This document shows, in pieces, positions 1 to 34,344 of a stretch of DNA of 34,344 nt. How positions within the stretch are numbered: position 1 is the first letter of the stretch; every line of letters starts with the position of its first letter. Source of the stretch: a virus (taxonomy: Duplodnaviria; Caudoviricetes). The stretch spans positions 1 to 34,344 of the IMG/VR virus record IMGVR_UViG_3300027819_000039; one strand, given 5' to 3'. A program made the translations under genes and the position numbers. Under the pieces are notes generated by a model. The model was given only the letters and a program-made list of their open reading frames with translations, was not told the origin of the DNA and did no database searches.

Positions 1-207
1 TCGCAGGCGCGTGCATTGCTCTACTCGATCCTGTTGCAGAACGGGGTGTACAACCGCAACGAAGTCCGTGCGCTGGAGAACCGCAATGCGAGCGACGCGC
101 CAGGGATGGATGACTACACCGTTCAGCTCAACATGACGGTGATTCAATTGCTGGAGCAGATGCAGCGCGCAGCGGCGCAGACCGACAAGAGCACGAGCCA
201 GGCCTGA
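1..207 (+). CDS. HK97-family portal protein, C-terminal end (truncated by the window)
   Basis: Frame is open from base 1. The motif LQNGVYNRNEVRALEN...GMDDYTVQLNM is typical of portal C-termini, and the gene lies directly upstream of the protease. Confidence 0.9.
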   Translation, partial: SQARALLYSILLQNGVYNRNEVRALENRNASDAPGMDDYTVQLNMTVIQLLEQMQRAAAQTDKSTSQA

Positions 208-231
208 GCGCAGCGTAAGAAATTGAAGGAG

Positions 232-260
232 AAGCCCGCCATCGCGCGGGCTTTTTATTT
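232..260 (+). terminator. Intrinsic terminator-like hairpin
   Basis: AAGCCCGC-catcgc-GCGGGCTT followed by a T-rich tail. Confidence 0.75.
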
Positions 261-271
261 GGAGGTCAGCC

Positions 272-943
272 ATGAAGCACATGATCGTTCCGGCCGAGTT
301 CAAGAGCGTGTCCGATGTAGGCGTCTTCTCCGGTTATGCCTCGATCTTCGGCAACGTCGATCTCGGTGGTGACGTCATCGCAAAGGAGGAGCCCTTCAAA
401 GAAATCGTGACGAATCCGGAGGGGAAAGTGCTGACCCTCTTCCAACACGATTCCGGTGGCGGATGGGGTTCGACTGGCGCGGGCGGCCTGCCGATCGGCT
501 TGTCAAGTGTTAGTCAGAACTCAAAGGGCCTGAAGTTCGACGGCCAGCTCGTCATGGATGACCCATTCGTGCAGCGCGTGCACACCCACATGAAGGCGCG
601 CACGCTGACCGGGATGTCGATTGGCTACGACGTCCTGCCCGGCGGAGCGAAGATCCTCGAATCCGGCATCCGGCAATTGAACGCGCTAAAGCTCTGGGAA
701 ATCAGCGTGGTCACCTTCCCGATGAACCCGAAGACGACGATCGATTCGGTCAAGATCGCTCCACAATTCGACACGATCAGAGAATGCGAAATCTGGCTCC
801 GGGATGAGCTTGGTTTCACCAATAGCGCGGCGAAGGAATTCATCGCGCGATTCAAGAAGGCGCTGGTTCGGGATGAACCGACTCGGGATGAGTCTCAGGC
901 GAAAGAAGTGATCGAGTACCTCTCCAACCTGAAATTCTCATAA
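272..943 (+). CDS. HK97-family prohead (maturation) protease
   Basis: Motifs GVFSGYASIFGNVDLGGD, LFQHD, GMSIGY and LWEISVVTFPMN; GGAGG RBS at 261-265. Confidence 0.95.
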   Translation: MKHMIVPAEFKSVSDVGVFSGYASIFGNVDLGGDVIAKEEPFKEIVTNPEGKVLTLFQHDSGGGWGSTGAGGLPIGLSSVSQNSKGLKFDGQLVMDDPFVQRVHTHMKARTLTGMSIGYDVLPGGAKILESGIRQLNALKLWEISVVTFPMNPKTTIDSVKIAPQFDTIRECEIWLRDELGFTNSAAKEFIARFKKALVRDEPTRDESQAKEVIEYLSNLKFS

Positions 944-957
944 CCGAAAGGACCATC

Positions 958-2223
958 ATGGAATTCAACGCTACCGAGATGAAGGAGTTGAACGCGGCGC
1001 TGAAAAAGGCGTTCGACGAAATGCAGGACAACATCAAGCGCGCGCAGGACACCGCAATGAAGGCGCTGGAGGAATCCCGCACCGAGGGCACCCTGCACGC
1101 GAAGACGAACGAGAAGCTGACCGAGTTCAACACGGCCGCGGAGAAACTCGGCGAGACCGTGAAGGAGCTGAAGACGCGCACGCTCGAACTCGAGCAGAAG
1201 CTCGACAAGCGGCCTGTCAGCGAACCGGCGCGCGCGAAATCAATCGGGCAGATCGTCGCCGAATCCGAGGAGTTCAAGGCGGCGTGCGGCAACCGGAACG
1301 CCAAGACCATGAACGCGGTGACCGTCGGCAGCTTCCACAGCAAGGCCAACATCCTCAACGTCAATCCGCCCTCCTCGGTGCAGCCGCTCGTGCAGGGCGA
1401 CCGCCAGCCCGGCATCATCTCCCCGGGCTTGCGCCGGCTGACGATCCGCGACCTGCTCCCGCAGACGACCACGAACAGCAACCTGATCGAGTTCGCGCGG
1501 GAACTGCTCTTCACCAACGCCGCGGCGCCGCAGGGCGGAACCACCAGCCCGGACGAAGTGACGGAAGGCGAAGCGAAGGCGGAGAGCTCGCTCACCTTCG
1601 AATTCGCGTCGACCCCCGTGATCACGATCGCCCACTTCATCCCTGCGTCGCGGCAGATCCTGTCGGACGCCCCGATGCTGCAGGGCTACGTCGACGGGCG
1701 CCTGCGCTACGGGCTCGCCCTCGAGGAGGAGGACGAACTGCTGAACGGCAACGGCTTGCAGGGCACCCTCCAGGGCCTGCTCGGCTACGCCGCGGCCTTC
1801 ACCGGCGGCGCGACCAACCAGACCGCGCTGGATACCCTCCTCAAGGCGCAACTGCAGGTCAGCCTGTCGGAATACTCGATCTCCGGGTATGTCCTTCACC
1901 CGACGGACTGGACGAACATCCTGCTGCTGAAGGACACGACCGGGCGCTACCTGTTCAGCGATCCGCACGGCATGGAGCAGCCGCGTGTCTGGGGCGTCGA
2001 CGTCGTGCCGACGCAGTCGCAAACGCAGGGCACGTTCCTCGCTGGCGCCTTCACGCTGTGCGCGGAAATCTTCGACCGCGAGGACGCGACCGTTCGCGTG
2101 GCCGAGCAGCACAGCGACTTCTTCGTCAGGAACCTGGTCGCGATCCTGGCCGAGGAGCGCGTCGCCCTTGCCGTGTACCGGGCGAGCTCCATGGTGCAGG
2201 GCGCGATCTCCTACGCCGGATAA
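958..2223 (+). CDS. HK97-fold major capsid protein with N-terminal coiled-coil delta domain
   Basis: Motifs RRLTIRDLL, TIAHFIPASRQILSDAPML and DFFVRNLVAILAEERVALAVYR. Confidence 0.97.
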   Translation: MEFNATEMKELNAALKKAFDEMQDNIKRAQDTAMKALEESRTEGTLHAKTNEKLTEFNTAAEKLGETVKELKTRTLELEQKLDKRPVSEPARAKSIGQIVAESEEFKAACGNRNAKTMNAVTVGSFHSKANILNVNPPSSVQPLVQGDRQPGIISPGLRRLTIRDLLPQTTTNSNLIEFARELLFTNAAAPQGGTTSPDEVTEGEAKAESSLTFEFASTPVITIAHFIPASRQILSDAPMLQGYVDGRLRYGLALEEEDELLNGNGLQGTLQGLLGYAAAFTGGATNQTALDTLLKAQLQVSLSEYSISGYVLHPTDWTNILLLKDTTGRYLFSDPHGMEQPRVWGVDVVPTQSQTQGTFLAGAFTLCAEIFDREDATVRVAEQHSDFFVRNLVAILAEERVALAVYRASSMVQGAISYAG

Positions 2224-2243
2224 CCTGGACGCCGCAACTACCT

Positions 2244-2272
2244 TCCCCGGGCCTTCGGGTCCGGGGACTTTT
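2244..2272 (+). terminator. Terminator or stabilising hairpin after the capsid gene
   Basis: TCCCCGGGCC-TTCG-GGTCCGGGGA then CTTTT; UUCG tetraloop. Confidence 0.7.
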
Positions 2273-2283
2273 CGAGAGGTCCC

Positions 2284-2688
2284 ATGGCCCGCGCAGAACT
2301 GAAAACGGCGCAATGTCGCATCAAACCGCGGCGCATCATCGCCGAGGGTTGCGGTGGAACGATCTTCTGGGCGACCCCGACCCGGGCACGCCTGTTGATC
2401 GATGTTGGCGCAGTGGAACTCGTCAACATGGTCCCGGTGCAAGCCGGTCCTGTCGCGACAAGGCCGATCGGCCCGACCGAAGCGCCGGTAGCGGGACCGA
2501 GCGAAGTGAAGGAGCCTCCCGAAAAACGATCCTCCGCCGTCGTCCCGGATGGCCCCTCGATCGATTCTCAGTCGTCGAGCGAGCCTGGGACGGCGGCACT
2601 GTCGTCTGCCTCGGCGGCGGGCCTACTCTCACCGGAGCGCATATCGCCGCCGTCGAAGAAGCGCGGGAGGCCGAAAAAGTCCGGGTGA
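2284..2688 (+). CDS. Small post-capsid protein, Pro/Ser-rich; probable zero-frame product of a frameshifting gene
   Basis: GAGAGG RBS and ATG at 2284; GPxE repeats. The last ~54 codons overlap the next ORF, which is in the -1 frame. Confidence 0.75.
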   Translation: MARAELKTAQCRIKPRRIIAEGCGGTIFWATPTRARLLIDVGAVELVNMVPVQAGPVATRPIGPTEAPVAGPSEVKEPPEKRSSAVVPDGPSIDSQSSSEPGTAALSSASAAGLLSPERISPPSKKRGRPKKSG

Positions 2689-3254
2689 TCGCGGTCAACG
2701 ACGCGTACCTGGTCGCCCCCTTTGCCGACATCTGCTACTTCGCCGACTCGGAATGGTGGGGCTGGCACAGTAGGGGGATCGCGAAGCCGAAGCTCGGGCT
2801 CACCGCCGAGCAGGTCCGCGAGAGGTTCGCGGCATTCGCCGGCGAGAAGTGTTCGATCCAGAATAGCGGTGCCAACGTCGAGGATCCCAGCGTGCATCTG
2901 CTGCGGAACAAGAATTTCCCGGCGCATGGGAGCGGGATTTCGCTCGATCCGGAGTGCCTGATGAGCGGGGGTAATTCCGGCTGGCAGGCGATCAATCTGG
3001 CGGTGCTCGCCGGGGCGAAGACCGTCCTGCTACTGGGCTACGATGCGCGCGAACCGGCATCCGGGCGCGACTCGCACTGGTTCGGCGAGCATCCGAAGCG
3101 GGCGCCCGCGGATGCCTACGCGAAATATCGGCAGGCCTGCAAGGCGGGGGCGCCATCGCTCAAGGCTGCGGACGTGCGCGTGATCAACTGCTCGCCCGGG
3201 AGCGCGATCGACGCGTTCGAGAGGTTGGACCTTGCCCAAGCCCTGCGCCTATAA
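2526..3254 (+). CDS. Maf/DUF115 (MptE-like) putative glycosyltransferase; start uncertain, probably reached by -1 frameshift
   Basis: Motifs TVVCLGGGPTL, VIAVND, GGNSGWQAINLAVLAGAKTVLLLGYD and VINCSPGSAI. There is no ATG/GTG/TTG near the domain start. Confidence 0.8.
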   Translation, partial: TILRRRPGWPLDRFSVVERAWDGGTVVCLGGGPTLTGAHIAAVEEAREAEKVRVIAVNDAYLVAPFADICYFADSEWWGWHSRGIAKPKLGLTAEQVRERFAAFAGEKCSIQNSGANVEDPSVHLLRNKNFPAHGSGISLDPECLMSGGNSGWQAINLAVLAGAKTVLLLGYDAREPASGRDSHWFGEHPKRAPADAYAKYRQACKAGAPSLKAADVRVINCSPGSAIDAFERLDLAQALRL

Positions 3255-4041
3255 CCTGACGCGCCGGGAGATTCACTACCGCCACGACGCCTTCTCGGCC
3301 GGGCTGCGTGCAGCGGGGTACGAGGTCAAGACCGGAGGATGGAACGCCGCGCGCGCGGGCGATGTGTTGCTGATCTGGAACCGCTACGGCCAGTATCACG
3401 AGCAGGCTGGAAAGTTCGAAAAGGCGGGCGGGACGGTCATCGTTGCCGAGAATGGCTACCTCGGCGTCGACGAAAACTGCCACCAGCTCTATGCAATGGC
3501 CCGCCACGGCCACAACGGGGCGGGAGACTGGCCGGTGGGCGGCCCGGAGCGCTTCGCCGCCCTGGGCGTCGATTTGGCCCCATGGCGGGCATCAGGCGGC
3601 CATATCCTCGTCTGCCCGAATCGCAGTTTCGGCATGCCGGGCAACATCATGCCGCCTGATTGGGGCAACGACGTCCGCCGGCGGCTCGCCAAGGTGACGA
3701 AGCGCGAGATCAGGCTGCGGCCGCATCCCGGGAACAGTGCTCCGCGGAAGCCGCTCGCGGAGGACCTGGCGGGTGCGTGGGCGTGCGTAATCTGGTCGAG
3801 TTCGGCCGGGGTGCACGCGCTCGCGGCCGGAATTCCGGTCGTCTGCGAGGCGCCGTTCTGGATTTGCAAGCCCGCCGTGCTCGACCGGGTTGCGGACGTT
3901 GAGGCCCTCGATCTGACGCAGCCGTGGGAGCGGATGGGCGCGGACGCGACCCGGCTGGAGGCGATGCGGCGCCTCGCCTGGGCGCAGTGGCGGCTGTCGG
4001 AAATCCAGTCGGGAGAGGCGTTCAGGAGGCTACTGGTATGA
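3232..4041 (+). CDS. KpsS/KpsC-like (Capsule_synth-type) putative glycosyltransferase 1
   Basis: Motifs VIVAENGY, LRPHPG and AWACVIWSSSAGVHALAAGIPVV; TTG start overlaps the upstream gene. Confidence 0.7.
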   Translation: MPKPCAYNLTRREIHYRHDAFSAGLRAAGYEVKTGGWNAARAGDVLLIWNRYGQYHEQAGKFEKAGGTVIVAENGYLGVDENCHQLYAMARHGHNGAGDWPVGGPERFAALGVDLAPWRASGGHILVCPNRSFGMPGNIMPPDWGNDVRRRLAKVTKREIRLRPHPGNSAPRKPLAEDLAGAWACVIWSSSAGVHALAAGIPVVCEAPFWICKPAVLDRVADVEALDLTQPWERMGADATRLEAMRRLAWAQWRLSEIQSGEAFRRLLV

Positions 4042-4373
4042 ACATAGAAACCGAAATCGCATGGATGGAAAACTTCCGCGCTGCATCGCGCTTGAGTAAG
4101 GATCAGTTTGACTCAATCCTGGCTGTCCAGCGCAGATTGTTCTGTGAGCATCGAGACGCGCTAGAAAACGCTGTCGACCCAGCATGTCCGCAAATAGAGG
4201 GCCATCGGCTTTGCTGGGATTGCGGCGCTATCGTTAGCGAGGTTGAGGAGTGCCCGATCTGCGCGACGGTCGACCATTCGCAATTGCCTCGGATGGCGTT
4301 TGGAATGATGTTAGATGAGCCCGGCGCCCAGGAAGATGTGATGTTCGCATTGACTTTCGGCTTGCCGGTCTGA
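4038..4373 (+). CDS. Hypothetical zinc-ribbon protein (inserted gene)
   Basis: ATGA overlap with the previous stop; CWDCG...CPIC; visibly more AT-rich codons than its neighbours. Confidence 0.65.
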   Translation: MNIETEIAWMENFRAASRLSKDQFDSILAVQRRLFCEHRDALENAVDPACPQIEGHRLCWDCGAIVSEVEECPICATVDHSQLPRMAFGMMLDEPGAQEDVMFALTFGLPV

Positions 4374-5134
4374 TCACCTGCTACGCCCAGCGAGACAAGC
4401 CGAAGTCGCAGCGGGTGCTTGAAGCATTCGCGGCCGGCTGCGGCGGCCGGATGGCGAGCACCACGGCGCGCGAGTTGGAACCCGGCGGGGCAGCTTTTTA
4501 CGGCGTGCGGCCAGGCTGGCTGCACCTGTGGGAACAGGCGAAGCGCGAGGCCCGAGATTGGTTTTACCTGGACAACAGCTTCGTCGACGCCGGTCGAGAA
4601 GCCTATTTCCGCGTCGGGGTCAACGCAACGCAGAGTTGGTCGACGCGGCCCTCGGATGGCAAGCGCCTCGCGCAGCTGGGCGTACGCGTGCAGCCGTGGC
4701 GCCGCACTGGCTCGCACATCGTCGTCTGCCTGCAATCCGAGGACTACATGCGGCCGGTGGCGAACTGGCCCAGTGGCGTGCTCGGCTGGCAGGAACATGT
4801 GCTGCGGGCGCTGCGGCCGCACACCGACCGGCTGATCGTCGTGCGCGGCAAGAAGGCGGACCGGCCGCTCGCGCAAGAGCTGGGCGAGGCCTGGCTGCTG
4901 GTCGCGCATTCGAGCGCGGCCGCGGTCGAGGCGCTGATCGCTGGCGTGCCGGTGATCGTGACCGATCCGGCGTGCGCGGCTTCCGGTTTTTCCTCCGCGT
5001 TCGAGGCGGTCGAATCGCCGCGCCGGCCGGACGGGCGCGAGGAGTGGGCGGCGCGACTGGCGGATTCGCAGTGGACAAGTTCCGAAATGCGAGACGGGAT
5101 GGCTTGGAGGGCGATTTGGCAAAGGGCTGGCTGA
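4370..5134 (+). CDS. KpsS/KpsC-like putative glycosyltransferase 2
   Basis: Motifs WFYLDNSF, VQPWRRTGSHIVVC and AWLLVAHSSAAAVEALIAGVPV; paralogous to 3232-4041. Start is either CTG at 4370 (CTGA overlap) or GTG at 4415. Confidence 0.7.
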   Translation: MITCYAQRDKPKSQRVLEAFAAGCGGRMASTTARELEPGGAAFYGVRPGWLHLWEQAKREARDWFYLDNSFVDAGREAYFRVGVNATQSWSTRPSDGKRLAQLGVRVQPWRRTGSHIVVCLQSEDYMRPVANWPSGVLGWQEHVLRALRPHTDRLIVVRGKKADRPLAQELGEAWLLVAHSSAAAVEALIAGVPVIVTDPACAASGFSSAFEAVESPRRPDGREEWAARLADSQWTSSEMRDGMAWRAIWQRAG

Positions 5135-5670
5135 AAATACCCGGGGTCCAGGATGGCGACCGAACCCTTGCGCAGCAGATTCTCGCCCTACAGCCCGCCA
5201 TCGCCAAGTGCCGCGGAAAGACCGTGCTCGACCTCGGCTGCGCCGAGGGGTTGATCGGCCGCGAGTTCGCCAAGGCCGGCGCCGCGACGGTTGTGGGGAT
5301 CGAGCGCGAGGGAAACTACGTCAGCATGGCGCGCGCGATGTGCCTCGGGTACCGGGTGTCGATCAAGCATGCCGACGTCAAGGACCTGGACCCGGAATTC
5401 CCGATGCCGCACGACATCGTGCTCGCGCTCGGGATCATTCACAAACTGGAGCACCCGGAGATGGGCCTGCGCTTCGCCGCACGGTCCGCCCGGGAACTGC
5501 TGCTGCTCCGGAGTGGACGCGGTTCGGTGAACGGGATCATCCGCGGCAAGTTCAGCCGCAACGAATGCGATTCGGCGAAGCTGATGACGGAGGAGGGATT
5601 CGTGCTGGAGAGGGTCATCGAGGGGCCGCCGGAATTGAAAGAGCCCTGTGAATACTGGCGGCGGCCATGA
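5116..5670 (+). CDS. Class I SAM-dependent methyltransferase
   Basis: Motif I KTVLDLGCAEG, then VVGIE and DIVLALGIIHKL; GGAGG 5 nt before TTG 5116. Confidence 0.85.
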   Translation: MAKGWLKIPGVQDGDRTLAQQILALQPAIAKCRGKTVLDLGCAEGLIGREFAKAGAATVVGIEREGNYVSMARAMCLGYRVSIKHADVKDLDPEFPMPHDIVLALGIIHKLEHPEMGLRFAARSARELLLLRSGRGSVNGIIRGKFSRNECDSAKLMTEEGFVLERVIEGPPELKEPCEYWRRP

Positions 5671-6578
5671 AAACACTGACCGCCTTTTGCGACCTGGCCC
5701 TGTGCCCGGTGTCGTACGATTTCGTCGTCTGGCTCATGCGCGCACTGGTCGAGCGCGACCGCCGCGGGTGCGATCATTTGCACGTCGTCCTGGTGCCGCA
5801 CGAGCAGGGCCTGGGCGGGTTCGCTCGCAACTGGGGCGAACACGACGAGCCTGCAACGCGCTGGCGGCTGTGGCACATCGTCATGGATTGCATTCCGCTC
5901 GCCGGTGCGACGGTGACACTGGCGGCAAGCAAGGCGCAGAGCGCGGCTATCTTCTGGGGCACCGTGCAGCAGCGCGCCGATGCCCAGATGTGGCAGCCGC
6001 AGGAACGCTCCCATCTCGCCGGACAGTTGATAGAGGACTGCCGGGCCGGGAAGGGATTCAAGACCGGTCTGAGGCCGACGGAAGCCGCGCGGCGCTACGT
6101 TGCGCAATGGTTCGACGACGATCCGCGTCCCCTGATCACGCTGACGACTCGTCGGCAGGAAACGCATGCCGACCGCAATTCGTCGCACGACGCGTGGGAT
6201 TCCTTTTACGGTTGGCTCCCGGAATCGAAATACAGCGTTGTTCGGCTCGAGGATTCTCACGACGGTCTGGCCCATTGGGAGGGATGCTGGGCTCAGATTT
6301 CGGCGGATCTGCGCTTGGCCCTGTACGAGCGCGCGGCGCTGAATTGCATCGGCACGAACGGCCCGGCGATCCTGCTCTGGTTCTCCGGTGCGCCGTTCCT
6401 CGAGTTCGGATTCGGGCTCCCCGCGGAAGTCTGGGCCGAGCACATGGAAAAGCACCTTTCGCTCAAGCACGGCGAGCAGTTGCCATGGGCGACGCCAAAC
6501 CAGCGGCTGGTATGGCGGCCGGACACCTTTGCCGTGATGCGCGAGGAGTTCGAGGCGTGGGAACGGGCACGGTCGTAA
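5667..6578 (+). CDS. Putative GT-B fold glycosyltransferase (paralogue A)
   Basis: ITLTTR...RNSSHDAW and LRLALYERAALNCIGTNGPAILL resemble the C-terminal domain of GT9-like enzymes; paralogue at 7719. Confidence 0.55.
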   Translation: MKTLTAFCDLALCPVSYDFVVWLMRALVERDRRGCDHLHVVLVPHEQGLGGFARNWGEHDEPATRWRLWHIVMDCIPLAGATVTLAASKAQSAAIFWGTVQQRADAQMWQPQERSHLAGQLIEDCRAGKGFKTGLRPTEAARRYVAQWFDDDPRPLITLTTRRQETHADRNSSHDAWDSFYGWLPESKYSVVRLEDSHDGLAHWEGCWAQISADLRLALYERAALNCIGTNGPAILLWFSGAPFLEFGFGLPAEVWAEHMEKHLSLKHGEQLPWATPNQRLVWRPDTFAVMREEFEAWERARS

Positions 6579-6958
6579 CCGTGCCGATCTCCGTCGGCGA
6601 ACTGTTCGACAAGATCTCAATCCTGGAGATCAAGTCGCGCCGGATCACGGATGTTGCGAAGCAGGTTCATGTCGAGCGAGAGCTGCTCGCGCTGCGCGGT
6701 GTTGCGGACGCATCGGTCGCACTCGACATGGCGGGCTATCGGGTTCTCGAGGACCTGCGGCTGGTCAACCTCCTGCTTTGGGAGATCGAAGATCGCATCC
6801 GCGAATGTGAACGCAGTGGCGACTTTGGGGCGGATTTCGTCGCGCTCGCCCGCGGCGTGTACATGCAGAACGACCGACGAGCCGCGTTGAAGCGCAGGTT
6901 GAACGAGTTGACGGCTTCGGAGATCGTCGAGGAAAAGTCCTACGCCGGGGCCATCTGA
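6557..6958 (+). CDS. DUF6165-like protein
   Basis: VPISVGELFDKISILEIK...LWEIEDRIR...ARGVYMQNDRRAALKR...EEKSY; GAGGAG before GTG 6557. Confidence 0.8.
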   Translation: MGTGTVVTVPISVGELFDKISILEIKSRRITDVAKQVHVERELLALRGVADASVALDMAGYRVLEDLRLVNLLLWEIEDRIRECERSGDFGADFVALARGVYMQNDRRAALKRRLNELTASEIVEEKSYAGAI

Positions 6959-7722
6959 TGGGGTACGGCGACGATCTTATGGTGTCGGGCCGTGCCCGCG
7001 CCATGCAGAAGACCGATCGCAGAAAGGTGAGGATCGTCTATCGGCGCGGCGGGGCTCGCTGGAGTGCGGTCTGGGATCACAACCCGAGGATCGCGAGATT
7101 CGACGAGCAAGGGGATTTTCAGGAACTGGAAGCGCGCGACGCGAACAACCAGCGTCCATACCACACCGGGAAGACGCCGGAGCGGTGGCTCTACAACCTA
7201 AATTTCCGTCCCGATGTCGGGGAGATATACCTTACCGTTGCGGAGCAGGAATTCGCCAAGCGCAATCGCGTGCAGATCGTCATCGAGCCGACGATCAAGG
7301 CGAACGCGAGCCCGAACAAGCAGTGGGGGCTGGAGCGGTGGAAGGAATTCGTCCGGATCGCGAGCGCCGCCGGGTTTCATCTGACGCAACTCGGTCGTCA
7401 CGGGATGCGACAGATACCGTGCTCCACGTTGCTGACGACGGAAGGATTTCGCCATACCTGCGCGGTGCTGGCGAACGCGAAGGCCTACGTCGGGCATGAG
7501 GGCGGCATGCATCATGCTGCGGCGGCGCTCGGTATTCCTGGTGTCGTGATCTTCGGCGGCTTCATCGCCGTCGAGACGACGGGATACGCGCTGCATCGCA
7601 ACCTCGGCGTTCACGTCGGCGAGGCGTGCGGCATGCGCGCCCCGTGCTCGCATTGCGCCGCGGCGATGGCGGCGATCACGCCCGAGAGGGTGCTCGCCGA
7701 ACTGAAGGAAGTCCTGCGGTGA
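6958..7722 (+). CDS. GT9 (ADP-heptose heptosyltransferase-like) glycosyltransferase
   Basis: Motifs GYGDDLM, PNKQWGLERW and YVGHEGGMHHAAAALGIPGVVIFG. Confidence 0.85.
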   Translation: MGYGDDLMVSGRARAMQKTDRRKVRIVYRRGGARWSAVWDHNPRIARFDEQGDFQELEARDANNQRPYHTGKTPERWLYNLNFRPDVGEIYLTVAEQEFAKRNRVQIVIEPTIKANASPNKQWGLERWKEFVRIASAAGFHLTQLGRHGMRQIPCSTLLTTEGFRHTCAVLANAKAYVGHEGGMHHAAAALGIPGVVIFGGFIAVETTGYALHRNLGVHVGEACGMRAPCSHCAAAMAAITPERVLAELKEVLR

Positions 7723-8432
7723 AAGCGCGTTACGATCTCGGCGACGGCATCGCCGGATTCGATTTTTTCCAGTGGCTCGTCATGGCGCAGGCCCTGGGCG
7801 CGACCGAGGTCGTTTTCGACACGCGCACCGTGAAGACGACGAAATGGCCGGAGAAGACGGTCCGCCGGCGTTTCGAGTCGATCCTGCTGCCGGGCCCGGC
7901 GCTCGCCGGAATGCCTGCCTCGATCGGCACCGAGGGCGAGCGCGTCTGCGGCGTGCATTTCCGCGAGCTAGTCGCCTGGTGGCTCGCCGGCGGACGGTTC
8001 AAGCGCCTGCAATCGGTGCTGCCGCCAGGCCGGGCGCGCTACACGGTGACGCTGCGAAAGACCGATCGGCATCCGACGCGGAATGCGAACGAGGCTGATT
8101 GGCGCGCCTTCGCCAAGGAGATCGGCGCCGTGGTGATCGAAGACTACGACGTGAAGCCGATCCATCTCCACGAGCGCATGGCGCTCTACGCCGGCGCCGA
8201 GATGAATTTCTTCACGAACAACGGCCCGGCGATCTTGTGTCTGCTATCGGAGTACCCGGCCATGCTCTTCGATTGCGGCGTGATGTCGAACCAACTTCGC
8301 AAGTGCGGCATCGAGTACGGCAATCCGCCGCCGTTCTGCCTGCCGCAGCACCGATTGATCTTCGAGAGCGGAGAACTGGCGAACCTGCGCAGGCACTTCG
8401 ACGCATGGAGAAACGATGCCGCGCAAGCGTGA
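7719..8432 (+). CDS. Putative GT-B fold glycosyltransferase (paralogue B)
   Basis: GTGA overlap. YDL...FDFFQWL, TLRK...RNANEADW and RMALYAGAEMNFFTNNGPAIL are shared with 5667-6578. Confidence 0.55.
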   Translation: MKARYDLGDGIAGFDFFQWLVMAQALGATEVVFDTRTVKTTKWPEKTVRRRFESILLPGPALAGMPASIGTEGERVCGVHFRELVAWWLAGGRFKRLQSVLPPGRARYTVTLRKTDRHPTRNANEADWRAFAKEIGAVVIEDYDVKPIHLHERMALYAGAEMNFFTNNGPAILCLLSEYPAMLFDCGVMSNQLRKCGIEYGNPPPFCLPQHRLIFESGELANLRRHFDAWRNDAAQA

Positions 8433-8985
8433 CTTCACAGCCATCATCGAACGGCTGATTCACGTCGGCTGGACCATCAAGTGGATGGCTCGTGAATCCA
8501 ATTACTCCGCGTGGGCGATCCGCAAGGTGCGCGGCGGCAAGGGCGAACCTCCGTATGGGCTGGGCGTATGGCTGATCGATCTTGAGTCGAAGGCCGAACG
8601 AGCCGGATTAACCGAATACTGGCTCGCAGGAAAGCGTAACGGCTGCGCGATCAAACGGCCGCCGCGGCTATACATGCGACGCGGATACAGGCACGGGGAT
8701 GTGCAGGTGGTTCCCACCGACACGAGCAGCGTCGACATTGGCTTTTACCTCGACGCACTGGAGGCAAGCGGCCTGCAACCCTGCGCGATCGGCCGATACG
8801 TCGGCACGAGCGACAGCCAGATTTACGACTGGAAACTGCATCGCACGGCAAGTGCCGGCATGCGCGAACGAATGCGTGACCTGTATCGCCGAATGGACAA
8901 CGCCGGCCTGATCCCGCCGCACAAGTCCCGCGAAAGCGCCCATTGCGAAAGCACGCACATGTATTTTCTGGGAGTTTCTCTTTGA
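8416..8985 (+). CDS. Hypothetical protein with two possible helix-turn-helix repeats
   Basis: GWTIKWMARESNYSAWAIRKVR and GLQPCAIGRYVGTSDSQIYDWK resemble Xre/Cro-type HTHs; coupled to both neighbours. Confidence 0.55.
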   Translation: MPRKRDFTAIIERLIHVGWTIKWMARESNYSAWAIRKVRGGKGEPPYGLGVWLIDLESKAERAGLTEYWLAGKRNGCAIKRPPRLYMRRGYRHGDVQVVPTDTSSVDIGFYLDALEASGLQPCAIGRYVGTSDSQIYDWKLHRTASAGMRERMRDLYRRMDNAGLIPPHKSRESAHCESTHMYFLGVSL

Positions 8986-9671
8986 TCCAACACCAAGGCA
9001 TCTGGCTGCCCGACAACGAGCGCGAGCAGATCGAGTGGATGAACAAGCACGGCGAGCTCGTCAACGGGCGCGGCACGTACCAGATCAAGAAGCTGCGCGC
9101 GGCGATGGAACACGTCAAGCAATTCCGCACCGCGGTCGATGTCGGCTCGCACGTCGGGTTCTGGTCGATGCACCTGGCGCCGAAGTTTGCGCATCTGCAC
9201 GCCTTTGAGCCGATCGCCGAGTATAGGGAGTGCTTCCTGCGCAATCTGCATCCTCAGCTCTCCGCGGGAATCGATGTCGCGCTCTACGATTGCGCGCTCG
9301 GGAACAAGTCCGGCCAGGTCACGCTGTCGCGCAATCCGACGGTGTCGGGGGACACCTGGATCCGCCCGGAGAGATACCCGGTCGCGGCCGGTCGCGTCGA
9401 CGAGGGCGGTGTCAACATGCGAACGCTCGACAGTTTCGAGCTGCGCGACGTGGATTTCCTCAAGGTCGATTGCGAAGGGTACGAGTATTTCGTGCTGCTC
9501 GGTGCCGCGGACACGCTCGCCCGCTGCAAGCCCTGCGTGATCGTCGAGCAGAAACGGGATATGGCCGCGAAGTTCGGGCTGGCGCCGCAGCAGGCGTGCC
9601 GGTTTCTGGAGAAGCTCGGGGCGCAGCCGCGTTGCGAACTGGGCGGCGACTTCGTTTACTCCTGGGACTGA
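8982..9671 (+). CDS. FkbM-family methyltransferase
   Basis: Motifs TAVDVGSHVG, HAFEP, CALG, RTLDSF and DFLKVDCEGYE; TTGA overlap start. Confidence 0.92.
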   Translation: MIQHQGIWLPDNEREQIEWMNKHGELVNGRGTYQIKKLRAAMEHVKQFRTAVDVGSHVGFWSMHLAPKFAHLHAFEPIAEYRECFLRNLHPQLSAGIDVALYDCALGNKSGQVTLSRNPTVSGDTWIRPERYPVAAGRVDEGGVNMRTLDSFELRDVDFLKVDCEGYEYFVLLGAADTLARCKPCVIVEQKRDMAAKFGLAPQQACRFLEKLGAQPRCELGGDFVYSWD

Positions 9672-9673
9672 GC

Positions 9674-9856
9674 ATGGGCGCGTATTGGGGGTTGCTCTTC
9701 GCGTGGCTCGGTACGGCGTGGGGTCCAGCTTCGACATCAGAATCTTTCGATGTCCGCGCGTTTATCGCCTCCATCATCCTTACGGGGATCGTGATGATCC
9801 TCTGGGGCGCAGTATTTCATTGGTGGCCACTTGGCGTTCACCGCGAAGAGGATTGA
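9674..9856 (+). CDS. Small membrane protein (two hydrophobic segments)
   Basis: 60 aa, MGAYWGLLFAWLG...FIASIILTGIVMILWGAVF; fills the gap between genes exactly. Confidence 0.6.
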   Translation: MGAYWGLLFAWLGTAWGPASTSESFDVRAFIASIILTGIVMILWGAVFHWWPLGVHREED

Positions 9857-9858
9857 AC

Positions 9859-10464
9859 ATGATCCGAGTCGTCACCGCTCCAGCCGTCTACCCGGTCACG
9901 CTGGCCGAGGCGCGGCTATGGTGCAAGGCGTTCGACGACATCACGGCGGACGACTCGATCCTGACCATCCTGATCGCCGCGATGACGGGCTATGCCGAGC
10001 ATCGGACCGGGCGGGCGTACGTCGAGCGCACGCTCGAGCTGAACCTCACCGGGTTCAAGAGCTGCATCGAGCTGCCCTGGCCGCCGCTGATCGGCGTGGA
10101 CTCGGTGACCTACGTTAACACGAGCGAGCAAATCGCAACGGTATCGAGCGCAGAGTACGAGGTCGATGCGGTGAGCGAACCCGGCCGCTTGCGGCCGCTT
10201 GCGACAAAATCGTGGCCATCGGTCGGGACGCTATTCAACCCGGTGCGGATCCAGTACCGGGCCGGATACGTTCCCGCGGCGTCGCCCACCGATCTCACCG
10301 ACAACAGCTACCTGCCGGGACACTTGCGGATCTGGATGCAGGCGCGCATCGCAACGCTCTACGGCAACCGCGAGCAGATCATCGATGGCCGCGATGTCGA
10401 GATCCCGCGCGATTTCGCCGATGGCCTGCTCGACTCCCTCGTCGTCGGGACGCGGTTTTTCTGA
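9859..10464 (+). CDS. Head-tail connector (adaptor; gp6/gp15-like, phiE125 gp8 type)
   Basis: Motifs PAVYPVTLAEARLW, AEHRTGRA, IQYRAGY and IATLYGNRE; GAGGA RBS. Confidence 0.92.
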   Translation: MIRVVTAPAVYPVTLAEARLWCKAFDDITADDSILTILIAAMTGYAEHRTGRAYVERTLELNLTGFKSCIELPWPPLIGVDSVTYVNTSEQIATVSSAEYEVDAVSEPGRLRPLATKSWPSVGTLFNPVRIQYRAGYVPAASPTDLTDNSYLPGHLRIWMQARIATLYGNREQIIDGRDVEIPRDFADGLLDSLVVGTRFF

Positions 10465-10471
10465 ATCTGAA

Positions 10472-10607
10472 TTCGACCGGCCGGGCTCCCTGCGACAGCG
10501 CCCGCCTCACCAGCGGAGGACATTTTGACGAACCTGCAGCACTCATCCGGAAAGGACTGTGCGAGAGGGGAATCGGATCGCGCCTCGCATAGTAACGGCA
10601 GGTCGAA
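10472..10607 (+). ncRNA. Candidate structured RNA upstream of the GT8-like gene
   Basis: Closing stem TTCGACCgGCCG / CGGCaGGTCGAA, with internal stems ACTGTGCGAG/CTCGCATAGT and CCTC/GAGG. Confidence 0.45.
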
Positions 10608-10610
10608 CCC

Positions 10611-11369
10611 ATGACCGTGGAATGTGAAATCTTCATCGGGTATGACGCCCGCGAGCGCCTCGCCTGGGAGGTCTGCGCCCGCTCGATCACAGCCCATGCC
10701 TCGCTTCCGCCGCCGATCCGGCCGATCTGCATGCAGGCGCTGCAACTGGCGGGCCTGTATCGGCGGCCGACCGTGCGCGACGAGGTCGGAATCCTGACCG
10801 ACGTGATCTCGCGGGCGCCGATGTCAACCGAATTCGCCATCGCCCGGTTCTTCGTGCCGTTTCTGACCCGGGCGCCGTGGGCGCTATTTTGCGACGCGGA
10901 CTTCATGTTCCGAGCCGACATCGCGGAACTGCTCGAGCACGCCGACCAGCGCTACGCCGTGCAGGTCGTGAAGCACGCGGATTATGTTCCACGGGAAACC
11001 GTGAAGATGGACGACCATCCGCAGAGCGCCTATTCGCGCAAGAACTGGTCGAGCTTGGTGCTGTGGAACATGGCGAGCGCCGGAGCGAAGCGGCTGACCC
11101 TGCATGCAGCGAACACGCAGAAAGGGCTCTTCCTGCATCAATTCTCCTGGCTCGAGGCGCACGAGATCGGGGAGCTGCCGGCCGCGTGGAACTGGCTGGA
11201 GGGTACGAGCGATCCGATGATCGAGCCGAAGGCCGTGCATTTCACCCGGGGCGTGCCGGGCATGATCAAGCCGCCTGTGGCCTACACCTCGGAGTGGTGC
11301 GATCACATCTCGCTGGAGCAAGGTTCGCGGCTGCCGCGCTGGCACGCGCAGCGGAAGGCGGCGGCATGA
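10611..11369 (+). CDS. GT8-like / CDI-like nucleotide-diphospho-sugar transferase (GT-A)
   Basis: Motifs IFIGYDARE, STEFAIARFFVP, DxD in ALFCDADF, YSRKNWSS, WNWLEG and AVHFTRG. Confidence 0.88.
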   Translation: MTVECEIFIGYDARERLAWEVCARSITAHASLPPPIRPICMQALQLAGLYRRPTVRDEVGILTDVISRAPMSTEFAIARFFVPFLTRAPWALFCDADFMFRADIAELLEHADQRYAVQVVKHADYVPRETVKMDDHPQSAYSRKNWSSLVLWNMASAGAKRLTLHAANTQKGLFLHQFSWLEAHEIGELPAAWNWLEGTSDPMIEPKAVHFTRGVPGMIKPPVAYTSEWCDHISLEQGSRLPRWHAQRKAAA

Positions 11370-11737
11370 GATCGTCGGACCTCGATCGTCAGATCAGCGT
11401 CGAACGGCGCACGATCACTAAGGACGCGGTCTACGGCGGCAAGGTCGAGACGTGGGTCCCACTCGTGCCGGTCGGGAGCCCGCCCGTTGCGGCGCGCTTC
11501 TGGGCGCAGGTCCAGGACGTGCTGCCGAGTCGCTCAGAATCCGTGCGCCAGGGCCTCGAAGTCGCCCGCGATCAGGTCCGCATCCGAACCAGGTATCGCT
11601 CGGATGTCACTTCGGACATGCGGGTGACGGTGCACGGGGATGCCGATGTCCTCTATCAGATCGTGGGCGGCCCGGCGATGATCGGCCGCAAGGAATGGCT
11701 GGAGATGGTTTGCGAAAGGTACAGGCCAGCACCATGA
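11366..11737 (+). CDS. Head closure protein (SPP1 gp16-like)
   Basis: ATGA overlap; LDRQISVERR, WAQV and RIRTRYRSDVTSDMRV. Confidence 0.9.
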   Translation: MRSSDLDRQISVERRTITKDAVYGGKVETWVPLVPVGSPPVAARFWAQVQDVLPSRSESVRQGLEVARDQVRIRTRYRSDVTSDMRVTVHGDADVLYQIVGGPAMIGRKEWLEMVCERYRPAP

Positions 11738-11877
11738 AAGCAATTCTCCGCTGGCTCGTCCTGCGCGCGCTGCGTGACGATCGCGTGCGAGAGGAAATCG
11801 CTGCGATCATCCGCACGACGCAGCCTTTACCGAGGCATCGGTCGATCTCGACGAACAAGGCACCGGGGGCTCTATGA
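11734..11877 (+). CDS. Small hypothetical protein (47 aa)
   Basis: ATGA overlaps at both ends. Confidence 0.55.
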   Translation: MKAILRWLVLRALRDDRVREEIAAIIRTTQPLPRHRSISTNKAPGAL

Positions 11878-12128
11878 AAATTCGCATCAAGAGCGAAAGC
11901 GGAATGCCGTGCGCAGGGATAATCACTACAGAAGACGGAACAGAGTTGGAGCATATATGCGCCGTAGATATCTCTATCCGCCCGAATGAATCGATCAAAG
12001 CGCGACTTGAATTTACTTTGGTTCCTCTTAGTATCCTGGCAGAGGCTGTAGTAAGCGAGGAACACTTGCGCGAGTTGGCTGCGGCGCATGGCTTCGATCT
12101 GGTGAAGAAAGAGTCGGGGGTGATCTGA
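11874..12128 (+). CDS. Hypothetical protein
   Basis: Translationally coupled at both ends; more AT-rich codons. Confidence 0.65.
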   Translation: MKIRIKSESGMPCAGIITTEDGTELEHICAVDISIRPNESIKARLEFTLVPLSILAEAVVSEEHLRELAAAHGFDLVKKESGVI

Positions 12129-12637
12129 TGGCTGATGTACACGTTACCGGCCTGAAGGAATTGCAGGCGTTTCTCGATCAGGTGCCCGCGAAGATCGAGC
12201 GGAACGTCCTCCGCGGCGGCCTGCGCGCAGGCGCGGCCCAGGAGCTGCTCCCCGAAGTGCAGGCGAACTTGATGGCTGCCGGAGCCGTCAGGACGGGTGA
12301 ATTGATCGCCGGCATCAAGGTGCAAACGAGCGCGCGCGGCGGCAGGGTCACGGCCTCGGTCGTGTCCACCGGCAAGCACGCGTTCATAGCGAAATTTCTG
12401 GAGTATGGGACCAAGGCGCACTTTATCTCAGCGAAAGCCAACGGATGGTTGAGTTTCGGTGGAGTGTTCGCCAAAAAGGTTTGGAACAAGGGAATTCGCC
12501 CGCGTCCGTTTATGAGACCAGCATTGGACCGATCGGGGCAGGCGGCCGTCATTGCTGCTGCTGAGTATATGAAGAATCGCCTATCCTCTCGGACCGGACT
12601 TGATACGAGCGATGTCCTAATTGAGGGGGATTCGTAA
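12128..12637 (+). CDS. HK97 gp10-family neck protein
   Basis: Motifs VTGLKEL, RTGELIAGI, FLEYGT and RPRPFMRPA. Confidence 0.92.
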   Translation: MADVHVTGLKELQAFLDQVPAKIERNVLRGGLRAGAAQELLPEVQANLMAAGAVRTGELIAGIKVQTSARGGRVTASVVSTGKHAFIAKFLEYGTKAHFISAKANGWLSFGGVFAKKVWNKGIRPRPFMRPALDRSGQAAVIAAAEYMKNRLSSRTGLDTSDVLIEGDS

Positions 12638-13369
12638 GTGGCCTTGTCAAAGGAAGAACTCAGACGGCGCAAGAACGCGGCTCGCAACTTGCGCCGCGCG
12701 ACTGACCCCGCTTACGCAAAGAGGGAGGCGGAAAAATCCGCGCGCTATCGTGCCGAGCATCCTGACAAAGCGAAGGCGTGCCAAGCGAATCATTACCGCA
12801 AGAACAAAGCGGTAGTTCGTGCAAAACAAAAAGCGAGTCGCGCAGCGAATCCGGGACCGCACCGTGCTTCCTCAAGGGCATATAGGCGCGAACACAAGGA
12901 TGAGGTTCGCATTTTCCTAAAGCAATATCGCATCGCAAATGCCGCAAGGATCAAGGCGCAATTGGCCGCTAAGTATCTAGCTAACCGTGAAACGCATCTC
13001 GCGAAGTGCGCCGCCAATTACGCCGCAAATCCGGCCCCTGCAAAAGCGCGCACGAAGGCATGGATAGCGGCAAACCCTGACAGGGTGAGAATCACGCACA
13101 TCAATAGACGCGCCAAGAAAAAGATGACCGGGGCCGGTAAACTCTCGCGCGACATCGCCGCCAAGCTGCTGATGCTTCAACGCGGTAAATGCGCCGTCTG
13201 CAGCTGCGACCTTACCAAGGCGAAGTATCACATGGATCACATCGAGCCGCTTGCTCTTGGCGGACCGCACGAGGATTCAAACATTCAATTACTCTGCCCT
13301 CCTTGCAATCAGGCGAAGCACGCGAAGCCGCCAATCGAGTTTATGCAATCCAGGGGATTCTTGCTGTGA
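12638..13369 (+). CDS. HNH endonuclease 1 (free-standing, homing-like)
   Basis: Basic helical N-terminus; CAVC...HMDHIEPLALGG...NIQLLCPPCNQAKH. Confidence 0.9.
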   Translation: MALSKEELRRRKNAARNLRRATDPAYAKREAEKSARYRAEHPDKAKACQANHYRKNKAVVRAKQKASRAANPGPHRASSRAYRREHKDEVRIFLKQYRIANAARIKAQLAAKYLANRETHLAKCAANYAANPAPAKARTKAWIAANPDRVRITHINRRAKKKMTGAGKLSRDIAAKLLMLQRGKCAVCSCDLTKAKYHMDHIEPLALGGPHEDSNIQLLCPPCNQAKHAKPPIEFMQSRGFLL

Positions 13370-14877
13370 GCGGCGTCGCCATCGTCAACGCGATCCTGAG
13401 CGGCACGACCGCCGTCACGGATGTCGTCCTGGCCTCGCGCATCATCACTGGCGACATCCCGCTGGAGACGACGCTCCCGGCGATCTCGGTGATGGAAATC
13501 TCGTCAGTCCAGCGGCTGACCGCTTCGATGGCGGACGCCACGGTCCTGGTGACCGACCGCGTGCAGGTCACGGTTCACGCCTCGACCTACGCGCTGAAGA
13601 AGTCGATTCTCGAACTCGTGCGGCTCGCGCTCAACATGACCGACGGCACGGTCGGCGGAACGCACGTCAACAGCATCCTGCCGGACCTCGCCGGGCCGGA
13701 CTTGGACGATCCGGTCGCCGGGTACTACACGCAATCCCGCGACTTCATCGTCAAATTCACCGGCATCATCGGGGCGGATGCGACGTTCGCTGGCGGCAGC
13801 AGTGCGCTCGTCCTCACCGGCTACATCTACGGCAACGGCGGCGCTCCGCTCTCGGCGAGCACGACGATTCCGGTTGGGGATATTACCGGCCTGGGGACGA
13901 TGGCGACGCAGAACGCGAACGCCGTCGCGATCACGGGCGGCACCGCAACGCTATCGAGTCTCACCGTCCCGCTCGCAATTGGGGGCGGCGCAGTCGGCTC
14001 CGCGCTGGAACTGCGGTCAACCTCGGGCGTCGGCACGACCGATTACATCAAGTTCGCCGTCGGCAACAATGGCGGCACCGAGGCGATGCGGATCATCGAC
14101 TCTGGGAAGGTCGGCATCGGGACGGCCTCTCCCGATAGTCTCCTCTCCGTGCATGGTGCCGGGACTTGGATCGCTGAATTCCTGGGTTCAGCGGCCCCGG
14201 GGTACGGATTCCTCTTTGGCTTCGGCACCAACCTGGGGCGGATTTCCACCAATGGCGGGAGCACCGCGTTATCTCTCGAAATAGATGGCACGGAGAAAAT
14301 GCGGCTGGCATCGAGCGGTAACCTTCTCGTAGGGACTCAGACGGACACGGCCTCCGCTGGCCTAATTCAGCTCGCCACCGGCACCACCGCCGCGAACGGC
14401 ATCGTCGCCGGGACAGATGCGCGGCTTTATCGGGACAGTGCGGCAGGATGGAAGCTGGAAAATAACCTGAAGATCGGCGGCGATCTGACGATTGGAACTT
14501 TGGGAGGTACTCGCTACCTCACCGGGGGTTCCAATGCCAGCACCACGGTGCTGAAGATCGCGGCGGACAGCGCCGGGTCCGGCGGGGGCATATCCCTGTA
14601 CGGAAGCGCCAATCCTACAGCCGCAAACGTTATTTCGCTTACCACGGGCACAATTGAACAAGTACGCATCGCGCATACCGCTTCCGCCGACCGTTATATC
14701 ACGATGACCGGCTCGAACGGCGGGAACCCGACCATCGGTGTCAGCGCAGGATCGCTCGCCATTTCGCCGAACGTGGTCATGGCTGGCTCCCTCACCACAA
14801 ACGGCGGCCTCCAGACCTTCAGCGCGAACGATGCCGCCGGGGCTGGATTTCGCTACGTGCTCGTCCCCAACGCATAA
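13366..14877 (+). CDS. Tail terminator/completion protein (DUF3168-like, ~132 aa) fused to a ~370 aa fibre-like domain
   Basis: GTGA overlap. The N-domain (LPAISVMEIS...RVQVTVHA...SRDFIVKF) continues in frame into GLGTMATQNANAVAITGG and EAMRIIDSGKVGIGT / EKMRLASSGNLLVGT fibre repeats. Confidence 0.8.
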   Translation: MSGVAIVNAILSGTTAVTDVVLASRIITGDIPLETTLPAISVMEISSVQRLTASMADATVLVTDRVQVTVHASTYALKKSILELVRLALNMTDGTVGGTHVNSILPDLAGPDLDDPVAGYYTQSRDFIVKFTGIIGADATFAGGSSALVLTGYIYGNGGAPLSASTTIPVGDITGLGTMATQNANAVAITGGTATLSSLTVPLAIGGGAVGSALELRSTSGVGTTDYIKFAVGNNGGTEAMRIIDSGKVGIGTASPDSLLSVHGAGTWIAEFLGSAAPGYGFLFGFGTNLGRISTNGGSTALSLEIDGTEKMRLASSGNLLVGTQTDTASAGLIQLATGTTAANGIVAGTDARLYRDSAAGWKLENNLKIGGDLTIGTLGGTRYLTGGSNASTTVLKIAADSAGSGGGISLYGSANPTAANVISLTTGTIEQVRIAHTASADRYITMTGSNGGNPTIGVSAGSLAISPNVVMAGSLTTNGGLQTFSANDAAGAGFRYVLVPNA

Positions 14878-14889
14878 GGATCGACCGTC

Positions 14890-15111
14890 ATGCCTACCCT
14901 GAGCATCACTCTTACGACCGATCAGGCCACGCGCGCGCAAGCCGCGATCGGCAAGGTGCTGGGACTGACCAACGGGGGAGGAGCACCGCGCCCGGCCACG
15001 CTCGCCGAGGCGAAGGCTTACGTGATCGACCGGCTCCGTGCGCTCGTGCTGCAGCAGGAAAAAGACACGCAGGTCCGCGCGATACCGGATACGCCGTTCG
15101 ATCCAACCTGA
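14890..15111 (+). CDS. Small hypothetical protein, possible fibre-associated factor
   Basis: AAGGA RBS; directly follows the fibre domain. Confidence 0.7.
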   Translation: MPTLSITLTTDQATRAQAAIGKVLGLTNGGGAPRPATLAEAKAYVIDRLRALVLQQEKDTQVRAIPDTPFDPT

Positions 15112-15125
15112 CGGAGGGGCAGCAC

Positions 15126-15332
15126 TTGGCAACCACCGACACAAGAACCGACGCGGTTCTCGGCTCCCTGGCGCAACAGATCGCACAGGCCGGAGTCGCA
15201 ATCGCGCAGCAGTACGGCGAGATCATCGTGCTGCGCGAGCAATTGGCGGACGCACAGGGAGAGATTGCCAATCTGACGGCGCGATTGAAGGCCGCGGAGA
15301 CGCAGGCGAAACCGGAGCCGCCGACCGTCTGA
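15126..15332 (+). CDS. Small coiled-coil protein
   Basis: GGAGG RBS and TTG start; heptad-like LREQLADAQGEIANLTARLK. Confidence 0.65.
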   Translation: MATTDTRTDAVLGSLAQQIAQAGVAIAQQYGEIIVLREQLADAQGEIANLTARLKAAETQAKPEPPTV

Positions 15333-15396
15333 CCAGCTTCACCGAGCACTACACCGGGCCGCTTTCTAGCGGCCACTAGCGCATCCGATTACGCTG

Positions 15397-15440
15397 TAAA
15401 ATGAGCGAGCCGCAAAGGTGTTGAAGCACCGATGCGGCTC
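15397..15440 (+). promoter_or_regulatory. Putative promoter (-10 TAAAAT) and leader hairpin of HNH 2
   Basis: TAAAAT at 15397-15402, followed by the stem GAGCCGCA-aa-GGTG-ttgaag-CACC-ga-TGCGGCTC. Confidence 0.5.
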
Positions 15441-15474
15441 TAACCACTTCCACGACTTTCGAGGAGTCGCAGCG

Positions 15475-16143
15475 ATGGCTGACGAGATTCTACAGATAAT
15501 CGGGCGCGAGGAAGCAAGGGCGCTTGGACTGAAGCGGTACTTCACTGGTGAGCCGTGTGCACACGGGCACATTTGCCAGCGACAAGTTAAATCCTCCACT
15601 TGTGTTATGTGCTCAAGGGCAGCTACGCGCAAGTGGCGGATTCGCAATCCAGAAAAGATCGCTCGTTACAGAATAATCGACAGGGAAAATCACAAGGCCG
15701 CAGTTGCAAGATGGTATCGGGAGCACAGGGACGAAGTGAATGCAAGGGCAGTAGATTGGCGGAAACGCAATCCCGAGAAAGCTCGAATCTCAAACTTGAA
15801 ATCCGTCAAGAGCGAGAACCATAAAAGGGCGACGAGAAACTGGCGCAAGAATAACCCTGCAATGGTGCGTGTCCACGACGCCAACAAACGGGCGAAGCGA
15901 AAGAAAGCTGAGGGAAAGCACACTCTAAAAGATGTGCTGAGAATTGTAGAACGGCAGAATTGGAAGTGCGCAAATTGCGCCGCATCGGTAAAAAATGGAT
16001 ACCACGTTGATCACGTAATGCCACTGTCAAGAGGCGGGTCTAACTGGCCTTCAAACTTGCAGATACTTTGCCCGCCATGCAACTCAAGGAAGAACGCAAA
16101 ACTCCCGGAAGAATGGGCGAAAGAAAACGGAAAGCTTCTATAA
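15475..16143 (+). CDS. HNH endonuclease 2
   Basis: GAGGAG RBS. N-terminal KRYFTGEPCAHGH...CVMC; C-terminal CANC...HVDHVMPLSRGGSN...NLQILCPPCN. AT-rich. Confidence 0.92.
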   Translation: MADEILQIIGREEARALGLKRYFTGEPCAHGHICQRQVKSSTCVMCSRAATRKWRIRNPEKIARYRIIDRENHKAAVARWYREHRDEVNARAVDWRKRNPEKARISNLKSVKSENHKRATRNWRKNNPAMVRVHDANKRAKRKKAEGKHTLKDVLRIVERQNWKCANCAASVKNGYHVDHVMPLSRGGSNWPSNLQILCPPCNSRKNAKLPEEWAKENGKLL

Positions 16144-16171
16144 GTGATCCGTGAAACGAGCAGTGCCAATG

Positions 16172-16196
16172 GGCCGCTTAAACGCGGCCTTTTTTA
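16172..16196 (+). terminator. Intrinsic terminator after HNH 2
   Basis: GGCCGC-ttaaac-GCGGCC followed by TTTTTT. Confidence 0.75.
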
Positions 16197-16243
16197 TGTT
16201 CCCCGCCGAGCATCCCGCCGCGGCTTCTTAAAAGGAAACAGCC

Positions 16244-16693
16244 ATGTATGAAACTGTCGCCGGCTCGACGCTGGCATGCACTACCTCCGTTCCGGCCACC
16301 TACGATCAGTCGGGCTACAGCGCATCCGCAATGGTCTACACGAACATCGGCGAGATCACCGATCTGCCCGGCGCCGCGGGTCGCAACTACGCCACCGTCG
16401 AGCACGCGCCGATCGACACGCGCAAGCGCAACCGGAAAAAAGGGAGCTACACCCTCTCCGATCTTACCGTCACGATGGCCTGGGACCAGGCCGACGCCGG
16501 GCAGGATCTGTGCCGCGCCGCCGCGTTGGACGATTCGATCCTCACCTTCAAGCTGACCAAGCAGGGCGGCGACGTGCGTTACTTCACCGCGCAGGTCTCG
16601 GGCTTCATCGAGAACATGGGTACGGTGGACAACGTCGTGCAGGGGCAGATGACGCTCCTGCGTCAGCGCGACACCGTTTCCGATCCGGCGTAA
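16244..16693 (+). CDS. Major tail (tube) protein
   Basis: PATYD...IGEITDL...KKGSY...DAGQ...FTAQV; positioned before the chaperone and TMP; AAAGGA RBS. Confidence 0.88.
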   Translation: MYETVAGSTLACTTSVPATYDQSGYSASAMVYTNIGEITDLPGAAGRNYATVEHAPIDTRKRNRKKGSYTLSDLTVTMAWDQADAGQDLCRAAALDDSILTFKLTKQGGDVRYFTAQVSGFIENMGTVDNVVQGQMTLLRQRDTVSDPA

Positions 16694-16721
16694 TCGGGCG
16701 CTTCGCCCACAACCAGCACCG

Positions 16722-16790
16722 GCCCGGCTCGTGTCGCCTCTTAGCTGGGGCGCGCGGGCTGGGTACGGGCAACTCTCCAGCTAAAGGATA
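16722..16790 (+). promoter_or_regulatory. Candidate pseudoknot over the RBS of the tail assembly chaperone
   Basis: Long stem GCCCGGCTCGTGTCGCC / GGCGCGCGGGCTGGGT. Its loop TTAGCTGG is complementary to CCAGCTAA, which abuts the AAGGA RBS. Confidence 0.55.
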
Positions 16791-16793
16791 GAC

Positions 16794-17201
16794 ATGGACA
16801 TCCGCACTTTTGCAGTCGAAGAAACGAGCACGCTTGAACTGCGCGGCCCGAACGACGAGCCGCTGCTCGGCGATGACAAGAAGCCGATGACGGTAACGGT
16901 CTTCGGCCCGGGCTCAAAGACCTACGCGAAGGCGCAGGCCGCGCGCAACAACCGCATGATCGACAAGCTGAAGAAGAAGGGGAAGACGGACACGAGCGCG
17001 GAAGAGGCGGCGCGAGAGCAGGCGGAATTCCTCGCCGCCTGCACCAAGGAATTCAGCGCCAACATCGAATACGAGCAGTTGAAGGGCGAGGCGCTCTTCC
17101 GTGCCGTCTATGCCGACAACTCGATCGGCTTCGTCGCCGAGCAGGTCGGCCGCCACCTCGGAGAGTGGGGAAATTTCTCGAGGGCTTGCGCGACGAGTTG
17201 A
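16794..17201 (+). CDS. Tail assembly chaperone (gpG-like)
   Basis: Lies between tube and TMP and ends with the slippery WGNF sequence. Confidence 0.85.
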   Translation: MDIRTFAVEETSTLELRGPNDEPLLGDDKKPMTVTVFGPGSKTYAKAQAARNNRMIDKLKKKGKTDTSAEEAAREQAEFLAACTKEFSANIEYEQLKGEALFRAVYADNSIGFVAEQVGRHLGEWGNFSRACATS

Positions 17202-17608
17202 GCCTCTACGTCCGGCAAAGCGCGTGGCTGAACGCCGTGCCGGAGAAGGCTCCGAACGATAAGTCGAAGGAGCCCGGTAAGTCCCGATTGCAGGCCATGC
17301 AGGAGGCCGGTGAGCAGCCCGAACTGCCGCTGATCGAGGCCGAGCATCTGATCGGCTACCTGTACGACGTTGGTCCTACCGTGTCGACGGAGATGGGCCA
17401 GATCGCCCTGCGAAGCGAGCACCTCCTGTCGTGGCAAGCGGAAACCGGGATCGAACTCCAGCCGTGGGAAGCGCGGGTGCTGCGCTCCCTCTCGACAGAC
17501 TATCTCGTGCAGGCGCAGCGGTCCGAGAAGCGCGACTGCCCGCCGCCCTACGGTCCGGCCTGGCGCCGGGCGATGGTGGCGAAGAAGATTGACGAGATTT
17601 TCCCGTAG
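17168..17608 (+). CDS. Tail assembly chaperone -1 frameshift extension (gpGT-like)
   Basis: Slippery G GGA AAT (17168-17174) overlaps A AAT TTC. The -1 frame is open to 17608 with WQAETGIELQPWE. Confidence 0.85.
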   Translation, partial: GKFLEGLRDELSLYVRQSAWLNAVPEKAPNDKSKEPGKSRLQAMQEAGEQPELPLIEAEHLIGYLYDVGPTVSTEMGQIALRSEHLLSWQAETGIELQPWEARVLRSLSTDYLVQAQRSEKRDCPPPYGPAWRRAMVAKKIDEIFP

Positions 17609-17645
17609 GCGCATCGTTTTCGTTTTCGACAACGGAGGCGAGCCA

Positions 17646-17849
17646 ATGCCGGCAATCTACGACGCAATGGGTGGGATATTGCTTCTGCTCGCGATCGGTT
17701 CATGTGCTGTCGCGAAGACCGATCAGCAATCTACGAACGGCATTCTGCTCGTGATTGCCGCTGCAATCTTCATGGTCGGATCGTCGCTTCTAGCGGAGCT
17801 TCGTGAGGCGAAGAAGAGAAGCGAACAACGCGAAAGCGTCACCGAATAA
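17646..17849 (+). CDS. Small two-TM membrane protein (moron; possible superinfection exclusion)
   Basis: GGAGG RBS; two hydrophobic helices; followed by its own terminator. Confidence 0.7.
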   Translation: MPAIYDAMGGILLLLAIGSCAVAKTDQQSTNGILLVIAAAIFMVGSSLLAELREAKKRSEQRESVTE

Positions 17850-17870
17850 CCGCGCAGATTCGAGTACAGC

Positions 17871-17899
17871 AAACCCCGCTTCTGCGGGGTTTTTCATTT
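17871..17899 (+). terminator. Intrinsic terminator
   Basis: AAACCCCGC-ttct-GCGGGGTTT followed by TTCATTT. Confidence 0.85.
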
Positions 17900-17912
17900 C
17901 TGAGAGGTAACC

Positions 17913-20900
17913 ATGATTGCGGGAACGCTCGAAATCCAGATGCTCGCGAACATGGCCCGCTTGCAAGCCGATATGACGCAGGCGAAGAATATGGTCGGCG
18001 GCGCGATGAAGAATATCGAGAGCGCCGTCGCGTCTGCCAAGAGCGCATTGGGTGCCCTGGGCGTCGGTCTGAGCATCGGCTACTTCGCGTCGTTGATAAA
18101 AGGCTCAATCGCTGCAATGGATCATCTGCATGACTTGAGCAAGTCAACAAGCATAACCATTGAGAATCTGTCTGGCCTCAGCCTGCTGGCCAAGCAAACC
18201 GGGACCGATCTCGATGGGCTCGCGAAGGGCATCAATCGGATGTCGGTCGAGATGGGCAAGGACCCGGAGAAATTTCGAGCGCTCGGTGTCACAGCCAAGG
18301 ACAACACCAAGGCGTTCATGCAGCTAGCCGACATTTTCAACAGCCTTACCGACGTTCAGCAGCGCAACGCGTTGGCGCAAGCGATATTCAGCAAGTCGTG
18401 GGCGGAACTCGCCCCTGCGCTGTCAGAGGGTAGCCGCGGGATCGGTGATGCCATCACAAAGGGCAAGACGCTATCCAAGATCACGGAGGAAATGACAAAG
18501 AAAGCCGATGAACTGAACGACAAGTGGGCCGAACTCGTCGGAACTGGCGGAATGCTCAACAGCATCGTCGGGAAGATGCTGGACCCGCTGCTCAGTATCA
18601 CGAACCAGATGATTGCCGCTCGGGACGGAGCCTCCGGATTCATCGACATGCTGCGTCGATTCTTCAGCATCGGCGGGGATCAGTCGGGGAATCCTGAAAA
18701 GGCGCTCGGCGATGTAATCGAGAAGCTAAATAAGCTTCGTAAGACAGAAGAAGAGTTCGCGAAAATGGGTTTGCTCAAGCGAATATTTTCTGCAGACGAC
18801 ATCGCGCTCGTACGCACGCAAATCGAGGCGCTGGAGCGGCAAAAGTCGATGTTGGAAGGGCTGCTCGGTGCGCCATTCCCGAAACCGGAACCGCCATCGG
18901 CAGCGGACTCTGCCGCGGCTGCAGCCAGAGCCAAAGCATTTCTAGACACGGAAAAGAATGCCGCGGCTGCGAGGGCGGAAGAAAAGCTATACACCACTGC
19001 TCTACAGGCGCTTGAGCAAGAGCTCGGCAAACTGAACGAGCAAACGCAGGTCGAGAAGACGGCCTATCAGGAAACGAAGGGATCGCTGCAGAAGCTTACG
19101 GAGGAGCACAAGAAACATCTGCTCGTCGTCGCGCGCGATGTCGATCTAAAGCAACAACTCATTACCATCGGCAAGGCCGCGCTCGAATACGCGAAGGCCT
19201 ACGTCGCCGAACAGGAGCGGCAGGACGCGGCGGTCGCCAACTTCAACCAGACGCAGAGCCAATCCCTGAAGGACATCGAGTTCGAGACGAAGCTGCTGCG
19301 GGACGAGGCGCCGCTCGTCGCCAGCGGCCTGCTCATGAAAGAAGACGAGATCAAGCTCGTCAGCAGGCTGAGTCTTGAGCGCGAGACAGCGACGGAACTC
19401 CGCAAGATCGATCTCGATCTGGAAAAAGCCCTGCTAGCGCTGGGGCCGCAAACGAATGCCGGATACGAGGAGGCAGCAAAGACACTACGCGACCTGGCCG
19501 CGGCTCAGAAGGAAGCGCTGCCTGACGTGCTCGCAGCACGCGCGAATGCGAAGCTCATCAACGATCTGAACAAGAACTCCATCGACGAATTCAAGAATAT
19601 GTGGAGCATCGTCGAGAGCACCGGCAAGGATGCCTTTGTCCAGCTCATGAGCCATGGCACGAGCGCATTCAAATCGATCGGCCAGGCGCTGAAGACCGCG
19701 GTGATCGATCTCCTCTATCAGCTCACCGTCCGCAAGTGGATTATCAACATCGGCACCAACGTCGCCGGATCGCTCGGCGTCCCGATGGCCGCGAATGTCG
19801 CCGGCTCCTCGCTCGGCCTGATGGGAAATGGCGCGAGCATGCTCGGAACCTTCGGGAGTGCAGGCGCCTACGCGAGCGGTTATGCCACAACCGCCTTCGC
19901 GAGCGAGGCCACGTCGGCCGCGTTGATCGAGTCAGGCACAGCCGGAGTCGCCGGGGCAGGTATGGAAGCCGGCGCCCTCGCCGGAATGGGTCCCGTCGGC
20001 TGGGCCGCGCTTGCGGCGCTCGCTGCATACGAACTGTTCGGCCAGGGTGAGGGCGATGCCCAGCGCACCGGCAACTGGGCCGGGCGCCTGGGAGGCATGA
20101 CTGGCCCCTCGAACGACCGCTGGTTCAGCGCCGACATGCAGCCGGCACAGACGGCGTTCGCGCAACAACTGGCCGCGAGCGAGCAGTCCATCATCAGCCT
20201 CCTCAAGCTGAGCGATCGGCAGATTTCCTCGATCAACGATGCCATGGCCGCGCACACCGGCCCCTACGGCTTCGGCATGGAGCACACGCCCGTCGAGCAA
20301 TCCGGCGCCTTCCAGGCTATCGCGGCGGATCGGCTGCAAGCGGTCGCTCAGACGCTCGGCCTCACGATCGAGCAGTTGACGCAGCAGCTCGCCGACGCGC
20401 AGAAGGCGATCGACCTCGCCCCGCAGCGCCGGCAGATGGAAATCGCGCTGATGGAAGCCCAGGGCGATGCTGCCGGCGCCCTGGCCGCCAAGCGCGCGGA
20501 CGAACTCGCGGCGATGGATGCTACCTTGCGGCCGCTGCAGCAGCAAATCTACGCGGCGCAGGATCAGGCGAAGGCCGCCGATGCTCTCGTCGCCGCTCAG
20601 GAGGCCGCTGCGCAGGCCATGGCTGGCGCCAGGGACGCGATGCGGGCGACGCAGGACTACTACGTCCAGCAGGCGAAAGACGCAGCCGCGGCCATGGAGG
20701 ATGCCCGGGGCGCGGTCTGGGCAGCCTTCGACCGCGAGGCGCAGCGGGTCTCCCAGTTGCAGGCCGATCTGCAGACCCAACGCCAGGCGATCTGGCAGGC
20801 CTACGACACCGAAGCCGGGAAGCTGAAGACTCTGGGCGACGCGATGCGCGGGTTCGGCGCGTCCCTGCGGGAGGCCGCCCTGCACATGCAGACCGGTGCC

Positions 20901-21932
20901 GGCGCCCCGAACGCCTTCGGTGCGGCGCAGTCCCAATTCCGTGACCTCTACCGCCGTGCCAAGCTCGGGGATCAGACCGCACTCGGCCAGCTCGGGGCTG
21001 CCGGGCAGACCTATTTCGGGCTGGCCGAATCCGTCGCGGTGACACACGAGGATGTCCTACGCATCTTCGCCGAGGTGCAGAACGCCTTGACCGATTCCGC
21101 AGCGGTCGCCGACCGCAATGCGAATGTGGCCGATCAGCAGCTCGCAGCCCTGCAGGCCCAGGTTGAGGCCGTCGTCGGCACGCGGGAAACAGCGCAATCG
21201 ATCGAGGCCATGCTCGCTGACTTCGCCACCGCGAAGCAGGCCGCGGATGCCGCATCGGCGCAGCTCGAAATCTCCCGGGTGCAGGTCGAGCACCTGGTCG
21301 GCATCAGGGCAGGCGTGCAGAGCCTCGCCGACGCCATCGCGGCGTTTATCGCAGCGCAAGGCGCCTCACGCGCGGCCAATGCCGCAGTCCCGAGGATGAC
21401 CCCCGGCGGGCAGCAGATCATCTCGAACGGGGTATCGACCCTCGCCCTGGATCCGGCCACGGCAAGCGGCGGCTGGCTGCATACCCCGTCGGGGAGCTGG
21501 AGCGTGCAGGAACTGCGCCAAATGGCGAGCGGCTTCGCCGGTGCGGGCGGCAACCTCGTTGACGCCTACAACACGTGGCGGTCGGCCGGCGGATCGTTGC
21601 AGCAACTCGACGCCGCGCTCGGCTGGGCGCCGGATACCGCGGAGAGCTGGGCCCGCGCGAACGGATTGCCGGTAAACGAGCTTCCGGCCTACAGAAGCGG
21701 TACCGGCTTCGTTCCCGAGACAGGCCCCGCGCTCTTGCATCGCGGCGAGCGGGTGACCTCCGCGCCTGCGAACGACGAACTGGTCGCCGAGATTCGAGCG
21801 CTGCGAGAAGAGGTTTCCGCCCTGCGCGAGACGAGCGAGAAAACCGAAACGCACACCCGCAAGACGGCCAATCTGACCGAAGCCGTCACGCAAGGCCAGC
21901 TCACTTTCATCGTCGCGACCGCCGCGGCGTAG
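17913..21932 (+). CDS. Tape measure protein
   Basis: 1339 aa, Ala-rich and helical; follows the chaperones; C-terminal PAYRSGTGFVPETGPALLHRGERV. Confidence 0.95.
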   Translation: MIAGTLEIQMLANMARLQADMTQAKNMVGGAMKNIESAVASAKSALGALGVGLSIGYFASLIKGSIAAMDHLHDLSKSTSITIENLSGLSLLAKQTGTDLDGLAKGINRMSVEMGKDPEKFRALGVTAKDNTKAFMQLADIFNSLTDVQQRNALAQAIFSKSWAELAPALSEGSRGIGDAITKGKTLSKITEEMTKKADELNDKWAELVGTGGMLNSIVGKMLDPLLSITNQMIAARDGASGFIDMLRRFFSIGGDQSGNPEKALGDVIEKLNKLRKTEEEFAKMGLLKRIFSADDIALVRTQIEALERQKSMLEGLLGAPFPKPEPPSAADSAAAAARAKAFLDTEKNAAAARAEEKLYTTALQALEQELGKLNEQTQVEKTAYQETKGSLQKLTEEHKKHLLVVARDVDLKQQLITIGKAALEYAKAYVAEQERQDAAVANFNQTQSQSLKDIEFETKLLRDEAPLVASGLLMKEDEIKLVSRLSLERETATELRKIDLDLEKALLALGPQTNAGYEEAAKTLRDLAAAQKEALPDVLAARANAKLINDLNKNSIDEFKNMWSIVESTGKDAFVQLMSHGTSAFKSIGQALKTAVIDLLYQLTVRKWIINIGTNVAGSLGVPMAANVAGSSLGLMGNGASMLGTFGSAGAYASGYATTAFASEATSAALIESGTAGVAGAGMEAGALAGMGPVGWAALAALAAYELFGQGEGDAQRTGNWAGRLGGMTGPSNDRWFSADMQPAQTAFAQQLAASEQSIISLLKLSDRQISSINDAMAAHTGPYGFGMEHTPVEQSGAFQAIAADRLQAVAQTLGLTIEQLTQQLADAQKAIDLAPQRRQMEIALMEAQGDAAGALAAKRADELAAMDATLRPLQQQIYAAQDQAKAADALVAAQEAAAQAMAGARDAMRATQDYYVQQAKDAAAAMEDARGAVWAAFDREAQRVSQLQADLQTQRQAIWQAYDTEAGKLKTLGDAMRGFGASLREAALHMQTGAGAPNAFGAAQSQFRDLYRRAKLGDQTALGQLGAAGQTYFGLAESVAVTHEDVLRIFAEVQNALTDSAAVADRNANVADQQLAALQAQVEAVVGTRETAQSIEAMLADFATAKQAADAASAQLEISRVQVEHLVGIRAGVQSLADAIAAFIAAQGASRAANAAVPRMTPGGQQIISNGVSTLALDPATASGGWLHTPSGSWSVQELRQMASGFAGAGGNLVDAYNTWRSAGGSLQQLDAALGWAPDTAESWARANGLPVNELPAYRSGTGFVPETGPALLHRGERVTSAPANDELVAEIRALREEVSALRETSEKTETHTRKTANLTEAVTQGQLTFIVATAAA

Positions 21933-21938
21933 CGCGAC

Positions 21939-22862
21939 ATGAACGTGATTCCCGCGCTCGCGATCACGGACGCGATGCTGACCTATAGCTCCGTCTCGGA
22001 ACCGGATGCGGGATCGCCGAGCACCGAGCCGATCTACGACGCTGGCGTGAGCTACGCACTTGCTGCCGTCGTGATCAGCACGACAACGCATCGGAAGTAC
22101 GAATCTCTGGCCGCAGCAAACCTGGGCAACGCGCTCACCAATACCACGAAGTGGCTCGACATCGGCCCGACGAACAAGTGGGCGATGTTCGATATCCTGC
22201 GGAACACGCAGACCATCGCGCCGTCACCGATCGTCGTGACGATCGTCCCTGGCGAGCGCATCAACTCGATCGCCGTGCTCGGGCTGGACGCGACGAGCGT
22301 CACCGTGATGATGACGGGGCCTGGCTCGCCTGCCCCACTCTATTACACGCACACCGAGGACCTCAACACCCGCGAGGTGCTGAACTGGTACGACTATTTT
22401 TTCGAACCGTTCAGCACGCGACCGGCATTCGCGCTTTTCGATCTGCCGCCGTATTCCAACGGGATCATCACCGTCACGATTACGAACACGGTCGGCGACG
22501 CAAAATGCGGTGCCATCGCGATCGGCACGTTTCAGTACATCGGCGAGGCGCAGCAGGAAGCCGAATCCGAGGAATTGAACTTCTCGACCATCACGCGCGA
22601 GACGACCGGAGAAGCGGTGCTCGTGCAGCGCCGCAGTCTGCCTAAAAGCACGCAGCGCGTGCTCTGCGACAAGTCCCTCGTCAACCAGGTGCGCGAACTG
22701 CGAACGGCCTTGAACGCGACGCCTGCGGTGTGGTCCGCACTCGACGATCAATCGACGCATGAATTCTTCGATGCCCTGCTGATCCTGGGCATCTACCGGC
22801 AATTCCGGATAACGCTCGCCGATCCGACCTGCACGATCAATTTGGAAGTCGAGGAAATCTGA
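21939..22862 (+). CDS. Distal tail / tail-tip structural protein
   Basis: First gene after TMP; beta-rich; WLDIGPTNKWAMFD and WYDYFFEP; ends INLEVEEI. Confidence 0.75.
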   Translation: MNVIPALAITDAMLTYSSVSEPDAGSPSTEPIYDAGVSYALAAVVISTTTHRKYESLAAANLGNALTNTTKWLDIGPTNKWAMFDILRNTQTIAPSPIVVTIVPGERINSIAVLGLDATSVTVMMTGPGSPAPLYYTHTEDLNTREVLNWYDYFFEPFSTRPAFALFDLPPYSNGIITVTITNTVGDAKCGAIAIGTFQYIGEAQQEAESEELNFSTITRETTGEAVLVQRRSLPKSTQRVLCDKSLVNQVRELRTALNATPAVWSALDDQSTHEFFDALLILGIYRQFRITLADPTCTINLEVEEI

Positions 22863-23956
22863 TGACTATCGACGCACTGCCACAAGCCCCTTCGACGTCC
22901 GACCCGACGAATTTTGCGACGGAGGCCGATGCGTTCATTGCCGCGCTGCCGACATTTCGAACGCAGCTCAACACGACGGCGGCAGGGATCAACGCGAGCG
23001 CCGCCGGCGGCGGTGTCACGATCCCCTACACCTTCAGCGCGACGATCACCGACGCCGATCCTGGCAACGGTTACCTGCGGCTATCCAGCGCCACGCAGAA
23101 CGCCTCGACGACGCTGCGTCTTGACCTCCTCGATGCGGCCGCGGTGGACCGCACGGCGACGCTCGCGACGTTCGACGATTCCACGAGCACGGTCAAGGGC
23201 CAAGTCCGCGTTCAGAAGGTCGGGGACGGTTCGAAATGGCTGCTCTTCGATCTCACCGCGATGTCCGCGCCGGGCTCCCCCGATCCGGGCTACCGCAACT
23301 TCACGATTGCGAATGTCGATTCGAGCGCCGCAAGCCCCTTCATCGAGGGCGACGATATCCTCGTCATGTTCACGCGCACCGGCGACAAGGGTGACACCGG
23401 CGCGACCGGCGCGACTGGCGCGGCCGGGAATGCGCTGGTCCTCCTCTCGACGGTCACGGCGAACAACTCGGCGACCGTCGATGTCGAGACCACGCTCGAT
23501 GCCACCTACGACGCCTATCTCCTGATCGCGACCGGAGTCACGATCGCGAACGATAGCGAATCCCTGCGCTGCCAGTTGAAGATCGGCGGGGCCTATCTCG
23601 CCACGTCGACCTATTTCTACCACGCCTCCGTGCCGAATTCATCGGCAGCGACCTATTCCGGTGTGAACGCGGCATTGGCCGGCATGGAAGCGTCGATCCG
23701 CATATCCGGCGCGATCGGCAGCGCGGCCGGCGAGCACATCAACATCGAGGTGAAGATTTCCAATCCTGCCGGGACGACGCTATCGAAAACGATCCGCTGG
23801 AGCGGCGAGGCGATCAACAATTCCGGCGAAATTTACCCGATCACGGGTGCGGGAGGCAATGGCGGCACCGCGGCGCTCACCGGGCTGCGGTTCTTCGCCT
23901 CGCTCGGCAACATTCTGTCCGGGGACTTCCGGCTGTACGGCTACAAGAGGGTTTGA
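22862..23956 (+). CDS. Tail fibre / receptor-binding protein
   Basis: N-terminal ALPQAPSTSDPTNF; short collagen-like GDKGDTGATGATGAAG; C-terminal GLRFF...SGDFRLYG. Confidence 0.8.
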   Translation: MTIDALPQAPSTSDPTNFATEADAFIAALPTFRTQLNTTAAGINASAAGGGVTIPYTFSATITDADPGNGYLRLSSATQNASTTLRLDLLDAAAVDRTATLATFDDSTSTVKGQVRVQKVGDGSKWLLFDLTAMSAPGSPDPGYRNFTIANVDSSAASPFIEGDDILVMFTRTGDKGDTGATGATGAAGNALVLLSTVTANNSATVDVETTLDATYDAYLLIATGVTIANDSESLRCQLKIGGAYLATSTYFYHASVPNSSAATYSGVNAALAGMEASIRISGAIGSAAGEHINIEVKISNPAGTTLSKTIRWSGEAINNSGEIYPITGAGGNGGTAALTGLRFFASLGNILSGDFRLYGYKRV

Positions 23957-23965
23957 GGCGGCGGC

Positions 23966-24202
23966 GTGGCGATCCATTATCACGCGACGGCGGAGGGGAA
24001 CATCCCCTTCACGGCGGAAGAAGAGGCGGCCTTGCAGACGGCAGAAGCCGCGAGCGTGCAGGCAGCGGCGCAGACTGCTGCGGCCGTGCAGGCGCGTGCG
24101 GACATTCTCCTGCATGCCGACCAGCTCGAGGCGAGCGGTGATGAGCTCGGCGCCATGAAACTGCGGCTATCACTCATGCCGGGATGGCCGCCCGGTCCCT
24201 GA
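23966..24202 (+). CDS. Small fibre-associated protein
   Basis: GAGG RBS and GTG start; IPFTAEEEA is typical of post-fibre genes. Confidence 0.65.
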   Translation: MAIHYHATAEGNIPFTAEEEAALQTAEAASVQAAAQTAAAVQARADILLHADQLEASGDELGAMKLRLSLMPGWPPGP

Positions 24203-25040
24203 CTTGCGGGCGGACTTGCACCATGGCGTTGGCGAACTGGTCCATCCCGAAGGGCGGGCCGAGGTTGCGGCCGTTGCGCGCGTCGACGAGCAGGACCGAC
24301 CAGCCGAGCACGGAATAGCGCCCCGCCCGGGCCGGATCGAGAAAGAATTCGACGGCATGGCGCCTGCCATCGATGAAGATGGCGGCATCGGGCCGCAAGG
24401 TCGCCTCGAGATGAGCGACGTTCTCGGCGCCGCAGAAGACGGCCCCCTCGGGCGCGCCATCGATGTAGATCATGTCGGGCCGCTCGATTGGGCGCTCGGC
24501 GAAGCAAACCGTCGCACGGCCGTCGAGATCGCAGGATGTGCCGGCGGAATAGACGACCTCGCAGAAGCCGCGCAGATCGCCCGGAATCGCCGCGCGCGTG
24601 GCCTCGGCCCAGGCCTGCGAAGGTTCGAGCGAGACCAGGCGCCCGCGGCCGTTCTGATGCAGCGCATGGGCCATCACGACGGTCGAGACGCCGCTGCCGT
24701 ATTCGAGCACACTCTCGGGCCGCGTCGAGCGGATGTGCAGGTATAGCAGCGCCAGATCGATGAAATCGGGCCGATAGGAATATCTCGGCCGCGCCGCGCG
24801 GAACTCTGCGATTCGAGCCACGGCCCCGGATTCAACCAGGTAGGCGTGCGCATCAATCTGCGTCAAACGGTCCTGCTGGATCACCGCCGAGCACAGATCC
24901 TGCAGCGCCTGGGCATGCGCCGGATCGGCTGGATCGACGTGTAACGTGTATTGCCGGAAGCTCGTTTTCGTGACCGCGAAGGGAAGCCGCTCCTCTTCCA
25001 GGATCGGCACTCGCGCGAAGCGTTTGAAGTCGAAGTCCAC
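24174..25040 (-). CDS. Class I SAM-dependent methyltransferase (Methyltransf_24-like), antisense moron
   Basis: Motifs RPESVLEYGSGVST, GRLVSLE, DMIYIDG and IFIDG. Confidence 0.8.
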   Translation of the reverse strand: MDFDFKRFARVPILEEERLPFAVTKTSFRQYTLHVDPADPAHAQALQDLCSAVIQQDRLTQIDAHAYLVESGAVARIAEFRAARPRYSYRPDFIDLALLYLHIRSTRPESVLEYGSGVSTVVMAHALHQNGRGRLVSLEPSQAWAEATRAAIPGDLRGFCEVVYSAGTSCDLDGRATVCFAERPIERPDMIYIDGAPEGAVFCGAENVAHLEATLRPDAAIFIDGRRHAVEFFLDPARAGRYSVLGWSVLLVDARNGRNLGPPFGMDQFANAMVQVRPQVRDRAAIPA

Positions 25041-25067
25041 CTTGCAAGTCCGTTGTACGCCTTGAGG

Positions 25068-25177
25068 AAGGGCGACCGGAGCGGTTGCAGCCGCCCCGGC
25101 CCCTTAACCCACAGAACACACCTGTGAGCCAGGACTAGGCCCTCCCGCCCCGTACGGAGCCGGGAAAGCCTATCACG
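25068..25177 (+). ncRNA. Candidate multi-hairpin structured RNA upstream of the lysis module
   Basis: Stems AAGGG..CCGGaGCGGT-tgca-GCCGCcCCGG.CCCTT, CACAG/CTGTG, GCC/GGC and TCCCG/CGGGA. Confidence 0.45.
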
Positions 25178-25210
25178 CACCGTCCTCGCTCGCTTTTCCG
25201 GGAGCAAGGA

Positions 25211-25534
25211 ATGTCCGAAACGCCCTTCGAGGAAGTCGACCGCATCGAACGCCGCAGGTCAGAAGGCTCCCGGGTGCAGGTCTGGCACCTGATCGCCTCG
25301 GTGCTCGGGATCGTCCTCGCGCTGCTCCTACAGACTGGGACGGCCGTCTGGTGGGCGGCGACCATATCGAGCGACGTGCGCAACGAAAAGCTAGCGCGCG
25401 CCGCGGACAAACGGACACAGAAGGAAATAGACTCGCGCCAGGACGATGATGCGAGGCGCTCAGAGGACAGGAGGCTTGCCGAGGTGAAAGAGATCAACTC
25501 GAAACTGGACTGGCTGATAAAGAATCGGCGATGA
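25211..25534 (+). CDS. Membrane-anchored coiled-coil protein (lysis-module, holin-like)
   Basis: One TM segment and a charged C-terminus; AAGGA RBS-like sequence. Confidence 0.65.
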   Translation: MSETPFEEVDRIERRRSEGSRVQVWHLIASVLGIVLALLLQTGTAVWWAATISSDVRNEKLARAADKRTQKEIDSRQDDDARRSEDRRLAEVKEINSKLDWLIKNRR

Positions 25535-25878
25535 GCGAAGTCTCCCTGAAGGAATATCTCGAAGCGCAAATCAAGTGGCTCGATCGTCATTTCGACGGGC
25601 AGATACGAGCGATCGACATCAGCACCGCGAAGGCCGCGGCCCAGATCGACAAGCGTCTGGAGGGCATGAACGAGTTTCGCGATTCGCTGCGCGACCAGGC
25701 CGCGCGATTCGAGACGAAAGAAGGTTCGGACCTGAAACTGCGGCCGATCTACGACAGACTCGAAACGCTCGCCCAGGCGCGGGCATTCGCCGACGGAAAG
25801 ACCATGGTGATCAGCGGACTCGTCGCGTTCGGCGCGAGCGTTCTGGTCACCGTCCTTGCTCACTGGATAGTCAAATGA
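25531..25878 (+). CDS. Coiled-coil protein with C-terminal TM
   Basis: ATGA overlaps at both ends; C-terminal VISGLVAFGASVLVTVL. Confidence 0.7.
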   Translation: MSEVSLKEYLEAQIKWLDRHFDGQIRAIDISTAKAAAQIDKRLEGMNEFRDSLRDQAARFETKEGSDLKLRPIYDRLETLAQARAFADGKTMVISGLVAFGASVLVTVLAHWIVK

Positions 25879-26045
25879 CCCCCGAATTCCTGATCGAGCG
25901 CGCCCTGATCCTCAGCGCCGGCCTGGCGCTGCTCGCCGCCTGCGCCGCGCCGATCGAGCGGCCCATCGAAGGTCCGGCCGTGCAGCCGCCGGCGGGCTGG
26001 GCCGCCTACTGCGCGCGCCATCCGGAGCGCGAGGAATGCCGATGA
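25875..26045 (+). CDS. Small lipoprotein resembling the N-terminal part of BTLCP peptidases
   Basis: Lipobox LAAC; PPAGWAAYCARHPEREEC. Confidence 0.65.
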   Translation: MTPEFLIERALILSAGLALLAACAAPIERPIEGPAVQPPAGWAAYCARHPEREECR

Positions 26046-26422
26046 CCCGCGATTACGCGACGCTCGATCGCGTCAACGACCAGGTCAACGCCGACGTCGC
26101 CTACACGCCCGACGACGAGCAATTTCACGTCGCCGACTATTGGGAGGACGTGCGTGCGAGCGGCCGCGGCGATTGCGACGACTACGCCGTCACGAAGCTG
26201 CGCCGCCTGCTCGAGCTCGGCTGGCCGAAGGACGATCTGCGCCTGGCCATCGTTGGCGTCGACGTGCCGGGCGATCATGCGGTGCTCTGCGCCCGCACCG
26301 AAGACAGCCGCTGGTGGGTGCTCGACAACCGCTACCCGCACCCGAGCCGGCCGGCGCTGCTGCCCTATAGCTGGGTGAGTTGGGGGCTGGGGCGGGAGTG
26401 GTGCGCGGTGACCTGGGCATGA
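26042..26422 (+). CDS. Transglutaminase-like cysteine peptidase (BTLCP/C93, LapG-like), catalytic domain
   Basis: DYW, GDCDDYAVTK, HAVL and VLDNR give a Cys-His-Asp triad; ATGA overlap. Confidence 0.88.
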   Translation: MTRDYATLDRVNDQVNADVAYTPDDEQFHVADYWEDVRASGRGDCDDYAVTKLRRLLELGWPKDDLRLAIVGVDVPGDHAVLCARTEDSRWWVLDNRYPHPSRPALLPYSWVSWGLGREWCAVTWA

Positions 26423-26901
26423 GCACATTCGATGTTGTATTCGACCGCCTGATCGGCAACGAGGGCGGCTATGTCAACGATCCGAAAGACCCAGGTGGCG
26501 AAACCAACTGGGGCATCAGCAAGCGGTCCTATCCGGACCTCGACATCAAGGCGCTCACGCGTGACCAAGCCAAGGCGATCTATCTGCGGGACTTCTGGCA
26601 GCGTGGACACATGGATGAGTACGACCCTGCGATCGCATTCCAGATATTCGACTTCGCGGTCAATTCAGGCATCGATACTGCGCTTCGCAAGCTCCAAGCT
26701 GCGGTCCGCGTCGCCGACGACGGGCATATTGGCCCGGTAACGGTCGCGGCGATCAAGGCGATGAGCGTGACCGACCTAATCATGCGGTTCGCCGCGCAGC
26801 GCCTGCGCTTCATGACGAAGCTGAGGAACTGGCCACAGGCTGGAGCTGGATGGGTGAACCGTATTGCAAACGATCTTGACTATGGTGCGGAGGATTCGTG
26901 A
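26419..26901 (+). CDS. Endolysin, glycoside hydrolase family 108 with PG-binding domain
   Basis: Motifs EGGYVNDPKDPGGETNWGIS, FDFAVNSG, DGHIGPVT and GWVNR. Confidence 0.95.
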   Translation: MSTFDVVFDRLIGNEGGYVNDPKDPGGETNWGISKRSYPDLDIKALTRDQAKAIYLRDFWQRGHMDEYDPAIAFQIFDFAVNSGIDTALRKLQAAVRVADDGHIGPVTVAAIKAMSVTDLIMRFAAQRLRFMTKLRNWPQAGAGWVNRIANDLDYGAEDS

Positions 26902-27290
26902 TGGAAGAACGGCGCGTTACGGATAATGCCAAGGTGGACGGAGCCTACGGCCTGGCCATCCTCTACACGATCGGCTACCTCGCCCTGATGGGTTCCCTCC
27001 TGTTGCACGAGATTCCCGCCAGCAATAAGGAATTGCTGCTGACCCTGGCGGGCATCATGTCCGCTGCGCAACTTGGGATCATCAAGTACTACTACGACGG
27101 GTCCAAGGGCGCCGACAAGGTCCAGGCCGCGAATATCGCCCGCTCGGTCAAGAGCGAGGCAGTGGTGCAAGAGATCGCCAAGGCTGCACCCGTCACGGCT
27201 GCGGCGGTAGTTGCGGCCGCAGCCGGGGCACCGACGCCAGCGACGGCAGCCGATCCAGCAGTCCCACCCACCCAAGAGGCTCCCAAATGA
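26898..27290 (+). CDS. Putative holin (two TM segments)
   Basis: Two TMs, IPASNKELL loop and YYYDGS; adjacent to the endolysin. Confidence 0.65.
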   Translation: MMEERRVTDNAKVDGAYGLAILYTIGYLALMGSLLLHEIPASNKELLLTLAGIMSAAQLGIIKYYYDGSKGADKVQAANIARSVKSEAVVQEIAKAAPVTAAAVVAAAAGAPTPATAADPAVPPTQEAPK

Positions 27291-27748
27291 AACTGTTCGC
27301 AGTAGCGCTCGCCCTGCTCATGCTCTCAGCGTGCGCATCCACGCCGGAAAAGATCGTCAGCACTCCCGTCGGAGGCACGCTTCCCATTCCGATCAGCAAT
27401 CCGACCATCGTCACCGATCTGCAGTCAGCCACCTACAACCTGGACCAGGCGGTTGCAATCGGCGCACTCCCGGCGGACGATCCGGCGCCGAAGTGCCTGC
27501 ACGGCTTCCTGGTCAAAGCCGGGATCGAACTTCCAGCCGGGCAGGCGGCGCCAAAGTCCTTCGCGCCGAAGAATGACGGCTTGGTAAGTCTCGGTGCAAT
27601 CGCCTACATACAAGTCCAGCAGGCGCGCGTGATGAGCGGACAGGGCGTCACCGTGTCCATGGACTGCAAGGCGCTGCTCGGCCAGTTCGTTCTCGACGGC
27701 GCCGCGGGGGTGGCGAAGTTGATCCCGGTGCGGGGCCTGCTGCGGTGA
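27287..27748 (+). CDS. Lipoprotein (possible spanin function)
   Basis: Signal and lipobox LSAC; located in the lysis module. Confidence 0.7.
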   Translation: MKLFAVALALLMLSACASTPEKIVSTPVGGTLPIPISNPTIVTDLQSATYNLDQAVAIGALPADDPAPKCLHGFLVKAGIELPAGQAAPKSFAPKNDGLVSLGAIAYIQVQQARVMSGQGVTVSMDCKALLGQFVLDGAAGVAKLIPVRGLLR

Positions 27749-28161
27749 CCGCAATCTTCTACCGCGACGGTTACAAGTACCAGCTCGCGGAGGATTACGC
27801 CGTCCAGATCGACATCAAGCCAGCCGAGGCGATCGACACGGAATACGTCAGGCTCGGCGCGGATGGCGTGCTGAGCATCAGGAAGGGCTACGCCTGGGAC
27901 GGTCCGAGTGGGCCGACGGTCGACACCTCGGATTTCATGCGCGGCAGTCTGGTGCACGATGCCCTCTATCAACTCATGCGCGGGGGCTACCTGGACCGCG
28001 CCGTCTATCGTGAACGCGCCGACAACCTCCTGCGCTCAATCTGTCTGGAGGATGGCATGCCGCACTTCCGTGCCGAAGGCGTCTATCTGGCGGTGCAGAA
28101 ATGGGGCGATCCATCGTCCGACCCGGCGAACGAACGCAAGGTCCAGTACGCGCCGAGGTAG
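27745..28161 (+). CDS. DUF1353-like protein
   Basis: Motifs KGYAWDGPS, SLVHDALYQ, AD and YLAVQKWG. Confidence 0.8.
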   Translation: MTAIFYRDGYKYQLAEDYAVQIDIKPAEAIDTEYVRLGADGVLSIRKGYAWDGPSGPTVDTSDFMRGSLVHDALYQLMRGGYLDRAVYRERADNLLRSICLEDGMPHFRAEGVYLAVQKWGDPSSDPANERKVQYAPR

Positions 28162-28357
28162 TCTGCTGATTCACCCCGCCCGGCTTCGATCCCTGCCGCA
28201 CGCCGGCCTGTCGACCTTCCCCGCGGCCGAGTGCATCAGCCGGGAGGTAGGCTCCCCGTAGGGCGATCTGACGCGCCGGATGGGCATTCCTGCCGCTGAA
28301 TTTTCCCCACCGTTTCCAGTTCGGTGCGTTTTTCGCACATTTCCTCCCCCGCATCGG

Positions 28358-28566
28358 GCTGTCCAAAACGTCATCGATCAAGGCAGTCCCTCCAGCGAAA
28401 TTCTCGCCAGTTCTCAACGCATCATTTTGGACAGCACGCCAGCGCAAGGATATGCGCTTCAATGAGTTAATCCGCCTGTTTGCGGGTACTGCTGCATCAT
28501 TGCAGTATGTCCTACTGCGTTGAATCTATTTTCGTTTTTGTCCAACGTCCAAAACCTGTCCAAAAC
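28358..28566. other. attP: core with mutS-like sequence plus integrase arm-type repeats
   Basis: Core TACTGC-t-GCATCAT-t-GCAGTA at 28487-28507. GTCCAA(AA) repeats at 28361, 28425-28432 (inverted), 28540, 28547 and 28558. Directly downstream of int. Confidence 0.75.
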
Positions 28567-29530
28567 TCGGGCCCTCGACCTGGGGAACCTGCTTGCCGCG
28601 CAGGTAACGCCGGGTCATCCCAGGCGAGGTGTGCCCAAGCAGTGCCGTCGGGTCTTTCCCTTGCGCCTCAGCAGCCGTCCCAGACATGGCTCGAAGATCC
28701 CGGAGGTCTGCGTTCTCCACCCCTGCCAGCGCGCAGGCGGCCCGCCATTGATCCCTCACCGTCCCATAGCTGGGAGCGCCGCCGCGATTCTTGCCGCGCT
28801 TCGTGCTGAACAGGGTCATCGATCGCACATTCCCATTCAGCGCCTTCGCGCGATCGACCGCAGCGCGTAGTTCCGTCGACCACTTCACCACCAGCCTGGC
28901 GTCGGTCTTGTCCTGCTTGAAATAAACCCCGTCCTCCAGGATGTCGGCACGGTGAATCTTCACGACATCCATGACCCTTTGCCCGGTCAAATACCACAGG
29001 TCCATCATGCATTGCAGGCGCGGGCTGGCGTGGGCGTAGATCGCGTCGAACTCTGCGCGGCCAATCAGGCGTTCGCGCTTTTTCTCTGGCAGGCGCTTGA
29101 TGCCGATGGCCGGATTGCTCTCGACAAGTTGTTCCTCGAGCGCGTAGTCGAACACTTGGCGCAAAAGCGACAGGCATCGATTCGTCATGTTGGGTATTGC
29201 CGAGAATGCGCGCCTGAATTGAGCTACGTCGCGTGGCTTCACTTGGTCGGGCGTGAAATTCTGGAATACGTGCTTCAGCTTGCGGGCCGCAGTCTCGTAT
29301 TGTTCTGCGGTGGTGAGCTCGATCTTTCGCTTTATGTTACAGAGCGCCGCGTCGATCAGGGCATCCATGCCGCCCTTGGGCCGCTCGAATCTCCGCGCGT
29401 ACTCAGCGAGGGCCGATTGTAGATCGGCGCCGAGGCGCTCCCACTTTCCGCCTTTCACGAGCCAGTAGGCCCCGTGGCGGGGATAGACACAGGGAGGGAG
29501 ATGCCGGTTCGCTTTCCGTGGTCTTGGCAT
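28526..29530 (-). CDS. int: Tyrosine recombinase / phage integrase
   Basis: LTGQRVMDV (catalytic R), QDKT (K), RDLRA (variant of HxxR) and LLGHTSPGMTRRY (H, Y). Confidence 0.95.
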   Translation of the reverse strand: MPRPRKANRHLPPCVYPRHGAYWLVKGGKWERLGADLQSALAEYARRFERPKGGMDALIDAALCNIKRKIELTTAEQYETAARKLKHVFQNFTPDQVKPRDVAQFRRAFSAIPNMTNRCLSLLRQVFDYALEEQLVESNPAIGIKRLPEKKRERLIGRAEFDAIYAHASPRLQCMMDLWYLTGQRVMDVVKIHRADILEDGVYFKQDKTDARLVVKWSTELRAAVDRAKALNGNVRSMTLFSTKRGKNRGGAPSYGTVRDQWRAACALAGVENADLRDLRAMSGTAAEAQGKDPTALLGHTSPGMTRRYLRGKQVPQVEGPSFGQVLDVGQKRK

Positions 29531-29675
29531 GGATATGATCCCTCAGGACGGCAAGGCTACCATCAGGCCGGGTCCAGTGCGCGATACCCATAGCGGACAG
29601 CGCAGCGGCCTGGGCCTTGTGGCGCTTCAGTCCGGTAAGTTGCTCAAGCTCGATTGGCGTCAGGCACAGGCTCAT
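29403..29675 (-). CDS. DUF4224 excisionase-like protein
   Basis: LTPIELEQLTGLKRHKAQ...MGI...RPDGSLAV; overlaps the int start. Confidence 0.8.
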   Translation of the reverse strand: MSLCLTPIELEQLTGLKRHKAQAAALSAMGIAHWTRPDGSLAVLRDHIHAKTTESEPASPSLCLSPPRGLLARERRKVGAPRRRSTIGPR

Positions 29676-30139
29676 GGTGCCCCAACGAACCGTTCCAGCG
29701 CTTCCTTGCGCATCCTCCCGAACTCGTCGACCCGGATCAACGTCAGTATCCATCCGATCATGGCGAGGTCGAGCGCGAAGCTCCCGAACCTGTATAGTTT
29801 ATCTGCGGTGAGCCTGCTTGTGATCTCGACCTCGAAAAGCGTCATTCTCCGTCGCCAGAGGTCGATCGAATAGGCATCCGGGATCAAAAGCATGATCTTT
29901 CTAAAACCGCTGTAGCGAATCCCTCCATCGTCAAAGAATTCGTCTTGCAAGTCATCTCGTAAAAGAAGCCACGCTGTTTTGTGGAAATTCTTTGAGACCG
30001 CCCCATGGTTTCCAGAAACGATCATCTCGATGATCTCGGAATGCGACCTCGAGACGAGCGGCATACCGCGGCGCCGCGGACGCTTGCCGTTCAGCGTCAT
30101 CTGCTCGGCAGCCTCGGCAATGGTGAGGAGCTGGGTCAT
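29672..30139 (-). CDS. Hypothetical protein, possible PD-(D/E)XK nuclease with Xis-like N-terminal stub
   Basis: Begins LLTIAEAAEQM; contains IPDAY...FEVEITS. Confidence 0.55.
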   Translation of the reverse strand: MTQLLTIAEAAEQMTLNGKRPRRRGMPLVSRSHSEIIEMIVSGNHGAVSKNFHKTAWLLLRDDLQDEFFDDGGIRYSGFRKIMLLIPDAYSIDLWRRRMTLFEVEITSRLTADKLYRFGSFALDLAMIGWILTLIRVDEFGRMRKEALERFVGAP

Positions 30140-30259
30140 CAATCCGCATCCCTCGCCCGCGCCCGCAATTCGCGCACGAGCAACATGCGCCGCACGCAGT
30201 AGGACCGCGCGATGCTCATGCCTTCATCCTCGGAAACGGCCAGCAGTCGCCCGCATGAA

Positions 30260-30499
30260 TCACCGTCCGGCTCGCCTTCTTCGCGGACTCCACGCCCACT
30301 CGAACACCCTGCCCGGGATCGGCTCGTTCTTCGGCAGCACGAGACACTCCAGCGCCCGCAGTTCGCCCGTTCGCTTCCTCGCCACGCGCAGGATCAGGTA
30401 GCGCCTGCCGGTCGAGGTTTCGAGCCCGTCGCCTGACTGCGGCTCGGGGCCGGTCCAGAAGTTGACGGTGAGGACGGTGCGGGACCATGGGGGTTTCAA
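30260..30499 (-). CDS. Hypothetical protein
   Basis: Overlaps the upstream stop by 4 bp; plausible composition. Confidence 0.55.
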   Translation of the reverse strand: MKPPWSRTVLTVNFWTGPEPQSGDGLETSTGRRYLILRVARKRTGELRALECLVLPKNEPIPGRVFEWAWSPRRRRAGR

Positions 30500-30990
30500 C
30501 CCGGCTCGCCCATCGAATGCACGACATTGCGCAACTCGTCATTGGCATGCAGTTCTGAGAATGACTTCCATCCCTTCTCGGTGAAGTCGGTCGAATAGAC
30601 CTCACCGCGCGGCTTGATCGGCTGCCAGTGTTCATCGCAGAAAAGGCGATAGTGATGCACGTCCGAACGCCTGCCTTCAGGCGAATAGGGCGGCTCGATC
30701 CACAATAGGCGCCGGTCGTCGCAGAACTTCGCTCCTTTGTTCAGTTCGGAAAGTCTCACCTTCACCGCCTCCATGAACCGCTGATCCTCGCGTATCCACA
30801 GGTCCAGGCTGTCGCCGTAGAGGGCGAGCGTCTCCACGCTCTTGTGCTTGGCGAGGCCGTCGATGGCGTCCTGCAATGCCGCCGCCCTATCCGCAGCGAG
30901 CGAATCCGCAGCACCAGCCTCGGCTCCGGTCGGAGCGCCGGGGGAGAGAGGGTTTCCGGCTTGGGCGGGCTGGGCTGCGGAATCGGTCAT
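30496..30990 (-). CDS. Hypothetical protein
   Basis: ATGA overlap with the YqaJ stop. Confidence 0.65.
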   Translation of the reverse strand: MTDSAAQPAQAGNPLSPGAPTGAEAGAADSLAADRAAALQDAIDGLAKHKSVETLALYGDSLDLWIREDQRFMEAVKVRLSELNKGAKFCDDRRLLWIEPPYSPEGRRSDVHHYRLFCDEHWQPIKPRGEVYSTDFTEKGWKSFSELHANDELRNVVHSMGEPG

Positions 30991-32606
30991 GCCGATACCC
31001 GTTGAAATGCGCTTTCCAGCCATCCCGTCGCCGTCGCCTCATCCACGTTGAAGGACACGGCAACGACTTGGATGATCTGCGCGCGGGTCGGTGGACGGCG
31101 GGGGGCCGCAGCAGGCGCAGCCGTATTGCCTGAATCCATTTCGTTAAGGCTCGCTGCCATGAAGGAAGGACTTACGCGATTGGTGCTATCCGAACGTGTC
31201 GGGCCGGAACTACTCTGGTACGGGGCAACAGGGGGCTGCGCCGCTGCGGTTTCCTTGGCTTCGCGCTCCAATCGCGCGGCTTCCTCGGCCCTGATCTTCT
31301 CGCGCTCTTGTTCCAGGCGCTTCGCCTCGGCTTCTTTGTGCTCGGCGATGCGGACCTTGACGAGCGCGGCGAGGTCATCCGGTTCCTTGAGGACGATCTG
31401 CGCGGTGTCAGCGAAGAGGAAGACGTGCTCGCTTGCGAGTTCTCGGAGCGTATTCAAGTTCAGGCCGATGCGATCTGCTACCGAATTCGCCTCGATCTTC
31501 GCCCGCGCCAACTCGGTAGCGACGGCATCCTTCAGGCTGGCAACAGTTTTCTTGCCCTTGATGACGCCAGCGAAATCGGCCGGGACGACCGGCATGTAGG
31601 GCTTGCCCAGGCGCTTGTTGAGGCCCGCGACGTGCTCGGCAAAGGCAGTCTTGCCGCCCTGCACGATCTCGATCCGAATCGTTTCCTTGCGCGCCTTGAC
31701 CAGTTTTTCCAGCATGAGCCGCGTAGTGCGTGCCTGATCGGCGTACAGGGCCACGGTACGGCGCATCTCGTCGATACTGGCAGTCTGAGCCAGAGCGCTG
31801 GCTTCGGCCGCTTCCAGGGCATTCTGGGCCGTCTGCAAGGTCTTCACCGCGGCTTCACAGTCGGCGAATGCCTGATCCGTGCTCGGGTTCTTGTCGATGC
31901 CCTCGATGAAGGCGCCCAGCCGTTCGCCGAATATCTTCAGGTTGTCGATCAGGGTGATGGACCCCTTGACCTGAATCGACAGGGCCGGGAGTTGCATGGT
32001 GGGCGTTGCAGCGGCGGGCGGCAGGACTTCGACGTGCTGGTAGGCGGCCAGATCGGCCTCAAATTGTTTCCAGCCCGCCAGCAATTGTTGAGCACGGCCA
32101 GCGACGGCCCGATATTCCATACTGACGCAGCGTTCCGGCGTGCCATCGGAAACCGTGAAGATCACGCGCTTTAAGCCGCCGACCGCGATTTGCTGCTCGA
32201 GCTGCCAGTAGTACATGGGATCGAGTTCCTTGGCGCGTACCTGGGCGGCAAGGTCTTCGTTCCAGAGCTTGTGCTCCCATCCGGTTGTGCGGGCGTCATT
32301 GATCCCATCGAACGATGCCAGCAGGTAGCCGTTATCGTCGGTGGCAACCAGCGGGAATAGTGGAGCACCGAGCCGTACTTCCACCAGCAGGCGAGCGGCT
32401 GCTTCGGCTTTGTGGCCGGCGTCGAACAACGCCTGTTTGTCGGCGTCCACGTCCTCGGCAATGCCGGTAGCCTTCAGCCGTAACAGATCATTGCGCGTCT
32501 GATACTTGCTCACGCCCATCATGGCCGGGGCTTCGCTCGCACAGAAATACTTGGCGCGGGCGGCAAGCCATTCCGGCGTGCCTTGCGTGATGGCGAGGAT
32601 TTTCAT
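30987..32606 (-). CDS. YqaJ-like viral recombination exonuclease with long coiled-coil extension
   Basis: Motifs QGTPEWLAAR, ASEAPAMMG, GHKAE, LASFDG, WEHK and YYWQLEQQ. Confidence 0.92.
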   Translation of the reverse strand: MKILAITQGTPEWLAARAKYFCASEAPAMMGVSKYQTRNDLLRLKATGIAEDVDADKQALFDAGHKAEAAARLLVEVRLGAPLFPLVATDDNGYLLASFDGINDARTTGWEHKLWNEDLAAQVRAKELDPMYYWQLEQQIAVGGLKRVIFTVSDGTPERCVSMEYRAVAGRAQQLLAGWKQFEADLAAYQHVEVLPPAAATPTMQLPALSIQVKGSITLIDNLKIFGERLGAFIEGIDKNPSTDQAFADCEAAVKTLQTAQNALEAAEASALAQTASIDEMRRTVALYADQARTTRLMLEKLVKARKETIRIEIVQGGKTAFAEHVAGLNKRLGKPYMPVVPADFAGVIKGKKTVASLKDAVATELARAKIEANSVADRIGLNLNTLRELASEHVFLFADTAQIVLKEPDDLAALVKVRIAEHKEAEAKRLEQEREKIRAEEAARLEREAKETAAAQPPVAPYQSSSGPTRSDSTNRVSPSFMAASLNEMDSGNTAAPAAAPRRPPTRAQIIQVVAVSFNVDEATATGWLESAFQRVSA

Positions 32607-33049
32607 CCGCGCATCCCCGGCTCATCGTCTTCCCACGGCACGTCATCCGACATTTGCTGAAATCCGCCCGGCATGTTGGGGCCGCCCTTGCCGGGGACTT
32701 GGCGTGGCGCCGCTTTCACGGGGGGCTTTTCCTGTCCCCGGAAGCGCAGACCGCCGACGACTTCGCCCTTGAACGACACGTTGGGATCGGTGAACAGGAT
32801 GATTTCCTTACCCCGCCAGTCATCGGTATTGTCCGAATTCAGGACTTTGGCGGCGACGTGCAAGTTAGTACTGTTCAGGACCATCGTCTTCTCGAATTCC
32901 TTGAAACCGATGATCCACTTGAATTCCGGCGTATCACCTTCTTTGGCGATGTTGACCTGCTTCACGCCCCGAATGGTCACAATTACCGGATCGGGAACGT
33001 CCGAGGTCTTGAGGTACTTCGATACGATCATGTCGCTGATTTTCGGCAT
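32603..33049 (-). CDS. Putative ssDNA-binding / recombination accessory protein
   Basis: GAGGAG RBS; SKYLK...VLNSTN...TDDWRGKEI; acidic tail DDVPWEDDE; adjacent to the exonuclease. Confidence 0.65.
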   Translation of the reverse strand: MPKISDMIVSKYLKTSDVPDPVIVTIRGVKQVNIAKEGDTPEFKWIIGFKEFEKTMVLNSTNLHVAAKVLNSDNTDDWRGKEIILFTDPNVSFKGEVVGGLRFRGQEKPPVKAAPRQVPGKGGPNMPGGFQQMSDDVPWEDDEPGMRG

Positions 33050-33155
33050 TGCATTGCTCCTCGTGGTTATCCATCCTATCCAGCCACGCCAGATATTCCG
33101 GGTCTTGCTGTTCAAGTTCCGCCAACTGGCGGTCGTCTGATTCCAGTTCAAACAT
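32934..33155 (-). CDS. Small acidic hypothetical protein
   Basis: Fills the gap; start overlaps the upstream stop. Its 3' part overlaps the next gene, so the call is uncertain. Confidence 0.4.
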   Translation of the reverse strand: MFELESDDRQLAELEQQDPEYLAWLDRMDNHEEQCNAENQRHDRIEVPQDLGRSRSGNCDHSGREAGQHRQRR

Positions 33156-33366
33156 TGTTGTGAAGCCGCCCCATCATCGCGGCATGCACATACCGAATCC
33201 GCTGCCCCACCGACCGCCTGGCATGCTCTGCCATCCGGTGAATTTCAGCCGTAGCCAGCGCGGCCGAGTTGTCGATGTCCGTGTTGCGCTTGTCCTGGGC
33301 CAGTGCCACGGCGATGTCCTCGCCTGGGGCTAGGGGGCGGCCGTGGATTAGCAGGGGAGCGTTCAT
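33148..33366 (-). CDS. Hypothetical protein
   Basis: ATGA overlap at 33363-33366. Confidence 0.6.
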   Translation of the reverse strand: MNAPLLIHGRPLAPGEDIAVALAQDKRNTDIDNSAALATAEIHRMAEHARRSVGQRIRYVHAAMMGRLHNNV

Positions 33367-33575
33367 GCCAAAAACAACTTGAAAGTCTGTGCGCATGCAA
33401 TGAGCAGCAGGAGCACGACCGCAACGGTCCACCAGCGCTCGGGCCTGCGATACCAGCGCGGCGCCCAATCGCGCTTGGACTCCTCGAGCACCCAATGGCG
33501 CAGCATCTGGCGCAGGGCGGGCCGGTCGAAGCAGGGGCCGGTGTACTTGCTGCCGATGATCGGGGGAGTGCTCAT
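33363..33575 (-). CDS. Small membrane protein
   Basis: C-terminal TM; ATGA overlaps. Confidence 0.65.
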   Translation of the reverse strand: MSTPPIIGSKYTGPCFDRPALRQMLRHWVLEESKRDWAPRWYRRPERWWTVAVVLLLLIACAQTFKLFLA

Positions 33576-33766
33576 GGCGCCTGTACGGGTATCGGTTCCG
33601 CGACTTCTTGCACCAGCGTAACGATGAACACTTCGTCATACCCGCTTTTGTCCGTCTTGACGTTCCTCACTTTCGGAGCGCCGTGCGGCATCTTTCGATC
33701 AAGCCATTCCTGCACGGCTTGGATCATGGTAGCTTCGTTGAGTCTCAATTCATTCATTCCGATCAT
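33572..33766 (-). CDS. Hypothetical protein
   Basis: ATGA overlaps at both ends. Confidence 0.65.
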   Translation of the reverse strand: MIGMNELRLNEATMIQAVQEWLDRKMPHGAPKVRNVKTDKSGYDEVFIVTLVQEVAEPIPVQAP

Positions 33767-33933
33767 GCCTCGCTCCTTTCCTTTGTCTCGTCCGCTTCTT
33801 GTTCGTAGTCATCTAGCCCGCAATCCCCGCCGCAGTCCGGGCACGGAAGCTCGTTCTGTCCGCAGGCGCAAAAATCGCCACCGCATTCGCACTCGACCGT
33901 GCCTAGATTGTTGCAAGTCGCGCAGTAGCTCAT
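33763..33933 (-). CDS. Cys-rich 56 aa protein (absent from the ORF track)
   Basis: Hand translation MSYCATCNNLGTVECECGGDFCACGQNELPCPDCGGDCGLDDYEQEADETKERSEA; ATGA overlaps at both ends. Confidence 0.7.
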   Translation of the reverse strand: MSYCATCNNLGTVECECGGDFCACGQNELPCPDCGGDCGLDDYEQEADETKERSEA

Positions 33934-34199
33934 GCCGTTACCTCCGATTCCGTCTCCACGCCCTCCGGTGCTGCGGGTGGGTCGATCTTTTTCAGCCAGG
34001 AAAGGGGAGCAGAATCGAAACGCCCATTGAATGCCAGCGCCTTCTCGCTTATCTCAGCGGCACCGCAAACGGGGCACCGCCACCATACCGTTCGTATCGA
34101 TTTAATAATCCCGATCTTTCCGTAACTAGTGTCAGTAGTGAACGCACAGCACGTCCGATAGACGCGTACCAAATCCCCCACCTTGATCTGCTCGCTCAT
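33930..34199 (-). CDS. Hypothetical protein (SH3/KOW-like start, CxxC)
   Basis: IKVGDLVRV, CPVCG and WLKKIDP; GGAGG RBS. Confidence 0.65.
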   Translation of the reverse strand: MSEQIKVGDLVRVYRTCCAFTTDTSYGKIGIIKSIRTVWWRCPVCGAAEISEKALAFNGRFDSAPLSWLKKIDPPAAPEGVETESEVTA

Positions 34200-34327
34200 C
34201 ACAGATACCTCCATGCAATCAGCGCCGCTATGACGCAGCACAGTCCAGCGAACAGATCGCCCCGGCGCTGGTCGGCGCGGCCTTGGCGGTAGGGAGCGCG
34301 ATTGTCGGGGGCGAGGTAGGGGGTCAT
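34199..34327 (-). CDS. Small membrane peptide (42 aa)
   Basis: Hand translation MTPYLAPDNR...LFAGLCCVIAALIAWRYL; TGATG overlap with the next gene. Confidence 0.5.
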   Translation of the reverse strand: MTPYLAPDNRAPYRQGRADQRRGDLFAGLCCVIAALIAWRYL

Positions 34328-34344
34328 GAGAATTCTCCTAGAAT

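Follow-up and report, generated by a model that had tools for sequence, protein, structure and literature searches.

Glycosylation of the virion is known from mycobacteriophages Che8, Corndog and Myrna (excerpts of PMC12363180, PMC12619734 and PMC4351075). In the excerpted accounts, phage-encoded transferases are accompanied by a methyltransferase, and the targets are capsid and tail-tube proteins. Corndog places four modification genes among its head genes, between portal and protease; its transferases act from the cell and are absent from virions (PMC4351075, excerpt). The Maf transferases, which O-glycosylate bacterial flagellin with nonulosonates (5mu5, PF01973), provide a second comparison. 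A third is the -1 frameshift of phages (lambda G/GT; the Ig-like extensions of capsid and tail proteins), in which slippage towards the end of a short gene generates a minority fusion; in shifts of the lambda G/GT type the fusion retains a binding domain and gains a second function (PMC5009743, a review whose excerpted text contains no word beginning 'glycosyl').

The locus described here shares features with each of these systems. Its genes at 2284-11369 probably constitute a late-expressed, capsid-targeted pathway that O-glycosylates the phage's own particle and is started by an enzyme of the Maf fold, predicted to be fused by a frameshift to a probably capsid-binding domain; a literature search found no paper describing a frameshift-linked, capsid-targeted Maf-fold enzyme. 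In contrast to the mycobacteriophages, the first enzyme has the Maf fold and a predicted frameshift ties it to the gene after the capsid gene, the candidate sites lie in internal Ser-Pro loops and not at the C-termini of the excerpted accounts, and the host is probably a proteobacterium (homologues are named from Burkholderiales, Sulfuritalea, Gallionella and Sulfuricaulis). In contrast to lambda G/GT, the predicted shift adds an enzyme here and falls in the gene after the capsid gene. The window is the whole virus record of 34,344 bases, 55% complete by CheckV. About half of the genome is absent from the record. An integrase, found by NCBIfam search, makes the phage probably temperate.

The Maf-like reading frame lacks a start codon and lies in the -1 frame relative to the small post-capsid gene, which it overlaps; a slippery site and a strong hairpin accompany the overlap:

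2284-2688, + strand: small post-capsid protein, 134 aa, 0-frame product (fold model of homologue; 57 homologues)
2509-2514, + strand: Shine-Dalgarno-like AAGGAG preceding the slip site, which it may stimulate (from sequence; not kept in all relatives)
2520-2527, + strand: predicted -1 frameshift site C GAA AAA C (A_AAA tetramer 2523-2526)
2526-3254, + strand: Maf/sialyltransferase-fold glycosyltransferase domain, -1 frame, no start codon (PHROG; fold of homologue)
2536-2597, + strand: hairpin, predicted frameshift stimulator (energy; compensatory pairs)

ATG, GTG and TTG are absent from the Maf-like frame between 2349 and 2685. The hairpin has a computed energy of -40.4 kcal/mol (z -3.06), with compensatory changes at 4 of its 19 pairs, in 5 sequences. 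The slip site, 9 nt from the hairpin, is of a weak variant: A_AAA is the weakest of six tetramers active in E. coli (PMC4066793). In the closest relatives this position is occupied by A AAA AAA or A AAA AAG. The change of frame is not an assembly slip: over 2200-4360, neither substitutions nor indels appear in four public runs from groundwater, which represent two data sets at most and of which two may be the source.

The same overlap geometry is found in 26 of 101 scored related loci, including Pseudomonas phage D3, in which the overlapping pair carries two independent gene annotations. An X XXY YYZ heptamer stands in phase in 17 of these 26 loci versus 5 of the 75 others (p 6e-9), and nine overlap loci lack one; the enzyme has a start codon in 5 of the 26 versus 74 of the 75. 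Six different heptamers are in use (C CCA AAG in D3, C CCT TTG in the cultured phage S20). When the 120 best homologues of the protein of one related locus, L006, are taken (itself excluded), 21 are in-frame fusions of the small domain with the enzyme. The small protein retains a Glu-Lys-Lys motif in 52 of 57 homologues, a further point in favor of the shift. Very likely, then, most ribosomes would make the 134-aa protein and a minority would slip at 2520-2527 to make a predicted 323-aa fusion, fixing a low ratio of enzyme to helper. A glycosylated virion whose Maf-like domain arises without a ribosomal shift, from a non-standard start near 2526-2529, by transcriptional slippage, or barely at all from a decayed site, is unlikely. 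It would account for stand-alone relatives whose start falls exactly at the window's slip place, for an ACG codon 11 nt after the AAGGAG (an ACG start is considered for the Corndog tape measure gene; PMC4351075, excerpt), for runs of eight A in loci L001, L007 and L008, and for the deviation of the window's own small protein from Glu-Lys-Lys. However, a 40-kcal hairpin directly behind the site should impede initiation, the enzyme frame is intact, the non-A-run heptamers of seven loci are all in phase (0/26 in each other phase), and loci L075 and L112, on distant branches, carry the same C GAA AAA C as the window.

The small protein consists of an N-terminal domain of ~50 aa, a Pro-rich linker and a basic tail. 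Lambda gpFI is a packaging helper (PMC13595911). The modeled domain of a homologue (residues 1-45) superimposes on gpFI (2lsm) with Z 5.5 and rmsd 1.8 over 45 aligned residues, in a tie among the top matches with L9-N and GINS (Z 5.5-5.8); the domain has no sequence match in Pfam, PHROG or PDB. The gpFI domain compared here is its head-binding one. Atlas leads are DUF7302, Packaging_FI and viral GT4 fusions, these last having the same small fold at TM 0.76-0.78 (a lead only). With gpFI and DUF7302 the small protein shares a ~45-residue domain of the same fold and a gene directly after the capsid gene; it differs from gpFI in that the domain is N-terminal rather than C-terminal and has no sequence match to Packaging_FI. 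On these models the N-terminal domain is probably capsid-binding, and the 134-aa product, a fold domain with a basic tail, may be a gpFI-like packaging helper. That the domain docks the enzyme on proheads is somewhat favored; docking is not essential, because the enzyme lacks the small domain in 73 of the 101 relatives.

The Maf-like protein matches PHROG 4603 (E 3.5e-35), and PF01973 is found in 29 of 120 homologues. The model of a natural homologue aligns with Maf 5mu5 at Z 16.9 (rmsd 3.1, 194 aligned, 16% identity). The likeness extends to the catalytic fold and, by analogy, to a protein Ser/Thr acceptor. Unlike the flagellin transferases, the phage enzyme is confined to the central domain (5mu5 residues 256-513 of 632), a small viral domain replaces the flanking ones, and there is no flagellin nearby. 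The fold is common to the pyrophosphokinase MptE (8sd5, Z 12.2) and to thiamine pyrophosphokinases (Z 6-8), so that the Maf-fold protein could be a pyrophosphokinase and the block could modify phage DNA, as some phage transferases do (PMC12619734, excerpt), or make a small molecule. This is highly improbable: Maf stands 4.7 Z units above MptE and is followed by four sialyltransferase families, the genes are late and away from replication genes, and no base-modifying partner was found among the proteins scanned.

The remaining genes of the block, with one head-tail connector gene (9859-10464) in their midst, are as follows:

3232-4041, + strand: KpsC-like glycosyltransferase 1, His-Pro motif present (family profile)
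4038-4373, + strand: unknown 111-aa ORF with Cys pairs (RING-finger hint only, E 0.06)
4370-5134, + strand: KpsC-like glycosyltransferase 2, no His-Pro (DUF6716 E 2e-4; family profile)
5116-5670, + strand: class I SAM methyltransferase (PF13649 E 4e-9)
5667-6578, + strand: GT-B fold, GT9-like glycosyltransferase (model pLDDT 96)
6581-6958, + strand: DUF6165 protein (PF19662 E 8e-7)
6958-7722, + strand: GT9 (heptosyltransferase-like) glycosyltransferase (PF01075 E 5e-7; TIGR02193 E 1.6e-6, below cut-off)
7719-8432, + strand: paralogue of 5667-6578, GT-B by inference (blastp E 1e-12, 28%)
8416-8985, + strand: unknown 189-aa ORF (no Pfam, PHROG or NCBIfam match)
8982-9671, + strand: FkbM-family methyltransferase (PF05050 E 1.5e-17; TIGR01444 above cut-off)
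9674-9856, + strand: 60-aa hydrophobic ORF (hydropathy peak 2.44)
10611-11369, + strand: GT8-like GT-A glycosyltransferase, Asp-Ala-Asp motif (homologue in L008)

From capsid to head closure these amount to seven glycosyltransferase-like genes (one Maf fold, two KpsC-like, three GT9-like, one GT8-like), DUF6165 and two methyltransferases, the inventory of the original prediction, now borne out by profile, paralogue and fold tests. The two KpsC-like proteins, 36% alike, belong to a family of 5,092 clusters (E 0.001), and a 132-sequence profile of that family matches KpsC 8fux at E 1.1e-4; the second gene has a probable CTG start overlapping the preceding stop. The 5667-6578 model aligns with heptosyltransferase WaaF 1psw (Z 14.4, rmsd 3.6, 242 aligned) and GT9 3tov (Z 14.2). 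These matches, with that to Maf, agree with the glycosyltransferase folds first proposed. The GT8-like protein has no Pfam match of its own; its 39%-identical L008 homologue passes the PF01501 cut-off. The likeness to KpsC/KpsS beta-Kdo transferases and GT9 heptosyltransferases is one of profile or fold; in contrast to those enzymes, these form large separate viral families and have no kps or waa context. As donors, nonulosonate, Kdo and heptose are putative, extrapolated from distant folds that share 10-16% identity.

All genes at 2284-11369 are on the + strand and the majority overlap or abut, as "mostly translationally coupled" had implied. A co-oriented block between capsid and head closure had been proposed; orientation and place stand, but the connector gene breaks up the block and leaves the GT8-like gene between connector and head closure. 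The accompanying claim that HK97-like phages normally have almost nothing here was overstated: D3 has its Maf-like gene at the same place, and Corndog has its four modification genes. A recognised virion gene lies within 3 kb on the same strand in 87 of 96 non-redundant Maf-like loci, a synteny that supports a virion target. Among capsid-chosen relatives the enzyme directly follows the capsid gene in 11 of the 12 first-listed and in none of 37 that are more distant. The enzyme's relatives in P1 and in prophages of enterobacteria are found elsewhere than in head operons, and that of PAJU2 is annotated 'structural protein'.

Could the enzymes instead modify the host surface (LPS core, Kdo linker, capsule or flagellin) for serotype conversion or superinfection exclusion, their late-operon place being an accident of insertion? 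Among solved structures, the nearest relatives are enzymes of LPS and capsule (WaaF, WaaC, KpsC) and a flagellin transferase, the phage is probably temperate, cyanophage transferases have been so interpreted (PMC12801897), and the block contains the 60-aa hydrophobic ORF. The hydropathy of that ORF peaks at 2.44, compared with 2.17 in the GT9 protein and at most 1.59 in the other enzymes. Nevertheless, a host-surface role has only a small probability. It is opposed by the head/neck position in 87/96 loci and by the dependence of the first enzyme's expression on translation of the post-capsid gene, and it leaves the Ser-Pro loops of virion proteins without explanation. No sigma-70-type promoter was found in 1-13000 (a weak test). 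Flippase, Gtr and nucleotide-sugar genes, stated at the outset to be missing from the window, were likewise not found among the 29 and 22 proteins scanned, a subset of the ORFs of a roughly half-complete genome.

The candidate acceptors are virion proteins:

958-2223, + strand: HK97-type major capsid protein (Pfam Phage_capsid E 3e-43)
9859-10464, + strand: head-tail connector, inserted Ser142-Pro loop at nt 10282 (phrog_442 E 9e-17)
11366-11737, + strand: head-closure protein, inserted Gly-Ser38-Pro loop at nt 11477 (PF05521 E 1e-17)
21939-23956, + strand: two genes after the tape measure gene, further candidate acceptors (no NCBIfam match)

The capsid protein has a 9-residue insertion with Ser197-Pro (nt 1546), a candidate glycan acceptor, between HK97 gp5 residues 160 and 161; aligned to gp5, it sits in the E-loop, 8 residues before the Lys169 position. 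E-loops are exterior (PMC12749128). The two genes at 21939-23956 contain three Gly-Ser-Pro motifs (nt 22014, 22326, 23276). In Maf-positive loci, observed/expected Gly-Ser-Pro counts are 37/8.7 for capsid, 41/3.1 for connector, 14/1.3 for closure, 14/1.7 for terminator and 23/3.1 for tail tube, versus 5/3.9 for terminase, 2/2.2 for protease, 0/0.7 for chaperones and 12/8.4 for enzymes; gp10 and portal have no excess. Connectors have the motif in 32/70 enzyme-positive versus 0/9 enzyme-negative loci, a small control mostly of one clade, against which the per-protein differences for closure, terminator and tail tube are not significant (p 0.16-0.34). The loops are not found throughout: in D3, neither the capsid nor the closure protein has the insertion. 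Locus L108 has the capsid insertion and no enzyme, within 2.4 kb of sequence.

Neck proteins show the greatest excess of the motif, Gly-Pro-Ser/Thr-Glu copies occur in the linker of most small-protein homologues, gpFI is a packaging helper, and words beginning 'glyc' are absent from the main text of the cryo-EM paper on the D3 capsid. A glycan confined to a minor or transient protein (the Ser/Thr/Pro-rich small protein, or neck and tail parts) and serving assembly rather than a surface coat would fit these points. It is quite improbable, since a Ser-Pro insertion has arisen in an exterior loop of the capsid protein itself, also in the closest relatives, and nine enzymes suggest a complex glycan.

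A virion target and late-operon position, as originally proposed, are thus supported by folds, synteny, the link to a capsid-type domain and the Ser-Pro loops. The original prediction stands in part, for enzyme families, late position and virion target; it missed the absence of a start codon for the first enzyme. In the favored pathway the block genes lie in the head/neck operon in unbroken orientation, with the start-less Maf-like frame overlapping the small post-capsid gene. The fused enzyme would, with good probability, begin the glycan with an acidic sugar, taken probably from a CMP-activated donor of the host, on Ser of exposed Ser-Pro loops in capsid, connector, closure and tail proteins. 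The KpsC-like, GT9-like and GT8-like enzymes would, on balance, lengthen the glycan, and the two methyltransferases would cap it. More speculatively, the resulting coat may alter the surface charge of the particle, its adsorption or its recognition.

The block at 2284-11369 (+ strand) holds seven transferase-like genes, a DUF6165 gene and two methyltransferase genes, co-oriented and mostly overlapping, as the original prediction had it, and it is probably a late pathway that glycosylates the phage particle, with a first enzyme dosed and aimed by a predicted frameshift. Late-expressed enzymes would decorate the phage's own virion, and the frameshift would both set the dose of the first of them, a Maf-like protein, and direct it. 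The setting is that of a head operon:

272-943, protease gene, after the end of the portal gene
958-2223, HK97-type capsid gene, upstream of the block
After the block, in order: head closure gene, neck and tail genes, lysis genes
Opposite strand: integrase and early genes

The 34,344 bases are the whole virus record, which is 55% complete (about half of the genome is missing), and the stretch is present in groundwater metagenome runs; among the public runs listed as containing it there is no RNA data set. Its genes have named homologues in assemblies of Burkholderiales, Sulfuritalea, Gallionella and Sulfuricaulis, which makes a proteobacterium the probable host. Promoter and terminator scans score at or below chance, and a viral-contig search with the head-closure protein retrieved no relative. 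Several neighbouring features deserve mention in their own right. The tail-assembly chaperone gene (16794-17201) has an in-phase G GGA AAT near its end (17168-17174) and shares a -1 overlap with 17165-17608, the standard arrangement of a G/GT frameshift. The product of 13366-14877, 503 residues long, is an in-frame fusion of the tail terminator (its residues 1-132; ~135 residues in relatives) to a tail-fibre-like domain. Two HNH endonuclease genes (12638-13369 and 15418-16143) are inserted in the late operon, a LapG-like cysteine protease gene (26036-26422; E 1e-10, below cut-off) lies within the lysis region, and a third methyltransferase gene, moron-like (24174-25040, - strand; Methyltransf_24, E 2e-7), runs against the direction of the late operon.

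The Maf-like frame (2526-3254) overlaps the gene of a 134-residue post-capsid protein (2284-2688) in the -1 frame. It contains no ATG, GTG or TTG between 2349 and 2685, and its family match starts well upstream of 2685. The junction of the two frames is marked by:

2509-2514, + strand, AAGGAG
2520-2527, + strand, slip site C GAA AAA C
2536-2597, + strand, hairpin (-40.4 kcal/mol, z -3.06; 200 shuffles gave no structure as stable)

Overlapping frames, a downstream gene without a start, an in-phase slip site and downstream structure, which are attributes of bacterial programmed -1 frameshifting, are present in the window. An assembly error behind the change of frame was considered and ruled out by conservation and by the absence of an indel in the reads (four runs, representing at most two data sets, two of the runs possibly being the source of the record). 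The slip site consists only of the A_AAA tetramer, and two related loci have the same site. A_AAA is the weakest of six active tetramers in E. coli, yet is well represented in IS elements (PMC4066793). That the Maf-like protein is made by another route, or that the site has decayed in the window phage, we regard as unlikely.

Conservation of the arrangement was scored at 101 loci, which remained when 9 redundant loci and 5 without the anchor motif were dropped from 115 enzyme-bearing loci (including three annotated phage regions). At 26 of the 101 the enzyme N-terminus lies within an upstream frame that has a start codon of its own; one of the 26 (L010) was probably placed here by a displaced anchor, and its enzyme probably starts independently. 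The enzyme start codon is missing at 21 of these 26 overlap loci, as against one of the 75 others, and an in-phase X XXY YYZ heptamer occurs at 17 of 26 as against 5 of 75 (Fisher p 6e-9, an optimistic value because the loci are related). Each of the other two phases has the heptamer at 0 of 26, in a control that leaves out heptamers with six or more A; the like-for-like comparison, with A-run heptamers left out throughout, is 7 of 26 in phase against none and none. Six different heptamers are in use among the overlap loci. Four loci counted among the others (L033, L058, L060 and L072) have an A-run heptamer in a different, shorter overlap, 34-45 codons before the enzyme's first motif, and this is possibly a second frameshift layout. 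Among the 26 overlap loci, L041, L080, L098 and L099 are without a heptamer, and a C CCT tetramer lies in each of their overlaps. The four nearest relatives tested retain the hairpin (z -3.1 to -4.9, the window included), with compensated changes at 4 of 19 pairs in five sequences from which the structure was itself derived; in more distant loci, D3 among them, it does not reach significance.

An independent sample of loci, picked by capsid similarity, leads to the same junction. The enzyme adjoins the capsid gene in 11 of the 12 first-listed capsid relatives, and these 11 comprise nine overlaps (eight with a heptamer; one is a contig of L008, already among the compared loci), one in-frame fusion and one unscored case; within the DNA examined, the enzyme was found in 0 of 37 more distant capsid loci, many of which belong to one clade. 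At locus L006 both domains lie in one frame, and 21 further fusions of this kind are found among the best 120 of 732 homologues. Shifted, fused and stand-alone forms are intermixed across a quick tree, which requires 11 changes of the frameshift label, at least 4 of them forced by strong branches; gain and loss are not distinguishable in it. Cultured phages share the arrangement: D3 orf6.5/orf7, annotated as two separate genes, has the same geometry with C CCA AAG, the annotated orf7 start removing the conserved first motif, and in phage S20 an in-phase C CCT TTG is present. Two candidates were rejected as frameshift cases, P1 pmgO for its own ATG and Citrobacter phage phiNP for having neither the small gene nor a heptamer; directly ahead of its annotated Maf-like frame, phiNP has a second one that was left unannotated (L154:3501-4031). 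Known phage frameshifts are those of tail chaperones and those that extend capsid or tail proteins (PMC5009743).

What the frameshift would join to the enzyme is the N-terminal domain of the small post-capsid protein. Residues 1-45 of the fusion model match the C-terminal domain of lambda gpFI (2lsm; Z 5.5, rmsd 1.8, 45 aligned), a match tied with ribosomal L9-N and GINS, and matches of the small domain (the N-terminal ~50 residues) in the Atlas, to DUF7302, Packaging_FI and two viral GT4 clusters, all fall below its bar. The C-terminal domain of gpFI binds heads, and the lambda FI gene follows the capsid gene, a position that the small gene shares. Fold and position together suggest that the small domain is a putative capsid-binding module. 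In lambda, gpFI bridges the capsid and terminase-DNA (PMC13595911). Glu-Lys-Lys is found at the slip site in 52 of 57 small-protein homologues. Most of the homologues P0393-P0449 also have, in the linker that precedes the slip site (~2440-2520 in the window), up to three copies of Gly-Pro-Ser/Thr/Ala-Glu.

Candidate acceptors are suggested by the virion proteins themselves. In enzyme-positive loci the capsid, connector, closure, terminator and tail-tube proteins exceed the Gly-Ser-Pro count predicted from composition 4- to 13-fold; terminase, protease, chaperones, gp10, portal and the enzymes show no such excess, and neither does a small control set of loci without the enzyme. Connectors carry the motif in 32 of 70 loci with the enzyme versus 0 of 9 without (p 0.009, kinship ignored), and capsids in 32 of 76 versus 1 of 12 (p 0.03, kinship ignored, in a count that may include another site); the per-protein difference is not significant for closure, terminator and tube. 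The motifs sit at fixed loops, in short insertions. In the window capsid the insertion is of 9 residues, between HK97 residues 160 and 161, 8 before Lys169, the E-loop cross-link lysine of HK97. Some enzyme-positive phages are without Ser-Pro loops. D3 lacks the insertions, yet Gly-Ser-Pro occurs in its capsid, terminator and tail-tube proteins; its E-loops are exterior and cross-link via Lys178, in a capsid paper whose main text mentions no glycan (PMC12749128). The Ser-Pro sites are put forward as candidate glycan positions on virion proteins. A glycan confined to assembly or neck proteins is considered quite improbable.

The fold assignments of the enzymes bear out the earlier expectation that these are glycosyltransferases. 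A model of a natural Maf-like homologue (pLDDT 95.9) has Maf 5mu5 as its top match by both Foldseek and VIA (Z 16.9, rmsd 3.1, 194 aligned), followed by MptE (Z 12.2), a Campylobacter sialyltransferase (Z 11.0) and then mammalian sialyltransferases. PF01973 (MAF_flag10) matches the window protein only at E 0.02 and is found in 29 of 120 homologues (the best 120 of 732). The phage enzyme shares the catalytic-domain fold of Maf flagellin O-glycosyltransferases, but the flanking N- and C-terminal domains of full-length Maf are absent from its ~240-residue domain, only residues 256-513 of the 632 of 5mu5 align, and its neighbours are head and neck genes (87 of 96 loci) in place of a flagellar island and flagellin. 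Maf is itself a candidate nonulosonate transferase for flagellin (PMC5420450). A 303-residue protein (model pLDDT 96.2) has a GT-B fold nearest to GT9 heptosyltransferases of the WaaF type (Z 14.4), and 7719-8432 appears, at 28% identity, to encode a GT-B paralogue of it. The KpsC-like pair (3232-5134) is part of a very large family of 5,092 clusters. The family profile matches KpsC at E 1.1e-4, with only 3 of 132 members matching PF05159 at E 0.01; the His-Pro motif of KpsC/KpsS is in the first protein and absent from the second. The second gene apparently starts at a CTG (4370-4373) overlapping the previous stop, where relatives have ATG. Pfam matches the GT9 gene and both methyltransferase genes directly, and the GT8-like assignment is supported by a homologue and annotated phage relatives. 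No significant match was returned by PDB sequence searches with the Maf-like alignment, the GT8-like protein, the small domain or an alignment of 10 KpsC-like sequences, and the donor sugars cannot be read from the sequences because identity to solved enzymes is 10-16%.

Glycosyltransferases encoded by a phage might instead convert the host surface. The GtrABC serotype-conversion cassette comprises a GtrA flippase, the bactoprenol transferase GtrB and a multi-membrane GtrC; the absence of such genes, anticipated at the outset, holds, since the block has no GtrA, GtrB or GtrC match and no multi-membrane protein, in a genome of which about half is missing. A virion gene lies within 3 kb on the same strand at 87 of 96 non-redundant loci selected by the enzyme, and in Caulobacter phage CcrColossus a similar block follows the tail genes. 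The exceptions, which are not part of head operons, include P1 pmgO/pmgP and three enterobacterial loci. Host-surface conversion is, on balance, improbable. In P1 (L153:2680-5238, pmgO-pmgP-ppp-pmgQ) the Maf-like gene stands beside a Ser/Thr phosphatase gene and another glycosyltransferase gene; the stand-alone Maf-like relative of PAJU2 (ORF010, L013:6001-6570) is annotated 'structural protein', an annotation whose basis was not found in the literature.

Many loci repeat the order Maf, KpsC, KpsC, methyltransferase, GT9, FkbM, and two of them (L156 and L158) contain both GT-B paralogues as well. Downstream partners vary, with GT2-, GT4-, GT8-, GT9- and GT-D-like genes, sulfotransferase, radical SAM and several methyltransferases among them, a pattern consistent with a variable glycan built on a fixed first step. 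A role in DNA or small-molecule chemistry is considered very improbable. Glycosylation of the particle remains the preferred reading, and it has a precedent: virion glycosylation is established for mycobacteriophages (PMC12363180, PMC12619734), and Corndog has glycosylation-type genes among its head genes (PMC4351075). Phage transferases and a methyltransferase in a late or structural context are common to those systems and the block described here. No mycobacteriophage is among the matches listed for three of the enzymes (for comparison with Che8 gp110 and Corndog gp38). Searches of a literature that included few subscription papers and no supplements turned up neither this frameshift nor Maf-fold enzymes acting on virions nor the Ser-Pro signal.

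The chances are about even that these loci represent a widespread, undescribed O-glycosylation of the virions of proteobacterial phages, D3 included, in which a Ser-Pro signal has been inserted repeatedly in different virion proteins, an FI-like domain directs a flagellin-type initiator to the capsid, and recoding in the head operon sets the dose of that enzyme. If so, virion glycosylation, so far a matter of a few mycobacteriophages, would take in a large number of other phages (an estimated ~1,300 matching stretches in IMG/VR), a function could be assigned both to the small post-capsid gene, which is common, and to the 'alpha-2,3-sialyltransferase' genes of D3-like phages, and phages would have one more conserved frameshift. 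With precise residues and a defined slip site available in a cultured phage, the role of head-operon transferases becomes directly testable, with a bearing on the antigenicity of therapeutic phages and on the behaviour of phage particles in soil and groundwater.

Follow-up and report, generated by a model that had tools for sequence, protein, structure and literature searches.

A candidate programmed -1 frameshift joining a post-capsid protein to a Maf-like transferase domain in a tailed-phage genome

The question raised by this locus is how a transferase domain is translated when its reading frame offers no start codon of its own. The window, the whole 34,344-nucleotide stretch that was analysed, belongs to a tailed-phage genome and contains a prohead protease at 272-943, an HK97-type major capsid protein gene (958-2223, plus strand; Pfam Phage_capsid, E = 3e-43) and, with the capsid gene directly 5' of it, a post-capsid open reading frame (ORF) of 134 codons (2284-2688, plus strand) that encodes a folded N-domain of about 45 residues, a Pro/Glu linker and a Ser/Ala-rich and basic tail. 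A second frame, -1 relative to this ORF and open from 933 to 3254, encodes a transferase of the Maf/CstII fold (2526-3254, plus strand; 242 codons counted from the shift site). An initial annotation had reported that the Maf-like domain lacks a canonical start nearby, and indeed no ATG, GTG or TTG occurs in the 70 codons upstream of its GGGP motif. It had proposed a programmed -1 frameshift as the solution; its coordinates, its frame assignment and every element that it named were verified base for base, and the fusion of about 323 residues that it expected has a computed length of 323 (81 + 242). Taken as a whole, the locus is probably best explained by a ribosomal slip at 2521-2526 that yields this 323-residue fusion, the N-domain of which may dock the enzyme on the phage head.

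Further transferase-like and methyltransferase genes form a cluster between the head and neck genes (3232-11369, plus strand), and this block extends up to the head-tail connector gene; it includes matches to Glyco_transf_9 (E = 5e-7), Methyltransf_25, FkbM (E = 2e-17) and, weakly, DUF6716, while several of its ORFs have no family match, among them 4038-4373 and 8416-8985, which break up the cluster. Two HNH-endonuclease-like ORFs (12638-13369 and 15418-16143), with matches far under the family cut-offs, lie among the neck and tail genes. An Rfam scan of 2100-2800 returned nothing close to a gathering score, and no sigma-70 promoter or terminator was matched within 150-3400. The sequencing runs that contain the window are groundwater metagenomes; none of the runs listed provides RNA data containing it.

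The transferase domain and the predicted shift site

The domain encoded in the -1 frame comprises 241 residues, and its relatives match from its first residues onward. It is a member of PHROG 4603 by sequence match (E = 4e-35; labelled alpha-2,3-sialyltransferase), and its structure model (pLDDT 92) is most similar to the Maf flagellin glycosyltransferase 5MU5 (Z 16.9, rmsd 3.4, 197 aligned, model residues 4-241; Foldseek E = 2.8e-6), five Z units above the next match, an MptE-type pyrophosphokinase (Z 11.7), which is followed by CstII (11.0) and human sialyltransferases (ST8SiaIII, 9.8). The fold of the catalytic domain is common to all of these proteins, and the match to 5MU5, which includes the central GT29/GT42-like fold typical of Maf glycosyltransferases, bears out the "Maf-like" label; unlike the multi-domain Maf protein of 632 residues, the window domain is limited to 241, its sequence identity to the structural matches is 14-17%, and its score against Pfam PF01973 (MptE-like; 15.1 bits) stays below the gathering score of 34.6. 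Maf enzymes transfer a nucleotide-activated nonulosonate to Ser or Thr residues of proteins, and by its modelled fold the -1 domain is predicted to be a glycosyltransferase.

The predicted shift site reads GAA AAA CGA in the 0 frame (2521-2529, plus strand), with an A_AAA tetramer at 2523-2526; a slip at this point would join E-K to T-I-L-R, in register with E-K-K-I-L-R in the relatives. The initial annotation had correctly located the slippery element (GAA AAA C within 2520-2527) but overlooked that it is weakened in comparison to the relatives. At the aligned position, the 14 near relatives have A_AAA_AAA (7), A_AAA_AAG (5), G_GGA_AAG (1) or CGA_AAG (1), and 13 of them possess a full heptamer, whereas the window has CGA, an uncommon codon (20 of 292 Arg codons), in place of the second AAA or AAG, and only the A_AAA tetramer remains. 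Since the site is degenerate in this way, the efficiency of slippage is probably low, and the site could be decaying. In a ranking of the six in-frame A_AAA sites found across 14 window genes, 2523-2526 came first for its 3' fold and second for its Shine-Dalgarno-like duplex. A GGGAGG with an A_AAG tetramer behind it (2665-2679) was also observed shortly before the 0-frame ORF ends; it is not conserved, and a slip there would join the transferase frame too late for the whole domain.

Potential stimulatory signals flank the site on both sides. The internal Shine-Dalgarno (SD)-like AAGGAG that had been described at 2509-2514 (plus strand) is present 9 nt before the AAA codon, with a predicted duplex of -8.0 kcal/mol; the spacing given for bacterial -1 frameshifting in the available part of a recoding review is 9-14 nt (PMC5009743). 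Duplexes of -5 kcal/mol or stronger accompany 22 of 32 sites in the overlap family described below, compared to 80 of 320 control windows; two loci, L070 and L218, were excluded from this 32-site test of SD and hairpin for want of a clear site. Downstream, a predicted stimulatory hairpin (2536-2597, plus strand) with the arms GCCGTCGTCCC (2536-2546) and GGGACGGCGGC (2587-2597) folds with -40.4 kcal/mol (z = -4.5; equalled by 0 of 200 shuffles). The same hairpin recurs with z at or below -2.5 in the seven nearest relatives, 6 nt from the second codon in each; 7 of its 18 pairs are changed on both sides, and its covariation score, which kinship may inflate, was reached by 2 of 500 shuffles. RNAalifold over all 14 rows did not recover the long hairpin, and z values at or below -2 were found downstream of 15 of 32 family sites versus 5 of 40 controls. 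Conservation of the stem, which had been named as a check, holds among the seven nearest relatives but not as a family-wide feature; the long hairpin of the window is confined to its nearest clade. Four sequence features that characterize frameshift sites of the dnaX/IS3 type are found in the window: a slippery motif in the 0 frame (of the weak class), the SD spacing, a 3' structure and a conserved -1 frame without a start.

Comparison of transferase loci

A first set of 234 loci was selected by transferase homology alone; after removal of 47 duplicates and of 7 loci without usable 5' DNA or anchor, 180 distinct loci remained, the window included. In 137 of these the N-domain was absent, 34 showed the -1 overlap, 5 were in-frame fusions and 4 had the N-domain as a separate gene; the profile used to recognize this domain had 31 of the 34 overlap loci as its seeds, chosen after the motif table was known. 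All 137 loci lacking the N-domain had a start codon at a distance of 8-45 codons 5' of the GGP motif, but only 3 of the 34 overlap loci did, and the transferase also has its own start in the four loci with a separate N-domain gene. Conversely, a heptamer of the form X_XXY_YYZ in the 0 frame was found in 26 of the 34 overlap loci, compared to 16 of 137 control loci and 25 of 169 gene-body windows; in the other two frames of the overlap loci, heptamers numbered 11/34 and 10/34, counts inflated by A-runs. Eight overlap loci are without a heptamer, and one of these (L070) has no motif at all and possesses starts of its own. When the six tetramers active in Escherichia coli are counted together with heptamers, 33 of the 34 overlap loci carry a motif, although tetramers alone are frequent by chance (52 of 137 control loci). 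Of the 32 overlap loci with DNA 5' of the small ORF, 30 have a capsid gene immediately before it. The transferase loci are related to each other, and the significance of all these counts is thereby overstated.

The overlap test was repeated on a second set of 80 loci chosen by capsid homology alone. It contributed 18 new distinct loci with a transferase beside the post-capsid ORF, most of them from one clade, and all 18 were in -1 geometry, with a heptamer in 16, a tetramer in 2 and an own start in 1. The overlap is thus conserved among homologs, in at least 52 distinct loci that include isolated phages. An additional search with the N-domain was less productive; a broad alignment was too loose for finding loci, and a narrow one retrieved seven contigs, all previously collected. 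Small post-capsid ORFs of similar kind, mostly without a heptamer and with no transferase behind them, were observed in several other loci (L243, L268, L272, L275, L278 and part of L287-L318); since many HK97-like phages keep such an ORF without a transferase, the short protein appears to have a role of its own.

Homologs fused in frame or provided with their own ATG had been regarded beforehand as evidence against a frameshift. Such homologs are numerous, and in-frame fusions of N-domain and transferase account for 18 of the best 150 protein representatives, but they coexist with the overlap loci and for this reason give no pointer to an error in the window. In a tree computed in quick mode from the rows listed, overlapping, fused and stand-alone forms are interleaved. 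In one in-frame fusion (L123:667-1485), the linker contains a run of nine A and resembles the alternative frame of L126, a sister locus of the overlap type; this may represent a recent frame change or an assembly effect. Stand-alone homologs in known phages, located beside morphogenesis genes, include P1 pmgO (L230), CcrColossus gp126 (L232) and PAJU2 ORF010 (L229); the database record of the last one calls it a "structural protein".

The slippery motif varies by lineage, as A_AAA_AAA/G, G_GGA_AAG/C, C_CCA_AAG, C_CCU_UUN or A_AAC_CCY, while the geometry is constant; within the clade of the window, A_AAA_AAA, A_AAA_AAG and G_GGA_AAG occupy one and the same aligned position. Conservation of the A-run had been named by the initial annotation as a check; what is kept is a slippery motif (26/34 and 16/18), and the A-run itself is swapped among lineages. 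In L035, L233 and several capsid-selected loci, the -1 frame has a stop codon 0-3 codons 5' of the motif. One example is phage D3 (orf6.5/orf7), which keeps C_CCA_AAG together with all seven other D3-like records examined (of 19 full-length matches), one of them a record with many indels; in their annotations the transferase begins downstream of the GPS motif, begins at an upstream GTG (PMG1) or is omitted. The GTG taken as the start for PMG1 is present in frame in D3-type loci and speaks against a frameshift there. C_CCA_AAG, G_GGA_AAG and A_AAA_AAG are named in the available part of Sharma et al. (2014; PMC4066793) as the heptamers that work best in E. coli, and all three occur in the overlap family; for the motif class of D3, the same portion of that study gives values as high as 54% in E. 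coli when a strong stimulator is present. Because start loss and slippery motif both track the overlap among phages that are only distantly related, the motifs swap between lineages, and in-frame fusions exist, it is very likely, as far as sequence comparison can tell, that a programmed -1 frameshift operates in this family.

Alternative explanations for the overlap in the window

For the weak site of the window itself, a -1 slip is likely to occur, judging from the sequence features of the site and its relatives. An unlikely alternative accepts frameshifting in the family and holds that the window site has decayed through the change from AAA to CGA, with the consequence that little or no fusion is made. 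Of 15 near loci, all but the window carry A_AAA_AAR, G_GGA_AAG or CGA_AAG, and a second copy of its exact junction pattern was not found in viral contigs; in the available text of PMC4066793, A_AAA is the weakest of the six active tetramers in E. coli (ranking after A_AAG, U_UUY and C_CCY, in this order, within a range of 0.26-5.6% when combined with a pseudoknot). Against decay, the transferase frame of the window is undisrupted and retains each of the 26 invariant residues on an end branch of length 0.29, SD and hairpin are at least as strong as in most near relatives, and a second locus, L247, shares the tetramer-only site (GAA AAA C). Conservation in the overlap, by codon position of the transferase frame, is 0.71, 0.76 and 0.57; the third position is the least conserved, which argues that the transferase frame is under selection there.

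Initiation of the transferase as a separate protein at ACG 2526 or ATC 2529, served by the AAGGAG, is quite improbable. Stand-alone homologs begin at the same place (M-S-I-L-R), so that the domain evidently needs no N-domain; the ACG was created by the change particular to the window, and seven of the 14 near relatives have the ATC. This non-canonical start, which the initial annotation had offered as its alternative, fares poorly in the other seven, where the codon is GTC, GCC or GTA; moreover, the SD would be 11-14 nt distant, and the stem of -40 kcal/mol starts 7-10 nt downstream of the start codon, inside the initiation footprint. It also leaves the heptamers in the upstream frame unexplained.

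Slippage of RNA polymerase on the A-run, which would insert one base and yield the fusion with no need for a ribosomal shift, is very improbable. Transcriptional slippage needs an A/T run of about eight to nine or more; runs of at least eight occur at 10 of 32 sites, but the runs are shorter at the other 22, the window has five A, and C_CCA_AAG, G_GGA_AAG and C_CCU_UUN are not homopolymers. The spacing of SD and hairpin, in addition, suits the ribosome. Equally hard to sustain is translational coupling, with termination at TGA 2686 and restart at the GTG that overlaps it (2685-2687; GTGA at 2685-2688, plus strand). The overlap does exist in the window, and the records of D3 and U7 annotate comparable truncated starts; yet a start codon close to the stop of the 0 frame was seen in no more than 4 of the 34 overlap loci, and a product begun at GTG 2685 would lose the first 53 residues of the transferase domain, and with them the invariant W20, G31, P32 and L34 and part of the region that aligns to Maf from residue 4. 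That the overlap reflects an indel, introduced by assembly or sequencing into what is really an in-frame fusion (a form that accounts for 5 of the 180 loci), can be practically dismissed, as contigs of four runs from three studies span 2200-3400 unbroken with zero letter differences and zero gaps, the window aligns gap-free with 13 relatives across the shift site, and the -1 geometry is common to the many overlap loci counted above. The contigs, as distinct from reads, may be the source of the window DNA; their value lies more in excluding an assembler slip than in confirming the sequence independently.

The N-domain, known recoding systems and a possible role on the phage head

The N-domain model (pLDDT 85) has the bL9-N/GINS-B fold, a fold that lambda gpFI shows in its C-terminal domain (PDB 2LSM; Z 4.9, rmsd 1.9, 47 aligned). 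This match is tied with those to bL9-N and GINS, and thus the fold by itself does not single out gpFI; the likeness to gpFI is favoured because, besides the shared fold of a small domain, the N-domain ORF sits after the capsid gene, as the gpFI gene presumably does directly after the major capsid gene of lambda. Unlike gpFI, the fold domain is N-terminal in the post-capsid ORF, and a PDB sequence search with the N-domain produced TPR artefacts and sub-threshold L9/GINS matches only, without gpFI at E values up to 10. The N-domain of the window had no match in Pfam, PHROG or NCBIfam, and all its ESM Atlas matches were under 0.9; weak matches to DUF7210 appeared in 7 of 38 relatives. An AT-hook-like RGRP tail was rejected as a general feature of the ORF; it occurs in 12 of 34 loci only, by a loose pattern.

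In the preferred reading, a programmed slip, ribosomes translating the post-capsid gene would move back one base at GAA AAA (2521-2526), stimulated from both sides by the SD-like sequence and the hairpin; a single lysyl-tRNA would re-pair from AAA to AAA, perhaps aided by the adjacent uncommon CGA codon. A minority of ribosomes would thereby produce the 323-residue fusion of N-domain and Maf-fold domain, and the majority the 134-residue protein, which with its basic tail may be a gpFI-like helper in head assembly or DNA packaging. gpFI is bound to the prohead lattice according to the accessible part of PMC4856287; the N-domain would dock on proheads in the same way, the fusion would bring a few enzyme copies to the head, and the head-borne enzyme would place the first sugar on Ser or Thr of exposed loops. 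Targeting of the enzyme to the head and modification of the head by it have an even chance of being correct. Capsid binding, a priming role of the transferase and a fixed fusion ratio, as put forward in the initial annotation, are inferences.

A candidate acceptor is present in the capsid protein, where a loop with a nine-residue insertion (1510-1569, plus strand) carries Ser-Pro at 1546-1551; the loop is presumably the outer E-loop. Among capsids with a transferase within 2 kb, 17 of 20 have Ser-Pro in this loop, versus 3 of 51 without one, an association that is confounded by kinship and that leaves out four unalignable capsids; of 21 further loci with a transferase, 10, including D3, lack the insertion. 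In the window, Ser-Pro or Gly-Ser-Pro in short loops was seen in the capsid (1546-1551) and in ORFs 9685-10464, 10877-11737 and 21939-23956, the protein types being capsid, connector, head-closure and tail-tip; these are candidate glycosylation tags. For mycobacteriophages, Che8 among them, modification of the capsid by glycosyltransferases of the phages' own has been proposed or shown (Freeman et al., 2023, cited in the available part of PMC11256854); these phages belong to a different group, their genes lie near the genome end, and that part describes no frameshift fusion for them.

The post-capsid site resembles several known recoding systems. As in lambda gpG/gpGT, a low-level -1 slip in a morphogenesis operon would yield a short product and a fusion with a common N-terminal binding part, and geometry is conserved where sequence is little conserved (PMC5009743, available part). 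In contrast to gpG/gpGT, the site is located behind the capsid gene, not between the tail tube or major tail gene and the tape measure gene, and the added part has an enzyme fold. The window phage has a separate site of the latter kind: its tail tube and tape measure genes enclose a G-like ORF (16794-17201) and, in the -1 frame, a T-like ORF that runs to 17608, and G_GGA_AAT and A_AAT_TTC occur at 17168-17177; this is probably the usual tail-chaperone frameshift and a second -1 site of the phage. The post-capsid frameshift works like lambda G/GT and is not a member of that class. In T3/T7 gene 10, Lactobacillus phage A2 and Listeria phages A118, A500 and PSA, a frameshift adds a C-terminal domain to a fraction of a head-related protein, and the domain is in frame in related phages (PMC5009743, same portion); here, by contrast, the shift takes place in a small post-capsid gene instead of the capsid gene itself, and a transferase fold takes the place of the Ig-like domain as cargo. 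With dnaX and IS3 the site shares a Z_ZZN or X_XXZ_ZZN motif, an upstream SD and a hairpin 4-10 nt downstream (PMC4066793, available part); it differs in its phage structural context, its lineage-swapped motif and, in the window, the weak A_AAA form. The accessible portion of the recoding review names tail-chaperone G/GT and capsid/tail extensions as conserved phage frameshifts (PMC5009743), and its first 300,000 characters contain neither "phage D3" nor "glycosyl". A published description of a post-capsid/transferase frameshift was not found in a search beyond which most subscription journals lie; a word search of the GeneTack clusters, outside supplement file 1, gave the tail-chaperone cluster only (PMC3711429, in part), and PMC11445458 mentions gpFII and not gpFI.

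If the frameshift is real, it adds a conserved head-operon site with an enzyme as cargo. It would bring to light a fusion protein that gene annotation has missed, and it would correct the records of D3 orf7 and its relatives, in which the transferase either is given a downstream start, at the cost of the conserved GPS motif, or is missing from the annotation. A broader reading is offered tentatively: in D3 and other HK97-type phages, the frameshift may make a gpFI-like chaperone tether a Maf-like enzyme to proheads, where it would glycosylate Ser-Pro loops at a dose set by the strength of the slip, and this would constitute a widespread third conserved class of recoding. Capsid glycosylation in proteobacterial phages would become directly testable, since D3 is available in culture and has just one transferase gene, and the window would represent a natural test of how weak a slip site can still serve.
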